A stretch of 64,000 nucleotides of DNA from an uncultured Actinomycetes bacterium (GTDB taxonomy: Bacteria; Actinomycetota; Acidimicrobiia; IMCC26256; PALSA-610). Below the pieces are notes generated by a model. That model was not told where the DNA came from. It did no database searches and worked only from the letters and a program-made list of their open reading frames with translations. Both the position numbers and the translations under genes were made by a program. Below are positions 1-64,000 of the stretch, piece after piece. Numbering within the stretch: position 1 is the stretch's first letter; each line of letters begins with the position of its first letter. Location of the stretch: positions 320,719 to 384,718 of the forward strand of contig CAWFFF010000005.1 in NCBI GenBank assembly GCA_963814995.1, written 5' to 3'.

Positions 1-354
1 GACCTCCTCGTCGTCGATCGCGTGAACGCCGACGAGACCCGCTCGGTCCGCAGCCTGTCGGGCGGCGAGACGTTCCAGGCGTCGCTCGCCCTCGCGCTGG
101 CGCTCGCCGACCGCATCGCCGACCTCGCCGCCGACGGCGCGGCGACCTTGGAGTCGATCTTCCTCGACGAGGGCTTCGGCACCCTCGACCCCGAGACCCT
201 CGACGTCGTCGCCGGCACCATCGAGTCGCTCGGCGGTGGCGAGCGTGTGGTGGGGATCGTCACCCACGTCCCGGCCCTCGCCGACCGCATGCCCGTGCGA
301 TTCCGGGTCCGCAAGGTCGGGCGCACATCCACCGTGACGCGCGAGGAGACCTGA
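1..354 (+). CDS. sbcC: SbcC/Rad50-family DNA repair ATPase, C-terminal fragment (5' end outside the window)
   Basis: Frame is open from base 1. ABC signature LSGGETFQASLALALALAD, D-loop FLDEGFGTLD, H-loop-like VGIVTHV. TGA at 352-354. Confidence 0.8.
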   Translation, partial: DLLVVDRVNADETRSVRSLSGGETFQASLALALALADRIADLAADGAATLESIFLDEGFGTLDPETLDVVAGTIESLGGGERVVGIVTHVPALADRMPVRFRVRKVGRTSTVTREET

Positions 355-355
355 C

Positions 356-1346
356 GTGCGGTTCACCGTCGACCCCTGGGATCCCGGATACGGCGCGTCC
401 GTGCAGAGCGAACTGGCCGAGAGCACGTCCGTCCCGACCACCGACGTCGAGTGCGCCGACGACGAGTGGCGACCCCTGTCACCCGCGGGCCGGGCGCTCC
501 CGGTCGGCACGACACTGTTCGTCGACGGCGTCCGGCGCGTCGAGGCGCGCGGCATGGATCGAAGGCGGCATCGAGCCGGTGCCGGGACTGTTCGCGTCGT
601 GGGCCGCAGGCGTCGTCCGCTGCGACGACGCGGCCCGGGTCGACGCGGTCGAGGTGGCCCGCGGCGTGTTCGCCCCGTCCGCCGACCTCGACGACATCGC
701 CACCTCGTGCGGCCGCTTCGTCGCGAGCCCCACCACCAACGCCCGCCCCGAGACGCTCAACACCGCGATCAACACCCGCATGACCGAGGTGGAGGCGCGC
801 GTCGCGGAGCGCACCCGCCGGTCCGGTTCGGAGCTCATCGTCCTCGACGGGCCACTGCGCGAATCGACCAAGGAACTCCGCGACGCCGTGGGCGTCGTGA
901 AGTCGCACGACGTCAAGTATCTGCCCACCGCGCTCGACCGAGTCGTCGGCGAGCTGGGCGCGGGCGAGCGCACGCCCGTGTTCGCCCTCGACGCCCGCTT
1001 CCGCAAGTTCTCGTGGTACCTGCGGTTGCCGGGTCCGGACGGCGGCCCGTGGGCGGGCATCGTCCGCTGCGAAGCGAGCGCGGCCCTGCGCGGCGACGAC
1101 GTGATCGCGCTGGCCGACCGGGTTGCGGCGACGCTTCCCCGGTTCGCGTCCGCACCGCACAAGGACCCACGCGCGCCGCAGAACCTGTATCCGATCGGCG
1201 GACTCGAACGTCACCTCCGCCACCGGCTCGGCGACGCCGCCGTCGTCTACCGCGCGCTCCGCCGGGCGAGCGCAGTCACGGTGTCGGTCTCGTCGGCGCC
1301 CGGCGGCGCTTCCCGAGTGGTGACTGCCGACGAGCCCCGTATCTGA
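356..1346 (+). pseudogene. NurA-like nuclease-domain protein; reading frame switches near 548-575
   Basis: GTG at 356 lies 4 nt after the sbcC stop, with GAGGAG upstream. The N-terminal 65 aa (MRFTVDPWDPGYG...FVDGVRRVEAR) look protein-like, then that frame turns into Arg-rich nonsense that runs through the tRNA. The credible sequence continues in the 579..1346 frame (WIEGGIEPVPGLFASW...LIVLDGPL...FSWYLRLP...IVRCE). The NurA assignment is by motif resemblance only. Confidence 0.45.
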
Positions 1347-1435
1347 CGACTACCCCCTCGGGACGGCCCCGAAGGTCCGGACCGAGAGGCACATGCAGCC
1401 GAAGCGCGCGGCGGCGGGAAACTCCGTGGAGAAGA

Positions 1436-1511
1436 TGGAGGCGGCGGCGGGAATCGAACCCGCGTACTCGGTTTTGCAGACCGATGCCTGAAGCCACTCG
1501 GCTACGCCGCC
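1436..1511 (-). tRNA. tRNA-Cys (anticodon GCA), CCA encoded
   Basis: Reverse complement reads GGCGGCGTAGCCGAGTGGCTTCAGGCATCGGTCTGCAAAACCGAGTACGCGGGTTCGATTCCCGCCGCCGCCTCCA. It has a 7-bp acceptor stem, a T-arm GCGGG/TTCGATT/CCCGC, anticodon loop CTGCAAA and discriminator U. Confidence 0.9.
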
Positions 1512-1598
1512 GTGCGCACTCGCAGTTCGCCGGACGCGCACCGGTCAGCGTAGTCGCCTGCCAACCGTCGGCCCCGTGACCGCGCCGCCGAATCCGCG

Positions 1599-2417
1599 TC
1601 AGGACCAGTGACCGAGCGCTCCGCCGATCAGCGCACCGAGCGTCCACCACAGCGCGGTCGGGACCCGACGGGCCGCGGCGACGAGTCCGGCCAGCGTCAT
1701 CACGCCGACGAGCACGAGCGCGATCGTCGCGGTGAGGCGCTCGAACGCGACCACCGCGATCGTCGACGCGAGCGCGGCCAGGAACAGACCGAAGAGCGTC
1801 ACGAGCACGGCACTCTGGCTCACGCTCCATCCGGGTGCGGCCGATTGCGCGCCCGCCGGGAGGAACTCGGTCGGCCTCGGCCGGGCGGCCTCCCAGGCTC
1901 CGGCCGTCGGAGCCACGGCCGTCGGGGGCGCCACGGCCGTCGGGGGCGCCACGGCCGTCGGAGCCTCCACGACCGGCGGCACCGCGACCGGGGCAGGACC
2001 GGTCAGCGGCGCACGCGCCGCCGGAGTGGGGCGCGGCGCCGGAGTGGGCCGCGGCGCCGGCGGGGCGTGCGGCGAGAAGAGCGGCGCCGGAGGTGCGGGT
2101 GTGCCCGGAGTGCGGGCCGGCGGCCGCGGCGGCACGAACACGCGCCGGGGCTGGGCCAGGAGTCCTCGTGCCCGGAACACCGAGTCGCGGTGCCGCGCGA
2201 GCCGCGCCAACACCTGTTCGGGCGACTCCTCCACCCTTCCCCTATCGTCCGAAGATCCTCCCGCGCCACCCTGAACGTTAGTCGTGCACTGCCCCGCGGC
2301 CCGTGACGCGAGGGCGGTTCCGGGGCCGCACCCGGGCTCCGATCGGGCATCGATCGGAGCCGGCGCGAACGCCCGAGCAGGACGGAGGAGCGCGTCCCTC
2401 GTGATGGCGATCGACAC
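1599..2417 (-). CDS. Pro/Ala-rich membrane protein (hypothetical)
   Basis: C-terminal half has 3 clear hydrophobic helices (VLVTLFGLFLAALASTIAVVAF, ATIALVLVGVMTLAGLVAAA, ALWWTLGALIGGALG). The central region carries an APPTAV repeat encoded by an 18-bp tandem repeat at 1912-1965. The start is uncertain; an alternative GTG lies at 2234. Confidence 0.5.
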   Translation of the reverse strand: MSIAITRDALLRPARAFAPAPIDARSEPGCGPGTALASRAAGQCTTNVQGGAGGSSDDRGRVEESPEQVLARLARHRDSVFRARGLLAQPRRVFVPPRPPARTPGTPAPPAPLFSPHAPPAPRPTPAPRPTPAARAPLTGPAPVAVPPVVEAPTAVAPPTAVAPPTAVAPTAGAWEAARPRPTEFLPAGAQSAAPGWSVSQSAVLVTLFGLFLAALASTIAVVAFERLTATIALVLVGVMTLAGLVAAARRVPTALWWTLGALIGGALGHWS

Positions 2418-2844
2418 AAGTCGGCGAAGAACCGGACCTTGGGGTCGAGTGCCGGTATTCTCCCGTCAGATATCACGTTGCGTGGTCACGACAGGGAGCC
2501 GTAATCCCGGGTCTCGGAACGCTTGCGGTGAACCCGTATCGCGCGGCGAAGTGACGCAGGGGACACACCCGCGTCGGATACGGGTCGGGGATGCGCGACA
2601 ATGGGAGAACCCGCCAGGGAGGCCGGGGAGAAGGATGCAAACGGCGTGAAAACTCCGTGTTACATCCGCCACTTTGCCTTGCTGACGCGTGGTTGTCGGA
2701 CTACGTTGGGTGTAGTACTTCTCAGGTTGGGTGGAGCCGACGATCTGGGCCGGAGACGATAGGAATTCTTCCTGTCGGTGGTCGTCGAAAGGGGACGTGC
2801 GCGCATGGATGCTGCTGGTTCGGCGTGGATGACGCCTGACCCGA

Positions 2845-4323
2845 ATGCGGTGGCGCGAGAGGAGGCGGCGCGACCCGGTGAGGTCCCCGCACGCGTCGCG
2901 CACACCGCGCGCCAGCAACGCGCCGCGGGCGCGTGGTTCGCGTGGTGCGAAGATCGCCGTGATCAGCACCGACGCCGCCGCGATCGTCGCGTCGATGAGT
3001 GTGGCCGCGTGGCTGCGCCAAGCAACGGTGGGCGGCCCGCCCGAGGCACTGGGTCCGATCGTCCTCACGGGCGCTCTCGCGGTCCCGATCTGGCTCTGCG
3101 TGTTCGCGCGCTACAAGCTCTACACGGCCGCCGCGGTCACGAGCGTCACCGCCGAGATCCGTCGTCTCCTGCATGCCGTCGCGGCCGCGGTCGCCTGCAC
3201 CGCGATCCTGAGCCTGTTCCTCGGCACCGAAACGTCGAGGGTCTGGTTGTTGCTGAGCTTCGGGACCGCACTCCCAACGCTCATCGTCGAGCGCGCCGTC
3301 GTGCGCCGCGCGTTCCGCCGCGCTCGTACCCGCGGTCAGCTGCAGCGCCGGGTCGTGATCATCGGCACGAACGCCGAGGCGCTCGGCATCGTGCAGATGC
3401 TGAGCTCCAACACCGGCCTCGGCTACCAGGTGCTCGGGCTCCTCGAGTGCGGCGATCCAACCCCCGGCATCTCACCGGTACGTGTGCTCGGCTCGTGGAG
3501 CGACGCGCCCGCGATCGTGCAGTCGCTCGGTGCCACGGGCGTGATCATCGCCACCAGCGCGATCGACACGCCGGTCGCGAACCGGCTCGCGCGTGAGCTG
3601 ATCGAGATCGGCTGCCACGTCGAGCTCACGTCCGGTCTCGTCGACATCTCGGCCGACCGCCTGCTGGCGCGGCCGCTCGGCCGCCGGGCCGTCATGTACA
3701 TCGAACCGGTTCGTCGCCTCGGCTGGCGTGCCGTCGCGAAGCGGACGTTCGACATCATCATCGCCACGGGCCTGCTCGTGGTCGCGTCGCCGATCCTCGC
3801 GGTCGCCGCGCTTCTCATCAAGCTCGACTCCAACGGGCCCGTGTTCTTCTCGCAGGTCCGCGTGGGCAAGGACGGCAAGCTCTTCCGGGTCCGCAAGCTC
3901 CGCACCATGGTCGACGACGCCGAGCAGCAGCTCGAGCTCCTGCGCGACCGCAGCGACATCGACGGGCCCCTGTTCAAGATGCGAGACGACCCCCGCGTCA
4001 CCCGGGTGGGCGGCGTGTTGCGCAAGGCGTCGATCGACGAGCTGCCGCAGTTGCTGAACGTCCTCGTGGGCGAGATGAGCATCGTCGGGCCCCGGCCCGC
4101 GCTGCCGAGCGAGGCCCTCGAGTGGACCGACGACCTCCGCAGCCGGCTTCGGGTCAAGCCCGGGATCACCGGGATGTGGCAGGTCAACGGACGCAGCACG
4201 GCCTCCTTCGACGACTACGTGCGCCACGATCTGTACTACGTCGACAACTGGTCGCTGCTCACCGACCTCGCGATCCTCGCCAAGACGGTCCCGGTCGTGC
4301 TGTTCCGCAAGGGCGCGTACTGA
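2845..4323 (+). CDS. Polyprenyl-phosphate glycosyl-1-phosphate transferase (WbaP/EpsL-type bacterial sugar transferase), priming enzyme
   Basis: N-terminal TM helices and a central Rossmann-like region (VVIIGTNAEA). C-terminal bacterial sugar transferase motifs are KRTFDIIIA, PVFFSQVRVGKDGKLFRVRKLRTM, PLFKMRDDPRVTRVG, IDELPQLLNVLVGEMSIVGPRP and GITGMWQVNGRS. The exact start is uncertain. Confidence 0.9.
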   Translation: MRWRERRRRDPVRSPHASRTPRASNAPRARGSRGAKIAVISTDAAAIVASMSVAAWLRQATVGGPPEALGPIVLTGALAVPIWLCVFARYKLYTAAAVTSVTAEIRRLLHAVAAAVACTAILSLFLGTETSRVWLLLSFGTALPTLIVERAVVRRAFRRARTRGQLQRRVVIIGTNAEALGIVQMLSSNTGLGYQVLGLLECGDPTPGISPVRVLGSWSDAPAIVQSLGATGVIIATSAIDTPVANRLARELIEIGCHVELTSGLVDISADRLLARPLGRRAVMYIEPVRRLGWRAVAKRTFDIIIATGLLVVASPILAVAALLIKLDSNGPVFFSQVRVGKDGKLFRVRKLRTMVDDAEQQLELLRDRSDIDGPLFKMRDDPRVTRVGGVLRKASIDELPQLLNVLVGEMSIVGPRPALPSEALEWTDDLRSRLRVKPGITGMWQVNGRSTASFDDYVRHDLYYVDNWSLLTDLAILAKTVPVVLFRKGAY

Positions 4324-4335
4324 GCCACTGACGCC

Positions 4336-4359
4336 CGCCCGCCGCCGGGTCGGCGGGCG
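4336..4359. terminator. GC-rich hairpin between convergent genes (possible bidirectional terminator)
   Basis: CGCCCGCCG (4336-4344) pairs with CGGCGGGCG (4351-4359): a 9-bp perfect stem and a 6-nt loop. It lies between the stop codons at 4323 and 4369. No T-tract. Confidence 0.45.
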
Positions 4360-4368
4360 CAACGGCAC

Positions 4369-5560
4369 TCAGGGCTTGCGAGACCGGGCCACGGCAATGG
4401 CCTCGCGAAGCGAAGCGCCACGCGTCGCCCAGTCGAACTCGTGCTCGCAGCGCGCGTAGGCGTCGTTCTGCAGCGTGTTCAACATCTCGACGTCGTCGAG
4501 CACCTCGAGCGCACCGTCGACGAGCGCGTCGATGCCGGCGTACTCGAGCAGCCCGACGCCGTGCGCGAGCGGCAGCCCCGTGACCGAGCCCGCCTGTACG
4601 AGCATGGGCACCCGATGGAACACGTAGTCGAGCGTCTTCAGCTTGAAACCGCCGCCGTGGGGCTCCGACACCGAGCGCGCAGCGGGCGTCCGCGAACGTG
4701 GCGGCGAAGGAGTCGACCCGTCCGAGCATCCGCGTCGCAACCGTGCCCCGCAGCACCTCGGCCTCGAACTCGGGCGGAGCCGCGCCGATGACGACGAGCT
4801 CCGCGCCCGCGGCCGCGAACCGTGCGTCGGCGGCGCGGACGAGCGCCAAGAGATCGAACTGCTTCACGCGCCACATCAGACTGCCCGCGACGACGACGCG
4901 CCGCGGGACGGCCGTGGTGATCTCGCGGTGCGAGAGGCGCGTGCCGTCGTAGCCCGGCGGTAGCACGACGGTGTCGAGCCCGGGCCGACGCACCCGGAAC
5001 GCGGCCGCGTCGTCTTCGGTGATCGCGCTGACGAGATCGGCGCGTTGCAGGATGCGATCCTCGAGCGCCGCGACCTTGCGGGCGTCGAGCTCGAGCACGA
5101 GTCGTGCGGCCGGGTTCTTCGACGTGCCGAGCGCGATCCGGCTGCGAACACTGCGCTCGTCGTTCTGACTCGAGTGCACGAGCACCCGCGACGGATCGCG
5201 CTGCTCGGCCAGGATGCCCATCGCCCAGCCCGACTGCACGTGGTCGACCACGACCGCGTCCCAGCGGTGCGAGAGCTCGTCGGTCACGACGCGGCGGAAC
5301 TCGGGCGAACCCGCGGTGTACGACATCGCGGGAAGGCGCGATACCAGGCTCCCGAGCCGGTTTCGGTTGGCGGTCCCGGCCGGGCGCCAGATCACCGGAT
5401 GCTCGGCCACCGACGCGCGCTCCGGCGCCTTCGTCCCGAGGTGCGCGACGGTGACGTCGACGCCGGCTGCGGCGAGCGCCTCGATCGACGACAAGCTGTA
5501 CGTGAGCTGGCCGTCGGCGGGACGGCTCGGATCGGCGCTCAGGATCCACAGGACGCGCAT
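4369..5560 (-). pseudogene. Glycosyltransferase, GT-B fold (GT4-like), frame broken near 4669-4682
   Basis: The N-terminal 290 aa are in the 4259..5560 frame (MRVLWILSADPS...VVAGSLMWRVKQFDLL...FADAR). The C-terminal part is in the 4369..4740 frame (SEPHGGGFKLKTLDYVFHRVPMLVQAGS...). The two join cleanly with a 1-nt shift. Confidence 0.7.
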
Positions 5561-5610
5561 CGACCACTCTCCATCGGCGCCGCGCGGCGGCGCCGTTCCG
5601 CCTCGGCGAA

Positions 5611-6534
5611 CTAGCTGCTTTCGGGGGCGAACAGGAGCACGCCCTCGCTGAGCTTCGTCGCGCCCTCGTAGGGAGCGACCTCGTCGTCGGCGAACCGCTC
5701 CCCCGTCGCGAGACTCGAGAAGTCGCGCAGCGAAGTGCCGGTCGACGACGAGTCGACGTTGCGTGCGCCGCGGCCGGCAAGCACATCGGCTCGGCCGACC
5801 GTGCGGAAGTCGATACTGAAGCGGGCGAGCCCCGACGTGTTCGGCACCGTCGCGTGCAGCTGTGCGCCCGAGAACGCGAGCATGCCGGCCCGCTCCGGGA
5901 TGTAGCGCTCCTCGTCGTCGAGGTCGAGCGGCTCTTCCGGCTTGGGCTGGCGGCGCGTGTCAGACGAGACGTGCTTCGCCGCGTCCTTGCGCCCGACCGC
6001 GTTCCACTCGTAGTAGTCGAACTCGGCCGAGCCGTTACGGACCGGTCGGTCGAAGTACCGGTGGAAGAACGACATGCTCGCTTCGCTGACGAGATCGTGC
6101 AGCGGGAGCCACCAGTTGATCTGCGAGTGCGGCGCCGAGTACCAGGTGTCGCGGTGCGGGTGATGCGCGTACCCGACGCCGGACGTGAGGTAGCCGTCGC
6201 TCGTCACGCCGCGCAGGCGCGGTACGTCGAGGTAGGTGTTGTCGGGATCGCAGCCGAGCTCGGCGCAGACGCCCTCCATGATCCCGCGGGTGCGAGCGTG
6301 GTGGATGAACAGCGGCTTCACCGGCGCGAAGCGCGCAACCCACTCCTCCACCGGCATGTGGAACTGGGCCTCACGCGGCGCGTACGGCGCGAAGGCGTCC
6401 GTGATCAACTCCATCGCGAAGTCGACGAGCGCGTTGCTCGACGGTGTCGCGCGGTACATGAAGATGTCGCCGCCGTACAGGCGATCGAGCCGGTCCTGGT
6501 CGGGCAACCTGGCTTCGAAATAGACCGCTGTCAC
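5611..6534 (-). CDS. Hypothetical protein, possible non-haem Fe(II)/2-oxoglutarate-type oxygenase
   Basis: Clean ORF. A candidate HxD...H triad is HHPHRD ... GAQLHATVPN. The GTG at 6534 is preceded by GGTGGCGAA. The ORF-track start at 6591 would overlap the upstream gene. Confidence 0.6.
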   Translation of the reverse strand: MTAVYFEARLPDQDRLDRLYGGDIFMYRATPSSNALVDFAMELITDAFAPYAPREAQFHMPVEEWVARFAPVKPLFIHHARTRGIMEGVCAELGCDPDNTYLDVPRLRGVTSDGYLTSGVGYAHHPHRDTWYSAPHSQINWWLPLHDLVSEASMSFFHRYFDRPVRNGSAEFDYYEWNAVGRKDAAKHVSSDTRRQPKPEEPLDLDDEERYIPERAGMLAFSGAQLHATVPNTSGLARFSIDFRTVGRADVLAGRGARNVDSSSTGTSLRDFSSLATGERFADDEVAPYEGATKLSEGVLLFAPESS

Positions 6535-6568
6535 TTCGCCACCTCTTCGAATCGGTATGTCTTCTTCG

Positions 6569-7768
6569 TCACACGACCACGACCTCGGCATCGACGCCGT
6601 CGGCGCTCAACATTCCGGCGATCTCGTCGCGGTACATCGGGTTCAGGACGAACACGATCTCCGGCGCCCACGACCCGAGCGACGACGGAGCCTCGATCTC
6701 GACCCCCGAGCCGGGCACGAACGAGCCGAGCTTGCGAGGATTGATGTCGACGACCGCATCGATACGACGGTCGAGCAGCGCCATGAAGGTCACGGCCTTG
6801 GCGCCCGCACCCCACAGGGCGGTCCGCCGGTCCCGAGACCCGGCCGCGTCGATACGGGCGCGCGCCGCGTCGAGCGTGCGGTCGAGCGTCGCCGCCGCAC
6901 GTCGCGCCTCGTCGACGAACGCGGCGATCTCGCCGGCAGCGACCGGGGCGCCGGCAGCGGCGGCCGCGCGCGCCTCGACCGAGAGGTACTGACCACCGAA
7001 ACGGTGATCGACCCGGTCGACGGCGTATCCGGCCCGACCGAGCAGCCCGACGAGTGCCGGCGCGGAGAAATACGACACGTGCGGGTAGATGAGGTCGAAG
7101 CTGGCGTCGCCGCCGAACACGGCTTCTCCGGCGGGCACCTCGAGGTACAGCGTCGCATCGTGGTCCGCGACCGCGGGGCGCAGGTGGCGAAGGAAGGTGA
7201 GCGGCTCGGGAATGTGCTCGAGTACGTGACGAGCGCAGTACAGGTCGCCGCGAACGGTCGCCGTCGTCGGGTCGAACAGTTCCGTGACGATCTCCACCGT
7301 CGCGGGCAGATCGAGGTCGCCCCGGAAGCTCGGGTCGAAGCCGTAGCCGCGGTTCTCCCCGCCCGCGCAGAGCGCCGCGAGAAAGCTGCCCTGCCCGCAG
7401 CCCACCTCGACGATGGTGCGGCCGTGGAGATCGTGGCGCTCGGTGAGGTCGTCGGCAAGCGCGCCGAGGTACTCGCGAAAGCTCGGAGAGAAGTCGAGCG
7501 CGTTCTCGTACGCGGCGTCGTAGGTGAGGATCGACGCGTCGAACGCCTGGTTGCACACGTCGCCGCACGTCGGGCACAGCACGAGCCGAAACGGTCCGGT
7601 CGCGGCGGCAACGGCCTCGGCCGCCGTGTGGTGCAGCTCGGAGCAGTTGACCGGCACGGCCGCGAACTCGAGCAGGATCTCGCCCGCGTCCGAGCCGCAG
7701 ACACGGCACGGGGCGATCGACGGCTCGGACCCGACCGGTCCGGGACGGGTCGACGACACCGGGCTCAA
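6569..7768 (-). CDS. SAM-dependent C-methyltransferase (NDP-hexose C-methyltransferase-like), paralog 1
   Basis: N-terminal 4-Cys zinc-ribbon (CRVCGS...CPTCGDV), SAM motif I VEVGCGQGSFL and a C-terminal Rossmann-like domain (LWGAGAKAVTF...VVDINPRKLGSFVPGSG). Confidence 0.8.
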   Translation of the reverse strand: MSPVSSTRPGPVGSEPSIAPCRVCGSDAGEILLEFAAVPVNCSELHHTAAEAVAAATGPFRLVLCPTCGDVCNQAFDASILTYDAAYENALDFSPSFREYLGALADDLTERHDLHGRTIVEVGCGQGSFLAALCAGGENRGYGFDPSFRGDLDLPATVEIVTELFDPTTATVRGDLYCARHVLEHIPEPLTFLRHLRPAVADHDATLYLEVPAGEAVFGGDASFDLIYPHVSYFSAPALVGLLGRAGYAVDRVDHRFGGQYLSVEARAAAAAGAPVAAGEIAAFVDEARRAAATLDRTLDAARARIDAAGSRDRRTALWGAGAKAVTFMALLDRRIDAVVDINPRKLGSFVPGSGVEIEAPSSLGSWAPEIVFVLNPMYRDEIAGMLSADGVDAEVVVV

Positions 7769-7781
7769 CGCGGTCTCCGGC

Positions 7782-8976
7782 TCATACTCCGACGAGATTC
7801 GCCTCGACGCCGATGCGGTCGAGCTCGGCCTGGATCTCGGCGAGGTAGATGGGATTCATCGCGACCACGAGATCGGGGTCGTACTCGGCCAAGAAGTCCG
7901 GGCCGACCACTTCCTGCCCGGTGCCGGCCATGAACATCCCCTGCTTGTAGGGATTGATGTCGACCGCGTAGCCGATCTCGTCCTGGAGGCCGAGCGTCGT
8001 GAGATACGACACGCCCTTCGAACCCGCGCCCCAGATCACCGCGCGCTTGCCGTCGGCCGCGGACGCGCGCAGGTCGCCCCGCAACTTCTCCACCACGATC
8101 GGGTACTGCTTCTCGAAATGGTCGACCGCGGCCTCGAGCCGGGCGATGTCGTCCTCGCCGGGCCGCGTCGGGTTGGTGCCCGTTCCGGGGACGGAGTCGA
8201 GCAGCAGGTACTGGTCGTCGAACTCGGTCGCGAGCGCGGTGATGTCGAAACCGTTACGCCGGAAGAGGCGCGCCATGGAGCCGAGACTGAAGTAGCTGCA
8301 GTGCTCGTAGTAGATGTCCCAGAACGCCACCTCCTCGAGGACGCGCGGCGACATCCGGGAGCTCGAACAGCACGACGGTGTCGGGGTTCCGGATCGTCCG
8401 TTTGATCATGCCGACGAACTCGTCGACGGGCGAGATGTGCTCGAGCGTGTGCCGGCAGACGATCGCGTCCGCGTGGAGGTCGGCGTACTTCTCGCCGTAG
8501 AAGTCGGCGATCCAGTTGATGCGGTCGCCCCGCGGGTCGTCCATGCGGTCAGCCCGGAAGCTGGGGTCGATGCCGATGCCGGAACCGGCGCCCGCCTTCA
8601 GCATCTCGAGGAGGAACTCGCCCTTGCCGCACCCGATCTCCAGCACCGACTTGCCCTGCAGGTGGTGCTGCGTGACCCACTGGGTGGCAAGCTCCTGCGC
8701 GAAGTCGCGGAACCTTGGCGAGAAGCCCTGCGTCTCCTCATAGCGCGCCGAGTACTCCGACTGCCCGATGTCGAACGCCGTGTTGAACACGAACCCGCAC
8801 GACCGGCAGAACGCGAGCACGAGGTCGCCGCGCGGGAAGGCCCGGGCGTCGTCGGCATCGTCCAGCAACAGGCAGCTGTTGACCGGGATGCTCAGCTTTT
8901 CGTGGAAGATCCGCAGATCCGCGCTCGTGCAGGCCGGACACTGCTGCAAATGCGTCGAGCTGGTTGTCGGCGTCAT
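7782..8976 (-). pseudogene. SAM-dependent C-methyltransferase, paralog 2, frame broken near 8344-8352
   Basis: The N-terminal part ([18 protein letters not shown]...CRSCGFV...LEIGCGKGEFL...VLFELPDV) is in the 8254..10062 frame. The C-terminal part (RVLEEVAFWDIYYEHCSYFS...IWGAGSKGVSY...AVDINPYKQGMFMAGTG) is in the 7782..8354 frame. ATGA start/stop overlap with the upstream gene at 8973-8976. Confidence 0.75.
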
Positions 8977-10217
8977 CGATTCGGTCCTGTCACGATCATG
9001 GGCTCCGGTACCGGCACGATGAACTGGCCGCCGAGCGCGGTGTACTTCTGCTGCTGGGCCATGATCTCGTCCTTGAAGTTCCACGCGAGCAGCAGCACGT
9101 AGTCGGGCCGTCGGTCGACCAGCGCGGACGGGTCGAGGATCGGCTGGTGCGTGCCCGGCATCAGCAGGCCCTGCTTGTGCACGTTGCGGTCGACGACGAA
9201 GTCGACGAGGTCGGTGCCGAGGCCGACGGTGTTGACGAGCGTCGAGCCCTTGGCCGCGGCGCCGTAGGCAGCGATCGTCTTGCCGTCGCGCTTGAGCCCT
9301 TCCAGCAGCGCGTGCAACGACGTGCGCACGTGCTCGACCCGCTTGGCGAAGCCCTCGTAGTACGCGAGCGACGTGAGCCCCGACGCTTCCTCGGACTCGA
9401 GGAAGGCGGTCGCGGCCGCACTGCGCTGCGTGCCCCGGCTCAAGTGCCAGCGCAACGTCCCGCCGTGCAGTCGCGGAAAGTTCTCCACGTGGTTCAGCGT
9501 GAGGCCGTGGCGCGCCGCGAGGCGGTCGATCGCCGTGCACGAGTGGTAACAGAGGTGCTCGTGGTAGATCGTGTCGAACTCGACGTGGTCGATGAGATCG
9601 CGCACGTAGGGGTTCTCGATGACGACCACACCGTCGTCGGCCAGGAGGGTCGCGACGCCGGCCAGCACGTCGTTGAGTCCGGGCACGTGCGCCATGACGT
9701 TGTTGGCGACGATCACGTCGGCGCGCTTGCCCTCGGCGACCAGCTCGGCCGCGAGCTCGGAACCGAAGAACCGGGCGAGCGTGGGCACACCGGCCGCGTT
9801 GGCGGCTGCGGCCTGGTCGGGTGCGGGGTCGACGCCGAGCACCGGCACGCCGAACTCGGCGAAGTTCTTCAGGAGGTAGCCGTCGTTGCTCGCGATCTCG
9901 ACGACGAGGCTCGACGGGCCGAGCTGGCGCTCGGCGATGAGCCGCAGCACGTTCTCCCGGCTGTGGCGCAGCAACTCGTCGGAGAACGACGAGAAGTAGA
10001 GGTAGTTGTCGACGAACATCTTGTCGGCCGGGACCTCTTCGAGCAGCTGCACGAGCGAGCACTCGGCACAGAACGCGACGTCGAGCGGAAACCGCTCCTC
10101 GAGCTTGAAATCGAAGCCGGGCTTCACCAGCGCGTCGGCCAGCGGCGTCTTGCCGAGCGACAGGAACGGGTGCAGGTCACCCGAACCGCACGACCGGCAT
10201 TGGGCGACGTCGCTCAT
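8973..10217 (-). CDS. SAM-dependent C-methyltransferase (TylC3-type NDP-hexose C-methyltransferase-like), paralog 3
   Basis: The ATG at 10217 is preceded by GGAAGGA. Motifs are CRSCGS...CAECSLVQL (zinc ribbon), [22 protein letters not shown] and [11 protein letters not shown]...[20 protein letters not shown] overlap with the upstream gene. Confidence 0.85.
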
Positions 10218-11272
10218 TTCGCGGTCCTTCCACCGGTACCGGCGCCGGTCTCGACGAAACGGAGGTCGGAGCCGATCCGCCCGGAGCCGAGCAGTTCGCG
10301 CACGTGCGCGATCCGCATGATCGACGCACTGGTGAGTGTCTTCTCGTCGAGACCGATGCGGATGTACTCGTCGTACAGCTGCTGCACACCGAGCGGTACG
10401 GTCCATTGCGGCTTGAACTCAGGGAACGATTCCGCGAGCAACTCGCAGTTCACGCGGTAGTTGCGGGCGTCGGGGCCGGCGTCGGCCGCGAACGTCACCT
10501 CGCAGTCGGGGACGATCGAGCCGACGATCTCGGCCACCTCCCGGACCCGGTAGTTCTCCGACGTCGACCCCACGTTGAACGCCTTGCCGTGCACGCGCTC
10601 GATGTCGGCGCCCAACATCACGACGAAGGCCTGCGCGATGTCGTCGATGTGCACGAGCGGACGCCACGGCATGCCGTCGCTCTTCATGCGCACTTCACCG
10701 ATCGCGACCGCGAACGCGGTCAGGTTGTTGACCACGAGGTCGCCGCGCAGGCGAACCGAGTAGCCGTACGCGGTGGCGTTGCGCAGGAACGTGGGACTGA
10801 AGCCGTCGCTCGCGAGCGCCGAGATGTCGCGCTCGGCGAGCACTTTCGCGCTGCCGTACGGCGTGACGGGAAGGAACTCCGCGGTCTCGTCGATGAAGTC
10901 GTCACCGTGCGCGCCGTAGAGACTGCACGTGGACGACTGCACGAAGCGCTTCACGCCGGCTTCCTTGGCCGCCGCCGCGGCCCGGACCGCGCCGAGGTGG
11001 TTGATGTCGAAGGTGGTGTTGGCGTCGAGGTCGCCGAGCGGATCGTTCGACAACGCCGCGAGGTGCAGGACCGCCTCGAAGCCGTCGAAGTCGGCCGCGG
11101 TGACGTCGCGCACGTCCTTGCGGATCCAGGGCACGTCGACGAGCGTCCCGCCGAAGTCGCAGCCCTCGAACAGGCCGCTGTCGAGGCCGGTGACCTCGTG
11201 GCCGGCGTCGAGCAGCATCGGGACGAGGGTCGCCCCGATGTAGCCGCGGTGACCGGTGACAAGTACGCGCAT
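10214..11272 (-). CDS. NAD-dependent epimerase/dehydratase (extended SDR), likely CDP-sugar modifying
   Basis: [16 protein letters not shown] (GxxGxxG), catalytic YGSAK (YxxxK). The ATG at 11272 lies 2 nt after the rfbF stop. Confidence 0.85.
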
Positions 11273-11274
11273 CG

Positions 11275-12045
11275 TCAGCTCCACACCTTCCAGGGCGCCT
11301 GGCCCGAATCCCACAGCGCCTGCAGGTGCTGCTTGTCGCGCAGGGTGTCCATGCACTGCCAGAACGACTCGTGCCGGTACGCCATCAGCTGCCCGTCCTT
11401 GGCGAGGCGCTCGAGCGGCTCGCGCTCCCACGGGGTCGCGTCGCCGTCGATGTAGTCGAAGATCGCCTGCTCGCACACGAAGAATGCGCCGTTGATCCAG
11501 CCCTCGCCCGTCTGCGGCTTCTCCGAGAATTCCACGATCGCGTCGCCGTCCATCTCCATGTGCCCGAACCGGGCCGGCGGCCGGACTGCCGTCATCGTGC
11601 AGAGCTTGCCGTGGTTGCGGTGGAACTCGATCAGCTTGTTGATGTCGATGTCGGAGACACCGTCGCCCCACGTCAGCATGAAGGTGCCGTCGCCGGAGTA
11701 CGGCTGCAGGCGCTTGATGCGCCCACCGGTCTGGGTGTCGGCGCCGGTCTCGATGAGCTCGACGTTCCAGTCGGGGCGCCGGCCGCCCCGGGCGGTGACG
11801 TTGCCGGCGCCGAGGTCGATCTCGAGGTTACCGATCAACGAGCAGCGGTCGGCGAAGTAGCGCTTGACCTCTTCGCCCTTGTACCCGAGCGCCACGACGA
11901 ATTCGTCGTGGCCGAACGACGCGTAGTGGCTCATGATGTGCCACAGGATCGGGAGTCCGCCGATCTCGACCATCGGCTTCGGCCGGATGACCGTCTCTTC
12001 GGCCAGGCGCGAACCGACGCCGCCCGCGAGGATCATGACCTTCAT
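11275..12045 (-). CDS. rfbF: Glucose-1-phosphate cytidylyltransferase
   Basis: [14 protein letters not shown]...[48 protein letters not shown]. This is highly characteristic of RfbF/DdhA. RBS GGGAGGGAGACGAG lies before the ATG. Confidence 0.93.
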
Positions 12046-12381
12046 CTCGTCTCCCTCCCGGCGCGCCGCGAGGGCGCCGCGCCGTCGACCCCCCGCGTCA
12101 GTACACGAGCATACTCGTCACTATCCGTGGTTGTCGAGCTGACCATTTGTGACAGATACCCGACTTGATCAGGAGAATTCACCGATTTGTAAAGCATTCG
12201 ACGACGGTACGTGACCACTTTCCGCTGCCTTCCGGAACCACGACGAGTCGTACGAGAGATCATCGGACGAAACGGCTCGTTCTCGACCACTCGGGCGCGA
12301 AATGCACGTCCCAGCATCGCGGACGTTCTGATCGGCCACCGGACGCCCGCGTGTCGAGCTCGCCGCCCGGACGGGTACCAA

Positions 12382-13524
12382 ATGACCGACTGGGGCATCA
12401 CCTACGGTGGGTCCTGCACGGATTGCTTCGGGGCCACCGGTGGAGGGCGCTTCTTGAGGAAGGTCAACTCGTCGGCGTGGCGCCGCGCGGGTGTGGCGCT
12501 GATCGCCGGAGCGGCAGTTTGCGCGCTCACGTTCGGGATCGAACGGTCCGGCAACGACGCGGGCGCCTCGTCCCCGGCCACCGACCGTCTCGGCTTCTAT
12601 CCCGGCTACGCGGGGCTGGCGAGCCTCAAAGGCCTCGAGGGCTGGCTCGGCCACCCCGCGCGCTACGTCGTCCAGTTCGGTGACATTCGCCAAGCGGCGT
12701 TCACGTCGAGCGTCTGGGGCGAGGTCACCAAGACCGGCACGCTGCAGACGATCTCCGGGCGCGTCTCGCTGGCCGAGTCGATCCCCCTCGCGTTCGGCGA
12801 GACCATCGACGCGAACACGGCGGGCGGCCGCGCGACCGCGCGGGCGAACCTGCAGGCGACGGCCAGCGGCGCGCACGACGCCGACTATCGCGTCGCCGCG
12901 TCGTACCTCCGCAACGGTGGCTACCCCGACGCGATCATCCGTCTCGGTTGGGAGTTCGACGGCGAGTGGTACCCGTGGGCAGCCCGCGGCAACGAGGCGC
13001 TGTGGGTCACGGCCTACCGGCACGTCGCCGACATCTTCCGGTCGGTGTCGCCCGGATTCCGGTTCGACTGGAACGGCACGGCGGGGTTCCTCCAGAACGC
13101 AACGGCCGCGTACCCCGGCGACTCGTACGTCGACATCGTCGGCCTCGACGTCTACGACAAGGGATTGGGCACGGCCTGGAACGCGACGACGAAAACGTGG
13201 GCCGACCCGGCCGCGGCGTTCGCGCACATCCAGGCCGACCTCCGCACGCAACGCGACTTCGCCGTCGCCCACGGCAAGCCCGTCAGCTATCCGGAATGGG
13301 CGCTGACCGGAGTCGACGCGAACGTGAAGTCACAGGTCGGAGGCGACGACCCGACGTTCATCCAGGGGATGAGCACATGGATGAACGGCCTCCCGGCGAG
13401 CGGGCCCGGAAGCTTGTCGTACCAGTCATATTTCAACGAGGACACCGAAGACGGGCATCACCGGATCAACGCGAACTACTTCCCGGCGAGCGAGCACCGG
13501 TACAAGACGCTGTTCGGGAGCTGA
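12382..13524 (+). CDS. Secreted glycoside hydrolase, GH26-like (clan GH-A), paralog 1
   Basis: Signal/TM segment AGVALIAGAAVCAL. Clan GH-A style catalytic motifs are IIRLGWEFDGEW (acid/base Glu) and VSYPEWAL (nucleophile Glu). It has a paralog at 37415..39468. The ORF-track start is 12211; the ATG at 12382 is a more plausible start. Confidence 0.75.
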   Translation: MTDWGITYGGSCTDCFGATGGGRFLRKVNSSAWRRAGVALIAGAAVCALTFGIERSGNDAGASSPATDRLGFYPGYAGLASLKGLEGWLGHPARYVVQFGDIRQAAFTSSVWGEVTKTGTLQTISGRVSLAESIPLAFGETIDANTAGGRATARANLQATASGAHDADYRVAASYLRNGGYPDAIIRLGWEFDGEWYPWAARGNEALWVTAYRHVADIFRSVSPGFRFDWNGTAGFLQNATAAYPGDSYVDIVGLDVYDKGLGTAWNATTKTWADPAAAFAHIQADLRTQRDFAVAHGKPVSYPEWALTGVDANVKSQVGGDDPTFIQGMSTWMNGLPASGPGSLSYQSYFNEDTEDGHHRINANYFPASEHRYKTLFGS

Positions 13525-13611
13525 TCCACCCCGGTCGCGCCGCCGGCGCAGGTCACGCCCACCCAGATCGCACTGACGTCGAGCGCGACCTCGTCGGCGT
13601 GGAAGCAGCCC

Positions 13612-14133
13612 GTGGTACTGATGGCGAAGCCGACCGCAACCGGCGTGCCCCCGACGTCACTCGCGGGCAATGTGCTCTTCTTCAACGGGCCGACCTTGCT
13701 GCATACGGTCGCGGTCGAGAACGGGGCCGCCTCGCTCACGACGACCACGCTCACGCCCGGAGCGCATTCGATCCGAGCCCTGTACGTGCCGACCAGAGAC
13801 GCCGCGCCGTCCACGTCGGCGGCGGTGGTCCAGCGGGTCTACCGCGCGCCGACGACAATCACGATGCCGGCGATCGCGGGCACGGCCGGCAATTGGGCCT
13901 CGCTGACGGCAACCGTCACCGCGCCGGACGTCGGAGCACAATCTGGCGTGGTTGTGTTCACGAGCAACGCGAGGCACACCAGTACCCGGGTCACGCTGAA
14001 GGCCGGAGCCGCACGATTCCCGGTATTCGCGCTCGGCGTCGGGGTCCATTCGTTCACGGGCCGGTTCGAGGGCTCGCAGAACTACGCTGGCGCGACCGTG
14101 AACTCGACGGTGACGGTTCTCCCCCGGACGTAG
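13612..14133 (+). CDS. Bacterial Ig-like (Big_3-type) domain repeats; probably the detached C-terminus of the GH26 gene
   Basis: Two Ig-like repeats (...GNVLFFNGPTLLHTVAVENGAASLTTTTLTPGAHSIRALYVP... and ...GVVVFTSNARHTSTRVTLKAGAARFPVFALGVGVHSFTGRFEGS...). It is in the same frame as the GH26 ORF, separated only by the TGA at 13522-13524. The first Ig repeat starts upstream of any start codon (VTPTQIALTSSATSSAWKQPV). Confidence 0.6.
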   Translation: MVLMAKPTATGVPPTSLAGNVLFFNGPTLLHTVAVENGAASLTTTTLTPGAHSIRALYVPTRDAAPSTSAAVVQRVYRAPTTITMPAIAGTAGNWASLTATVTAPDVGAQSGVVVFTSNARHTSTRVTLKAGAARFPVFALGVGVHSFTGRFEGSQNYAGATVNSTVTVLPRT

Positions 14134-14185
14134 CGCCGCCTGCGCCCGTCAAGTGGCCCGCTGGGCTGCCGATCCTCAGTGAGTT

Positions 14186-15380
14186 GTGCGTACTCGAGCC
14201 ATTCTGGTCAGCATCCTGCGTGCCTGCGTCAACGACGACGACAACGCCGTCCGAAAACTGGCGCGCGACGGCCCCGCTCGACGGTCTTGCCGATCTGGCG
14301 TTCGAGCACGGAGTCGCGGGGTCGGTCCACAAGTACGCCGACCTTCTCGGCGGGCTCGATGCCTCCGAACGGCAGTCGCTCGCGGCGGCCGCACTCGGCA
14401 ATCGCATGAACCACGCCCGTATCGGGCGCGACCTGCAGTACCTGGCCGGCGTACTCGCTCCCCTCGCCGTGCCGTGGCTCGTCGTGAAGGGTCCCGCGGC
14501 CGCGGCGACGCTCTATACGCCACCAGAACAACGCACGGCGGGCGACATCGACGCGCTGATCGCGCCGGAACACTTCGCCGCGGCCGTCGAGGCACTCGAG
14601 CGCGCCGGCCATCCCGTGAACGATGCCAACTGGCCGCTCGTGCGCAGCATGACCGCGGGCCAGCTGCACATGGTGCTGCCGCTCGGGACGGTGCTCGACC
14701 TGCACTGGCACCTCCTCTACGAGGCGATCGAACGGCGCCGCTACCCGCTGACGACCGGTGAGCTCATGCCGCGGCGCCGGACCGTGACGATCGCGGACAC
14801 GCAGATCTGCACGCTCGACCGCGCGGACACGGTGATCCACCTCGCGTTCCACGCGGCCAACGAAGGCGCCGACCGGCTGTGCTGGCTGTCCGACATCACG
14901 CGCGCCGCGGCCGCGGTCGAGCCGGCCGAGTGGGACGACGTCGTGTCGCGGGCGACCGCGTGGAGGATGCAGCTTCCGGTGGGAACGGTGTTGCAGCGCG
15001 CGGCACAACAGCTCGGCGCGGCCGTCCCCGCGTCGGTCCCGCGCCGGCTCGCGCCCGCGCCGTGGCGGATGATGATGTCGGGCGCCGACCGGTTGTTCCC
15101 CGTGGCCGCGACGCCCCGGCGGGTCGGGAGTCCGGCGTCGCTGCTGGCGCGCAGCTCCGCGCAGGCCAACACGCCGCGGCGTGCGACCACGACCGCGATC
15201 TCGGGGGTCGCGCGGCGCGCGCTCCACCTCGCGCAGACCGGCGACACCGGTCGCGTCGACCTGACCAATTGCCCGGACTCGCCCGCGAGCTTGCTGTACC
15301 GGGCCGGGGAGCCCGCCGCCGACCGCGATGCGTACTTCGCCGCGATCAGGGACGAAGTCGCGGGCACGACCGCGCACTGA
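14186..15380 (+). pseudogene. Uncharacterised nucleotidyltransferase family protein (PF14907-like), frame shift at the C4 run 14272-14275
   Basis: The body is in the frame of ORF 12948..15380 (LDGLADLAFEHGVAGSV...VVKGPAAAATLY..RTAGDIDALI...LDLHWHL...HLAFHAANEG). The plausible N-terminus VRTRAILVSILRACVNDDDNAVRKLARDG is in the +1 frame, and removing one C joins them as ...RDGPLDGLADL. Alternative in-frame starts are TTG 14184 and GTG 14220. Confidence 0.65.
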
Positions 15381-15389
15381 CGCGACGCG

Positions 15390-15842
15390 CTAGCCCCGCG
15401 CCCTCACTCGGCGCAGCAGGTTCCGCGCGCGCGCCACGACAGGCGGCGAGGGAAGCGGCGCATCCCCACCACGCACGCGCGCGGTGAGCACGGCGCGTGT
15501 CTCCATCGGGCGGTACCCGCCGCCGGGAGGCTCGATGCCGACGACACGCCCGATGAGCAACGCGTCGTCGACGAGCGGGTCGGCGGACACGTTGCCGTCG
15601 CCCCAGAAGCGATTCCGGTCACCGCGCCGGCCGACGAACCGGTGCACCGCGACCGTTTGCGGCGACTCGCAGAACGCCCAGATCTCACCCCATCGCGGCC
15701 GCTCGGAAGCAGATACCCAGACCGCCGATCCTGATACGATCGTCTGGCCCATGGACGAACCGGCGACCTCGATCCGCAGTGGTTCGGATGCGGCACGCAG
15801 CCGGAGCAGCCGTGCGAACGACTCGGAGCTCGTGCTCGACAT
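15390..15842 (-). CDS. S26-family (SipW/archaeal-type) signal-peptidase-like serine peptidase
   Basis: Nucleophile motif AGSSMGQTIVSGSAVWV, then GEIWAF, VHRFVG and WGDGNVSADPLV (the HR...GD.N..D pattern of S26B/S24-like peptidases). Intact ORF. Confidence 0.65.
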   Translation of the reverse strand: MSSTSSESFARLLRLRAASEPLRIEVAGSSMGQTIVSGSAVWVSASERPRWGEIWAFCESPQTVAVHRFVGRRGDRNRFWGDGNVSADPLVDDALLIGRVVGIEPPGGGYRPMETRAVLTARVRGGDAPLPSPPVVARARNLLRRVRARG

Positions 15843-16814
15843 CGCCGGCCTACCTCTCCTGATGCGGGCGGCCGACGCGGCCCATCTCGCCGCCGTGCGC
15901 GCCTCGTTCGGGACCGTGGCCGCATGTGACTCCGCGCCCGAGGCCGAGCTCGACTACGGACCCGGGTCACCTGACGATGCCGGCCCGCGAGCCCGATGCC
16001 CGACAGCCCGACCTCGAGGTGTGGAACGAGGGCGACGTGTTGTTCGCGTCGTCCGACGTGCACGGTGTGCGGGCGCGGGTGACACCGGCTTCGATCGACA
16101 TCGTGTCGACCGGCGCCCCGCACGAGCGATCCCTGCGGCGCATCTTCCAACCGGTGATCACGCACGTGCTCGCGCACCGCGGGGTCTTCGTGATTCACGC
16201 GGCCTCGATGCGCAGGGGCGAGCGCGGGCTGCTCGCGCTCGGCGAGACGGGCAAGGGCAAGTCGACGATCGCGCTTGCCGCGTTCCAGGACGACTGGCGC
16301 GTCATGGGGGATGACCTCGTTGCACTCTGGATCGTCGACGACACCCCGATGATACGCGGGCTGCCGAAGCCGATGGCGCTCCCCAGCGACGTCGCCGCCG
16401 ACGCAATCCCCCGCGCTCCGCGACGCCGAGACTCTCGCATGGGACCACCGACGCCGGCTGCATGTTCCCGTCGAACAACTCGAGCTGCGGGCGGTTCCGC
16501 TCGGCGCGATCGTCGTCGCCGACCACGGCGACGCGCAGCGCTCGACCTCGGAGCCGCTGGCATCGGACCGCACGACATCGTGGCTCATGTCGTCGTACAC
16601 GTCGATCGGCGACGCGCCCCTCATGCGGGAGTTCTTCCCGGTTGCGATCCGCGCCGCGTGCGTCCCCAGCCGCATGCTCTTCCACGGGACCGATCCCGCC
16701 ACCCGTATCGCCGACGCACAGCGGATCCTCGCGGAGGTCGCGACCGAGCTGGTGAACGGTTGCGCCCAGGCACCTGTCAGGGCGCGGGCGACACCGTCAC
16801 GGTGCCGAAGTTGA
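15832..16814 (+). pseudogene. HPr kinase/phosphorylase-like (HprK-related) P-loop kinase, read across three frames
   Basis: Frame 1 reads VLDIAGLPLLMRAADAAHLAAVRASFGTV...ELDYGPG. Frame 2 reads DLEVWNEGDVLF...VFVIHAASMRRGERGLLALGETGKGKSTIALAAF..WRVMGDDLVAL...GLPKPMALP, which includes the P-loop. Frame 3 reads LRDAETLAWDHRRRLHVPVEQLE...SWLMSSYTSIGDAPLMREFF... The shifts lie at about 15960-16005 and at the C5 run 16408-16412. An ATG at 15977 would avoid the first shift but lose the N-terminal domain. Confidence 0.65.
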
Positions 16815-19800
16815 CGTCGGCGCGGTGCGCCGCGAGCACGATCGAACCGCGACTGAGGTCGCCGTTGGCCTGCAGCAGCCACGACGACGGCTCCGTCGTT
16901 CCCGTCCGCCAGACCTTGAACTTGTAGAGACTGCCGCCGATCGCGTTGTCGGTCACGCTGAACTTGAACGTGTACGCGACACCGAGTGTCAGCTTCAGCC
17001 CGCTCGTGTCCTTGATCAGCGTCATCTCCTGATGCGCGTCGGTGTTCTGGTAGATCTCGGCCTTCTGCGTCGCGCCCTGGTCGTTGTCGTACAAGAAGGC
17101 GGCCGGGAAGGGGTGACCGATGCGCGGTTGGTCGGGCATCTGGACTCCGTGGAGATCGGAGGTCGCGCCCTTGAAGCCCGCGATGAGCCCGACCGCGGCG
17201 CCGTCAGGGTCCATGGAGTTGATCGTGACCTGCGCAGTCCCCTGGTACTGCGTCCACGAGCTCGCCTGCCCGATGGTGACGAGACGGTCGTAGCCGATGT
17301 CGCTGTTGCGGATCGTGCCGTCGGCCTGAATCGTCCAGTGCCCGTCAGCGACCTGGGCGATGCTGTTGATGTTGCCACCCGCCGTCGCCCAGTTGGCGGT
17401 GTAGGGCAACGCCCACGGGCCACCGCTGACCTTGTTCACGGTCACGTCGGAAGTCGTCTGGTTGCCGAAGGTGTCGATCGCCTTGAGATGCACCGTGTTG
17501 GCGCCGGATTGGAGCGATGCGTAGTCGAGCTCTACGTTGAATTCGCCGGGCGCGACGAGGCGGACCTGGTTCTCGCCCAACGACAGCGAGTTCGTGGTGC
17601 CGCCGTTCAGCGTGTACGTGAGACTGGCGATGCCGCTCGGGTCGGACACATCGCCGAGCACGTTCACCCACTGCTGCGGTTGCCCGAGGGCGCCGAAGGT
17701 CTCGTTGGACCCGTACCAGAGGTTGACGACGGGCGCGATCGGCGCGGTCGGCCAGGCGACGCCGTCGTCGGTCGCGGGCGGAGCGGTCGAGTTGACGAAG
17801 TAGTCGACCTTCGCCGAGAACGCGGGCGACGAGCCGCCGCCGAAGTTGCCGGCGAACACACCGGCACGCGCGACCGTCAGCGTCTGGGTCAACGCGGCCG
17901 CCGCGGTCCAGCGCATCCCGTCGTACGAGTACCCGAAGGTCCAGCTATTACCGGTACGAGCGACCCGCAGGATGACCGAAGGCTTGTTGTAGATCTCGAA
18001 GTTCGCGACGGTCGTCACTGCTCGCGCCCGACACCGTCTTCACGACGAAGGCGGTCTGGAAGAAGTTCTGCACCAGGCGCGACGTAGAGGTAGTGCGTCG
18101 AGTCCTGCTCGACGACGACACCTTGCTCCTGGAATTGCTGCGACACCGACGAGTCGAACTTGGCGTCGAGGCTCAGGTTGCTGTTCTGGATCGTCTGCAC
18201 GATCCGCGGCGCGCGCGTTGCCGCTCGAAGCCGGATCGTGCGACGAACCCGCGGGGACGTTGATCACCGCATGCTGCCCGTCCATCGACTGCGATCCACC
18301 GCTCGGGTTGACGAAGCTCCACGTGTTGGCGTTCAGCGACCCGGCGCTGAAGTCGTCGTTCGTCAGCGTTGTGGTGGTACCCGAACCACCGTCTTCGGGG
18401 ACGATCGGGCTCGCAGTGTTGAAGAAATAATCGACAGTCGCGGTCCACGCCGGCGGCGGCGAACCCGCGTTCCCCGCATACGGCCCCACCTTCGCGACCG
18501 TCATCGCGAACGAGAACGACCCACCCGTCAACCACGTCACACCATCAAGCGAATACGTGAACAACCACGTCGAACCCGTCCGCTTCACCCGCAACCAGAA
18601 CGGCGCAGGCGCCGACGCCAACGTCGTCGCAACCTTCACCGACGCAGTCGCACCCGACACCGACGCCGCGAACAAGATGACCTGACCGCCACCCGCATTG
18701 AACACATCGAACCGCAACGCAGTCGACGCGTCCTGCTCCACCAGGATCCCCTCATCCTGATACTGCGCCGAACCCATCGACTCGAACTTCGACTCCACCT
18801 CGAAATCCGCATTCGCCGACCGGCTGCACCACCCGCAACGCATGCAACCCCGACGACCAAGAGTCGTGCTCCACCCCACCCGGCACCGACAACACCAACG
18901 CATGACCATTCACCGACACCGAACCGTCGCCGACCGGGTTCTCCACCGACCACAACGACGAATTCAACGACCCCGCATGAAAATCATCCGACACCGGCGA
19001 ACCACCCGACACGCACACGCCGACGTCGTGAACGTCGCATCACCACTCGACGCCGAGTTCGACGACGCATCCGCCGACGTCACCTTGTAGTGATACGTCG
19101 TCGCACACGTCAGCCCCGACACCACCAACGAATGCAACGTCACCAACGACGCCGACGACACATTCGCCCCATAGGCCGCCGTCGACCCCGAATCGACCCG
19201 CGACGACGACACCTCGTCGGTCGCCCACCCAACCGTCGCCGACGTCTGCGACGGCGTCGCCGTCACCCCCGAGATCACCGGCGGCGTCGTGTCCGTCACC
19301 GATCCGTCTTCGGGGACGATCGGGCTCGCAGTGTTGAAGAAATAATCGACAGTCGCGGTCCACGCCGGCGGCGGCGAACCCGCGTTCCCCGCATACGGCC
19401 CCACCTTCGCGACCGTCATCGCGAACGAGAACGACCCACCCGTCAACCACGTCACACCATCAAGCGAATACGTGAACAACCACGTCGAACCCGTCCGCTT
19501 CACCCGCAACCAGAACGGCGCAGGCGCCGACGCCAACGTCGTCGCAACCTTCACCGACGCAGTCGCACCCGACACCGACGCCGCGAACAAGATGACCTGA
19601 CCGCCACCCGCGTTGAACACATCGAACCGCAACGCAGTCGACGCGTCCTGCTCCACCAGGATCCCCTCATCCTGATACTGCGCCGAACCCATCGACTCGA
19701 ACTTCGACTCCACCTCGAAATCCGAATTCGCGACCGGCTGCACCACCCGCAACGCATGCAAACCCGACGCCCAAGAGTCGTGCTCCACCCCACCCGGCAC

Positions 19801-21832
19801 CGACAACACCAACGCATGACCATTCACCGACACCGAACCGTCACCGACCGGGTTCTCCACCGACCACAACGACGAATTCAACGACCCCGCATGAAAATCA
19901 TCCGACACCGGCGAACCACCCGCAGACACACGCCGACGTCGTGAACGTCGCATCACCACTCGACGCCGAGTTCGACGACGCATCCGCCGACGTCACCTTG
20001 TAGTGATACGTCGTCGCACACGTCAGCCCCGACACCACCAACGAATGCAACGTCACCAACGACGCCGACGACACATTCGCCCCATAGGCCGCCGTCGACC
20101 CCGAATCGACCCGCGACGACGACACCTCGTCGGTCGCCCACCCAACCGTCGCCGACGTCTGCGACGGCGTCGCCGTCACCCCCGAGATCACCGGCGGCGT
20201 CGTGTCCGTCACCGATCCGTCTTCGGGGACGATCGGGCTCGCAGTGTTGAAGAAATAATCGACAGTCGCGGTCCACGCCGGCGGCGGCGAACCCGCGTTC
20301 CCCGCATACGGCCCCACCTTCGCGACCGTCATCGCGAACGAGAACGACCCACCCGTCAACCACGTCACACCATCAAGCGAATACGTGAACAACCACGTCG
20401 AACCCGTCCGCTTCACCCGCAACCAGAACGGCGCAGGCGCCGACGCCAACGTCGTCGCAACCTTCACCGACGCAGTCGCACCCGACACCGACGCCGCGAA
20501 CAAGATGACCTGACCGCCACCCGCGTTGAACACATCGAACCGCAACGCAGTCGACGCGTCCTGCTCCACCAGGATCCCCTCATCCTGATACTGCGCCGAA
20601 CCCATCGACTCGAACTTCGACTCCACCTCGAAATCCGAATTCGCGACCGGCTGCACCACCCGCAACGCATGCAAACCCGACGCCCAAGAGTCGTGCTCCA
20701 CCCCACCCGGCACCGACAACACCAACGCATGACCATTCACCGACACCGAACCGTCACCGACCGGGTTCTCCACCGACCACAACGACGAATTCAACGACCC
20801 CGCATGAAAATCATCCGACACCGGCGAACCACCCGCAGCACACGCCGACGTCGTGAACGTCGCATCACCACTCGACGCCGAGTTCGACGACGCATCCGCC
20901 GACGTCACCTTGTAGTGATACGTCGTCGCACACGTCAGCCCCGACACCACCAACGAATGCAACGTCACCAACGACGCCGACGACACATTCGCCCCATAGG
21001 CCGCCGTCGACCCCGAATCAACCCGCGACGACGACACCTCGTCGGTCGCCCACCCAACCGTCGCCGACGTCTGCGACGGCGTCGCCGTCACCCCCGAGAT
21101 CACCGGCGGCGTCGTGTCCGTCACCGATCCGTCTTCGGGGACGATCGGGCTCGCAGTGTTGAAGAAATAATCGACAGTCGCGGTCCACGCCGGCGGCGGC
21201 GAACCCGCGTTCCCCGCATACGGCCCCACCTTCGCGACCGTCATCGCGAACGAGAACGACCCACCCGTCAACCACGTCACACCATCAAGCGAATACGTGA
21301 ACAACCACGTCGAACCCGTCCGCTTCACCCGCAACCAGAACGGCGCAGGCGCCGACGCCAACGTCGTCGCAACCTTCACCGACGCAGTCGCACCCGACAC
21401 CGACGCCGCGAACAAGATGACCTGACCGCCACCCGCGTTGAACACATCGAACCGCAACGCAGTCGACGCGTCCTGCTCCACCAGGATCCCCTCATCCTGA
21501 TACTGCGCCGAACCCATCGACTCGAACTTCGACTCCACCTCGAAATCCGAATTCGCGACCGGCTGCACCACCCGCAACGCATGCAAACCCGACGCCCAAG
21601 AGTCGTGCTCCACCCCACCCGGCACCGACAACACCAACGCATGACCATTCACCGACACCGAACCGTCACCGACCGGGTTCTCCACCGACCACAACGACGA
21701 ATTCAACGACCCCGCATGAAAATCATCCGACACCGGCGAACCACCCGCAGCCGCGGCGGTGTGCATCGGGAGTGCGGCGACGAGGGCAACGGCAACGACG
21801 ACAGCCAGGGCCCGAATACGTCGAATTCTCAC
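16777..21832 (-). pseudogene. Giant secreted LamG/ConA-like + FN3 repeat protein, about 1680 aa if repaired; frame broken at six or more points
   Basis: The GTG at 21832 is preceded by GGGAGGG. Signal peptide VRIRRIRALAVVVAVALVAALPMHTAAA. Three (LamG-like 205 aa + FN3 99 aa) units follow, then a fourth LamG, a fifth diverged LamG, Ig-like domains and a C-terminal ConA-like region (16777..18018). Frame changes occur at about 19926, 19008-19014, 18817, 18205-18215, 18083 and 18020. Confidence 0.75.
18389..21749. repeat. Near-identical tandem repeat, 3.7 copies, periods 912, 913 and 914 bp
   Basis: The marker string CATGAAAATCATCCGACACCGGCGAACCACCCG starts at 21715, 20803, 19890 and 18976. The copies are almost identical by eye except at the unit junctions and around 18810-18860. 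Confidence 0.9.
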
Positions 21833-22078
21833 CGCAACCGCCCTCCCGCTTCCTGAAACTCTAGCGCGCGATCTCACGCAGAGCGATGGCATCCGCGCCT
21901 TTGCCACGGCACGCGCGAGGGTGTGCGGGTCCCCGACAGGGAAACGACGCCAGCGCCCGGGCCGTTCGCGCCCCTGGAAACTGTCGTTCGCGGTGCCGAT
22001 AGAGACGAGACTCCGCGAGAGCCGCGAAACGGCGACCCGGTAGCATCACCAGTTCGAAGCCCAAATTTTGGAGCCGGC

Positions 22079-23611
22079 GTGGTCAAGAAAGTGGTGACCG
22101 AGGCGCCCACCGCATCGGTGGAAGAGCTCTCGGGCCGATCGCTCCTGACCGGCGGGATGTGGGTCATGGCGAGCCGGGCGCTCCCCCAGGTCTACGTCCT
22201 GGTCTCTTCGATCCTCATCGCACGATTCCTCACCGTCGGCGACATGGGTCGCCAGAGCTACATCTCGTTCGTCCAGCTCTCCCTGATCCTGATCTGCAGC
22301 TTCGGATTCAGCGGCGCCCTGATCCGCTACGGCGGTGAGCTGCTCGGCCAGGGACGGCTGTCGACGCTGCGCGGCCTGATCTGGTGGACGACCAAGATCC
22401 AGATCGGTGGAGCGTTGATCACCTTCTTGGTGATGGGTGGAATCGGCCTCTTCGGCCACAGCCTTCGTGCGGCCTGGCTGTGGGCTGCCGTCGGCACCGC
22501 CTTCTCCACGTTCCAGAACGTGCCGAACGGAGTGCTCAGCGTGTTGCGACGCTGGCGGGAGGGTTCGATCATCACGCTCGCCGTCGGGCTCGCCTTCACC
22601 GTCGGGATCGCAGTCGCGCTCGCGCTGGGCGGAGGCGTCGCGGGCGTGTTCGCGGTCGGTGCGGTGCTCTCGATCATCGCAACGCTGTGGACCACCTGGA
22701 TCGCGCAGAAGTACCTCCACTCGGTGGCGCCGGTGTCCGAGCCGAGCCCGGAGCTCTACCGCCCGATGATCGGATACGCGCTGACGATCTGGGCGGGATA
22801 TCTCCTTACCCTTGTCGTGCTGCGGCGTTCCGAGTTCTTCTTCTTGGAGCGCTACACGTCGGCGAACGCGATCGCCTACTACTCGGTCGCGTTCGCGGTG
22901 GTCGCCGGCCTCGCGTCCGCCGTCGAGTCGCTGGGCGGCGTCGTGTCACCGACGGTCGCCGCGCTGCACGGTGCGGGCGACTCCGACCGCATCAACTCGG
23001 GATTCTCGAGAGCGCTGCGCTTCGTGCTGCTCGTCGCCATTCCCATCAGCACGTTCGGCATCGTGTTCGGCCCAGCGGTCATCCGCGTCGTGTACGGCTC
23101 CGCGTACGGCCGCACGGCGTCACCACTGCGGATCATGCTCCTCGCCTTCCCGATCATCGCGTTGATGACGCTCTGCAGCGGGCTTCTCTGGGGAGTCGGC
23201 CACGTGCGCGTCTGGTTGGTCGTGTTCTGTTTCGCGGCTGTCGTCGACGTCGCGCTCGACTTCCTGCTTGTTCCCAGTCACGCCGAAGTGGGCGCGGCTT
23301 GGGCGAACAACAGTGCCCAGGTGTTCGCCTCGGTGCTCGTGGTCGGATACACGATCAAGAAGTTCGGTCCGTTCGACTGGCAGGCGAACGTCTTGATGCG
23401 CGCCCTCATCGCGGCATCGTTCGCGGCGGGAGGCGGTTGGTGCTGCATCGTCCTCGTCGACGGCGCCAAGGGAATCGCGATCGGGGCGGGAGTAGCGATG
23501 GCCCTCTTCGTCGGGCTCTCCCGGCTCCTGCGGACCGTCCCCTCGGCCGACGCGGCGTGGATCATCGACTCGGTGCACGGCCGCTTCGCGCGCGGGTCGC
23601 GAACACACTGA
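22079..23611 (+). CDS. Polysaccharide/oligosaccharide flippase (Wzx, MOP superfamily)
   Basis: Twelve or more hydrophobic helices throughout. The layout is typical of Wzx, with a basic N-terminus (...GGMWVMASRALPQVYVLVSSILIARFL). The GTG at 22079 has GGAG 8 nt upstream. Confidence 0.8.
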   Translation: MVKKVVTEAPTASVEELSGRSLLTGGMWVMASRALPQVYVLVSSILIARFLTVGDMGRQSYISFVQLSLILICSFGFSGALIRYGGELLGQGRLSTLRGLIWWTTKIQIGGALITFLVMGGIGLFGHSLRAAWLWAAVGTAFSTFQNVPNGVLSVLRRWREGSIITLAVGLAFTVGIAVALALGGGVAGVFAVGAVLSIIATLWTTWIAQKYLHSVAPVSEPSPELYRPMIGYALTIWAGYLLTLVVLRRSEFFFLERYTSANAIAYYSVAFAVVAGLASAVESLGGVVSPTVAALHGAGDSDRINSGFSRALRFVLLVAIPISTFGIVFGPAVIRVVYGSAYGRTASPLRIMLLAFPIIALMTLCSGLLWGVGHVRVWLVVFCFAAVVDVALDFLLVPSHAEVGAAWANNSAQVFASVLVVGYTIKKFGPFDWQANVLMRALIAASFAAGGGWCCIVLVDGAKGIAIGAGVAMALFVGLSRLLRTVPSADAAWIIDSVHGRFARGSRTH

Positions 23612-23689
23612 TGCGCGCGGCGTCGGCCCCGGCATCGCCTCTCGCCGCCCCCGGCGCGCAGTGCGTCGAACACTGAGATCGGTACCCGG

Positions 23690-24988
23690 ATGCGTGTCGC
23701 CTTCGTCAACCAGCCCATCGATCGCATCCTGCCGCCCATCCAGAATTCGGTCGGCGCCTGTACATACGGGCTCGGCGGTGCAATCGCGGCCGGTACCGAC
23801 GTCACCGTCTACGGGCGCCGCAACGGTCAGTTCGGCACCGTCGCCGAGCATGAGACGCACGACGGAATGACCTTCCGGTTCCGTGACGTGCCGCGGCCAG
23901 ATCGCCTGCTGTTTCGCTACTACGACCGCATCTCACCCAAGCTCCGCGTCTTCAACCACGGCATGAACCCGCCGGTCTCCTCGTCGCCGGCCTTGTTCCC
24001 GATCTACACGCACAGGGTCGCCCGCGAGGTCGGCGAGGCACGCCACGACGTCGTGCACATCCAGCACAGCACGCAGTTCGTCCGGCCGATCAGGGCACGA
24101 AGCGCCGGCGCGGTCGTGCTCCAACTCCACGCCGAGCTCTACCCGCAGAACAACCTGCGGGCCATCGAACGCCGGCTCGTCGCCGCCGACCTCGTCGTCT
24201 CGGTCAGCGACTACATCACGGAGCTGACGCGCCGGCAGCTCCCGCAGCTCGCCGACCGGTGCCACACCTTGCCGAACGGCATCGACCCCGACGAATTCAG
24301 GGCCGCCAAGGACCATCGCAACCGCACGGGGCCGGTCACGATCATGTTCGCGGGGTCGGTCTCGCCGCACAAAGGCCTGCACCTGCTCATCGATGCGTAC
24401 GCACGCGTCGCGCAGATCCACCCCGACACTCGGCTCCAGATCGTGGGCCCGCTGCACACGGTCCCGCCCTCGGAGACCTTTCCCATGGACGATCCCGCGC
24501 TGGTGCGCAGGATCGCGGCGCTCTACGAAGGCAACTACGCCGAACAACTGCGCGAGCAGATTCCCCGCGAGCTGCGCGACCGCGTCGAGATCACGGATGC
24601 CCTTCCCCGCTCCGAATTGCTCGCGCGCTACGCGGCCGCGGACATCTTCGTGTTCCCTCCCATCTGGGACGAAGGCTTCGGGCTCCCACCCGTCGAAGCG
24701 ATGGCAGCCGGCGTCCCGGTCGTGGCGTCGCGCTCGGGCGCGGTCGCCGACACGGTGGTCGACGGCGAGACGGGCTTCCTGGTCGACAAGGACGACGTCG
24801 AGGCGTTGACTGTTGCGATGACCCGGCTCGTCGCCGATGCCGACCTGCGCGCCACGATGGGAGAAGCCGCGCGCGCACGCGCGCTCGCGTCGTTCACGTG
24901 GGCCGACGCGGGTACCCGCGCGCTCGACCTGTACGAGCTCGCGCGCAAGATCGCGGCGAGCGACCCGAAGCGCAAGCCGGACGCCTGA
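23690..24988 (+). CDS. Glycosyltransferase family 4 (GT-B), paralog A
   Basis: The C-terminal motif FVFPPIWDEGFGLPPVEAMAAGVPVVASRSGAVADTVVDGETGFLV is the EX7E region of GT4. Similar along its full length to the next gene. Confidence 0.88.
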   Translation: MRVAFVNQPIDRILPPIQNSVGACTYGLGGAIAAGTDVTVYGRRNGQFGTVAEHETHDGMTFRFRDVPRPDRLLFRYYDRISPKLRVFNHGMNPPVSSSPALFPIYTHRVAREVGEARHDVVHIQHSTQFVRPIRARSAGAVVLQLHAELYPQNNLRAIERRLVAADLVVSVSDYITELTRRQLPQLADRCHTLPNGIDPDEFRAAKDHRNRTGPVTIMFAGSVSPHKGLHLLIDAYARVAQIHPDTRLQIVGPLHTVPPSETFPMDDPALVRRIAALYEGNYAEQLREQIPRELRDRVEITDALPRSELLARYAAADIFVFPPIWDEGFGLPPVEAMAAGVPVVASRSGAVADTVVDGETGFLVDKDDVEALTVAMTRLVADADLRATMGEAARARALASFTWADAGTRALDLYELARKIAASDPKRKPDA

Positions 24989-26256
24989 TGCGGATCGCGT
25001 TCGTCAACCAGGCCATCGATCGCGTCATCCCGCCTCTCCAGAATTCGGTCGGGGCATGTACCTACGGGCTGGGTGGAGCACTCGTCCCGACCGATGACAT
25101 CACGGTTTACGCGCGCGGCAACGCGCACGTAGGCGTGGCGCCCGAAGAGAGGCACGTCGGCATGCGCTTCCGCTTCCTCGACGCGCCGCGTGCCGATCGG
25201 GCTCTGTTCCGCTTCTACGACAAGTACTCGCCGCTGCTCCGACCGTTGAACCACGGGATGATCGAGCCGATCTCGTCGTCCGCGACTCTCTTCCCGTTCT
25301 ACACACACGCCGTCGCACGCGAGGTCGGGCGCGTCCGCCCCGACGTCGTGCACGTCCAACACAGCACGCAGTTCGTCCGCCCGCTGAAGCGTCACAGCCC
25401 GGGTTCGGCGGTCGTCCTGCAGCTCCAGGCCGAGTTGTATCCGCAGAACAACCTCCGCGCCATCGCCCGTCGCCTCACGGCCGCAGACGTGATCGCCACA
25501 CCGAGCGACTACGTGACGGCCAAGACGCGTGAACAGCTCCCCCGCCTCGCCGACCGGTGCCACACGCTCGCCGACGGCATCGACCCGCGCGAGTTCCCCG
25601 TCGCGAGGCAGCATCGGGGTCGCACCGGGCCGCTCACGATCATGTTCGCCGGCTCGGTGTCGCCGAACAAGGGCGTGCACGTGCTCATCGACGCGTTCGC
25701 GCGGATCGCCACGAGCCAACCCGACACCAAGCTCGATATCGTCGGCCCGTTGCACACGGTCCCGCTGTCGGAGACCTATCCGATGGACGACGCGCCACTC
25801 ATTGCGCAGGTGTCGCCGTTGTACACCGACGATTACATCGCACGACTGCGCGCGTCCATCCCGGCCGAGCTCGCCGAGCGCGTGTCGATCACCGGCGGCA
25901 TCCCGCGCGCCGAACTCCTCGCGCGCTACGCCGCCGCCGACGTCTTCGTCTTCCCGTCGATCTGGGACGAGGGGTTCGGCCTGCCCCCTGTCGAGGCCAT
26001 GGCCGCCGGGGTACCCGTCGTCGCGACCCGATCGGGTGCGGTGGTCGAGACGGTGCTCGACGGTTCGACCGGCATTCTCGTCGACAAGAACGATCCGGCC
26101 GGGCTCGCGGCCGGGATCGCGCGACTGCTCGACGACGCGGGGCTGCGCGCGTCCATGGGCGAGAACGGGCGCCGCCGCGCGCTCGGAACCTTCACATGGG
26201 AGCATGCGGCTACCCGGGCGCTCGAGCTCTACGAGCTCGCCCGCTCCCGGCGCTGA
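24988..26256 (+). CDS. Glycosyltransferase family 4 (GT-B), paralog B
   Basis: The ATG overlaps the upstream TGA (TGATG at 24986-24990). MRIAFVNQAIDRVIPPLQNSVGACTYGLGG parallels MRVAFVNQPIDRILPPIQNSVGACTYGLGG. Also carries FVFPSIWDEGFGLPPVEAMAAGVPVVATRSGAVVETVLDGSTGILV. Confidence 0.88.
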   Translation: MRIAFVNQAIDRVIPPLQNSVGACTYGLGGALVPTDDITVYARGNAHVGVAPEERHVGMRFRFLDAPRADRALFRFYDKYSPLLRPLNHGMIEPISSSATLFPFYTHAVAREVGRVRPDVVHVQHSTQFVRPLKRHSPGSAVVLQLQAELYPQNNLRAIARRLTAADVIATPSDYVTAKTREQLPRLADRCHTLADGIDPREFPVARQHRGRTGPLTIMFAGSVSPNKGVHVLIDAFARIATSQPDTKLDIVGPLHTVPLSETYPMDDAPLIAQVSPLYTDDYIARLRASIPAELAERVSITGGIPRAELLARYAAADVFVFPSIWDEGFGLPPVEAMAAGVPVVATRSGAVVETVLDGSTGILVDKNDPAGLAAGIARLLDDAGLRASMGENGRRRALGTFTWEHAATRALELYELARSRR

Positions 26257-26260
26257 CCCG

Positions 26261-26282
26261 GCGACACGCGACCCGGTGTCGC
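26261..26282. terminator. Hairpin between convergent genes
   Basis: GCGACAC (26261-26267) pairs with GTGTCGC (26276-26282), giving a 7-bp stem between the stops at 26256 and 26282. Confidence 0.35.
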
Positions 26283-27064
26283 TACCACTCCGACGACTTG
26301 CGCAGCAGTCCGTCGCGGCGGGCGAAGCAGAGGTCGAGCTGGCCGAGCGCGCCGTCGAGCTCCCGACGAGCGAATCCGGCGACGTCGTAGACGACGAAGT
26401 CGCGTTCCTCCATGAAGGCGACGACCTCGGCGAGAAGCGGCGTGTCCGGGAGGAACTCGAACAACGAGACCTCCATCACGAACATCTCGGCAACCTCGAA
26501 CACGCCGGTCGCGCCGCGGAGCGCCTCGAGCTCGAAGCCCTGGATGTCGAGCTTCACGAGTTCCGGCCGGGCGTAGCCCTCGCGCGCCAGCAGTTCGTCG
26601 ATCGTGACGATCGGCACCACCCGGGTGGGCCTGTCGCCGCCGTCGCGATCGGGTGTCAGGAACGACGAGCCGACGAGGTCGTCCCAGATGGTGAGCGTCA
26701 GCTCACCCGAGGTCGAACCGGCGCCGACCTCGAACCAGCGGCAGTTCGACCCGGGCGTGCACAGCGCGTCGAGATAGCCGGCCATCTCGTGCTGGGGCTC
26801 GATCAGGACGAAGCGGGCCTCGGGAAAGACCGAGTGCGCAAGACGGGTCCAGTCGCCGCGGTTGGCGCCGACGTCGAGCACCACGTTGCAACGCAGCCCA
26901 CGCGCGTGGAGGTCGGCGAGGAACGTGCTCATCACGCCGATGCCGCCGGTCTGAGCGAACGAACCGACTCGTTTCACGTCGATGCCGAGACGCGCGAGCC
27001 CGCGCTTGACCACGGATCGCGCTCGGAAGCCCAGCTCGCGGTTCATCGTTCTCCCCAGCTGCAA
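26282..27064 (-). CDS. FkbM-family SAM-dependent methyltransferase
   Basis: VVLDVGANRGDWT (SAM motif I), VKLDIQGFELEALRGA (the FkbM hallmark). Last gene of the peptide-PqqD-ABC string. Confidence 0.8.
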   Translation of the reverse strand: MQLGRTMNRELGFRARSVVKRGLARLGIDVKRVGSFAQTGGIGVMSTFLADLHARGLRCNVVLDVGANRGDWTRLAHSVFPEARFVLIEPQHEMAGYLDALCTPGSNCRWFEVGAGSTSGELTLTIWDDLVGSSFLTPDRDGGDRPTRVVPIVTIDELLAREGYARPELVKLDIQGFELEALRGATGVFEVAEMFVMEVSLFEFLPDTPLLAEVVAFMEERDFVVYDVAGFARRELDGALGQLDLCFARRDGLLRKSSEW

Positions 27065-27121
27065 TCGCGTTTCACGCCTGCTCGACGATAGTCGAGCAGG
27101 CTCTGCCGTCTGATCGTCACG

Positions 27122-27970
27122 TCAGTACGACCCGAGCGTTCCGGTGACGCGCGCGACACGCAACGCCTTCTTCAAAGCGATGAGTGACAACGGGAGCAGC
27201 ACGACCGCGAACGCGACGAGAATCGCGTAGTCGGTCCCGACCTGGGTGATCGACTGACCGTTGATGAGCCCTTCGCGCAGGACCTGCAGCGCGTAGAACG
27301 GCGGGAGTACGTGCGCGACACCCTGCAGGACGCCGGGCAGCACCGCGATGGGGAACAGCGCACCGGCGAGAAAGTTCGTCGTCTGCGTGACGACCGGCGT
27401 GAACGGATCGCCGCGCTTGCTGAGCACGATGAACGCGGCCGAGACGGCGCCGATCGCCGCGAACAGCGCGAGCGTGGGTGGCAACGCGAGCAGCGCGGTG
27501 AGGATTCCCTGCGCCTGGAACTGCGCGCCCAGGGCGACGATCGCGAAGAAGAAGACGAAGAGGATCTCGACCAGCGCGAATCCCAGTGGAACGACGAGCG
27601 AGCCGATGAACAGCGTCGGCAGCGCGGTGGGTGTTGCCAGCAGGACCTCGAGCGTCCCGCTCGTCTGCTCCGCCCGAATCGTCTCGGTGAACGCGCCGAG
27701 GCCGACGCTCGAGATCGCCCCGAGCAGCAGACCGATGACGACGAACTCGAAGTACCGACCTCCGTATTGCGACAGGTGGCTGGGATCCACGATCTTGCTG
27801 ATGAAGTAGTACGCCGCGACGCTCGCGACGATGGAGAACGCGCGCGAGATCAGCGCGAACTGATACGAGATCTCGACCCAGAAATCCCTCGTGGCGATCG
27901 CGCGGATCTGCGCGAACGGTGTCGATCCCAAGACGCTCGGAATCTGGTCGGCCGGGCTCGGCGCGGTCAC
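27122..27970 (-). CDS. ABC-2 type transporter permease
   Basis: Six predicted TM helices. The GTG at 27970 overlaps the ATPase stop (GTGA). ABC-2 style sequence, e.g. EQTSGTLEVLLATP. Confidence 0.8.
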   Translation of the reverse strand: MTAPSPADQIPSVLGSTPFAQIRAIATRDFWVEISYQFALISRAFSIVASVAAYYFISKIVDPSHLSQYGGRYFEFVVIGLLLGAISSVGLGAFTETIRAEQTSGTLEVLLATPTALPTLFIGSLVVPLGFALVEILFVFFFAIVALGAQFQAQGILTALLALPPTLALFAAIGAVSAAFIVLSKRGDPFTPVVTQTTNFLAGALFPIAVLPGVLQGVAHVLPPFYALQVLREGLINGQSITQVGTDYAILVAFAVVLLPLSLIALKKALRVARVTGTLGSY

Positions 27971-28738
27971 GACTCGCTCACCTCGCGCTCGAGGATCTCG
28001 AGGAGCTCCCGCGCCGCGACGTGGTAGTCGCCGTCTCCTATGCGCCCGACGTGACGCACGCTCCCGTCGATGAGCATGACCACGCGGTCGCACCACGTCG
28101 CGACCTCGTCCAGCCGATGGCTCGACAACAACACCGATCGGCCGGCGTCGGCCTGTTCGCGCAGCAACCTGCCGACGGTGACGCTCGCGATGGGGTCGAG
28201 GCTTCGGGTCGGCTCGTCGAGCACGATGAGTGCGGGCTCGGGCATCACGGCCCGCGCCACGTTCGAGCGCGGCGCGCATACCCGACGAGTAACCCATGAC
28301 CCGTCGATCGCGGTCGGCGAGCCCCAGCCGTTCCAGGAGCTCCGTGGCGCGGCGGCGAGCCTCCGGGAGCGGCAACCCGTCCAGCACGCCGAAGAACTCC
28401 AGGTTCTGGCGGCCGTCGAGACGCCAGTACGTCGCGCGGTCGCCGCTCAGCACGAGGCCGAGCTTCTTGCGCGCCTCACGCGGCGACGCGAAGACGTCGA
28501 TCCCGTCGATCGACACCGAGCCCGACGACGGCTCCAACAACGTGCTGATGATCTTGAGCAGGGTCGTCTTCCCGGCGCCGTTCGGGCCGACCAACCCGAC
28601 GATCTCTCCCGACTGCACGTCGAAGGTCACGTCGTGCAGCGCGTCGACGGTCTTCGTGGACGCGACCCGAACGAAGGGCCGCAGGTACCACGGCGCGCGC
28701 ATGTACTGCTTGCCGACTCCCTCGATCTGCAAGCTCAC
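27967..28738 (-). pseudogene. ABC transporter ATP-binding protein, frame broken near 28262-28266
   Basis: Walker A GPNGAGKTTLLK, Q-loop region and signature YSSGMRAAL are in the 27122..28738 frame. The continuation NVARAVMPEPALIVLDEPTRSLD (Walker B) and SSHRLDE (H-loop) are in the 27967..28260 frame. One extra base separates them. Confidence 0.8.
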
Positions 28739-28753
28739 GGCTGCAGCCGATCG

Positions 28754-29026
28754 TCAGTCGGTGGGTGACACGAAACCGAGGTGGACGAGTTCATCGAGGA
28801 AGGTTTCGACGTCCGTGGTCGCTTGCGTGAGGCTCACTTCGGGAAACGCCTCGTGCACGACCTCGGCCAGGCGGGAAACCGACGTCGGCGCCGAGGCCAG
28901 GGTCCGCCAGATCAACGAACCGACGGGGTTCAGAGTGACCAGCTCGCTCGACGCCTGGTCGATGAGCATCACCTTGACGTCGACCTGCTCCCACAAGACA
29001 CCGCTCGCGACATCGAAGTTCGGCAC
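28754..29026 (-). CDS. PqqD-family protein (RiPP recognition element-type peptide chaperone fold)
   Basis: 90 aa. Pattern ...VMLIDQASSELVTLNPVGSLIWRTL....SVSRLAEVVHEAF.EVSLTQATTDVETFLDELVHLGFV is typical of PqqD/RRE domains. The GTG start is preceded by GAGGAAGAG. Confidence 0.75.
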   Translation of the reverse strand: MPNFDVASGVLWEQVDVKVMLIDQASSELVTLNPVGSLIWRTLASAPTSVSRLAEVVHEAFPEVSLTQATTDVETFLDELVHLGFVSPTD

Positions 29027-29092
29027 GTCTCTTCCTCGTTCCGAGCGCTGCTCTTACGAGCCGGTGTTCCGAGCCGAGTGTTCCGAGCGAGC

Positions 29093-29120
29093 GTTGCCCG
29101 CGGCCCGTACCGCGGACAAC
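29093..29120 (-). terminator. Strong stem-loop 29 nt downstream of the small ORF (attenuator or processing-type hairpin)
   Basis: The minus strand reads GTTGTCCGCGG-TACGGG-CCGCGGGCAAC: an 11-bp stem (one G-U pair) and a 6-nt loop. No U-tract. Confidence 0.45.
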
Positions 29121-29148
29121 GACCCCGCCCGATTCTCTTGCTTCCCCG

Positions 29149-29259
29149 CTAGCGGTGCGTGGGGGGGCAGTAGCTGCCCTGGGTGCGGGTCAGAAGACCG
29201 GCAACGTCCTCACGACGCTCGACTGCGGGCGACGTGTACTTGCTGGTGTGGTCCGTCAC
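29149..29259 (-). CDS. Candidate 36-aa precursor-like peptide MTDHTSKYTSPAVERREDVAGLLTRTQGSYCPPTHR
   Basis: The GTG at 29259 has GGGAGG 9 nt upstream (TGGGAGGAAATTCTCCGTG); TAG stop at 29149-29151. It lies immediately upstream of, and co-directional with, the PqqD gene. There is no homology evidence; the call rests on position and the RBS only. Confidence 0.4.
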   Translation of the reverse strand: MTDHTSKYTSPAVERREDVAGLLTRTQGSYCPPTHR

Positions 29260-29504
29260 GGAGAATTTCCTCCCATATGTTCGCGTCACGCAGAGTCCGT
29301 GTGACCCTGCGCCAACCTCGAAGCGTGAGCCTACACGCAGATCGGCGGGTCGCACAGGCAAGACACAACCGATGAGACAAAGACCACTCAACCACGGACC
29401 ACACCCGTCCGAATACGGGAAGTGGGCGTGCTACCGTTCTCCGCTACATACGGTCGGTCAAGTGCTTTGCGCCCCATTGGCCGAATTCGTCAGGGATTCG
29501 CATC

Positions 29505-30524
29505 ATGACTCGAGAAGCATCCTCGGAGATCCCCGGCGCGCCGCGTGCCGGCACGCGCGTGCTGGTCACGGGCGGTGGCGGCTTCATCGGGGGCTGGCTG
29601 GTCGCCGACCTCCTACACCGCGGCTACGAGGTCCGGGCCGCCGACGTGAAGCCGTTCGGCGAGTGGTACCAGGTCCACTCGGGCGCCGAGAACCTCACGC
29701 TCGACCTGAGCCAGATCGGGGCCTGCCGCACCGCCGTCGACGGCATCCAGCAGGTCTTCAACCTCGCCGCCGACATGGGCGGCATGGGCTTCATCGAGCT
29801 CAACAAGGCCGCCTGCATGCTCACCGTGCTCATCAACACCCACATGTTGATGGCGGCGCGCGAGGCGGGGGTCGAGCGCTTCTTCTACTCGTCGTCCGCT
29901 TGCGTGTACGCGGCCGACAAGCAGGTCGACGCCGACGTCACCGCGCTGCGTGAGGCGGACGCCTACCCCGCGATGCCCGAAGACGGTTACGGCTGGGAGA
30001 AGCTGTTCTCGGAGCGGATGTGCCGCCACTTCGAGGAGGACTTCGGCCTGAAGACCCGGGTCGCCCGCTACCACAACGTCTACGGCCCGCAGGGAACCTG
30101 GGACGGCGGTCGCGAGAAGGCACCGGCTGCGATCTGCCGCAAGGTCGCAACCGCGGTGCTCACCGACCTCCCGAAGATCGAGATCTGGGGCGACGGCCAG
30201 CAGACCCGCAGCTTCACGTACATCGACGACTGTGTATACGGCACCGAACGGCTGACGTGGAGCGACGTCAACGAGCCCCTGAACGTGGGTTCGAGCGAGC
30301 TCGTCTCGATCAACCAGATGGTCGACATCGTCGAGGACATCGCGGGCGTCAAGCTCGAGCGCAACTACCTGCTCGACGCACCGAAGGGCGTGCGGGGCCG
30401 CAACTCCGACAACACGCGGATCCTCGAGCTGTTCGGATGGCAGCCGAGCACCACCTTGCGGCAGGGCCTCGAGCAGAACTACCGCTGGGTCTACGACCAG
30501 GTTTCCAAGTCGCTCGGTCGTTGA
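29505..30524 (+). CDS. GDP-mannose 3,5-epimerase-like NAD-dependent epimerase
   Basis: VLVTGGGGFIGGWL, SSSACVY, DGYGWEKLFSE (YxxxK) and the GME-like block RYHNVYGPQGTWDGGREKAPAAICRK. Confidence 0.75.
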   Translation: MTREASSEIPGAPRAGTRVLVTGGGGFIGGWLVADLLHRGYEVRAADVKPFGEWYQVHSGAENLTLDLSQIGACRTAVDGIQQVFNLAADMGGMGFIELNKAACMLTVLINTHMLMAAREAGVERFFYSSSACVYAADKQVDADVTALREADAYPAMPEDGYGWEKLFSERMCRHFEEDFGLKTRVARYHNVYGPQGTWDGGREKAPAAICRKVATAVLTDLPKIEIWGDGQQTRSFTYIDDCVYGTERLTWSDVNEPLNVGSSELVSINQMVDIVEDIAGVKLERNYLLDAPKGVRGRNSDNTRILELFGWQPSTTLRQGLEQNYRWVYDQVSKSLGR

Positions 30525-30545
30525 GGTCGGGTCGGAGGACCTCCC

Positions 30546-31478
30546 TTGGAGCCCCGCACCGCGCGTGACGCGACGATCTGCGTCACGACGTACCAACGCC
30601 CGGTCGGTCTCGCACGGTTGCTCGCGGCCATCGCGCAGCTGGAGGTTCCGGCGGGGTGGGAGTTCGACGTCGTCGTCGTCGACAACGACCCGGCGGGCTC
30701 GGCCCGGTCAGTCGTCGACGCGGCCACGATCCCGAACGTGCGGTACGTCCTCGAGCCCGAACGCGGCATCGCGCAGGTGCGCAACCGCGCCGTCGTCGAG
30801 TCGTCCGGCTCGGCGTGGATTGCGTTCCTCGACGACGACGAGTGGCCCGAGCCCATGTGGTGGCGACGACTCGTCGAAGTGCAGACCGAGTCGGCGGCCG
30901 ACGTCGTGATCGGTCCGTCCGAGCCGGTCTTCGAGAAGGATCCGCCCGCGTGGATACGCGAGGGGCGCTTCTTCGAGCGGGAGCGGTTCGCGACGGGATC
31001 GATCATCCCATTCTGGCTGGCGCGCACGAGCGGCGTCCTGATCCGCCGCACCGCCTTCGAACACCTCGGTCCGCACCCGTTCGACGAGCGCTGCGCGCTG
31101 AGTGGCGGCGAGGACGTGCGCTTCTTCGGGATGCTCGATCGGGCGGGAACGCAGGTCGTCTGGGTCGACGATGCGATCGTCAACGAGCTCGTCCCCGCCT
31201 CACGCTCGAACGCCGGTTGGTTGTTGCGCCGCGCTTTTCGCACCGGGAACTCCCGGGGCGTCACGCTCCAGCTCGAGGGCGCGGGCCTCTGGCTCCGAGC
31301 CCGGCGGGTGGTACGCGGGCTCCTCGACGTGGGCATCGGCCTCGTGCGCACGATCGCGGCCGCGAACGACAAGGCCCGACGCATGCACGGCGTGTCCCGC
31401 TCCGCCCTCGGTATCGGGCTCATCGCCGGTGCGGTCGGCGTCCGCTACGACGAGTACTCCGTCATCCACGGCCGCTGA
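30546..31478 (+). CDS. Glycosyltransferase family 2
   Basis: ICVTTYQRP, VVVVDNDPAGSA and IAFLDDDEWP (the DxD region) point to a GT-A fold. Confidence 0.85.
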   Translation: MEPRTARDATICVTTYQRPVGLARLLAAIAQLEVPAGWEFDVVVVDNDPAGSARSVVDAATIPNVRYVLEPERGIAQVRNRAVVESSGSAWIAFLDDDEWPEPMWWRRLVEVQTESAADVVIGPSEPVFEKDPPAWIREGRFFERERFATGSIIPFWLARTSGVLIRRTAFEHLGPHPFDERCALSGGEDVRFFGMLDRAGTQVVWVDDAIVNELVPASRSNAGWLLRRAFRTGNSRGVTLQLEGAGLWLRARRVVRGLLDVGIGLVRTIAAANDKARRMHGVSRSALGIGLIAGAVGVRYDEYSVIHGR

Positions 31479-31502
31479 CCGCCGACGGGGACACCGATAC
31501 GC

Positions 31503-32717
31503 ATGCCTGCTCAGATGCGAGTGCTCGTGGTCAACCACTCGGCCAAGGTGTGGGGGGCCGAACGGCAGCTCCTCGACCTCCGCCCCCGGCTGCTCGATGC
31601 CGGCATCACGATCACGCTCGCCTGCCCACCCGGTTCGGACCTCGAGCGCACCTGGGCGGCGACCGGTTCCCCGACGATCGCCTACGCGCCCGCGGGCGCA
31701 CTCGGTTTGCGCGCACCGGACGGGAGCCGCGCGGGCCTCGGTCCGATGGTGCGCCAGGTGGGCGTCACCGCGGTCGGCGCCCGGCGGGTTGCCGGGCTGA
31801 TCCGCGCCGTCGACGCGCACGTCGTCGAGTCGTACACCCTGAACGCGAACCTCGAGGTGCTGCTCGCCGGTCGCGCGACCCGCACGCCGTCTGTCCTCGA
31901 CGTGCACGACATCGTCGTGCCAGGCGTCGGCCGCCGCCTCCTCGGCTACCAGGCGCGCGCCGCCGCGCTCACGATCGCCAACAGTCGAGCGACGGCGTCG
32001 ACGATGGGTGAAGGTCGGATCCGGGTGATCTACCCCGGCGTCGACGTCGCCCGGTTCCGCCCGGGCCCCGCCGACCCACAGGTCCGGGCCCGGCTCGCGA
32101 CGCACCCGGACCGCCCGATCATCGGCATCCTCGGCCGTATCGATCCGGAGAAGGGCATCGACCTCGTTGCACGCGCGGTGTCGCATCTGCGCGCGCCGCA
32201 TGACGGTGCGCAGCTGGTCGTCGTGGGCGCTCCCCTGGTCGGCAGCCAGGAGTACGCCGAGTCCGTCCGCACCGAGGTCGCACGGTTGCTCGGCGATCGG
32301 GCCCGCTTCGTCGGGCCCACCGACGACGTTCCCTCCGTGTTGCGCAACCTCGACGTGCTCGTCAACGCGTCCCGTGCCGAACCCTTCGGCCTCACCGTCC
32401 TCGAAGCGCAGGCGTGCGGCGTCGCGGTCGTCGCGAGCGCGGCCGGGGGGATCCCCGAGTTCGTGCACGACGGCGAGAACGGCCTCCTCTTCGGTCCCGG
32501 CGACGAGACCGCATTGACCGGGGCGCTCGAGCGCATGCTCGACGACGACGCGCTGCGCACCCGACTCGCCGCGAAAGGCCTCGAAACGGCGCACGACAAG
32601 TCGATGGATCGTCAGGCGACGCAGGTAGCGGACGCGTACCGCTCGGTCGGCACGGACATGCCTGCGCGTCGCCGGCGGCGCTCGTCAGCCGGCCGAAAGA
32701 GCCCGTGGACCCGATGA
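31503..32717 (+). CDS. Glycosyltransferase family 4 (GT-B)
   Basis: MRVLVVNHSAKVWGAERQLLDL... with C-terminal VLVNASRAEPFGLTVLEAQACGVAVVASAAGGIPEFVHDGENGLLF. Confidence 0.88.
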   Translation: MPAQMRVLVVNHSAKVWGAERQLLDLRPRLLDAGITITLACPPGSDLERTWAATGSPTIAYAPAGALGLRAPDGSRAGLGPMVRQVGVTAVGARRVAGLIRAVDAHVVESYTLNANLEVLLAGRATRTPSVLDVHDIVVPGVGRRLLGYQARAAALTIANSRATASTMGEGRIRVIYPGVDVARFRPGPADPQVRARLATHPDRPIIGILGRIDPEKGIDLVARAVSHLRAPHDGAQLVVVGAPLVGSQEYAESVRTEVARLLGDRARFVGPTDDVPSVLRNLDVLVNASRAEPFGLTVLEAQACGVAVVASAAGGIPEFVHDGENGLLFGPGDETALTGALERMLDDDALRTRLAAKGLETAHDKSMDRQATQVADAYRSVGTDMPARRRRRSSAGRKSPWTR

Positions 32718-34786
32718 GAGCTTCTCCGGACCCCCATTACAATCGGACAATGATTCCGCCCGTCCCCCGCGAGAGCTCGTCGTCGCAGACGCCCGTGCGC
32801 GTCACGATCGCGCTCCCGGTCTACAACGGGGAGAACTTCATCGAGGCCGCGCTCGACTCGATCCTGCAACAGACCTACGACGAGTTCGAGCTGCTCATCT
32901 CCGACAACGGATCCACCGACGGCACTCGCGAAATCTGCCTGCGCTACGCCGCGCAGGACAGCCGCATCCGCTACGTCCGCTCCGACGTGAATCGCGGCGC
33001 CGGGTGGAATTACGAGAACGCCCGGGCGCTCGCCCGCGGCACCGACTACTTCAAGTGGGCGGCGCACGACGACATCATCGCCCCCACGTTCTTGGAGCGT
33101 TGCGTCGCCGCGCTCGACGCCGATCCCGACGCGGTCCTCGCCTTCAGCGGGGTGGCGGCCATCGACGCCGAAGGCAACGTGATCCGTTTGAAGCGACGCC
33201 AGGTGGAGGCGTTGCGGCCGCGCCCGAGCGAACGGTTCCGCGGGGTCATCTGCACCGACGCCGATCCGGAAGCGGTCTTCGGGCTGATGCGCGTCGACGC
33301 GTTGGTCAACACTCGTGGACAAGGCGACTACGTGGCATCCGATCGCGTCCTGCTCGCCGAACTGGCGCTACAGGGGACATTCCACGAGGTTCCCGAGGTG
33401 CTGCTGTTCAATCGCGACCATCCGTCACGATCCGTGCGGATCACCGGCGGCGACTTCCGTCAACTCACGTCGTGGTTCGCGCCCGACAAGCCCGAACAGT
33501 TCATGCCGAACTGGCGACTGTGGCGCGAGTACGCGCACGCCGCCCGGCACACGCCGATCTCCTTCGCGGAGCGCGTGCGCTGCATGTTGCTCCTGCCGGC
33601 GTTCCTCCAGGACCACGGCACGAAGCTGCTCGGCGACACGCGCTTCTTCGCACGCCGAATGTTCCGGCCGTGGCGCAGGCCGTCGGGGCGAACGTCACGG
33701 GCCGAGGCGGCGCCCACGGTCCTGGTGATCGACGCGTCCGACCGGGGCGGCATCGCGCGGTACACCGCCGCGCTCGTCAGCGCCCTGCGCGAGGCCGGGA
33801 TCCCTGTCGCGATCGCGGCCCCTCGCGGCCGGCAACTCGACGCGCGGCCGATCTCGCACATCCCGTGGGGCGACGAGATCGCGGGTTGGCCCACGTGGCG
33901 ATTCCGCCTGCTCCTCCTGCGCAAGCTCCCCCGCCGGGTGCTGAGCGTCGCGCTCGCGGTACGGCGCGCGAGGCCGCAGGTCGTGCACCTGCAGACGATC
34001 GTCGGCGGACCCTTCGATCCCCTCTTGATGCGCTACTGGCACGCTCGAGGCATCCGCCTGGTCCGGACGGTTCACGACGCGGTCGCGCACGCCGACAGTG
34101 GCTCGGCCCGACGCGATCGGAAGGTCTGGCGGCTCGCCGACCTCGTCATCGTCCACGGCAACGGCGCCCGCGACGCGATCGAGGCCGCGGCTCCGAACAC
34201 CGAGGTGCGGGTCATCCCGGCCGACCCGCCGCCCCTGTACGCACCGTCCCGGCGAGAGGCACGCACCGCGCTCGGACTCGACGACCGCCCGCGGGCACTG
34301 CTGCTCGGCATCATTCGCGCCTACAAGGGGATCGGCATCATCGCCGACGCCTGGCCGGCGGTGCGCGCGGCGATGCCCGACGCCGAGCTGACGGTCGTCG
34401 GCTCGCTCCCCGAGCCGCTCGCCGACTTCGACCGGCTCGCCGCGCTCGACGGCGTCGACGTGCACCTCGGCTGGACGAGCGACGACGACATGCTGCGCTG
34501 GGCCGCGGCGGCCGACTTGTGCGTGCTCCCCTACGCGCACGGCGTCCACTCCGCGATCATGCACAACGCCGTCGTCGGCGGGACTCCCGTGCTCGCGAGC
34601 CCCTGCCTCGCCGAGGAGCTCGAGCGACTGCAGGCCGGTCGCATCGTGCCGCTCGACCCGGCACTGTGGTCGAGCGCGATCATCGACGCGCTGGGCGCCC
34701 ACCCGTTGCCGGTGCCGGCTGAGCCCGTGCGCGGCGCCCAGGCCAAGATCACCATCGCCGCGTACGAAGAACTACTGACCGACTGA
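32714..34786 (+). CDS. Bifunctional glycosyltransferase (N-terminal GT2 fused to a C-terminal GT-B/GT4-like domain)
   Basis: GT2 part: VTIALPVYNGENFIEAALDSILQQTY.EFELLISDNGSTDGT, WAAHDD. GT-B part from about aa 330: VLVIDASDRGGIARYT... The ATGA overlap at 32714-32717 gives the start; an alternative ATG lies at 32750. Confidence 0.8.
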   Translation: MRASPDPHYNRTMIPPVPRESSSSQTPVRVTIALPVYNGENFIEAALDSILQQTYDEFELLISDNGSTDGTREICLRYAAQDSRIRYVRSDVNRGAGWNYENARALARGTDYFKWAAHDDIIAPTFLERCVAALDADPDAVLAFSGVAAIDAEGNVIRLKRRQVEALRPRPSERFRGVICTDADPEAVFGLMRVDALVNTRGQGDYVASDRVLLAELALQGTFHEVPEVLLFNRDHPSRSVRITGGDFRQLTSWFAPDKPEQFMPNWRLWREYAHAARHTPISFAERVRCMLLLPAFLQDHGTKLLGDTRFFARRMFRPWRRPSGRTSRAEAAPTVLVIDASDRGGIARYTAALVSALREAGIPVAIAAPRGRQLDARPISHIPWGDEIAGWPTWRFRLLLLRKLPRRVLSVALAVRRARPQVVHLQTIVGGPFDPLLMRYWHARGIRLVRTVHDAVAHADSGSARRDRKVWRLADLVIVHGNGARDAIEAAAPNTEVRVIPADPPPLYAPSRREARTALGLDDRPRALLLGIIRAYKGIGIIADAWPAVRAAMPDAELTVVGSLPEPLADFDRLAALDGVDVHLGWTSDDDMLRWAAAADLCVLPYAHGVHSAIMHNAVVGGTPVLASPCLAEELERLQAGRIVPLDPALWSSAIIDALGAHPLPVPAEPVRGAQAKITIAAYEELLTD

Positions 34787-34790
34787 CCGC

Positions 34791-35849
34791 TCACCCCAGC
34801 AGTGCGTGGGCGCGGGAAGTGCGCTCACGCACGCGGCGTGAGTCGTTGACGAGCACGACTCCGCGGCAAGGGATCCCCGCGTGTTCGATCGTCTTCACCG
34901 CGGCCGCGATGTCTTGTATCGACGACGTGCGGGCGTCGACGGCGAGCACGCACGGCGGGTACTCCTCGTCGACGAGGGCGCGGAGGCACACTTGGTCGAG
35001 CAACGGACCGGCGACGACGCCGAGACGGGGCACTCCAGGGGTCGAGATCGGGGTGCGACCTTCGGCGAGTTCCTTCGCGCCCCGGCGCAGCAGCTTCGCC
35101 AACCAGTCGCTCAGACTGCGGTCGTATACCGCGGTCACGACGACGCGGCCGGCATCGTAGTCGTCCTGGAGCAGGACGGCGACGACCGAGGCGAGCTGAT
35201 ACGCCTTGCGTTGATGTCGCCGAGCCGTGCCGACGGTGCCGAGGACCCGCACGCCCCGGCGGCGCAGCGCACCCGACGTGTCGCGGGCTTCTTCGAAGCG
35301 TTGTGCACCGAAGGCGACGAGGAGAAAGGCGAACAGGGCCAGGACGAAGACGGCGGCGAAGCTCAACAGTCGCGCCTTCCGTCCCGTCACGCCCGCACCG
35401 TCGGCCTGGTCGAGGAGCTGGATGTCGAGGTAGGGGTCGGTCTTCATGCGCTCGACGAGCGCGCGCGACAACGCGGTGCTCCACGCGATCGCGGCGTTCG
35501 CGTTCTGCGAATCGACGCTGACGGCCAGCGCGCTCGCCTGCGCGTCGTACGTCGCGGCGACGCTGACGGGGATCGAGCCGTACTCGACCGGCACCGACGG
35601 TGCCGCGGCCTTGTGCAGCGATTGACTCTGCGCGATCACGACCACGTTCGGGAGGATGACGCGCAGCACAGTCGCCGACGCGAGCTGGAAGCGTTCCGCA
35701 CGCGGAGTGACGAGGACCGTGCTGGTCGCCTGATACTTCTGCGGCGGGTGACCGATCGAGACGAGCCCGACGCACAACACCAGGATCGCGACGACGACGC
35801 TCGCCCGCACGTGACGCCGGAGCGCGCGCCGGAACTCGATCAGGTCCAT
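34791..35849 (-). CDS. Polysaccharide co-polymerase (Wzz/PCP-like) with a degenerate kinase-like C-terminal domain
   Basis: TM1 ASVVVAILVLCVGLVSI, an extracytoplasmic domain and TM2 LLSFAAVFVLALFAFLLVAFG. A cytoplasmic domain of about 160 aa has VVVTAVYDRSLSDWLA where BY-kinases carry Walker A, so there is no GK[ST]. Confidence 0.65.
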   Translation of the reverse strand: MDLIEFRRALRRHVRASVVVAILVLCVGLVSIGHPPQKYQATSTVLVTPRAERFQLASATVLRVILPNVVVIAQSQSLHKAAAPSVPVEYGSIPVSVAATYDAQASALAVSVDSQNANAAIAWSTALSRALVERMKTDPYLDIQLLDQADGAGVTGRKARLLSFAAVFVLALFAFLLVAFGAQRFEEARDTSGALRRRGVRVLGTVGTARRHQRKAYQLASVVAVLLQDDYDAGRVVVTAVYDRSLSDWLAKLLRRGAKELAEGRTPISTPGVPRLGVVAGPLLDQVCLRALVDEEYPPCVLAVDARTSSIQDIAAAVKTIEHAGIPCRGVVLVNDSRRVRERTSRAHALLG

Positions 35850-37246
35850 ACCGGCTCCGACCACTGAGTCTCGGCGATGTCGCCGATCTCCGCCTTGGCG
35901 CCCTCCGCCTTGGCGGCCTGGGCGATGACCCCGACGAACAGCCCGAACACGAGCGCGAGCCGATATTTCTGGGTCACGCTCTCGACGAGCCCCTTCGCCA
36001 CGAGTTGCACCAGAACGATGCCCGCCGCGAGCGCGGCGGCCGCGTACGCGGAGTTGCGCGCAGTGCGCCAGGTCGTGAACGCGCTGCCGAGCGACGTCCC
36101 CAACGCGATCACGAAGAGGCCGAGGCCGGCGACGCCGGTCGTCACCGCGATGTCGATCGCGATGTCGTGGAAGTCACCGCCCGTGAACGGGTCCTCCGAT
36201 CCGTTGTCCTGGAAGATGTTGAAGTTCTGCCCGAGTCCCCACCCGAAGACGGGGCGCTCCTGAATGAGGTGCCGACCGAGCTTCCAGACGCGCAGGCGGA
36301 TGTTGGCGGACTGCGTCTTGCCGACGCCCGTGAAGCTTCCGGTGAGGCTCGACACGACCGGCACCGCCGACGAGCTCGGGGTGGTGCGCGCCGCGAGCAC
36401 TGCGGCCGTCCCGATCGGGATCATGAGTACGGCGACCACCGGCAGCAACTGACTCAACCGCGCGCTCGAACGGCGTCGCCACGGCCGTCCGACCACGACA
36501 ATGAGCGCGCACACCAACGTGACGCCCAGCCCGATGAGCGCGGCGCGCTGGCCCGTGACGATGCCCGCGACCATCATGAGACCGCACCACGCGCAGACGC
36601 CGGGACGCGGCGACGGATGGCACAGCTCCACGAGCAACAGCAGGAACGCGAGCGACAGCAGGATCGTCGCGGTGTCGGCACCCAAGCTGCTGCCGAACCC
36701 GGCCAGCGGGAGTAGGGGAAACGCGACGGAGTGATTGGCGAACGCGGCCCCGATGGGTACGAGCGACGCGAGGCCGAGCGTCCACGCGGCCTTGCCCACG
36801 AACTCGGGTGAGGTCACCCGCGCGAGCGGCACGCCGGCCATCAGGATCGCCATTCCGCCCGCTTCGAGCACGAACTTCGTCTGGAAGATCACGAGGACCG
36901 AGTCGTGCCCGTTCGCGAGACCGATCGGCGCGGCCACCACGAACATCGCGAAGAAGGCAAACCATGCGAGCCCCATGCCGGTGACGCGCCGCGGAAGTCC
37001 ACGCGCGATCAGGCGGGCGACGAGTGCCAGCACGATCACGAGATCCGCGGTCCGGTAGTCGTGGCCCATGATCGTGGGCCGGAGGATGCCCGCCGGTTCC
37101 GATCCGCCGTCGGGGTAGACGAGCGCGTCGAAGACGACGACGGCTAGAATGACGAGAACGATGATCTCGGGCCGCCCGCGCTCTTCGAAGATCACGCACG
37201 CGATGACGCCGACGACCGCGAAGACCGCGACGGCGACGATGAGCAT
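35840..37246 (-). CDS. O-antigen polymerase/ligase-family membrane protein (Wzy-like)
   Basis: At least 10 TM helices with a large loop near the C-terminus. Contains WGLGQNF and a DFHDIAIDIAVTTG-type motif region. The start is ATG 37246 or GTG 37258. Confidence 0.7.
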   Translation of the reverse strand: MLIVAVAVFAVVGVIACVIFEERGRPEIIVLVILAVVVFDALVYPDGGSEPAGILRPTIMGHDYRTADLVIVLALVARLIARGLPRRVTGMGLAWFAFFAMFVVAAPIGLANGHDSVLVIFQTKFVLEAGGMAILMAGVPLARVTSPEFVGKAAWTLGLASLVPIGAAFANHSVAFPLLPLAGFGSSLGADTATILLSLAFLLLLVELCHPSPRPGVCAWCGLMMVAGIVTGQRAALIGLGVTLVCALIVVVGRPWRRRSSARLSQLLPVVAVLMIPIGTAAVLAARTTPSSSAVPVVSSLTGSFTGVGKTQSANIRLRVWKLGRHLIQERPVFGWGLGQNFNIFQDNGSEDPFTGGDFHDIAIDIAVTTGVAGLGLFVIALGTSLGSAFTTWRTARNSAYAAAALAAGIVLVQLVAKGLVESVTQKYRLALVFGLFVGVIAQAAKAEGAKAEIGDIAETQWSEPVWT

Positions 37247-37414
37247 CGTCGTACTCACTTGTTCACAGATCGAACGATGACTGATCGAACGATGATGTCG
37301 GGGACCAGTCGGGTCCGCATCTCTCGCTCCACGGGTCGCGCAGACGGTCACCCAGCCCGGCGGAGCGTAGCTCACGGTTGTGCCCGGGCCCGGACACAAC
37401 CGTGAGCGAGACTC

Positions 37415-39468
37415 CTAGCCGGAGACGACCGCGCCCGATACCCACAGGTCGTCGAGGTTCACGTACTGGTTGGACCCGGCGGGCTTGTCGAACCAGACCT
37501 TCAACGTGTGCCGCCCCGGCGTCAGGCGGGCTCCCATCGTCAGCTTCGACCACGAGTTCCAGTCGAGGGTCGCCGGGAAGGTCTTGTTCGCCACCCACAC
37601 CTTGCCGTCCAGCTCGAGTTTCCGGTGCGCATTGCCGTTGCCGGCGCTGTAGCGCAGTGCCATTGTCGTCCATCCACCGATCGCGTTGAACGAGAACGTC
37701 ACGTACTGGCCCTGCGAACCCCAGCAGCAGACGTACGGCGCGTTCTCGGCACCGGACCACCGCGACTCCGTCGGGATGTTCCTCGGCGACGAGCCCGCCG
37801 GGATCACGAGGATCGGCGAGACCGTGAGGGTGTCGAGGTTCAGGTAGTTGTGCGAACCGGAGTTCCGGTCGAGCCAGATCTTGAGCGTGTGGCGACCCGG
37901 GCTCAGGCTCCTGCTCAGCGAGATCGACCTCCAGGAATTCCAGTTCTTGGTCGCCCAGAAGTTGGCCCCGCCGACCCACACCGAACCGTCGAGGTCGACC
38001 CTGCGCTGCGCCAATCCGTTCCCGGCGCTGTACCGGAGCGCAAGATTCGTCGGACCGCCGGACGCGTCGAACGAGAAGGTCACGTACTGGCCCTGCGACG
38101 CCCAGCAACAGACGTACGGATCGGTCTGCGCTCCCGACCAACGTGACTCGGTCCCGATGTTCCTCGCCGCGGACGACGCGGGGATCACCTGACGCGTCCG
38201 CGGGCGTCTTGACGGGCGCCGTCGTCGGCACCGTGGTCACCACCGGCGGACGGGTCGTCGTCGTCGCCTTCGGCGCGGTCGTCGTCGTCGCCTTCGGCGC
38301 GGTCGTCGTCGTCGCCTTCGGCGCGGTCGTCGTCGTCGCCTTCGGCGCGGTCGTCGTCGTCGCCTTGGGTGCGGTGGTGGTCGCCACGCCGCCGACGGTC
38401 GCAGGCGGTGACGACGGACCGAAGAGCGAGCGGAAACGTGCGGCGGCGTTCGGGAAGTGCGACAGCATGTGGTAGCCGTCGTTCGACGTGTCCTCGTTGA
38501 AGTACGACTGGTACGCGAGGCTGCCGGCGCCGCTGCTCGGAAGACCGCTCATCCAGTCGAACATGCCCTGGATGAATGCGGGGTCGTCGTTGCCCGCGCT
38601 GTTCGGCGACTCGGCGCCGCCACTCGCGAGCGCCCACTCCGGGAAGCTGACCTGCTTGCCGTGCGCGATGGCGAAGTCCCGCTGGAAGGTGAGGCTCGGT
38701 ATGTCCGTCGCGAAAGCGGCCGCGGGGTCGACCCACGTACGCGTCGACGAATTCCACGGGCTCGCCAGACTCTTGTCGTAGAGGTCCATCCCGATGATGT
38801 CGACGTAGTTGTCGCCCGGGTACGCGCTGGTCTGACCCTGCATCCAACCGGGGTCGCCGTTCCAGTCGAAGCGGAAGCTCGACGACACGGAGCGGAAGAT
38901 GTCGGCCGCGCGGCGGTACGCGTTGACCCACAGCGCTTCGTTGCCGCGCGACGACCACGGCATCCAGCCGCCGTCGAACTCCCAACCGAGGCGGATGATC
39001 GCGTCGGCGTTGCCACTGTCGCGGAGGTACGTCGCCGCGACGCGGAAGCCGGTGTCGTTCGCGCCGTTCACTGTCGCCTGCAACTGCGCACGCGCGGTCG
39101 CCTGTCCCGAAGCTGAGTTCGCGTCGACGAAGTTGCCGAACGCGAGCGGCACTGACTCGACGAACGTCGTGCTGTTCGCGAGCGTCTGCATCGAGCCCGC
39201 CTTGACGACCTCACCCCACACGCTCGACATGAACGCGGAAGGCGACGAGATGTCACCGAACTGCACGAGGTACTTCGCGTCGCGTCCCAACCACGTCTCC
39301 AGCGAGTTGAACTGCGAGAGGTTTCCGTAGCCGGGGTAGAAGCCCAACTGCGTCACGGCCGGTCGGTCGGTCGCCGACGCTCGGTTCATCATTCCTGCGC
39401 CGACGAGACCGGTCGCGCTCAACGCCGCGAGCAGCACCGCGATGCGCGTGCGCATGCTGTTCATCATG
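37415..39468 (-). pseudogene. Secreted GH26-like hydrolase + TTTTAPKA linker + two CBM6/35-like domains; frame broken near 38185-38200
   Basis: Signal peptide MMNSMRTRIAVLLAALSATGLVGAG. GH motifs IIRLGWEFDGGW and VSFPEWAL. The linker is followed, in another frame (ORF 37415..38188), by two similar modules of about 125 aa (WSGA..PYVCCW.SQGQYVTFSF...ALRYSAGNG...NSW...PGRHTLK.W...YLNLD). The GH26 frame has no stop before 37263. Confidence 0.7.
38254..38373. repeat. 24-bp tandem repeat x5 (GTCGTCGTCGTCGCCTTCGGCGCG) encoding the TTTTAPKA linker
   Basis: Four perfect units and one variant, read directly from the sequence. Confidence 0.9.
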
Positions 39469-39939
39469 CGACGACGGCGCCGGAAGCGTTCCGGTGCGTG
39501 CGACCATTCTCGGTCGGAAGTGAATGAAGTCACGGACAAGATGACCCCCCCGGTCAAAACGTGGACTGGCTATCAATCGGTCGGGTCTGCCGATTTCTTG
39601 ATCACGTCGGGCTGCGACGTCCGCCGAATTCACGTTCGTGGGTTGGTTCCGACGTCGAGATGTCCGCGATGAACCAAACCGTCGTAAACCTGACTTCCCC
39701 CCTCATCGCCATCCTCGTGCGCGCGCACTTCGGAGCCGTGTCGGTCCTGCGTACCAAGCGTGTGTTACGCATCCATGCATGCACGCGAGCGTTCACGTGT
39801 CGTCCCCCGAACGTTCGCGGTGCGCGGTCATGCGCAAGTGCGTTCGCGCCGAGCGCGAGATGCACGTTCTTTCGCGGACGCGTCTCCTCCCGCGCCGCGC
39901 ATGAGATGAACTGACGAAGACGCGCGCCTGTCGCGACAC

Positions 39940-42321
39940 TTGCCTGTAGCGTCGGACCCCGTGGGTCCCCGGAAGCGCCGTGCATCGCGGCTCGAGCGCG
40001 TGCAGCCTTCCGCAGGGGCGTGGTCGCTCGACAGTCGCGTCGCCGTTGCCGTCGTCGTAGTTGCGAGCGCGTTCGTCGGCGCAACCGCGGGGTGCGCCCC
40101 TGTGGGCAGCTCGCCCGCCGACCACGTGCTGACCGCGATCGCAGCCGGCGCGGTGACCCTCGCGGCGGCCAACGCGTCGGGTGCCGCGCTCGTCGTTGCA
40201 GCCGCGGTCGTGGTCGCGGCCGGCGAATCGTGGGAACTGCACGTGGCGGGACTCGTCGCGGTCCTCGCGTCGGCGCTCCTCGAGCGATACCACCGCCCGC
40301 TCCCGCCGGTGCGCGCGCTCATCGGCGCGGCGATCGTCCAATCGTTGCTCCGGCTCCCTTGGACGTCCCCGGCGCGCGGCTCGGCCGCGGTCGCGGTCGT
40401 CACGATGCTCGTCGTCCTCGTGTCAGGTGCGCGTCGCACGTCCGGGCGCGCGCGACGCCTGCTCGTCGTCACGGTGTGCGCGCTCGGCACACTCGCGCTC
40501 CTCGCCACACTCGTCGCTGCGTACTCCGTGCTCCGGAGCCGCACACTGTTGGAGTCCGGCGAGGCCTCGGCCCGATCCGGCGTCGACGCGGCGCGCGACG
40601 GCGACCGAGTCGGCGCGGTGAAACAGTTCGGCGTCGCCGAGACGCACTTCGACGACGCGCACGATCGGATCGCCTCGTGGCTCACATGGCCGGCGCGCCA
40701 GCTGCCGGTCGTCGGACCTCAGCTGCGCGCGCTGGAGCGTGTCTCGGCGATCGGGGCGCGCACGATCCCGATCGCCCGCGCGGCGGCGACGCGCGTCGAC
40801 CCGAACCGCCTTCGCCTCGTCGACGGGCGCCTCGACCTCTCGACGCTCGCGTCGTATCGGCCGATCTTCGACGAGCTTGCGACCGAGACCCGCCTGGTGC
40901 GAGGCGAGCTGGCCGAGCTACCACGGATGTGGCTCGTCTCCCCGCTCGAGAACCAGCTCGAGCGGTTCGAAGCCACCGTCGTGCGGGCCGACGACAGCGC
41001 GGCCACGGCCGACGAAGCCGTACGGCTCGCGCCCGCACTCCTCGGGGGGTCCGGCCGCCGCACCTATCTGGTCGCCTTCGTCACGCCGGCCGAGGCCCGG
41101 GGTTCGGGCGGACTGATGGCGAACTTCGGCGTCCTCACCGCCTCGAACGGACGCATCAGCCTCGAGGGCGTGGGTCGGGGCCCCGACCTCGACGGCCGGG
41201 GCACACAGCCGAAGCACCTGACGGGGCCGCCCGATTACCTCGCCCGGTACGGGAAGTTCGAACCCGCCCAGACGTGGGAGAACGTGACGATGTCGCCCGA
41301 CTTCCCGTCGGTCGCGGATGTGATGGCACAGCTCTATCCGCAGTCCGGTGGGGGCCCGATCGACGGTGTGATCCAGGTCGACCCGTTCGCGCTCGCGCAG
41401 ATGCTGACCCTCACCGGGCCTGTGCGGGTGCCCGGGCTCCCGGTCACGATCGACGCCTCCAACGCCGTCTCGTTCCTGCTCCGCGACCAGTACACGATCA
41501 TCAGCGACCCGATCGAGCGTTCGAACCTCCTCGGCGACGTCGCCGAGGCCGTCTTCCAGAAGCTGACGACGGGCCGTTCGGCGCAGCCGTCGAGCCTGGC
41601 GCAGGCCCTGAGCCCGGTGATCGACACCAAGGATCTCGCGTTGTGGTTCCGACAGCCGCGCGAGCAGGCCTTCGTCCGCGACATCGGTGCCGACGACGCG
41701 CTGCCGGAGGTCCGCGGGGACTCGTTCGGTGTCATCGTCCAGAACGGGGGTGGCAGCAAAATCGACTACTACCTGCAGCGAACCGTCCAGTACTCGGCGA
41801 CGGTCTCGGCCACGACCGGGAAGGTCGCCTCGCACGCGGTCGTGGCGCTCCACAACGGCTCACCGTCGACGGGGGTGCCGTTCTACGCCATCGGCAACAG
41901 CCTCGGGAAACCCGTTGGCACGAGCACGCTCTACGTCTCGGTCTACTCGTCGCTCCCCATCGCAGCGGCGACGGTCGACGGCCGCCCGCTGCGCCTGCTG
42001 GCCGAACGGGAGCTCGGGCGGCACGTGTACTCGTCGTACGTCGACATTCCGCCCGGCGGGACCCGAACCCTCTCTCTCGACTTCGCCGGGTCGGTCGACC
42101 TTGCGAACGGCGACTACCACTTCGACTATCTCCCGCAGGTGCTCCCGAACCCGGACCGGGTCGAGTGGAAAGCGGTGGTCACCGACGCCAAGGTGGACGG
42201 AGCGTCCGGCCACGGCCCGGTACCGGTGACCGTGACGGTCGACCGCAGCGCGCGCTCCGCGTCGGTCACCCGGTCCGACGAACGCGGTCCGTGGTCGGTA
42301 GATATGGCCCTCCGACGATGA
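39940..42321 (+). CDS. DUF4012 domain-containing membrane protein
   Basis: An N-terminal multi-TM region followed by DUF4012-like blocks YLVAFVTPAEARGSGGLMANFGVLTASNGRISL, PDFPSVADVM and PIDGVIQVDPFALAQMLTLTGPV. This family is commonly found in actinobacterial cell-wall glycan loci. The start is uncertain. Confidence 0.75.
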   Translation: MPVASDPVGPRKRRASRLERVQPSAGAWSLDSRVAVAVVVVASAFVGATAGCAPVGSSPADHVLTAIAAGAVTLAAANASGAALVVAAAVVVAAGESWELHVAGLVAVLASALLERYHRPLPPVRALIGAAIVQSLLRLPWTSPARGSAAVAVVTMLVVLVSGARRTSGRARRLLVVTVCALGTLALLATLVAAYSVLRSRTLLESGEASARSGVDAARDGDRVGAVKQFGVAETHFDDAHDRIASWLTWPARQLPVVGPQLRALERVSAIGARTIPIARAAATRVDPNRLRLVDGRLDLSTLASYRPIFDELATETRLVRGELAELPRMWLVSPLENQLERFEATVVRADDSAATADEAVRLAPALLGGSGRRTYLVAFVTPAEARGSGGLMANFGVLTASNGRISLEGVGRGPDLDGRGTQPKHLTGPPDYLARYGKFEPAQTWENVTMSPDFPSVADVMAQLYPQSGGGPIDGVIQVDPFALAQMLTLTGPVRVPGLPVTIDASNAVSFLLRDQYTIISDPIERSNLLGDVAEAVFQKLTTGRSAQPSSLAQALSPVIDTKDLALWFRQPREQAFVRDIGADDALPEVRGDSFGVIVQNGGGSKIDYYLQRTVQYSATVSATTGKVASHAVVALHNGSPSTGVPFYAIGNSLGKPVGTSTLYVSVYSSLPIAAATVDGRPLRLLAERELGRHVYSSYVDIPPGGTRTLSLDFAGSVDLANGDYHFDYLPQVLPNPDRVEWKAVVTDAKVDGASGHGPVPVTVTVDRSARSASVTRSDERGPWSVDMALRR

Positions 42322-42362
42322 CATTCGTCACTTAGTGTGACAAGGTCCCGCTAATTGGGACC

Positions 42363-42391
42363 GTTCTGATGCTAGGATCAATCATCAGAAC
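42363..42391. promoter_or_regulatory. Perfect 9-bp inverted repeat GTTCTGATG-N11-CATCAGAAC in the AT-richer spacer upstream of the LPXTG gene
   Basis: Read directly from the sequence. It sits 60 nt upstream of the ATG at 42452 and 42 nt after the DUF4012 stop. Confidence 0.35.
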
Positions 42392-42451
42392 GGGCTGGTC
42401 TGCACCGGATAACGGATTGCCGGGGGCCGAGCTATCGGGAGGGCAGGAGTA

Positions 42452-42751
42452 ATGAGGGTCCGCAGGCTTTTTGGCCTCATTGGTACGGCAGCGGTGCTGT
42501 CTTTGGGCTTCGCTTCGGCGGCCCACGCGGTCGACTATCCGCCGACCACATCGTCCCAGCACGTGCAAGGTTCGACCGTCGTGTCGAGCCCGACGACCGA
42601 CGGTCCGGTGTCGGGGAACTCCACTCCCACCGACGGTGGGCTTCCGTTCACGGGCGGTAACGACAGCGCGCTGGTGTGGATCGGTGTCGCGGCCGTCGGC
42701 ACGGGCACGTTCGCGGCCTGGCGCTTCCGTCATCGCACCCGCGTTTCCTGA
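42452..42751 (+). CDS. Small LPXTG cell-wall anchor protein
   Basis: RBS GGGAGGGCAGGAG. Signal peptide MRVRRLFGLIGTAAVLSLGFASAAHA. The C-terminal sorting signal is LPFTG, a hydrophobic stretch (ALVWIGVAAVGTGTFAAW) and RFRHR. Confidence 0.8.
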   Translation: MRVRRLFGLIGTAAVLSLGFASAAHAVDYPPTTSSQHVQGSTVVSSPTTDGPVSGNSTPTDGGLPFTGGNDSALVWIGVAAVGTGTFAAWRFRHRTRVS

Positions 42752-42767
42752 CCTCGATCTGACCCAC

Positions 42768-42784
42768 GGCCGGCCTCGCCGGCC
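42768..42784 (+). terminator. Short GC hairpin after the LPXTG gene
   Basis: GGCCGGC-CTC-GCCGGCC, 17 nt after the stop codon. Confidence 0.3.
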
Positions 42785-42893
42785 ACGCAACGATCGGCAC
42801 GCGACCGCGAGTCATGCCGTCGAGCAGGTCCCGTGCGTCGCCGAAGGCTCTCGGACCACGAATACCCGGTAGCCGACTGCGGAAGGACGGGGC

Positions 42894-44108
42894 GTGCGGC
42901 TCGTCGTACATGACTACTCGGGGCACCCGTTTCAGGTGCAGTTGAGCCGGGAGCTCGCGCGGCGCGGGCACGAGGTCCTGCACCTCCACTGCGAGTCGTT
43001 CGTGACGGGCAAGGGCGCGCTCGCGCGTCAGGACTCGGACCCGCCCAACTTCGAGGTCGAGCCCATCAGCCTCGGCCAGACGTTCGAGAAGTACTCGTAT
43101 CGGAAGCGCTTCGAGCAGGAACGGCGCTACGGCCGGCTGCTCGCGGCCCGGGTCGCGCAGTTCCGGCCCGACGCCGTACTGTCGAGCAACACGCCACTGT
43201 TCGCGCAGTCGGTGTTCCAACGGCGTCTCGATCCCGGCACGCGCTTCGTGTTCTGGCAACAGGACGTCTACAGCGTCGCGATGGGCGACGCGGCCCGGAC
43301 CAAGATCCCCGTCGCCGGCGGATTGGTCGCAAAGCTGTTCGAGCGGTTCGAACGCAAGATGCTGAAGGCCAGCGACCAGATCGTGATCATCAGCGAGGAT
43401 TTCCGGCCGATCCTCGAACGCTGGGGTGTCGACCGCGACCGCACGACCGTCGTCGAGAACTGGGCCGGCCTGTCCGAGATCGAACCCGGGCCCCACGAGA
43501 ACGACTGGTCGCGCGCGCAGGGTCTCGGCGACGCGGTCGTCGTGCTCTACGCGGGCACGCTCGGGCTCAAGCACAACCCAAACCTGCTGCTCCAGCTCGC
43601 CGTGCGCTTCGCCGACGACGCGAGCGCGGTCGACGACACCGGCAAGCCCGTGCGCGTCGTGGTCATCTCCGAGGGTCTCGGCGCCGACTGGCTGGCGGGC
43701 CGGAAGCGAGACCTCCGTCTCGACAACCTCGTGCTCCTGCCGTTTCAGCCGTACGACCAACTCTCGTCGACATTGGCGAGCGCCGACGTCCTGGTCGCGA
43801 TCCTCGAGCCCGAAGCCGGTGTGTTCTCGGTGCCGTCCAAGGTGCTCACGTACCACTGCGCCGGACGACCGATCCTCGGCTCGATCCCGTCCGAGAACCT
43901 CGCGGCGCGGATCATCGAGCGCGAGGGCAGCGGCGCGGTCACCCGACCCGGCGACGTCGACGCCTTCGTCACGGCCGCCGCGCGACTGCTCGGCGACGAA
44001 CCCTTGCGCAAGGACATGGGCGAGCGGGCCCGCCGCTACGCCGAGCAGACGTTCGACATCGAGCGCATCGGCGACGAGTTCGAGGCCGTGTTGCGGCGGT
44101 TGTCGTAG
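42894..44108 (+). CDS. Glycosyltransferase family 4, WcaI-like
   Basis: MRLVVHDYSGHPFQVQLSRELARRGHEV (the WcaI-type N-terminus) and C-terminal SVPSKVLTYHCAGRPILG. Confidence 0.8.
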   Translation: MRLVVHDYSGHPFQVQLSRELARRGHEVLHLHCESFVTGKGALARQDSDPPNFEVEPISLGQTFEKYSYRKRFEQERRYGRLLAARVAQFRPDAVLSSNTPLFAQSVFQRRLDPGTRFVFWQQDVYSVAMGDAARTKIPVAGGLVAKLFERFERKMLKASDQIVIISEDFRPILERWGVDRDRTTVVENWAGLSEIEPGPHENDWSRAQGLGDAVVVLYAGTLGLKHNPNLLLQLAVRFADDASAVDDTGKPVRVVVISEGLGADWLAGRKRDLRLDNLVLLPFQPYDQLSSTLASADVLVAILEPEAGVFSVPSKVLTYHCAGRPILGSIPSENLAARIIEREGSGAVTRPGDVDAFVTAAARLLGDEPLRKDMGERARRYAEQTFDIERIGDEFEAVLRRLS

Positions 44109-44225
44109 CCGTCCACGGGCACGGGACGGGCGTGCCGTTTCCCTCGGTACGATGAACGTCGGCCGGGGGCGGCGGAGGGAACACCCGTCAGTGTCCGTCT
44201 CGTCTCGGACCCCCGAGGATCAGCC

Positions 44226-45281
44226 ATGAGCAACGACTCCGACGCCGCCGATCCCTCCGCCAATGGAGCCGGTTCGCCGACTGCGGAACTACGCCGCGAC
44301 CGTGTCACCGGCAACGCGGTGTTGGTCAACCCCGCGCGGTCCGGTCGGCCCTTCACCGTCGCGGCGACGCGACCCGGCGACGGCGCCCGAACATCCGACC
44401 TTCGACCAAGACTGCCCGTTCTGTTGGGGTAACGAGCACGCCACTGCCGACGAGCTCCGCGCGTCGGTCCGGGTGCGCCGGGCGAGCCCGGGTGGGCGGT
44501 GCGCGTCGTACGCAACCGCTATCCCGTTGTCGGTGCGACCGGTCGCGAGACCGCACCGTGCGAGGTCGTCGTGTTCCGGGCCCACGAACGTCGGCTCGAG
44601 GATCTCGACGTCGACGAGCTCGCACAGATCCTCGGCGTCATCCGCGACCGCGTCGCGGTGCAGACGAGCGCGGGACGTTCGACGGTACAGGTCTTCGTCA
44701 ACACCGACTGGGAGTCGGGCGCGTCGATCGCGCACCCGCACGCGCAGCTGATCGCGCTCGACTTCATCCCTCCCGCGCTCGAGCTCGAATTCGCCGTCAT
44801 CGGGCGCTCCGTGCGCGACGGCGAAGGACCCGATCCGCTCCGGAGCGACCTCGATCATTCGGTCGCGCGCGATCTCGTCGTCGTCGACGACGAGATCGCG
44901 GCCTGGTGCCCGTGGGAGATGCCGAACCCCTTCGGCGTACGCATCGCGCCGAAGGTGCAGCAGTCGCCATTCGTCGAGCTCGGTCCGGCCGAGGTCACGG
45001 CGCTCGCCCGGACGCTCCACTCGGTGCTGCGAGCCGTGAACGAGGTGCTCGAGCGGCCCGCCTACAACGTCGTGCTCTTCGGCGACCAGTCTCGTGACGA
45101 TCTCGTGCGGCGCTGGCGGGTGGAAGTCGTCCCGCGTATCAACGTCCCTGGCGGGTTCGAGATCGGGACCGGCGTCACGACCCATTCGACCGACACGGCC
45201 GCGGCGGCGGCCGCGCTGCGGAACCGGATCCGCGACACCGTCGGTGGAGCCGGCCCGAAACTCGCCGGACGGGCCCTGTGA
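44226..45281 (+). pseudogene. galT: Galactose-1-phosphate uridylyltransferase-like (HIT superfamily), with a 75-nt segment in a different frame
   Basis: Frame 0 reads ...RRDRVTGNAVLVNPARSGRPF... Frame +1 (about 44385-44460) carries the zinc motif CPFCWGNE. Frame 0 resumes with WAVRVVRNRYPVV...SIAHPHAQLIAL (the HxHxQ active site). Confidence 0.7.
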
Positions 45282-45378
45282 CCCGATCCGGACCCCTGCC
45301 CGTCCTAGGCTCTCGCCCGAGAGGGAGCGGAGCCGCTTTGCGAAACTCGAGGCGCACGTTGCCGATCAGGACTCACTC

Positions 45379-46797
45379 GTGAACCTCAACGACCTGCTCC
45401 GACTCCTTCGCCGGTTCCGGCTCGTGGCCATCATGATCGCGCTCGTGGTCATGGCCGCGGGCACCGCGGTCGCGCTCCGTTCCCCGAACCGCTACGCCTC
45501 GTCGGCCACGATCATCGTCGACCCGTCCGCGGTGAGTGGACAAGCCACCAACGTGCAGCAGATCGACTTCCTGATCCCGCAGTACCTCGCGCAGGTGGAG
45601 TCGCGGAAGTACCTCCTCGACGCGAGGAAGACGCTGCCGGCCGCGATCCAGGACGCGCCGATCTCGGTGTCGGCGACGGGTGAGCCCGGCACGGGCATCA
45701 TCGACATTCAGGTGACGAGCACGTCGCGCGCCGCGGTCGCACCGTGGGCCGGGGCGCTGGCCAAGACGCTCGTCGCGCAGGCCAAGCTGAAGAACCTCGC
45801 GTTGCTGAGCCTGATCGACGAGCCGCAGACGCCGTCGTCGCCGTACGCACCGAACCGGACGTTCGTGCTGGCACTGAGTGCGCTGATCGCGTTGTTCACC
45901 GCGATGATCTCGGTGATCGTGGCCGGCGCCTTCCGTGCCCGCCGCGACGGCGCGGCGGAGATCCGCGAGCGTTTCGGCATCCGGGTGCTCGCGGAGATCC
46001 CGACGCTCCCCCGCCGCCTGGCGATCCTCGAACCGCGGCAGCTCGCGGTGAGCTCCGCCGCGGTCCCGGTCGTCGATGCGTTGCAGACGCTGCGCGCCAG
46101 CGTCTCCTACCTGCTGGCCGACCGACCGCACCCCTGGCTCGCGGTGGTGTCGGCACGGGGTCGCGAAGGGAAGTCGTTCGTCGCGGTGCAGCTGTCGTGG
46201 CTGCTCGGCGCGCTGGAACACGAGACACTGCTGCTCGACGCTGATGCACGAAACCCCACGGCGCATCAGCTGCTCGAGCAGTCCGCCGCTCCCGGAATCG
46301 ACGCGCTCGACGCGACCAACCTCGGCGACGTGATGCAGCGCACCGGCCGGGAGCACCTCGGCTTCATCGGTGCCGGCCAGCCCGACCGGCACCCCGCCGA
46401 GGTCGCGAGCGCGCATCTCCCGTTCCTGTTGAAGCAGATCGACGGGCACAACGTGACCCTCGTCGTCGACACGCCGCCCATGGCCGGCGCGGCGGAGACC
46501 GTGATCTACGCCGCCGGTTGCGGCGCGGTGCTCCTCGTGATCGACGCCCGCCGCCGTGATTTCGCCGACGTCGAGCAGATGCTGCTGACCCTCAACGACC
46601 GGCGAATCGACGTGCTGGGAGTCGTGATCAATCGCTCGCGGCGCGGCTACCTCGGCAAGCGGCGAGCGTGGCTCGAGGCGATGCGCCGCACCGGCGCGCC
46701 GCCCGCGCCCGGCGCGCCGCCGAGCGGTCCCGGCACGGGCGCAGGCCCGCTCTGGGGCCCCGAAGCACCGACCGGGTTGGTCCGGACCCAGACCTGA
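45379..46797 (+). CDS. Polysaccharide co-polymerase fused to a BY-kinase-like ATPase (Wzc/CapAB-like)
   Basis: TM1 LVAIMIALVVMAAGTAV, TM2 FVLALSALIALFTAMISVIVAGAF, Walker A-like SARGREGKSF, Walker A' LLLDADARNP, Walker B LVVDTPPM. There is no C-terminal Tyr cluster; the tail is Pro/Gly-rich. The GTG start at 45379 is tentative. Confidence 0.7.
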   Translation: MNLNDLLRLLRRFRLVAIMIALVVMAAGTAVALRSPNRYASSATIIVDPSAVSGQATNVQQIDFLIPQYLAQVESRKYLLDARKTLPAAIQDAPISVSATGEPGTGIIDIQVTSTSRAAVAPWAGALAKTLVAQAKLKNLALLSLIDEPQTPSSPYAPNRTFVLALSALIALFTAMISVIVAGAFRARRDGAAEIRERFGIRVLAEIPTLPRRLAILEPRQLAVSSAAVPVVDALQTLRASVSYLLADRPHPWLAVVSARGREGKSFVAVQLSWLLGALEHETLLLDADARNPTAHQLLEQSAAPGIDALDATNLGDVMQRTGREHLGFIGAGQPDRHPAEVASAHLPFLLKQIDGHNVTLVVDTPPMAGAAETVIYAAGCGAVLLVIDARRRDFADVEQMLLTLNDRRIDVLGVVINRSRRGYLGKRRAWLEAMRRTGAPPAPGAPPSGPGTGAGPLWGPEAPTGLVRTQT

Positions 46798-47055
46798 CGT
46801 CCTGCCGTCCGCGCGGGCCATGGTGATATGCGGCATTCGCCGCACAGCCATTCCCAATGGGGGGTGCGGGTCGGTATCCTCCCGGCAGGGGCCGTTGGCG
46901 GTGAAGAGGTTGTCTCGAGTCGGGTAAGTCGCGCGCAGCGCGGTTCGGTCCGGCGGGGCGAGCGGGAGTGTGGAGTTCCCGGTCGCTCGACAGCCGACGA
47001 CATTCGGCCTCCGAGAGGGGGAAGACGTCGCCATGATGGCGGGCACGACAGCCGG

Positions 47056-47664
47056 ATGAGCACGAACCCGCCCGTCTCACCGAGCGAGCACGGCGAGGGC
47101 AGCTTCGAATGGCTCGCGCACGACTCCGACCCGGTCGCCGATATGCATCGTGAGGGTCCGCACGCCCCGGAGCGCGTTCCGCTCGCGCACACCCATGCGC
47201 GGCTCGACCCGCTCACGGTGCAAGGTGTGGTCAACCGCGTGCTCGTCGCCGTGTTCTGTCTCATCGCCATCGGCGCGGCCTACGAGACCGTCGGTGCGCT
47301 GTCGTCGTCCCGGGTACCCCGCTCGACGTCGGTCTTGCCGACGCTGATCTCCTCGACGACGGTGGCGCACCCGAAGACCGTCGCGACGGGCGGGCACAGG
47401 CAGACCGTGACCACCGCTCGGGCCCCGACGACCACGGCACCCCCCGTGACGGTGCCGCTCGCCACCGTCGCGGCGACGACGCCCCGGGTAACGACGCCCC
47501 GGGTAACGATCCCCCGTCCGACGACCCCACCCGCAACATTCCCCCGGCCCGTCGTCCCGCAGACGTCGCCGGCGACGACCCCGCAAACGATCCAGGTACC
47601 TTCGACGACCCCGACGACGAGCCCGACCGGTCCGTCCGACACCGTGGTGGTTCCCTTCAGATGA
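47056..47664 (+). CDS. Pro/Thr-rich single-pass membrane protein (hypothetical)
   Basis: One TM helix (VLVAVFCLIAIGAAY) followed by a P/T-rich tail (TTPRVTTPRVTIPRPTTPP). Its stop overlaps the next start (ATGA at 47661-47664). Confidence 0.5.
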   Translation: MSTNPPVSPSEHGEGSFEWLAHDSDPVADMHREGPHAPERVPLAHTHARLDPLTVQGVVNRVLVAVFCLIAIGAAYETVGALSSSRVPRSTSVLPTLISSTTVAHPKTVATGGHRQTVTTARAPTTTAPPVTVPLATVAATTPRVTTPRVTIPRPTTPPATFPRPVVPQTSPATTPQTIQVPSTTPTTSPTGPSDTVVVPFR

Positions 47665-50540
47665 GCATCGACAACACCATCGATCACGTCCGACCCGGAC
47701 GCCGCGCGTTCGTACGGGCCCGCACGCTCGTCGCGGTCACTACCGTCACCGCGCTCGCCGGCATCGTCGTCGTGGCCCCGGCCGCTTTCGGCGCCGTGCC
47801 CGACGCGCCCGGTCAGCCGGCCGCGACCGCCGGGAACGCGCAGATCAGTCTCGAGTTCACTCCCGCGGCCACGGGCGACCCCGCGACAACATTCGACGCC
47901 ACCTGCACGTCGTCGGACGGCGGCACGACCGGTACCGGCAACGACACCGCGTCGCCCGTGGTCGTCACGGGTCTCGACAACGGTCACAGCTACACGTGCA
48001 CCGTCGTCGCCATGAACGGCGAGGGTCCGAGCGTCGTGTCACCCGCGTCCGACCCGGTCACGCCGACCGCGCCGTCGACGGTCCCCGATGCTCCGGGCCC
48101 GCCGACCGTCGCCGCGGGCAACGCGCAGATCGTGGTGAGCTTCACTGCCCCCGCGGACGGCGGAAGCCCGATCACGGGCTACGGCGCAACGTGCACGTCG
48201 TCGAACGGCGGCGTGACCCAGACCGACCCCGGGCCCTCGTCGCCGATCACGGTCGCGCCGTTGACCAACGGCAAGACCTACACCTGCATCGTCGTCGCCA
48301 CCAACGGCATCGGCAGCGGCGCTGCGTCGCCTCCGTCCGACCCGGTGACGCCGGCCGCGCCGGCAAGCGTCCCGGGCGCGCCCGCCGCGCCGACCATCGT
48401 CGCGGGTGACTCAGTGATCACGGTCACGTTCTCGGCGCCGTCATCGAACGGTGGCAGCGCGATCACGGGCTACACGGCGACCTGCTCGGCGAGCGGAGGC
48501 GTTACCGGCACAACCAGCGGTGCCGGATCCCCGATCGTCGTCGGTGGTCTCACCAACGGGAGCTCCTATACGTGCAGGGTCTTCGCCTCGAACGGTGTCG
48601 GCGACGGCCCGGCGTCGGGCGCGTCGGCCGCAGCGGTGCCCAACGGAGTGCCCGGCGCGCCCGCGCAACCGATGGTCGCGGCGATCGACGCGACCCACAT
48701 CACGGTCACGTTCACGGCGGCCGCCGCGAACGGCAAGGCGATCACGAAGTACACGGTGACGTGTTCTGATGGCGACATCGACCTCACGAAATCGGTCGGC
48801 GCGGTCACACCGGTGTCGTTCACGGTGATCACCGGCAACACGTACACCTGCACCGTGTTCGCGACCAACGGCAACGGCAACGGGCCTGCGTCGGGGGCGT
48901 CGAATCCCGTGACACCCGTCGTGTCCGGGCACGTGCCCGCCGCACCGACGCCTGCGCCGCAGGTCGTCGCCGGAAACTCGCAGATCACCGTATCGTTCTT
49001 CGCGCCGAGCGACGGCGGGAGCCCGATCACCGGGTACACGGCCAACTGCCGATCGAGCCTTGGTGCACCCGGGACGACAGAGGGCACCGGAACGACGCTC
49101 GTGGTCCTCGGGCTCGACAACGGCCGGTCGTACACGTGCACCGTCTTCGCCACCAACGGGCTCGGCGACGGCCCCGCGTCACCGGCCTCGGCCGCCGCGG
49201 TGCCGAGCCGGAGGCCGGACGCTCCGCCACGGCCGAGCGTGGCCGGAGGCGACCAGCGGATCACGGTGAGCTTCAGCCCGCCGGCCTTCAACGGCGGAAA
49301 GACGATCACCCGCTACACGGCGACGTGCACGTCGTTCACGACCGGCATCGGCGTGGTCAAGAGCATCACAACGCTCGCGCCGATCGTCATGACCGGTCTG
49401 GTCAACGGCGTCACGTACTCGTGCAACGTCATCGCTCACAACGACAACGGGGACAGCGCCCCATCGCCCAACTCGCTGCCGGTCATTCCGGATCGCGGCC
49501 CCGATACGCCCGCGAAGCCGACCGTGACCGCGGGTAACGCGCAGATCAAGGTCGCGTTCCACGCGCCGGGCGACGGCGGGTCGCGGATCAGAAGCTACGG
49601 CGCCGCGTGCACGTCGAGCAACGGCGGTCGGCGCGGCACGAAGACGGGCACGACGACGCTGCTGATCGTGACCGGCTTGACCAACGGGAAGAGGTACACG
49701 TGCACGGTCGCGGCCCGCAACGGGCGCGGCGTCAGCCTGAACTCGCCTCCCTCGGTCGCCGCCGTCCCGACGGCACCGGTGACAGCATCGTCGGTGTCGC
49801 GGGGCTTCCGCCTGTTCGCGGGTGACGGCGGCGTGTTCACCTTCGGCGCCGACAAGAGCTACGGCTCGGCTGCCGGCGTCGCGCAGCACCTCGTCGTCGG
49901 CATGACCACCACGCCGAGCGAACAGGGATACTGGTTGGTCGCGACCGACGGCGGCATCTTCAGCTTCGGCGACGCGCACTTCTACGGCTCGACGGGCGCC
50001 ATCCGCCTCAACCAGCCGATCGTCGGCATGACGACAACGCCGAGCGGCAAGGGTTACTGGCTCGTCGCGAGCGACGGCGGCATCTTCAGCTACGGCGACG
50101 CGCACTTCTACGGCTCGACCGGCGCCATCCGCCTGAACCAGCCGATCGTCGGGATGTCGTCGACCCCGACTGGGCACGGCTACTGGATGGTCGCGAGGGA
50201 CGGCGGCATCTTCAGCTTCGGCGACGCACGTTTCTACGGCACGCCGGTGGGTTCGGCGCACTCGTCGGTGGTCGGCATGGCGACGACCGCGCAGGGCCAC
50301 GGCTACTGGATCGCCGCGGCCGACGGCTCGGTGTTCCACTTCGGCGACGCGACGGCGCTCGGCGGCGTCACCGCGACGGTGCTGCGGCTGCCCGTGCGCG
50401 GTATCGCGAGCACACGGAGCGGGCGCGGCTACTGGCTCGCCACCGGCGACGGCGGCGTCTTCACGTTCGGCGACGCGCCGTTCATCGGATGGCCGGGACC
50501 GCTCGTACTGCTGGCGAGCATCCGGGGTGTGAGCCGCTAA
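47661..50540 (+). CDS. Secreted protein: seven FN3 domains + six approx. 41-aa GYW..DGG.F.FGDA repeats (predicted beta-propeller)
   Basis: Signal/TM segment TLVAVTTVTALAGIVVVAPAAFG. FN3 units recur as P[DG]AP..P.V.AGN.QI.V.F..P..GGS.ITGY...C, seven times. C-terminal repeats are GYWLVATDGGIFSFGDAHFYGSTGAIRLNQPIVGMTTTPSG and variants, six times. Confidence 0.8.
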   Translation: MSIDNTIDHVRPGRRAFVRARTLVAVTTVTALAGIVVVAPAAFGAVPDAPGQPAATAGNAQISLEFTPAATGDPATTFDATCTSSDGGTTGTGNDTASPVVVTGLDNGHSYTCTVVAMNGEGPSVVSPASDPVTPTAPSTVPDAPGPPTVAAGNAQIVVSFTAPADGGSPITGYGATCTSSNGGVTQTDPGPSSPITVAPLTNGKTYTCIVVATNGIGSGAASPPSDPVTPAAPASVPGAPAAPTIVAGDSVITVTFSAPSSNGGSAITGYTATCSASGGVTGTTSGAGSPIVVGGLTNGSSYTCRVFASNGVGDGPASGASAAAVPNGVPGAPAQPMVAAIDATHITVTFTAAAANGKAITKYTVTCSDGDIDLTKSVGAVTPVSFTVITGNTYTCTVFATNGNGNGPASGASNPVTPVVSGHVPAAPTPAPQVVAGNSQITVSFFAPSDGGSPITGYTANCRSSLGAPGTTEGTGTTLVVLGLDNGRSYTCTVFATNGLGDGPASPASAAAVPSRRPDAPPRPSVAGGDQRITVSFSPPAFNGGKTITRYTATCTSFTTGIGVVKSITTLAPIVMTGLVNGVTYSCNVIAHNDNGDSAPSPNSLPVIPDRGPDTPAKPTVTAGNAQIKVAFHAPGDGGSRIRSYGAACTSSNGGRRGTKTGTTTLLIVTGLTNGKRYTCTVAARNGRGVSLNSPPSVAAVPTAPVTASSVSRGFRLFAGDGGVFTFGADKSYGSAAGVAQHLVVGMTTTPSEQGYWLVATDGGIFSFGDAHFYGSTGAIRLNQPIVGMTTTPSGKGYWLVASDGGIFSYGDAHFYGSTGAIRLNQPIVGMSSTPTGHGYWMVARDGGIFSFGDARFYGTPVGSAHSSVVGMATTAQGHGYWIAAADGSVFHFGDATALGGVTATVLRLPVRGIASTRSGRGYWLATGDGGVFTFGDAPFIGWPGPLVLLASIRGVSR

Positions 50541-50592
50541 CCAGGCGGCCGCTACAGTCACGCTCCGTCCACACACCGCCGGGAGCCTTCCG

Positions 50593-51990
50593 ATGACCGT
50601 CCGAGTGCTGGGTGTTGGCGCCGCAACACCATCTCGTCGAGTTGCCGCGTCCGAGGTCGGCGCGGCCTGGGGCCGCGGCGGCCGCGGTCAGTTCGCGGTG
50701 TGCGCGCCCGACGAGGACACCCTCACCCTCGCGTGGGAAGCCGCCAGCCGGGCGCTGCTCGCGGCGGGACTCGAGCCCGCCGCGGTCGACGGGTTGTACT
50801 GGGGAACGAGCCGGCCACCGTTCGCCGAGGGACCGAGCTACGCCTTCCTCGCGTCCGCGGTCGGGTGCGGGCCCGCGGTCGCAGGGTCGCTCAACGCCGG
50901 TTCCGCGCACGCGGGCATGGAGGCGCTGGGCGCAGGCCTCGACGCGGTCGGCGCGGGCACCGTGCGCGTCGCGCTCGTCATCGCCTCCGACGCGGTCCGC
51001 CCCGGTCCGGGTACTGGCTTCGAGGCGCGGTGCGGCGCCGGCGCGGCCGCGTTCGTCCTCTCGCTCGAAGGCGGGACCGCGACCATCGGCTCGCGGATCA
51101 CCCGAACGCGTCCGTTCCTCGACCGGTACCGCGGCGACGGCGAGGTCGACAATCGCGACCTCTACGACGGCCGCCTGTTCCGTGAGGAGATCTTCCTGCC
51201 GGTCGTCTCCGACGTCGTCGGCGCGCTCGCGCCCGAAGGCGTCCGGGCCTGGTCGCTGCCCGACCCCGACGGACGCCTCGGCGCGACCGTCGCCAAGCGC
51301 GCGGGCGCAACGGTCGTTCCCTCGGCCGACGTGTATGCGGCCGCGGGCGACACCGGCGCCGCGGCCGCCCTGTTCGGCGGCGCGCTCGCGCTCGACACCG
51401 AAGGCGTGGTGGCGATCGTCGGGACCGGCGGCGGACGGACCACGGGCGTCCTTGTGCACGTCGAGTCCCCGGTCCCGGGCGCAGCCGTCGCCAGAACCTC
51501 GCTCGAGGGCGGCCGCGCCGCGAGCTACGCCGAGGTGTTGCGGGCACGCGGGCAACTCAACCCCGTCGGCGAGACGATCCCGATGGGCGTGCCGCCCGGG
51601 AGCGCGATGTTCGTGCGCGGCGCCGACGAGATGCTCGGGCTCCTCGGCGGGCGCTGCGTCGACTGCGGCACGATCAGCACCCCGCCGTCCATCCATCCGC
51701 ACTGCGTCAACTGTGGCGGCCCGAAGTTGGAGCCGGTCGCACTCTCGCGTACCGGCACGGTGCACACCTTCGTCGTCAACCAGACGATGCCGGCGCCCTT
51801 CGTCGCGCCCCTGCCGATCGCGGTGCTCGACATGGACGACGGCGCGCGGCTCATGCTGCAGGCGATCGGCGACGGCACCGACATCGAGATCGGCCGATCC
51901 GTCGAGCTGGTACTCCGGAAGTACGCGCACGAGCGTGGCGTTCCCGTGTACGGATTCAAGGCCCGCGCGAAGAAAGAGGCAGCCTCGTGA
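50593..51990 (+). CDS. Thiolase-fold (HMG-CoA synthase/KAS III-like) protein fused to a C-terminal DUF35 zinc-ribbon/OB-fold domain
   Basis: The N-terminal 330 aa are thiolase-like (VCAPDEDTLTLAWEAASRAL, AGAAAFVL). The C-terminus has GGRCVDCGTISTPPSIHPHCVNCGG (4-Cys ribbon) and then OB-like GTVHTFVV...LPIAVLDMDDGARLMLQ. Confidence 0.65.
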   Translation: MTVRVLGVGAATPSRRVAASEVGAAWGRGGRGQFAVCAPDEDTLTLAWEAASRALLAAGLEPAAVDGLYWGTSRPPFAEGPSYAFLASAVGCGPAVAGSLNAGSAHAGMEALGAGLDAVGAGTVRVALVIASDAVRPGPGTGFEARCGAGAAAFVLSLEGGTATIGSRITRTRPFLDRYRGDGEVDNRDLYDGRLFREEIFLPVVSDVVGALAPEGVRAWSLPDPDGRLGATVAKRAGATVVPSADVYAAAGDTGAAAALFGGALALDTEGVVAIVGTGGGRTTGVLVHVESPVPGAAVARTSLEGGRAASYAEVLRARGQLNPVGETIPMGVPPGSAMFVRGADEMLGLLGGRCVDCGTISTPPSIHPHCVNCGGPKLEPVALSRTGTVHTFVVNQTMPAPFVAPLPIAVLDMDDGARLMLQAIGDGTDIEIGRSVELVLRKYAHERGVPVYGFKARAKKEAAS

Positions 51991-53169
51991 GTTGGAACAG
52001 AGTGGCCGTTGTCGGCGCCGGCCTCATCAAGATGGGCGAGCTGTTCGAACAGAGCTACGAGCAGATGGCCGCGGGCGCGTTCGAGGCCGCGGTCGCGAGC
52101 GTCGACAAGGGCTTCGAGCCCACGCAGGTCGAGGCCGCGTTCCTCGCTACGCAACGCGGCACCCTCTGGGGCCAAGAGGGCATCGGCGGCAACACGGTGC
52201 CCACCGCGATCGGGCTGGCCGGCATCCCGTGCACCCGCATCGAGAACGCGTGCCCGTCCGGGAGCGACGCGTTCCGCGTCGGCGCGATGGCCGTCGCGAG
52301 CGGCGTGCACGACGTCGTGCTCGTCATCGGCGTCGAGAAGATGCGCGACAAGTCGTCTGAGGAAGGACTCCTCTCGCGCGCCGCGGCCGGGCACCCGATC
52401 TTCACACGCGGCGAGACCGCACCCGTGTTGTTCGCGCCGTTCGCGACGCGCCACATGCACGAGTTCGGCACGACGCGCGAGATGCTCGCGTCGGTCGCCG
52501 TCAAGAACCACTACAACGGTGCGCGCGATCCGTACGCCCACTTCCAGAACGAGATCACCATCGACGACGTGATGAAGTCGGTACCGGTATGTCATCCCCT
52601 ACACCTGCTCGACTGCTGCCCGCAGACCGACGGTGCGGCGGCCGTGTTGCTCGTCGAGCGCGGAGCGGGCGCGTGAGTTCACCGACAAGCCGGTGTACGT
52701 CGCCGGGTTCGGTGTCGCGACCGACCACCCGTACCTCCACGAGAAGGACAGCTTCACCGAGATCAAGGTGACGCGCATGGCGTCGCAGCGGGCGTACGCG
52801 ATGGCCGGCATCGGCCCGTCCGACATCGACTGCGCCGAGGTGCACGACTGCTTCACCATCACCGAGATCCTCGACATCGAGGACCTCGGGTTCTTCGAGA
52901 AGGGCGACGGCGGGCGCGCGAGCCTCGAAGGTGAGACCGCGCTCGACGGACGCATCCCGGTCAACACGAGCGGCGGCCTGCTGGCGAAGGGCCACCCGAT
53001 CGGCGCCACCGGGGTCGCCCAGATCACCGAGTGCTGGTGGCAATTGCGGGGCGAGGCCGGCGAGCGGCAGATCGAGACCCGCAACGGCTACGCGCTGCAA
53101 CACAACGCCGGCGGGCGCGGTTCGGGCGTCGCGGTCGTGAACATCCTCACCAACCGGAACAGCTCGTGA
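51987..53169 (+). pseudogene. Thiolase, SCP-x/lipid-transfer-protein type, frame broken near 52650-52660
   Basis: The N-terminal part (VAVVGAGLIKMGE...RIENACPSGSDAF, with the Cys nucleophile) ends at the TGA at 52674-52676. The C-terminal part (AERAREFTDKPVYVAGFG...EVHDCFTITEIL...NTSGGLLAKGHPIGATG) is in the 52633..53169 frame. Confidence 0.75.
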
Positions 53170-53975
53170 CCCAGACCGATCTGCGCGTCGAGGTCGACGA
53201 CGACGGCCTCGGCCGCATCGTGCTCGACCGGCCCGAGGCCAAGAACGCGCTGACGATCGGGATGCGCGACGGCATCATCGACGCGGTGCGGGAGTTCCGG
53301 CGCGACCCGCTCGTACGCGCGGTGCTCATCACGGGCGAAGGCGACGCGTTCTGCGCCGGGATGGACCTCTCGGCCTCGACGGTCTCGCAGGCCGGCAAAC
53401 CGGGTTTCAACCCGCGCAGCACGTCGGAGGCGCTGCGCTCCGGCGTACAGACGTTCATCCGCGAGCTCTGGGAGCTCGACAAGCCGACGATCGCCGCGGT
53501 GAACGGCGCCGCCGTCGGGCCGGGTGCACACCTCGCGCTCGCGTGCGACTTCGTGCTCGTGCACGCGCGTAGCCGCTTCATGTGGTCGTTCGCGAAGCTG
53601 GGCATCGTCGCCGACGCGGGTGGCGCCTACCTGCTCCCCCGGCTCGTCGGCCTACCCCGCGCCAAGGCGATGATCCTGCTCAGTGAGGGCGCGACCGGCG
53701 TGGAGGCGGTCGATCTCGGCCTCGCCTACCGCTGTGTCGACGAACCCGCCGCGCTGATTCCCGAAGCACTGGCCGTCGCGCGCAAGCTCGCGGCCGGGCC
53801 GACCCGCTCGCTCGGGCTCTCCAAGCGGCTGCTCAACGGATCGTTCGAATCCGACCTGTCGACCTCACTCGAGCTGGAGGCCCATTTCCAGGCGATCGCG
53901 ACGTCGTCGCCCGACCTCGTCGAAGGCATGGCGGCGTTCCGCGACAAGCGCGACGCGAAGTTCACGGGCGCGTGA
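53166..53975 (+). CDS. Enoyl-CoA hydratase/isomerase (crotonase family)
   Basis: VLDRPEAKNAL, VLITGEGDAFCAGMDL, KPTIAAVNGAAVGPG and EGMAAFRDKRDAKF. GTGA overlap with the upstream gene. Confidence 0.88.
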   Translation: MTQTDLRVEVDDDGLGRIVLDRPEAKNALTIGMRDGIIDAVREFRRDPLVRAVLITGEGDAFCAGMDLSASTVSQAGKPGFNPRSTSEALRSGVQTFIRELWELDKPTIAAVNGAAVGPGAHLALACDFVLVHARSRFMWSFAKLGIVADAGGAYLLPRLVGLPRAKAMILLSEGATGVEAVDLGLAYRCVDEPAALIPEALAVARKLAAGPTRSLGLSKRLLNGSFESDLSTSLELEAHFQAIATSSPDLVEGMAAFRDKRDAKFTGA

Positions 53976-54430
53976 ACGCACCGGGCGCGGTTCCGGTGGG
54001 ACGCATCCAGCGGGTCGCCGCGTACAACGTTTGCCTCGACGACGCCGATCGCCTCCTCGTGTGCCGGCTCTCGCGCGTCACCGAAGTACCCGGATCGTGG
54101 ACGCTGCCCGGTGGCGGCATCGAGTTCGGCGAGCATCCTGAAGCAGCGGCAGTCCGCGAGCTCTACGAGGAGACCGGATTGATCGGCACCATCGGCGAGC
54201 TTCTCGCGGTCGACTCGCTGCATCGGCCCGTGCGGGTCGGCCGCGACACCGCCGACTACCACAGCATTCGCATCATCTACCGCACCACCGTCGATCCGGG
54301 TGACATCGTGCACGAACCCGACGGTTCCACCGACCGGGCCGCGTGGTGCACGCCCGCCGAGCTCGCCGAGATGCCCCTGGTCGCGACCGGCGAGCACGGC
54401 GTCCGATTGGCGTACGGTGAGCGCCGATGA
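53972..54430 (+). CDS. NUDIX hydrolase
   Basis: Nudix box GGGIEFGEHPEAAAVRELYEETGL. Confidence 0.85.
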   Translation: MNAPGAVPVGRIQRVAAYNVCLDDADRLLVCRLSRVTEVPGSWTLPGGGIEFGEHPEAAAVRELYEETGLIGTIGELLAVDSLHRPVRVGRDTADYHSIRIIYRTTVDPGDIVHEPDGSTDRAAWCTPAELAEMPLVATGEHGVRLAYGERR

Positions 54431-54795
54431 AGACTCGCATCCCCATCCGGTACTCGAAGCCGTGGTCGTGGCTCCTCCCGCTCCTGCTGTTACCGCAGAG
54501 CCTGTCGTACATCGAGATCGACCAGGATGTCATCCGCGTCCGCATGTCGTTCGGGTTCCGCGCACGCTTCACCCGCGGCGACATCAGCGCGGTCGGCACG
54601 CACCGGCCGGTGCTGAGCATCGGCGCGCACGGTTGGAACGGACGCTGGCTCGTGAACGGCGCGCACCGGCCCATCGCCCGCATCACGCTCGCGCTTCCGG
54701 CCCGGGCCCGGGTTCTCGGATTCCCGGTGCGGCTGCGGGAGCTGCTCGTGAGCGTCGACGACGTTGCCGAGCTGCGCCGCGCCCTCCTAACCTGA
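54427..54795 (+). CDS. Hypothetical protein
   Basis: ATGA overlap with the NUDIX gene. One hydrophobic N-terminal segment (WSWLLPLLLL). No recognisable motif. Confidence 0.45.
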   Translation: MKTRIPIRYSKPWSWLLPLLLLPQSLSYIEIDQDVIRVRMSFGFRARFTRGDISAVGTHRPVLSIGAHGWNGRWLVNGAHRPIARITLALPARARVLGFPVRLRELLVSVDDVAELRRALLT

Positions 54796-54810
54796 CGCAC
54801 TCGTCAGGTT
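54789..54810. promoter_or_regulatory. Perfect palindrome AACCTGACG-CACT-CGTCAGGTT (candidate operator, site 1 of 3)
   Basis: 9-bp arms and a 4-nt spacer, 51 nt upstream of the SDR start at 54861. Confidence 0.5.
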
Positions 54811-54860
54811 GCTCGCATCCCGAGCACGCACCATCGATCACGCCAGGACAAGGAGTTCCC

Positions 54861-55781
54861 GTGGGTCTGTACGACGGCAAGGTCGCGATCGTCACCGGCG
54901 CCGGACGCGGCATCGGCCGCAGTCACGCGCTGCTGCTCGCGTCGGAGGGCGCGGCCGTCGTGGTGAACGACCTCGGCGGGTCGAGCGGCGGCGAGGGCGC
55001 CGACGCCACCCCCGCGCAGCAGGTCGTCGACGAGGTCGCGGCGAAGGGCGGCCGGGCCATCGCGAACTACGACAGCGTCTCGTCGTGGACCGGCGCGGAA
55101 GCGATGGTCCAACAGGCGGTCGACACCTTCGGCGGCCTCGACGTGCTCATCAACAACGCGGGCATCCTCCGCGACAAGATGAGCTTCAACATGGACGAAG
55201 CCGAGTGGGACCAAGTGATCGACGTCCACCTCAAGGGTCACTTCGCGACGTCCCGCTTCGCGGCGTCGTACTGGCGCGCGCAGTCGAAGGAGACGGGCGG
55301 TCCCGTCAACGGCAAGATCGTGAACACTGCGTCGGAGTCGGGCCTCTACGGCAACGCCGGCCAGGCGAACTACGCGGCCGCGAAGGCCGGCATCGCGTCG
55401 ATGACGATCGTGATGGCGCGCGAGCTCGAGCGCATCGGCGTACACGTCAACGCGATCTGCCCGGTCGCGCGTACGCGCCTCACCGAGACCGTCGCCGGCG
55501 ACTTCATGAACGCGAAGGAAGGCGAGTTCGACCGCTTCGCGCCGGAGAACATCTCCGCCGTCGTGTGCTGGCTCGCGTCCGACCTGTCCGAGGGTGTCAC
55601 CGGCCAGGTCGTCAAGGTCATGGGCGGTCAGGTGCAGCTCGTGCGGGGCTGGCGGCCGATCACCGAGGCAACCGACGACAAGCCGTGGACGATCGAGTCC
55701 ATCGACGGCGCCGCGTCGACACTGTTCGCGAACTCGGACAAGGGCGTCCCGCCCTTCATGCCCAACGTCGGCGACAACTAG
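54861..55781 (+). CDS. SDR-family oxidoreductase (3-hydroxyacyl-CoA dehydrogenase-like)
   Basis: RBS AAGGAG. KVAIVTGAGRGIGRS, NNAG and YAAAKAG (YxxxK). Confidence 0.88.
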   Translation: MGLYDGKVAIVTGAGRGIGRSHALLLASEGAAVVVNDLGGSSGGEGADATPAQQVVDEVAAKGGRAIANYDSVSSWTGAEAMVQQAVDTFGGLDVLINNAGILRDKMSFNMDEAEWDQVIDVHLKGHFATSRFAASYWRAQSKETGGPVNGKIVNTASESGLYGNAGQANYAAAKAGIASMTIVMARELERIGVHVNAICPVARTRLTETVAGDFMNAKEGEFDRFAPENISAVVCWLASDLSEGVTGQVVKVMGGQVQLVRGWRPITEATDDKPWTIESIDGAASTLFANSDKGVPPFMPNVGDN

Positions 55782-55859
55782 CGCGGGGCCGAAGTCGGCG
55801 AAGCCGGCGGCCACCCTGGACGGAGGCGGATTACGGGGGCGTTTGTCTAGGCTCGCGCC

Positions 55860-57152
55860 GTGACCGACATTGCGCCCCGCACCGACCTCCCGACCACCGA
55901 TCTCGCACTCGACGACATCCGGCTCGGAGACATCGAGCAGTGGATGCGCCCCGACCGCGAGGGAATCTTCGCCAAGCTCCGTGCCGACCGCCCGGTGTCG
56001 TTCCACGAGGAGCCGGTGCCGCCGCCCGAGATCGACCTTCCCCAAGGCCCGGGCTTCTGGGCACTCACGCGCTACGCCGACGTGATGCAGGTGTCGCGCG
56101 ACCCCGACACGTTCCACTCCGCCCCGACGTCGACGGTCGGCGACATGCCCGACGGCATCGCGGAGTGGCTCGGCTCGATGATCAACATGGACGCGCCGAA
56201 GCACACGAAGATGCGTCTGATCGTGAACCGTGGGTTCACGCCCCGGCAGGTCGCGCGGATCGACGACTCGGTGCGAGAGCAGGCCAAGGACATCGTCGAC
56301 CGCGTCGCGCCGATGGGCGAGTGCGACTTCGTCAGCGAGATCGCGGCCGCGCTGCCGCTGCAGATCATCTGCGACATGATGGGCATCCCCCGCGAGGACA
56401 CGAAACAGATCTTCGAGCAGACCAACGTCATCCTCGGTGTCGGCGATCCCGAGTACGTGCAGTCGATGGAACAGCTCATGGGCGCAGGTATGGGTCTGTT
56501 CCAGTACGGCATCGCGCTCGCGCAGGACCGGCTCGACAATCCGCGCGACGACATCACGACGCAGCTCATGCACGCCGAGGTCGAGGACGAGAACGGCAAG
56601 CACCGCCTGACCACGGGCGAGCTCGGGTCGTTCTTCCTCCTCCTCGTCGTCGCCGGCAACGAGACCACCCGCAACGCCATCAGCCACGGCATGCGCGCGC
56701 TCACCATGAACCCGGACCAACGCAAGGTATGGACCGCCGACTTCGAGGCGGTGTCGCCGACCGCGGTCGAGGAGATCGTGCGCTGGGCAACGCCCGTCAT
56801 CAACTTCCGCCGCACCGCGACGACCGACACCGTCGTCGGCGGCCAAGAGGTCAAGGCCGGGCAGAAGGTCGTGATGTTCTACAACTCGGCGAACCGCGAC
56901 GAGCGCGCGTTCGACGACCCGTTCCATTTCGACGTGTTGCGCAACCCGAACGAGCACTTCGGGTTCGGCGCCGGCGGCCCGCACTTCTGCCTCGGCGCCA
57001 ACCTCGCCCGCCGGGAGATCCGGGTGATGTTCGAAGAGGTGCTGCGGCGGCTCCCCGACATCGAGATCAGCGGCGAACCCGACATGTTGCAGAGCAACTT
57101 CATCCACGGCATCAAACGCATGCCGTGCGCGTGGCACACCGTCGTCGATTGA
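55860..57152 (+). CDS. Cytochrome P450
   Basis: I-helix VVAGNETT, ExxR (EEIVRW) and haem loop FGFGAGGPHFCLGANLAR. Confidence 0.92.
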   Translation: MTDIAPRTDLPTTDLALDDIRLGDIEQWMRPDREGIFAKLRADRPVSFHEEPVPPPEIDLPQGPGFWALTRYADVMQVSRDPDTFHSAPTSTVGDMPDGIAEWLGSMINMDAPKHTKMRLIVNRGFTPRQVARIDDSVREQAKDIVDRVAPMGECDFVSEIAAALPLQIICDMMGIPREDTKQIFEQTNVILGVGDPEYVQSMEQLMGAGMGLFQYGIALAQDRLDNPRDDITTQLMHAEVEDENGKHRLTTGELGSFFLLLVVAGNETTRNAISHGMRALTMNPDQRKVWTADFEAVSPTAVEEIVRWATPVINFRRTATTDTVVGGQEVKAGQKVVMFYNSANRDERAFDDPFHFDVLRNPNEHFGFGAGGPHFCLGANLARREIRVMFEEVLRRLPDIEISGEPDMLQSNFIHGIKRMPCAWHTVVD

Positions 57153-57159
57153 AACTGCA

Positions 57160-57999
57160 ATGAGCCCGCAGGCGATGCCCGCCGCGCACCACGCCGACGT
57201 CGAGCTCTTCTCGGAGCGGTTCGGCTCCCCGACGGATCCAACGCTGCTCCTGATCAACGGGCTCGGGTCGCAGTGCATCAACTACGACGCGCGGTGGTGC
57301 GAGAAGTTCGCGGCTCGGGGTTACCAAGTGATCCGGTTCGACAATCGCGATGTCGGTCGGTCGTCGAAGCTCGACGACCGCGCGTACACGTTGCGAGACA
57401 TGGCGGGCGATGCCCTCGCGGTGCTCGACACCGCAAGGGTCTACCGCGCGCACGTCACCGGCGTGTCGATGGGCGGGATGATTGCGCAACGGCTCGCGAT
57501 CGATCACGGCGACCGGCTCCTCTCACTCACGTCGGCGATGTCGCGTACCGGCGATGCCGAATACGGGCAGAGCTCACCGGAAGCGCTCGAAGTGTTGATG
57601 GCGAAGCCCGCACAGACTCGCGACGAATACGTCGACCGTCAGATCACCGGAATTCGGATCTACGGGTCGAAGCCGGAATGGATCGACGAGCCGTATCTGC
57701 GGGAGCGGGCGGCGCTCGCGTTCGACCGCTGCTTCTGCCCCGCCGGTGTCGGGCGTCAGATGCAGGCGATCGCCCGCGACGGTGACCGCGCCCACGAGCT
57801 GCGCACATTGGACGTTCCGACCCTTGTCATTCACGGCGATCGCGACACACTGATCGATCCGAGCGGTGGTCGCCGCACGGCCGAGCTGATCCCCGGCGCG
57901 CGCTACGTCGAGATCGAAGGCATGGGCCACGACTATCCCGCGGCGGTGTGGGACCGTTGGGTCGACACCTGGGCCGAGTTCGCTCGATCCGTCGCATAG
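57160..57999 (+). CDS. Alpha/beta hydrolase
   Basis: HADVELF...LLLINGLGS and nucleophile elbow VTGVSMGGMIA. The C-terminal HGDRD...GMGHD supplies candidate Asp/His. Confidence 0.85.
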   Translation: MSPQAMPAAHHADVELFSERFGSPTDPTLLLINGLGSQCINYDARWCEKFAARGYQVIRFDNRDVGRSSKLDDRAYTLRDMAGDALAVLDTARVYRAHVTGVSMGGMIAQRLAIDHGDRLLSLTSAMSRTGDAEYGQSSPEALEVLMAKPAQTRDEYVDRQITGIRIYGSKPEWIDEPYLRERAALAFDRCFCPAGVGRQMQAIARDGDRAHELRTLDVPTLVIHGDRDTLIDPSGGRRTAELIPGARYVEIEGMGHDYPAAVWDRWVDTWAEFARSVA

Positions 58000-58153
58000 A
58001 TCAAGCGCGGCCGAGACCGCTGAGCTCGCGCGCAACAAGTACCCGCACCGAGCACTGGTCGTCCGCGACGCGAATCGCGGGGCTCGTCTATGCGTCCCCG
58101 GCCGGGCAGAATGCGTGGGTTGGTATGCGCGTTCGAGCGACCGAGAGGACGAG

Positions 58154-58504
58154 ATGATCAACGACTATCCAGGCTGCTACAAGCACGTCGGTGAGATGAT
58201 GGTGAAATTCGGAGTTGAGGCCCCGGGCGTGATGGACGCCTTTTCGAAGTTGCACAGCGCATCAGTCGCCGAAGGTGCGCTGAGCGCAAAGGTCAAGGAG
58301 TTGATGGCCCTCGCGATCGCCATCACCGTGCGCTGCGACGGCTGCATCGCGTTCCATGTCCACGATGCTCTCGAGGCCGGCGCCACACGACCGGAGATCG
58401 CCGAGACCGTCGGGGTCGCAGTGATGATGGGCGGAGGTCCCTCGGTGGTATACGGCTGTCAGGCTCTGGAGGCGCTCGACGAGTTCACGCAAGCCGCAGG
58501 CTAA
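58154..58504 (+). CDS. Carboxymuconolactone decarboxylase-family (AhpD-like) protein
   Basis: The ATG at 58154 follows GAGAGGACGAG. CxxC motif RCDGCIAFHV. Confidence 0.8.
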   Translation: MINDYPGCYKHVGEMMVKFGVEAPGVMDAFSKLHSASVAEGALSAKVKELMALAIAITVRCDGCIAFHVHDALEAGATRPEIAETVGVAVMMGGGPSVVYGCQALEALDEFTQAAG

Positions 58505-58578
58505 CGACCTCTGGTTCCGCGCGACGTCGACGCACAGGCGCCGTACTTCGCCTGCGAACGATCGATCGCGCTACCTTT

Positions 58579-58596
58579 CCTGACGCTGTCGTCAGG
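58579..58596. promoter_or_regulatory. Palindrome CCTGACG-CTGT-CGTCAGG (candidate operator, site 2 of 3)
   Basis: 7-bp perfect arms, 29 nt upstream of the ACAD GTG at 58625. Confidence 0.5.
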
Positions 58597-58624
58597 TTCG
58601 CCAGCCGTGGTCGGAGGAGCAAGG

Positions 58625-59800
58625 GTGCAGCTTGCCTGGAGCCCGGAGGACGAGGCGTTTCGCGCCGAGCTGATCGCGTTCCTCGACCGCAACACACCGG
58701 TCGAGATGGCCTCCGGCTACGACTTCCAAGACACCGGCGACGAGCACGAGCTCGTGCCGCAGTGGATGCGCGACTGGCAGGCGAAGCTCTTCGACTCGGG
58801 CTGGATGATCCCGGGCTACCCGCCCGAGCTCGGCGGCCGGAACTGCACGCCCGTGCAGACGCTCATCTACCTGGAGACGCTCGCGGGTCGCCGGCTCCTG
58901 CGCAGCTCCCACTTCCCGGGCTACGCGATCGTCGCGCCGAGCCTCCTCGAGTTCGGCAACGAGGAGCAGAAGAAGCTCGCGCCGGCCGCCATCCGGGGCG
59001 ACACGATCTGGTGCATCGGCATGAGCGAGCCGAATGCCGGCTCCGACCTCGCCGGGCTGCAGACCCGCGCCGAGCTTCGCGACGACCACTTCGTCGTGAA
59101 CGGGCAGAAGGTCTGGACGAGCTACGCGATGATCGCCCAGAAGTGCTTCTGCTACGTGCGGACCGACCCGACGCTGCCCAAGCACAAGGGCATCTCACTG
59201 CTCATCATCGACGTCGACTCACCTGGTATCGACATCCGCCCACTGCGCCACATCAACGGCACCGCGGGCTTCGCCGAGGTGTTCTTCACCGACGTGATCG
59301 TGCCGCGCGAGAACCTCGTCGGCGGCCTCAACGGCGGCTGGGCGATCACCCAGGGCTCGCTCGCGCACGAGCGCGCGGGCCTCTGGGTCGAGGGCGTGGC
59401 CCGCTTCGAGCAGACGATCGAGGGATTGGTCACGCTGGCCAAGGAGCAGGGGCGCGCGCACGACCCGATCATCCGGCGCAAGATCGCGGCCACGTACGAG
59501 CTGGCCGCGTCGCTCCGCGCGCTCGGCTACAAGGGTTTCGCGTCGTTCGCGCAGGGTTCGAGCGCACCCGAACACAGCTACATGAAGATGGCGATGTCGG
59601 AAGCGAGCAAGGCCGCGTTCGAGCTCGGCATGGAGATCTCGGGCCCGCTCGCGCCGGTCACCGATCCGGAGCTCGGGGCGGACACGAACCGATTCGTGCA
59701 CGGTTTCTTCCTGTCGTTCGCCAACACGATCGCGGGCGGCAGCTCCGAGATCCAACGCAACATCATCGCCCAGCGGGTGCTGGGCCTGCCGAGGCACTGA
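58625..59800 (+). CDS. Acyl-CoA dehydrogenase (large subunit of a probable paired ACAD)
   Basis: RBS GGAGGAG. GMSEPNAGSDLAG, VNGQKVWTS and GGSSEIQRNIIA. Confidence 0.88.
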   Translation: MQLAWSPEDEAFRAELIAFLDRNTPVEMASGYDFQDTGDEHELVPQWMRDWQAKLFDSGWMIPGYPPELGGRNCTPVQTLIYLETLAGRRLLRSSHFPGYAIVAPSLLEFGNEEQKKLAPAAIRGDTIWCIGMSEPNAGSDLAGLQTRAELRDDHFVVNGQKVWTSYAMIAQKCFCYVRTDPTLPKHKGISLLIIDVDSPGIDIRPLRHINGTAGFAEVFFTDVIVPRENLVGGLNGGWAITQGSLAHERAGLWVEGVARFEQTIEGLVTLAKEQGRAHDPIIRRKIAATYELAASLRALGYKGFASFAQGSSAPEHSYMKMAMSEASKAAFELGMEISGPLAPVTDPELGADTNRFVHGFFLSFANTIAGGSSEIQRNIIAQRVLGLPRH

Positions 59801-59810
59801 GGCTCGAGCC

Positions 59811-60743
59811 GTGGACTTCTCACTCACCCCCGATCAGCAACTCCTGCGCGACACCGGCCGAAAGCTGCTCGAACGCGAATGCCCGCCCTCGGTCGTGCGC
59901 GCGCACATCGACGACCCGTCGGCGTACGAGCCGCTCTGGCGTCACCTTTCCGAGTACACCGCGCTCGGCGCGGGCGATGCGGCCGACCTGTGCCTCTTCC
60001 TCGAGGAGACCGGATACGCGGCCGCGCCCGGCCCCTTCCTGGCGACGACCGCGTACATGGCGCTGACGGGCGACGACGCGAGCACGGGCACCGTCGCGCT
60101 CGTCGACGATCCCACGCTCCCGTTCGTGCTCGAAGCCGATCGCGTCGATCGCATCGCGCTGGTGTTCGAAGGAACGCAGATCGCCGTCGTCGACGCCGCC
60201 GACGTTCCCGCCCGGTTCGTGTCGACGGTCGACTTCTCCCGCCGGCTCTTCACGCTCGACGTCCCGCAACTCGCGACCGAGCCCCTCGCGCCGCAGACCT
60301 ACGCCCGCTGGCGCGACCGCACCGCCGCGAGCATGGCGGCCGAGATGGTCGGCACCGCGCGCCGGATCTTCGACATGGCGCTGGCGTACGCGAAGGAGCG
60401 CAAGCAGTTCGACGTGCCGATCGGTTCGTTCCAGGCGATCCAGCACAAGCTCGCCGACATGTCGCTCGCGCTCGAGCGTTCGACCGCGGCCGTGCACTAC
60501 GCGGCGATGACGATCGACGGCGACGATCCCGACCGCACCCGCGCGTGCCACGTCGCGAAGGCCGCGGCGGGTGAGGCCGCGCGCCGGATCCTGAAGGACG
60601 GCATCCAGATCCACGGCGGTATCGGCTACACGTGGGAGCACGACCTCCACCTGTACCTGCGCCGGGCGACGGCCGACGAGTACCTCTTCGGCACGACCGG
60701 CTGGCATCTCGACCGCCTCGCCGCCCTGCTGATCGACCGCTGA
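59811..60743 (+). CDS. Acyl-CoA dehydrogenase-family protein (shorter partner subunit)
   Basis: YAKERKQFDVPIGSFQAIQHKLADM and HGGIGYTWEHDLHLYLRR. Only 310 aa, immediately after a full-length ACAD. Confidence 0.8.
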   Translation: MDFSLTPDQQLLRDTGRKLLERECPPSVVRAHIDDPSAYEPLWRHLSEYTALGAGDAADLCLFLEETGYAAAPGPFLATTAYMALTGDDASTGTVALVDDPTLPFVLEADRVDRIALVFEGTQIAVVDAADVPARFVSTVDFSRRLFTLDVPQLATEPLAPQTYARWRDRTAASMAAEMVGTARRIFDMALAYAKERKQFDVPIGSFQAIQHKLADMSLALERSTAAVHYAAMTIDGDDPDRTRACHVAKAAAGEAARRILKDGIQIHGGIGYTWEHDLHLYLRRATADEYLFGTTGWHLDRLAALLIDR

Positions 60744-60832
60744 GCGCACCGAACCACGCTCGCGCCGGCGTCCGGGTGCGCGCCTGAATCCGGGCCTCAA
60801 CCCCGTCGGCGCCGGTGCCGACTCCATGACGT

Positions 60833-61627
60833 ATGCCGCGACTCGCCGGAATGCTCGCGCTCGTCGTCGCGCTCGCCGCGTGCGGCGGGGCCGACTTCGA
60901 CGCGAAGGCGTCGAGCACGCCGTCGACCCCGGCCCAGGCCCGGCCCGTGACTGCGACGGTCGCCGAGCGTCCGTACGTCGATGCGATGGTCGCGAGCGCG
61001 GCGGCGAGCGACGGCAAGTCCGCACTGAGCGCGTCGACGTACCGGTGCATCGCGACCGCAATCGTGCGCGGCTACGGCACGGGCGCGTTCGAGGCGACGG
61101 GCATCACCCCCAACGGACTGCGCAACCCGGACAGCTCCCTCGACGGCCTCCCCGATCCCACCGACGACCAGGTGACCGACATCGGGTTCGCGCTCCAGCA
61201 CTGCCACGTCGCCCAGGAGGTCGCCGCCAGTCTCGCCCACGGGCTCGGCGTCACCGACGCGCCGTCGGTCGCGTGCCTGACGAAGAAGGTCGAGGTCGGG
61301 CCGGACGCGCGCCGTTTCATCGTGCTCGTCCTGCTCGAGCGCAAGGTCGACCTGCCGGCCGCGCACTCGCTGATCGGGTTGGTGGCGTCGTGCGTCGACC
61401 TGGCCGATGTCGTGCTGCGCGCGGCGAACGTGCCGATCGATCCGGCGACCCGCACCTGCCTGGTCGACGCGCTGCACGGTTCGGACGCGCAGCTCGAGGA
61501 CTTCCTCGCCCTGCGCGTGGCGGGAGCCGACCCGGACACGGCCGAGCAGGCGTCGGAGCAGCTGTCGATCGCGCTGAACCAGTGCCGTCCCTCGGCGCAC
61601 ACCGGCTTCACCGTCCCCGGCAGCTGA
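60833..61627 (+). CDS. Lipoprotein (hypothetical)
   Basis: Lipobox MPRLAGMLALVVALAAC|GG. Confidence 0.65.
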   Translation: MPRLAGMLALVVALAACGGADFDAKASSTPSTPAQARPVTATVAERPYVDAMVASAAASDGKSALSASTYRCIATAIVRGYGTGAFEATGITPNGLRNPDSSLDGLPDPTDDQVTDIGFALQHCHVAQEVAASLAHGLGVTDAPSVACLTKKVEVGPDARRFIVLVLLERKVDLPAAHSLIGLVASCVDLADVVLRAANVPIDPATRTCLVDALHGSDAQLEDFLALRVAGADPDTAEQASEQLSIALNQCRPSAHTGFTVPGS

Positions 61628-61706
61628 CACCCGCGGCCCGGCGCGACCGGGGCCGGTCGTTGCCCCGGGCTTCCTTGGTCGGCCTCCGGGCCAGCGTCTA
61701 CACTTC

Positions 61707-61724
61707 CCTGACGTCTGCGTCAGT
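61707..61724. promoter_or_regulatory. Palindrome CCTGACG-TCTG-CGTCAGT (candidate operator, site 3 of 3)
   Basis: 6-bp perfect arms (CTGACG/CGTCAG), 19 nt upstream of the ATG at 61743. RBS AGGGGGAAG. Confidence 0.45.
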
Positions 61725-61742
61725 TTTGCGAGGGGGAAGCTC

Positions 61743-63590
61743 ATGACGAATGTCGACCTGGTTCGCCTCGCCGGTAGCCGGGGCCGCATCTCCGATGCGC
61801 TCACCGTCGATCTCGTCACCGCGGAGGTCATCCGGGGCGGGATGGAGACAGTCTGCTTCGAGATGGCGGAGTACGTCTCCCGCACGGCGACGACGCCGAT
61901 CCTGAACCAGTCGAACGAGCGCAACGCCACCGTGCTCGACGCCCGCGGCCGTCTCGCCGCGCTCTCGGTCGGGATCCCGCAGTTCATGCTCACGTCGACA
62001 CTGCCGGTGCGGTTCGCACTCGAGTTCCTCGGCGTCGACGAGTTCCACGAAGGCGACGTGTTCGTCGCGAACGACCCGTACCACGGGGGTGGGCACCTTC
62101 CCGACTACAACGTCTTCGCGCCCGTGTTCGCCGCCGACGACGCCGCGCCGGGCGGGCGGCGCATGGTGCTCATCGCGAGCATCCAGTGCCACCACGGCGA
62201 CACCGGCGGCGGCGTCCCCGGGGGTTACAACATCAGCGCCACCGACATCTGGGGCGAGGGCGTGCGGTGGCCGGTCGTCAAGGTGCTCGACCGCGGCGTC
62301 GAGCGGCGCGACGTCTTGTACGCATTGCAGGTGAACAACCGCATCCCGAGCTACATCGGCGACCTCCGCGCGCAGATCGGCTCCGCGCAGCTCGGCGCCG
62401 AACGACTCGGCGAGCTGATCGACCGCTACGGCGTCGGCGCGATCGAAGACTCCGTCGACTACATGATCGACTACGCCGCGCGGCGTTTCCGCGAAGAGGT
62501 CACGCAGTGGCCCGACGGCGAGTACGAGGCCGACTCCTACGTCGATCACGACCCGCTCGGCAACCCCGACATCCACCTGCACGTCAAAGTCACCGTCGCG
62601 GGCGACGAGCTCACCGTCGACTTCACCGGCACCGACACCCGCAACGAACTGCAGTCGTGGTCGACGTTCGGCAACACGCGCGGGTACACGGTCGGCCAGA
62701 TCGCGGCGATGATGGACCCGGAGATCCCGAAGAACGAAGGCTTCTTCGAGCAGATCAAGCTCGTCGTGCCCAAGGGCTGCCTCCTGAACCCCGAGGCGGG
62801 CAAACCCGTGTCGGCCGGCACGCACCACCCGGGAGCCGACGTCGGCGAGGTCATCGCCAAGGCGATGCAGTACGTGTTGCCCGACCACGCGGTGCCGCAG
62901 ACCTACAAGACCGGTATCCCCACGATCATCGTCGGGGCCGATCCGCGCACCGGCGTCACCTTCACCGACCACTCGGCCGAGGTGTACTCGGGGTGGTGCA
63001 ACGCGTCGAAGGGCATGGACGCCTGGGGTGCGCTGAACGCGAGCTTCGGCAACCTCTGGAAGGCGACCGCCGAGATCAACGAATCGCTGTACCCCCACGT
63101 CCAGTGGAGCCGCGACTACCGCACCGACGGCGGCGGCCCCGGCGAATGGCGAGGCATCTGCGGCTCGCACTACGAGAAGGAAGTACGCGTCGACGCCAAG
63201 GTGTACACGTACGTTGTCGGCATGAAGTACCCGATGCCGGGCATCTGCGGCGGCGTCGACGGTTCGCCCAACGAGATGATCATCCGTTACGGCAGCGACG
63301 ACGAGTTCAAGGTGAAGCACACCGCCGAGTGGGTCCCCATTCACGCGGGTGAGCGCATCATGTTCGACTACGGCGGCGGGGGCGGATGGGGCGATCCCCT
63401 CGACCGCGACCCGCAGGCCGTGCTCGACGACGTCCTCGACGAGTACGTGTCGGTCACGGGCGCGGGCCGCGACTACGGCGTGGTGCTCGACGGCTCGCTC
63501 GAGGACCTCACCCTCGAGATCGACCACGTCGGCACGCACGCCCTCCGGGAACGCATGCGGGGCGAGCGGACGCGAGCCGAGCAGCGCTGA
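61743..63590 (+). CDS. Hydantoinase B/oxoprolinase-family protein (HyuB-like)
   Basis: FVANDPYHGGGHLPDYNVFAPVF, GWCNASKGMDAWG and GGGGWGDPLDRDP. Confidence 0.85.
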   Translation: MTNVDLVRLAGSRGRISDALTVDLVTAEVIRGGMETVCFEMAEYVSRTATTPILNQSNERNATVLDARGRLAALSVGIPQFMLTSTLPVRFALEFLGVDEFHEGDVFVANDPYHGGGHLPDYNVFAPVFAADDAAPGGRRMVLIASIQCHHGDTGGGVPGGYNISATDIWGEGVRWPVVKVLDRGVERRDVLYALQVNNRIPSYIGDLRAQIGSAQLGAERLGELIDRYGVGAIEDSVDYMIDYAARRFREEVTQWPDGEYEADSYVDHDPLGNPDIHLHVKVTVAGDELTVDFTGTDTRNELQSWSTFGNTRGYTVGQIAAMMDPEIPKNEGFFEQIKLVVPKGCLLNPEAGKPVSAGTHHPGADVGEVIAKAMQYVLPDHAVPQTYKTGIPTIIVGADPRTGVTFTDHSAEVYSGWCNASKGMDAWGALNASFGNLWKATAEINESLYPHVQWSRDYRTDGGGPGEWRGICGSHYEKEVRVDAKVYTYVVGMKYPMPGICGGVDGSPNEMIIRYGSDDEFKVKHTAEWVPIHAGERIMFDYGGGGGWGDPLDRDPQAVLDDVLDEYVSVTGAGRDYGVVLDGSLEDLTLEIDHVGTHALRERMRGERTRAEQR

Positions 63591-63591
63591 G

Positions 63592-64000
63592 ATGGGCTTC
63601 CGCGTAGGAGTCGACGTCGGCGGCACGTTCACCGACCTGATCTGCGTCAGCCCGAGCGGCGAGATCCTGCTCGACAAGACGCCCACGACCCTCGACGACC
63701 AGTCGACCGGAGTGATGAACGGTCTCGGCCAGCTGGCGGAGCACTTCGATCTCGAGCTCGACGCGTTCTGCAAGGATCTCGACATCCTCGTGCACGGCAC
63801 GACCACCGCCGACAACACGATGATCGAAATGAACGGCGCGCCCACGGGCTTGCTCGTCACCGAAGGTCATCGCGACGAGATCGAGCTGCGCCGCTGCCAC
63901 AAAGAGGAGATCTGGGACCCGAACTATCCGGGCCCGATCCCGATCGCACGCCGGCGCGCCCGCATCCCGATCCCCGAGCGCATGGACTTCGAGGGCAACG
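63592..64000 (+). CDS. Hydantoinase A/oxoprolinase-family protein (HyuA-like), N-terminal fragment (continues beyond the window)
   Basis: The ATG at 63592 lies 1 nt after the HyuB stop. MGFRVGVDVGGTFTDLI (ASKHA-fold phosphate-1 motif) and HGTTTADN. The frame is open to the window end and is not in the ORF track because no stop is reached. Confidence 0.8.
   Translation, partial: MGFRVGVDVGGTFTDLICVSPSGEILLDKTPTTLDDQSTGVMNGLGQLAEHFDLELDAFCKDLDILVHGTTTADNTMIEMNGAPTGLLVTEGHRDEIELRRCHKEEIWDPNYPGPIPIARRRARIPIPERMDFEGN

Follow-up and report, generated by a model that had tools for sequence, protein, structure and literature searches.

Linear polyphosphorylated peptides (LPPs) have been described as restricted to Bacillota (PMC13381572). 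The LPP cluster of Paenibacillus alginolyticus consists of lppA, K, B, S, D, and N (Popov et al., Nat Commun 2026, PMC13381572). Across LPP clusters, the core set comprises A, K, an RRE, a SpI-like S, an exporter, and an NTP transferase, and is embedded in capsule loci (PMC13381572). LppS carries S29, H68, and D93 together with an N-terminal helix (alpha1); the leader-peptidase role of the LPP peptidase was demonstrated by experiment, and a set analogous to the one described below is known to process a peptide (PMC13381572).

HprK-like kinases also act on a precursor serine in phosphorylated or phosphoglycosylated lasso peptides, such as paeninodin (PadeK) and pseudomycoidin (PsmK/PsmN), which likewise involve a PqqD-type RRE and an ABC exporter (PMC8498205). 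During phosphoglycosylation, the nucleotidyltransferase puts a hexose on the phosphate (PMC8498205). Pairs of an HprK-related P-loop protein and a PqqD-family chaperone are further known from the HPr-rel-A system (TIGR04352 kinase A and TIGR04353 PqqD chaperone) and from SynChlorMet (ScmC/ScmD).

Here, we describe a comparable gene set in a 64-kb stretch of DNA from an uncultured Actinomycetes bacterium, hereafter the window. By analogy, a kinase, peptidase, and nucleotidyltransferase trio (K, S, and N), together with a PqqD gene, an exporter, and a gene for a 36-residue peptide, all located 12 kb from the trio, quite likely specifies an actinobacterial pathway of the LPP type, with the trio region being one half of the maturation cluster. 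The same enzyme logic as in Bacillota would then be found in uncultured soil Actinomycetota.

Gene set and organization of the locus

The initial annotation recognized three adjacent genes, for a nucleotidyltransferase, an S26-like serine peptidase, and an HprK-like P-loop protein, and named a displaced PqqD gene as their partner. The three identities are borne out by the PF14907 match of N, the fold of S, and the HMM matches and fold of K. The partnership is upheld by relatives with all six genes contiguous and by fusions of the S domain with K-like or PF14907 domains, and the 36-residue peptide ORF is present as reported and conserved in relatives (Table 1). The set thus shares with LPP clusters a precursor, an HprK-like kinase, a discrete RRE, a soluble SipW-type Ser/His/Asp peptidase, a PF14907-type NTP transferase, and an ABC exporter, as well as the lack of a cyclase and the location in a surface-polysaccharide locus. 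It differs in its host phylum, Actinomycetota as opposed to Bacillota.

Table 1. Positions of the features within the window.
Feature	Coordinates	Strand	Remarks
PF14907 nucleotidyltransferase (N)	14186..15380	+	main frame 14184/14220..15380
Soluble SipW/Sec11-type (S24/S26-fold) serine peptidase (S)	15390..15842	-	150 aa
HprK/PEPCK-fold P-loop kinase (K)	15832..16814	+	three frames; native stop would be 16753-16755
ABC-2 type permease (D2)	27122..27970	-	intact
ABC exporter ATPase (D1), DrrA-like	27973..28738	-	two frames
PqqD-family RRE (B)	28754..29026	-	90 aa, intact, Pfam PqqD E 3e-13
GC-rich stem-loop between A and PqqD genes	29085..29130	-	-34.4 kcal/mol, z -4.1
Precursor peptide gene (A)	29149..29259	-	36 aa MTDHTSKYTSPAVERREDVAGLLTRTQGSYCPPTHR, GTG start, RBS GGGAGGA 8 nt upstream

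The order and orientation of K, S, and N are the same in all related loci that hold the trio (9/9). In two MAGs, A, B, D, K, S, and N form one uninterrupted block (loci L007/L011 of the Acidimicrobiia MAG GCA_035996165.1, and L014). Because relatives carry both parts contiguously, the trio was assigned to the displaced PqqD cassette of the window. Unlike LPP clusters, most relatives have a cluster split by glycan genes: 4-10 kb of polysaccharide genes lie between exporter and kinase in the window and four relatives. In the window lineage, the cluster was split by the insertion of approximately 10 kb of cell-wall polysaccharide genes, and the trio sits inside a 45-kb glycan locus.

A further difference from LPP clusters is that K, S, and N lie on alternating strands and the starts of S and K overlap. 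The divergent overlap of the two 5' ends (15832-15842), already suspected in the initial annotation, agrees with the conserved GTG and ATG. The three genes appear to be transcribed separately, an arrangement that is uncommon in RiPP operons and counts against the LPP reading. A scan of 14-17 kb for promoter and terminator consensus sequences detected nothing, as expected at high GC. The exporter also counts against this reading, as it consists of a DrrA-like ATPase and an ABC-2 permease encoded by two genes (DrrAB-like), whereas LPP clusters have an MsbA-like pump. The permease is read in a single frame and is 81% identical to those of L006/L007.

Encoded proteins and precursor

The Walker A motif of K, GETGKGKST, is encoded at 16241-16267. 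Apart from one weak PEP-carboxykinase match, the HMM matches of K are to HprK-related families (TIGR04352, TIGR04355, ScmC, and hpr-ser), and the AlphaFold model of an intact K homologue has a PEP-carboxykinase/HprK fold (E 2e-9, pLDDT 86). Placement in an unrelated P-loop family, which would have spoken against the initial annotation, was not found. K is thus predicted to be an HprK-like kinase; its function in the window is uncertain, given that its gene is spread over three frames. Among HMMs, K comes closest to the HPr-rel-A and SynChlorMet families, which also figure in the PqqD-family matches of B. However, K scores 34-37 bits against HprK-family models, far under the curated cut-off of 200 and also short of that of TIGR04352 (HPr-rel-A kinase), B reaches 17 bits against TIGR04353 (cut-off 35), and no radical-SAM enzymes are found here. 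The low scores of K were likewise counted against the LPP reading, as was the weak match of S to Peptidase_S24. B adjoins the precursor and exporter genes and, among NCBIfam models, matches lasso_PqqD_Strm best (32.8 bits, under the cut-off of 70).

The peptidase S has the motifs GSSMG (Ser29/30) and VHR (His67), the residues Asp82/88/93, and an N-terminal helix, modelled at residues 6-19. Ser29/30, His67, and Asp93 are invariant and, compared by published residue positions, correspond closely, together with the helix, to those of LppS. S shares its fold and the Ser...His(Arg)...Asp order (GSSMG / VHR / WGDGN) with the S26B signal peptidases SipW and Sec11/SEC11A; in contrast to these, it is short, has no membrane anchor, falls below the Pfam S26 threshold, and would act in the cytoplasm on an RRE-bound leader. 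The best match in a Foldseek search was human SEC11A (7p2p_A, E 2.4e-4), followed by LexA-type and SPase I structures. The scores against Peptidase_S24 (PF00717, 14.9 bits, gathering threshold 23.3, E 0.02) and Peptidase_S26 (PF10502, 11.9 bits, threshold 22.9, E 0.23) are below threshold, and the proposed kinship of S to S24/S26 rests on fold and motifs. The S family counts 283 representatives; its profile gave no match among PDB sequences, an exact look-up of the window protein returned no record, and ten distant family members are unnamed metagenomic proteins. Fusions of the S domain occur with an HprK-like domain (P0107) and with PF14907 (P0121 and P0112). The suggestion in the initial annotation that S could act as a leader peptidase matches, by analogy, the role demonstrated in LPP clusters (PMC13381572). 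N matches PF14907 with an E value of 3.7e-37 (128.7 bits, cut-off 31.2) over profile positions 6-247.

Homologues of the precursor lie upstream of the PqqD gene in L006, L007/L011, and L014, and also occur as the database proteins P0035-P0037. The seven distinct precursors (window, L006, L007, L014, and P0035-P0037) share the YxxPxV leader motif (YTSPAV in the window), and six of them have the core GSYCPP, with SYDGP in L014. Between the window and L006, 10 synonymous and 7 non-synonymous codon changes were counted, synonymous ones thus prevailing, and the RBS is kept. The stem-loop between the A and PqqD genes recurs at the corresponding position in L006 and L007, with differences in both arms of the stem. 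In L009, the enzymes are present and no precursor was detected in the 20 kb examined, which counts against the LPP reading.

Compared with the LPP consensus YxxPxVLxHQxIxFETxxS, YTSPAV fits the Tyr-type YxxPxV leader, and T26-Q-G-S29 retains the T(-1)/S(+3) spacing, with Ser three residues past Thr at the likely cleavage site. The remaining leader consensus, LxHQxIxFET, is missing here and replaced in the middle by ERREDVxGLL, a further point against the LPP reading. The core is also different, as it is short (~10 aa) and contains GSYCPP; compared with the 45-residue Paenibacillus core, this much shorter, strictly conserved core should be far easier to address by mass spectrometry.

Frame breaks and their origin

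Frame breaks affect K (three), N (one), S (two, compensating), and the exporter ATPase (one). All breaks that were localized against intact homologues (K, S, ATPase, and a methyltransferase) are insertions of 1-2 bases. For K, the initial annotation listed a single break at the C5 run; alignment to three intact homologues instead reveals three +1 insertions, namely a G at 15964, one at ~16398 within a variable stretch (16388-16412) containing the C5 run, and an A at 16747, through which the native stop is lost and the ORF runs to 16814. S was reported as intact. Its ORF is open, yet a +1 insertion near 15481 is offset by a +2 insertion near 15423, and ~19 codons in the C-terminal tail (15423-15481) are scrambled between them; the alternative frame there reads ACVVGMRRFPRRLSWRAR, the family consensus. 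In the exporter ATPase, D1, an additional G at ~28264 shifts the frame, which then continues through the permease gene and yields a spurious ORF of 538 aa.

The reported disruption of N was located as a break at the C4 run (14272-75), which cuts off a conserved N-terminal helix (VRTRAILVSILRAC); all of the PF14907 domain lies downstream in a single frame. The body is read in a frame different from that of the first 29 codons (14186-14272), and TTG at 14184 and GTG at 14220 are possible in-frame starts for it. The break, which relative L001 shares, fits one extra C.

Outside the trio, an unrelated thiolase gene is split, and the GH26 gene has an apparent stop at 13522. Apparent in-frame stops of a neighbouring giant gene fall in out-of-frame stretches, and nonsense substitutions in this gene were thus rejected as a sign of decay. 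A GC3 scan had pointed to an absence of breaks beyond 29 kb, which was rejected in view of the thiolase. A search for sequencing runs covering 14000-17000 listed none, and 9000-12000 returned only weak holders (share 0.05-0.08), which are relatives in soil metagenomes.

The breaks probably stem from erroneous insertions in the consensus of a long-read metagenome assembly, because all those localized are insertions, the thiolase is split as well, and local clusters of breaks like these are also seen in the closest relatives, which are long-read 'MFD' MAGs. If so, the organism probably has a working cluster. The contrary view, implied by the initial annotation, is that these genes in particular decay, so that K, the exporter ATPase, and perhaps N would be pseudogenes and the pathway dead. 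We regard this as a possible but rather unlikely situation. LPP clusters are very frequently gained and lost (PMC13381572), and breaks in L014 and L012 fall preferentially in the same gene set. In the window, breaks concentrate in K/S/N and the adjacent giant surface-protein gene; their density, 6 per 2.6 kb in the trio vs roughly 1 per 3-4 kb elsewhere, is also compatible with real decay. Moreover, identity to L001 is 92-97% for the flanking sugar-nucleotide genes, most of which are intact (one methyltransferase is split), as compared to 72-77% for the trio. However, all breaks localized against homologues are insertions of 1-2 bases, with no deletions and, in the cluster genes, no nonsense substitutions, which is unlike the usual bacterial mutation spectrum. 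Gene lengths and homologue identity are kept in all frames, and splits in genes outside the cluster, such as the thiolase, speak against decay. As a caution, frame breaks of this assembly should not be taken as pseudogenes without reads.

Proposed pathway and alternative readings

Direct evidence covers which genes are present, that they are conserved and contiguous in relatives, the protein folds with their catalytic motifs, the conservation of the precursor, and the fusions between domains, and we infer all chemical steps of the pathway by analogy. As in the Paenibacillus system, the PqqD-like RRE would bind the 36-aa precursor through the YxxPxV leader motif. The HprK-like kinase would then phosphorylate the Ser of the GSYCPP core, possibly repeatedly. 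The leader may be removed by the soluble Ser/His/Asp peptidase, to which the RRE would present the junction of leader and core (around ..LLTRT/QG..). The PF14907 enzyme could attach a further group to the phosphate, probably a sugar or a nucleotide, and the ABC-2 exporter would send the product out.

It is improbable that K, S, and N act on polysaccharide or lipid-linked intermediates and that the nearby PqqD gene and small ORF are unrelated to them. Such a role would suit a trio within the 45-kb glycan locus that is organized as separate transcription units, the co-direction of N with the GH26 glycosidase gene, and the occurrence of PF14907 genes beside phosphonate genes too. It is at odds with the compact loci that join the trio to precursor, RRE, and exporter, with the pairing of a leader-type YxxPxV motif and a lasso-type RRE, and with the fusion of S to K-like and N-type domains; in addition, the analogous set processes a peptide experimentally (PMC13381572). 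Still less credible, indeed very improbable, is that the genes tailor and export a true lasso peptide whose cyclase and B2 protease are encoded elsewhere in the genome, even though the best scores of the RRE are to lasso-peptide PqqD models, a cut before Gly28 would make the junction similar to the lasso T(-2)/G1 pattern, and the S-family protein P0122 carries a fused Asn-synthase-like domain. Neither Asp nor Glu is available in the core GSYCPPTHR for macrolactam closure, and a serine leader peptidase is predicted here, in contrast to the lasso systems. The scanned ORFs, which cover all but a few stretches of the 64-kb window, include neither a lasso cyclase nor a B2 cysteine protease: Asn_synthase and transglutaminase gave no match among them and are absent from the Pfam labels listed for L001, L002, L006, and L007.

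Within the LPP-type reading, finding such a cluster tightly interleaved with cell-wall polysaccharide genes also in a second phylum adds weight to the suspected link to surface-glycan biology. It is conceivable, albeit unlikely, that the GSYCPP phosphopeptide is a component of cell-envelope glycan assembly in these Actinomycetota, such as a peptide primer or anchor on which the PF14907 enzyme and the neighbouring glycosyltransferases assemble the polymer or to which they attach it, rather than a free secreted product. Such a role would explain both the glycan genes inserted inside the cluster and the Wzm/Wzt-like ABC-2 type of exporter. It would also explain the arrangement in distant relatives (L015), in which a minimal PqqD-peptidase pair lies beside an LCP ligase gene.

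Organization of the kinase–peptidase–nucleotidyltransferase locus

A large surface-polysaccharide locus extends from ~3 to 47 kb of the window, which has a G+C content of ~69%. Within it, genes for a PF14907 nucleotidyltransferase (N), a small serine peptidase (S) and a P-loop kinase (K) were delimited by third-position GC and homology, and they lie where the initial annotation had placed them. Its observation is real, although corrections are needed, and its interpretation is supported.

Features of the locus and its surroundings, in window coordinates unless another locus is named
Feature	Position	Strand	Description
Polysaccharide locus	~3-47 kb		priming sugar transferase, C-methyltransferases, sugar-nucleotide enzymes, GT2 and GT4 glycosyltransferases, flippase, Wzy-/Wzz-like proteins, GH26 enzymes, repeat-rich surface protein
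C-methyltransferases	6569-10217	-	three paralogous genes side by side (Methyltransf_23 + Methyltransf_14)
GH26 region	12211-14133	+	glycosidase ORF, stops at TGA 13522-13524
N, body	14280-15380	+	PF14907, E 3.7e-37
S	15390-15842	-	150 aa
K	from GTG 15832	+	P-loop GETGKGKST at 16241-16267
Giant surface protein	16780-21766	-	
PqqD-family RRE	28754-29026	-	
Hairpin	29085-29130; L006 7950-7985; L007 5530-5560	- (window)	GC-rich, GUUGYCCG..CGGGCAAC; between precursor and PqqD genes
Precursor ORF	29149-29259	-	36 codons, MTDHTSKYTSPAVERREDVAGLLTRTQGSYCPPTHR; upstream of PqqD; ribosome-binding site GGGAGGA
GH26 paralogue, then CBM6	37415-39467	-	
Fibronectin type III protein	47661-50540	+	959 aa, seven domains; edge of polysaccharide locus
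Thiolase	52002-53169	+	split near 52650

S has no match in Pfam or NCBIfam at normal thresholds. The best structural match of its AlphaFold model (pLDDT 77) is SEC11A, followed by LexA, lambda cI and SPase I, and its invariant residues are GSSMG, VHR and WGDGN, plus D88/D93. Together, the structural matches and these residues point to a Ser/His/Asp peptidase related to SipW and Sec11, predicted to be free of a membrane anchor. For K, the best HMM matches are TIGR04352, TIGR04355, ScmC and hpr-ser, none of them close to its cut-off, and the AlphaFold model of its homologue in the related locus L001 (pLDDT 86) matches PEP carboxykinases across both domains. The PEP carboxykinase fold is common to HprK/P, and the HPr-kinase-like reading of the P-loop protein is upheld by these sub-threshold matches and the modelled fold. 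Residues 1-18 (MDEPATS...) of the database K gene calls are disordered in the model and antisense of the S GSSMG codons; therefore, GTG 15832 is the likely start of K. It overlaps the S start by 11 nt, in agreement with the divergent overlap proposed initially.

Several further features were observed in the region. At 15750-15842, S and K diverge from overlapping starts around a CCATGG palindrome, and the database calls that lengthen K upstream by MDEPATSIRSGS..., antisense of the catalytic GSSMG region, leave S cut to 119 aa and deprived of its nucleophile. Past its TGA, the GH26 frame goes on into two Big_3_5 Ig-like domains, so that the region holds either two genes or a single one interrupted by a premature stop or an error. 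The giant surface protein, of which the L001 version has 1360 aa, is built of ~913-bp tandem repeats that encode DUF1349/GH43_C2 (concanavalin-like) and PurAcPhosph_N-like modules; in the window, several indels divide it into four ORFs. It causes strong skews in the region (GC skew -0.25, AT skew +0.27).

Relation of the trio to the PqqD cassette

The PqqD protein scores best with lasso-type PqqD models, and the exporter encoded in the cassette (ABC ATPase and ABC-2 permease) is DrrAB-like. In two relatives, the Acidimicrobiia MAG GCA_035996165.1 (L007/L011) and L014, the precursor gene is followed directly by those for PqqD, ABC ATPase, ABC-2 permease, K, S and N, uninterrupted by any other gene. 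Exporter and kinase are separated by ~4 kb in L009 and by ~10 kb in the window, L001/L006, L012 and L013, where the insert carries an FkbM methyltransferase, GT4 enzymes, a flippase and a DUF1349-repeat protein. The 12-kb displacement of the PqqD partner described initially is therefore an insertion into a once compact cluster.

Precursor homologues occupy the same position in L006, L007/L011 and L014, and three more were found in the protein collection. The family reads Y-x-x-P-A-[VI]-ERREDV-x-G-[LV]-L, a variable linker of 4-5 residues and then GSYCPP, which is invariant except in L014 (SYDGP). Between the window and L006 there are 10 synonymous and 7 non-synonymous codon differences, most of the latter in or beside the linker. 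The hairpin is present in all three loci tested, with its stem altered on both sides among loci. It may set the ratio of precursor to enzymes by acting between the two cistrons as a terminator or stabiliser.

A profile search with the S family returned 283 representative proteins. They include metagenomic fusions of S with HprK-like (P0107), PF14907 (P0121, P0112) and Asn-synthase-like (P0122) domains, which could be genuine or reflect frame or stop errors in the source contigs; the P0122 domain is of the lasso-cyclase type. In two distant relatives, L015 (8426-13520) and L016 (2959-5668), only PqqD and the S-type peptidase occur, and tblastn detected neither K nor N. An LCP (LytR_cpsA_psr) ligase gene adjoins the pair in L015. 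Strong ribosome-binding sites precede the two or three small ORFs that both loci contain, which follow the pattern MKYTTPAVTRTxLAGAL..CxWDGSxYxC.

Comparison with linear polyphosphorylated peptide clusters

Linear polyphosphorylated peptide (LPP) clusters of Bacillota are embedded in capsule loci and comprise the precursor LppA (leader YxxPxVLxHQxIxFETxxS), LppK, LppB (RRE), LppD (MsbA-like), LppN and the SipW-type LppS (S29/H68/D93), whose N-terminal helix contacts the RRE-leader sheet (Popov et al. 2026, PMC13381572). Polyphosphorylation of core Ser3 by LppK and RRE-dependent leader cleavage by LppS after T(-1) were demonstrated, LppN was silent in the heterologous host, and LPPs were stated to be restricted to Bacillota (PMC13381572). 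The present cluster shares with them the parts list, the absence of a cyclase among the ORFs scanned, near-identical catalytic positions in S and the T-x-x-S spacing at the probable junction. It belongs to another phylum, has another type of exporter, a largely different leader and a core of different length, and its genes are arranged differently.

Origin of the frame breaks

Compared with intact homologues in the related contigs L001, L003 and L007 (326-348 aa), K is spread over three frames. A four-way DNA alignment located single-base insertions at 15964, ~16398 and 16747, the last of which means that the native TGA (16753-16755) is no longer read in frame. The conserved N-terminal segment of N, VRTRAILVSILRAC, is one base off the body frame at a C4 run (14272-14275); L001 has the identical break, likewise beside a C4 run, and N is unbroken in L003, L007, L009, L010 and L012. 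The initial annotation was therefore right that K and N are disrupted, but not that S is intact, since S has two mutually compensating insertions, near 15481 and near 15423. Between these two sites the tail is read in the wrong frame, the other frame yielding the family consensus, and this stretch coincides exactly with the disorder in the S model (residues 121-133). Elsewhere, the exporter ATPase carries +1 G at 28264 and the middle methyltransferase paralogue +1 C at 8348.

We consider consensus error the probable cause of these breaks, which probably do not reflect the biology of the organism. Real decay is rather unlikely; in its favour are six breaks concentrated in 2.6 kb of the trio, breaks that also fall preferentially in this gene set in L014 (K, S and N, between largely clean flanks) and L012 (the exporter), and a trio only 72-77% identical to L001 beside sugar genes at 92-97%. 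In favour of error, all breaks that comparison with homologues could place are insertions, of one or two bases each. In the giant gene, the three "in-frame stops" sit in stretches that do not match its homologue, which points to further indels and not to nonsense mutations. The thiolase, far outside the locus, is also split, Thiolase_N and Thiolase_C falling in separate ORFs of different frame, so breaks in this assembly are not limited to the peptide cluster. The closest relatives are 'MFD' MAGs with contigs named 'contig_N', which derive from a survey of soils by Nanopore long-read sequencing, and one of them, L002/L013, is shattered throughout. Under consensus error, a variable island built from mixed strains would yield just such local clusters of breaks.

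Follow-up and report, generated by a model that had tools for sequence, protein, structure and literature searches.

Between positions 26282 and 29275 of the window (the whole stretch of 64,000 nucleotides that we analysed), the minus strand carries, in this order, a 36-codon ORF, a hairpin and genes for a PqqD-family protein, an ABC ATPase, an ABC-2 permease and an FkbM methyltransferase. This arrangement raises the question of whether the short ORF encodes the precursor of a RiPP and, if so, which enzymes act on it. All of these elements had been named in an original prediction made from the DNA and were present when we re-examined the window sequence. The same prediction described the locus as having no known class-defining enzyme. 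Indeed, family scans of the window ORFs (all those longer than 200 aa and several shorter ones) gave no match to a lasso cyclase, B2 protease, radical SAM enzyme, YcaO protein or lanthionine synthetase, and the first four of these did not turn up in compact related loci either. The locus appears to hold a modified-peptide pathway of a kind not yet described, within a polysaccharide gene cluster. Our preferred reading, held with a little better than even confidence, is a RiPP-like pathway assembled from lasso-peptide parts without the lasso cyclase and B2 protease. The original interpretation thus stands for the peptide gene, the RiPP recognition element (RRE) and a distal trio of genes; it fails for the FkbM methyltransferase and needs qualification in that some PqqD genes have no peptide gene upstream and some peptide copies stand apart from PqqD.

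The peptide gene and its PqqD-family neighbour

The short ORF (29149..29259, minus strand) runs from a GTG start at 29259-29257 to a TAG stop at 29151-29149 and translates into a precursor-like peptide of 36 aa, MTDHTSKYTSPAVERREDVAGLLTRTQGSYCPPTHR, comprised of a leader-like YTSPAVERREDVAGLL, a conserved GSYCPP and a variable tail (THR). On the strength of homologue searches, a codon-position test and third-position GC content, the ORF is a real, conserved gene, as predicted. Its GC content is 0.80 at third codon positions (GC3) and 0.60 at both first and second positions. The searches recovered at least 45 called homologues and, in a set of 1.84 billion proteins, 37 cluster representatives of the family; as far as sampled, the family is known only from Acidimicrobiia-type metagenome-assembled genomes. 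Its members share the motif YxxPA(I/V)ERRE(D/N)VxGLL-x4-GSYCPP followed by a variable tail, with an invariant Gly-Ser-Tyr. This identifies GSYCPP as the conserved C-terminal motif, in line with the GSYCPP-like core for which a homologue search had been proposed. Among 13 distinct DNA copies of the gene, 8, 6 and 19 of 22 sites vary at codon positions 1, 2 and 3, respectively, and codon differences are synonymous in 489 cases versus 374 non-synonymous. Conservation as a protein across these 13 copies places the ORF beyond chance.

The N-terminal two thirds of the peptide bear the sequence YxxPx(L/I/V), whose spacing fits the YxxPxL motif of lasso leaders (PMC10368454). Across 46 family members, the Y, P and A of YxxPA show no or almost no variation, and nearly all members have Val or Ile at position +5 from the Tyr.

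A Shine-Dalgarno sequence, GGGAGG (29269..29274, minus strand), lies exactly 9 nt ahead of the GTG, where the prediction had placed it, and the same (A/T)TGGGAGGA motif precedes the peptide start in L001, L003, L007, L011 and L019. The alignment of 13 upstream regions, including those of the standalone copies of L023, revealed a motif common to the peptide genes, CACGCTTCGAGGTTGG ... CTGCGTGACGC (29284..29327, minus strand), which is probably a promoter or 5' leader. Because a scan for the sigma-70 consensus found no match, we only infer the function of this motif.

A GC-rich hairpin is predicted between the peptide gene and PqqD (29092..29121, minus strand), beginning about 27-29 nt past the stop. 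The original prediction had given it an 11-bp stem, versus the 13 pairs (including two G-U) folded here around a 4-nt loop; no T tract follows, and the 111-nt region containing the hairpin has a z of -3.35 versus shuffled sequences. Strong hairpins (-25 to -40 kcal/mol) occur 10-70 nt downstream in 12 of the 13 peptide copies examined. They differ in sequence from copy to copy, with paired changes in L015. For L003, the hairpin picked by the script falls within the PqqD gene, and a short hairpin, GTCGCGGCCCGCGAC, can be seen by eye ~20 nt past the stop. Hairpins 3' of the peptide gene could keep its mRNA in excess of the enzyme mRNA.

The next gene (28754..29026, minus strand) codes for a 90-aa PqqD-family RRE (PF05402, E 3e-13) resembling the B1 proteins of lasso clusters. 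The top matches of a profile search of the PDB were lasso B1 proteins (TbiB1, TfuB1 and others), and the best NCBIfam family was lasso_PqqD_Strm (32.8 bits, below the cut-off of 70). Furthermore, the AF2 model (pLDDT 90.9) superposes on leader-bound TbiB1 with a TM of 0.87-0.90 and an rmsd of 1.1-1.8 A and on TfuB1 with a TM of 0.80-0.85. By profile and modelled fold, the protein has a true RRE fold that is closest to lasso B1 chaperones, which agrees with the predicted RRE and provides the PqqD-like component expected of a lasso cluster.

The exporter and candidate modifying enzymes

Family matches identify a DrrA-like ABC ATPase (27967..28738, minus strand) and a NodJ/DrrB-like ABC-2 permease (27122..27970, minus strand), as predicted, though the ATPase gene has a +1 frameshift near 28263. 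Comparison with relatives traced the frameshift to a 1-base insertion that is missing from five of them. Reading 27122-28738 as a single gene of 538 aa is an artefact, as the ATPase changes frame at about 28263. Frameshifts also break a repeat-protein gene at 18-22 kb of the window, and several related contigs carry frameshifted genes as well. Both ABC components score best against DrrAB/NodIJ-type families.

The FkbM methyltransferase (26282..27064, minus strand; TIGR01444, E 2e-25) had been proposed as a candidate tailoring enzyme, a role that its distribution does not bear out. FkbM and the peptide do not co-vary: L003 and L015 have the peptide but no FkbM gene, none was seen in the 3.8-kb L021 locus, and L016 and L017 have FkbM but no peptide. 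FkbM is probably a neighbour from the polysaccharide pathway rather than a member of the peptide pathway and, together with the flanking glycosyltransferases, is probably part of the surrounding Wzx/Wzy polysaccharide locus.

We also identified a trio of genes at 14.2-16.8 kb of the window, ~12 kb from the peptide cassette. The first (about 14190..15380, plus strand) encodes a PF14907 (NTP_transf_5) nucleotidyltransferase (Pfam E 2e-36), a candidate phospho-glycosyl or nucleotidyl transferase that may act on the peptide. Its orthologues adjoin the cassette in L003, L015 and L016, and in one relative (the P0081 locus) the protein is fused to its own PqqD domain. The second (15390..15842, minus strand) is a candidate S24/S26-like small peptidase with the motifs GSSMGQT ... 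VHRFVG ... FWGDGN. Its matches are weak (Pfam S24, E 0.021; signal peptidase I, E 0.055) and all sub-threshold (E 0.02-0.25) but agree in direction; the top PDB profile match, 4me8, aligns at the Ser motif, and the ORF is conserved in 5 loci.

The third gene (about 15751..16755, plus strand) is split over three reading frames in the window and encodes a candidate HprK/ScmC-like P-loop kinase (GETGKGKST). Its best NCBIfam family is HprK_rel_A (E 1e-9, below the cut-off), and the precomputed Pfam family on these kinases is PF27840 ('ScmC'). The predicted model of an intact orthologue, P0073 (pLDDT 86.7), has a PEPCK/HprK-type fold. A 47%-identical kinase is encoded in the P0081 locus together with a small ORF, PqqD, ABC genes and the PqqD-fused PF14907 protein. 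In L003 and L015, the whole trio comes right after the exporter. L021 has the kinase and S24-like genes right behind PqqD, with neither ABC genes nor PF14907 beside the cassette; in the other loci, the trio genes are 4-12 kb from it. Hence, the genes originally singled out as candidate tailoring enzymes are the ones that repeatedly accompany the cassette: in L003, in L015 and, for the kinase and peptidase, in L021.

Known systems and a proposed pathway

The locus has the generic layout of an RRE-dependent RiPP cluster, with a conserved precursor beside an RRE, candidate modifying enzymes and an exporter. Its closest known counterparts are the clusters for phosphorylated and phosphoglycosylated lasso peptides (paeninodin; Bradymonas bsf, with BsfK/BsfB1; and pseudomycoidin, with PsmK/PsmN), which share the YxxPxL-type leader, discrete PqqD-like B1, HPr-kinase homologue, nucleotidyltransferase (N) gene and ABC exporter. 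HPr-kinase homologues phosphorylate linear lasso precursors, and the B1 chaperone accelerates BsfK; in pseudomycoidin, the nucleotidyltransferase adds hexoses to the phosphate. However, our locus differs from these clusters in having neither the C cyclase nor B2, in a core without an Asp/Glu acceptor, in an S24/S26-like protein as sole peptidase candidate and in being embedded in a polysaccharide locus. No Pfam or NCBIfam match to the B2 transglutaminase-like leader peptidase was found in the scanned window ORFs (with partial coverage below ~100 aa), and B2 is absent from the gene lists of the compact L003 and L015 and of the P0081 locus. Neither the window nor any related locus has an Asn_synthase match for the Asn-synthetase-like macrolactam cyclase (C). 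Furthermore, lasso cores begin with Gly, Ala, Ser or Cys and have an Asp/Glu acceptor at positions 7-9, whereas x4-GSYCPP and its tail have no conserved acidic residue. A lariat is impossible for a core that lacks the acceptor.

Other systems with PqqD-family chaperones are more distant. The HPr-rel-A system (TIGR04352 kinase A, TIGR04353 PqqD chaperone and TIGR04355 kinase B) also pairs an HprK-related kinase with a PqqD-family protein, and PqqD_rel_X is among the family matches of the window PqqD. Yet the kinase scores 37.9 bits against TIGR04352 (cut-off 200), PqqD scores 17.0 (window) and 24.2 bits (L003) against TIGR04353 (cut-off 35), and a second kinase was not seen here. To our knowledge, this system is defined by annotation models only, with no described peptide or function. 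The SynChlorMet cassette (HprK-like ScmC, PqqD-like ScmD and radical SAM enzymes) is similar in that the kinase carries a PF27840 assignment and ScmD is the second-best NCBIfam match of PqqD. Scores were nonetheless low (14.5 versus 125 bits for TIGR04249 and 30.4 versus 100 for TIGR04248), and the locus has no radical SAM gene. PQQ and mycofactocin loci likewise encode, beside a PqqD-fold chaperone, a short precursor whose conserved motif includes a Tyr, but our locus has no radical SAM partner (PqqE/MftC) and neither PqqB nor PqqC. The PqqD equivalog family TIGR03859 gave 16.1 bits (cut-off 46), and the window contains no PqqB, PqqC or PqqE.

By analogy with the phosphorylated lasso peptides, the product is probably a phosphorylated or phosphoglycosylated linear peptide. 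PqqD would bind the leader and present the peptide to the HprK/ScmC-like kinase, which would phosphorylate the GSY motif at its invariant Ser or possibly at its Tyr. The PF14907 nucleotidyltransferase could then attach a sugar or nucleotide to the peptide phosphate, the S24/S26-like peptidase would stand in for B2 in removing the leader, and the DrrAB/NodIJ-type ABC-2 pump would export a short product consisting of GSYCPP and the variable tail. In this scheme, we infer both the modification chemistry and the pairing of enzymes with substrates. A bolder proposal, which we regard as possible rather than probable, is that the locus represents a new RiPP class: linear GSYCPP peptides with a hypervariable tail and lasso-type recognition, phosphorylated and phosphoglycosylated or nucleotidylated, uncyclised and released from the leader by a Ser/His S26-like peptidase. 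As the placement with Wzx/Wzy is constant and standalone copies have GGDEF and ANTAR regulators as neighbours, the product might be secreted as a signal and be coupled to the production of matrix. The peptide could even be phospho-linked to the exported polysaccharide.

If this pathway is real, a lasso recognition module (leader and B1) and its tailoring enzymes (kinase and nucleotidyltransferase) function without a class-defining cyclase, and genome-mining rules keyed to cyclases would presumably miss such clusters. It would also give a first functional hint for the HprK/ScmC-like and PF14907 proteins repeatedly encoded next to PqqD chaperones and suggest a possible tie between ribosomal peptides and exopolysaccharide production in uncultured soil Acidimicrobiia. 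A precursor family with an invariant Gly-Ser-Tyr is well defined and directly testable.

Distribution and alternative explanations

In 9 of the 13 lineages sampled, PqqD has the peptide gene directly in front of it; these nine span divergent peptide subtypes and 58-100% PqqD identity. The conserved order of genes says little about function here, because a single narrow clade supplied all PqqD-linked loci. We consider it unlikely, though worth weighing, that PqqD, the kinase, the nucleotidyltransferase and the peptidase serve polysaccharide assembly or export, with a PqqD fold recruited to glycan biosynthesis and an unrelated or accessory peptide. All PqqD-linked loci whose flanks could be seen (about 7 kb or more) do lie amid sugar or polysaccharide genes (epimerase, GT2/GT4, Wzx, Wzy and GH26), and ABC-2 pumps export glycans too. 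Moreover, five related clusters (L002/L017, L016, L005/L012, L008/L014 and L009/L010) keep an intact PqqD and, in most cases, the ABC genes without an adjacent peptide. Such PqqD genes had been named beforehand as evidence against a peptide pathway, but in the one genome of this type that allowed a check, a member of the peptide family is encoded 300 kb away. Other findings also argue against a purely glycan role: the PqqD model is nearest to peptide-bound lasso B1 chaperones, the peptide bears the matching leader motif, the PqqD-PF14907 fusion is typical of peptide-modifying enzymes, and the DrrAB/NodIJ-type ABC components have no O-antigen or teichoic-acid exporter family among their listed matches.

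Equally doubtful is a peptide that acts as a free-standing small protein or signal, regulatory or secreted, without need of the PqqD cassette, its adjacency being historical in one clade. Consistent with this explanation, peptide copies occur away from any PqqD gene in L020, L022, L023 (as a tandem pair) and L024; they are monocistronic, have their own upstream motif and terminator, and adjoin ANTAR, GGDEF or BTAD regulators, an MFS gene and a secreted papain-like gene. However, RiPP producers commonly have additional precursor genes at other places in the genome, and a free-standing role leaves the leader-like motif otherwise unexplained so far and must accommodate the repeated position upstream of PqqD across divergent subtypes.

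It is improbable that the locus is what remains of a decaying lasso-peptide cluster, no longer functional after the loss of its cyclase and B2. Some relatives have lost the peptide or ABC genes (L005 retains only a 41-residue permease remnant), and the ATPase and kinase frameshifts in the window could reflect decay rather than sequencing error. The latter is the simpler cause, because the unrelated repeat-protein gene and related contigs are also frameshifted. PqqD, the kinase, the peptidase and the peptide itself are under purifying selection in lineages whose PqqD proteins share 58-100% identity, which also argues against decay, as does the lack of B2 and C in all sampled loci; the conserved core without an Asp/Glu acceptor indicates that it was not recently a lasso core. 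Finally, the succession of a short ORF, a strong hairpin and an operon would suit an upstream ORF whose translation serves only, together with the hairpin, to attenuate transcription of the PqqD-ABC operon, but we give a functionless peptide very little credence, as its amino-acid sequence itself is conserved amid many synonymous changes and the same peptide is encoded by standalone genes that have terminators and no operon behind them.

A small peptide gene and its family

The minus-strand cassette at 26282–29275 contains every part described in the original prediction. The peptide ORF of 36 codons opens with a GTG at 29259, separated by 9 nt from the ribosome-binding site GGGAGG (29274–29269), and closes with a TAG at 29151–29149. 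A hairpin of 13 pairs with a 4-nt loop follows (29121–29092); the 111-nt hairpin region gave a folding z of −3.35 against shuffles. The gene for a 90-aa PqqD-family protein (28754–29026; PF05402, E 3e-13) comes next, and then those for an ABC ATPase, an ABC-2 permease and an FkbM methyltransferase, all on the same strand.

We traced PqqD orthologues (58–100% identity) to their contigs. An in-frame homologue whose ribosome-binding site and start are the same lies directly upstream of PqqD in nine lineages: the window and the relatives' loci L001/L013, L007, L011, L019, L003/L004, L015, L021 and L018 (slashes join loci of one lineage or genome; the L018 copy is garbled). The peptide profile matched at least 45 called small proteins in a 5.8-billion-protein collection, and an exhaustive HMM search returned 37 matches among 1.84 billion cluster representatives. 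Judged from these homologues, the family is genuine but small. Its consensus is M(K/T)(D/E)H...YxxPA(I/V)ERRE(D/N)VxGLL-x4-GSYCPP, followed by 1–17 variable residues. Across the 22 conserved codons of 13 distinct DNA copies, variable sites number 8/6/19 at codon positions 1/2/3, and synonymous differences (489) outnumber non-synonymous ones (374) in the same 13 copies. By this substitution pattern, the 36-codon ORF is a real gene. The GSYCPP-like C-terminal motif thus proved conserved, as anticipated. Because the protein sequence is conserved and standalone copies exist, we reject a pure attenuator uORF.

Twelve of the 13 peptide-gene copies examined have a strong hairpin downstream. The hairpin sequences differ, and that of L015 carries paired changes. 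For L003, the script picked a hairpin inside the PqqD gene, and a short one is visible by eye ~20 nt past the stop. Such hairpins fit differential expression of the precursor versus the enzymes. Several proteins of 70–202 aa (P0085, P0086, P0090, P0091, P0094, P0095, P0097 and P0098) repeat a related unit two to four times, (M)RYExPxIxRRExIxGLL ... SD(V/I)xxK(E/D)N(I/V)VPV(T/R)W; these may represent multi-unit precursors recognised through the same motif as the peptide family.

The expectation that a peptide always sits upstream of PqqD holds in the nine lineages and fails in five related clusters (L002/L017, L016, L005/L012, L008/L014 and L009/L010). In L005 the ABC genes are gone as well, save a 41-residue permease remnant. 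In the L002/L017 genome, a family member (P0044) lies some 300 kb away from the cluster, and a second copy in the L001/L013 genome adjoins a GGDEF gene. Two tandem standalone paralogues in L023 (9679–10108), both GSWCPP variants, lie next to an ANTAR-domain gene, each with its own upstream motif copy and its own terminator; the standalone copy of L022 has an ANTAR response regulator nearby. On the 2.2-kb contig L020, the family member MQDRTDTDVAYAAPAIERREDVKGVLGDRTKGSYCPPGVDN is flanked by genes for an MFS transporter and a secreted papain-like cysteine-peptidase-like protein, with no PqqD gene within 900 nt after the peptide. The peptide-less clusters, distant copies and standalone copies are all consistent with precursor genes located outside their cluster. 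They also keep alive the alternative that the peptide has a role of its own, independent of the PqqD cassette.

Likeness to lasso leaders and their B1 chaperones

Lasso leaders carry a YxxPxL motif at positions −17 to −12 (PMC10368454), which the peptide matches with its Tyr, Pro at +3 and Val/Ile at +5. Phosphorylated lasso precursors also have Ile/Val(−2) (PMC10368454), and a hydrophobic residue occupies the equivalent site in the peptide. The best matches of the PqqD profile among solved structures are the lasso B1 chaperones 9x8z_B, TbiB1, 9x90_B and TfuB1. An AlphaFold model of the PqqD protein (pLDDT 90.9) superimposes on leader-bound TbiB1 with a TM of 0.87–0.90 and an rmsd of 1.1–1.8 Å; TfuB1 ranks second (TM 0.80–0.85), above other RRE domains and PqqD itself. 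Because profile and model are both closest to lasso B1 chaperones, the PqqD-family protein is predicted to bind peptides.

The original prediction had claimed that known class-defining enzymes are absent. Indeed, the window ORFs scanned gave no match to the cyclase, B2 protease, radical SAM, YcaO or lanthionine synthetase families, and none appears among the genes listed for the related loci. The conserved C-terminal part of the peptide has no acidic acceptor, and therefore the product is not a lasso peptide; with neither cyclase nor B2 protease among the ORFs scanned either, we reject a lasso cluster. The methyltransferase had been put forward as a tailoring candidate, a role that we reject because its presence does not track that of the peptide. 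FkbM is absent from L003, L015, L008 and L009, did not appear in the 3.8-kb L021, and is present in L016 and L017, whose clusters have no peptide. We assign it to the glycan pathway.

A recurring kinase, nucleotidyltransferase and peptidase candidate

Three recurring partner genes lie 12 kb from the cassette in the window. They encode a PF14907 nucleotidyltransferase (about 14190–15380; E 2e-36), an S24/S26-like ORF (15390–15842) and an HprK-like P-loop protein (about 15751–16755), the last split into three frames. Gene placement in relatives ties this trio to the cassette. In L003 and L015 the whole trio sits immediately behind the ABC permease, and it is 4–9 kb away in L013, L016, L017 and L018. 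The kinase and S24-like genes directly follow PqqD in L021, where neither an ABC gene nor a PF14907 gene separates them from a GH26 gene. At the most distant locus (P0081; JGI 3300067032), a kinase only 47% identical occurs with a 46-aa ORF, PqqD, an ABC pair and a 146-aa ORF, and a 482-aa protein joins the PF14907 nucleotidyltransferase to a PqqD domain of its own, beside the separate PqqD gene. Fusion to a PqqD domain is typical of peptide-modifying enzymes.

The recorded Pfam family of the kinase is PF27840 ('ScmC'), and its top curated family is HprK_rel_A, at a score far below cut-off. The motif G(E/D)(T/S)G(K/Q)GKST is kept, and the model of an intact orthologue (P0073; pLDDT 86.7) has a PEP-carboxykinase/HprK-type fold. 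The S24-like ORF matches Pfam S24 at E 0.021 and signal peptidase I at E 0.055. Its top PDB profile match, signal peptidase 4me8, is not significant; in that alignment its GSSM lies opposite the catalytic GSSMEPT, and the catalytic Lys aligns with a conserved His. These weak but consistent signals suggest a peptidase. Searched by sequence against solved structures, neither PF14907 nor the S24-like protein gave a significant match. GH26-family glycoside hydrolase genes lie at 12211–13524 and 37263–39557 of the window; such genes repeatedly adjoin the kinase and peptidase genes and also occur near one standalone peptide copy (window, L003, L021 and L024).

With moderate confidence, we propose that the chaperone and kinase module acts on the peptide as its substrate. 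The loci supply a parts list and homologies, from which we infer every step of the mechanism, holding each chemical step with less confidence than the substrate assignment. The PqqD-family chaperone would bind the leader, and the kinase would phosphorylate the invariant Ser, possibly the Tyr, of GSY. The PF14907 nucleotidyltransferase would then decorate the phosphate, the S26-like enzyme would remove the leader, and a DrrAB/NodIJ-type pump would export the product. Experimentally, HPr-kinase homologues phosphorylate linear lasso precursors, and one of them, BsfK of the Bradymonas bsf cluster, is sped up by the B1 chaperone BsfB1. The pseudomycoidin nucleotidyltransferase has likewise been found experimentally to add hexoses to phosphoserine.

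The system resembles the tailoring half of phosphorylated/glycosylated lasso clusters but lacks both of their defining features, B2 and C. The annotation-defined HPr-rel-A and SynChlorMet cassettes are remote relatives only, with all scores below cut-off. We regard the system, with moderate confidence, as an RRE-dependent RiPP-like pathway. For the PqqD/HPr kinase/nucleotidyltransferase arrangement, the searchable literature returned only lasso papers and no description, and two RRE survey papers mention neither kinases nor nucleotidyltransferases.

Reading frames and the surrounding polysaccharide locus

The 538-aa ORF at 27122–28738 is not a fused transporter, as the frame changes inside the ATPase. 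The third-position GC signal switches frame near 28263, orthologous ATPases align to two frames of the region, and comparison with five relatives reveals one extra base in the window (GCGCTCGAACGT versus GCGCT-GAACGT). This 1-base insertion (~28263) breaks the ATPase. The kinase-like gene (15751–16755) reads in three frames, whose shifts alignment could not place because the relatives are too divergent in DNA. Tandem repeats of ~913 bp with strong GC skew (18040–21907, minus strand; copies at 18431, 19346, 20259 and 21171) encode a DUF1349/GH43_C2/purple-acid-phosphatase-N repeat protein. Its gene (18–22 kb) is split into three ORFs in the window versus a single gene of >1360 aa in L001, which suggests indel errors in the window's assembly. 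The ATPase and kinase frameshifts may also be assembly errors; either sequencing error or real decay would account for them. Several related contigs contain frameshifted genes too.

The window has a G+C content of ~69%, and a Wzx/Wzy-type polysaccharide locus spans 2.8–47 kb. The locus contains a priming sugar transferase, GT2 and GT4 enzymes, a flippase, Wzy, Wzz-like proteins, a BY-kinase-like protein, GH26 enzymes and sugar-nucleotide enzymes. The genomes closest to it are metagenome-assembled ones from Acidimicrobiia. Two adjacent GT4 paralogues (23690–24988 and 24988–26256) have closely similar N-terminal sequences and look like a tandem duplication.

An Rfam scan of 28600–29700 and scans of 28700–29560 for sigma-70 promoter and intrinsic-terminator consensus sequences gave no match. 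Between the epimerase start (29505) and the peptide operon lies a ~55-nt non-coding element (29385–29455), itself without an Rfam match. In the epimerase sense it reads GTCCGAATACG-N5-GTGGGCGTGCTACCGTTCTCCGCTACATA, with GTAGC-N9-GTAGC on the opposite strand. It is nearly unchanged in all 12 PqqD loci, including divergent ones with different flanks, and probably serves the divergent operons as a common regulator site or promoter.
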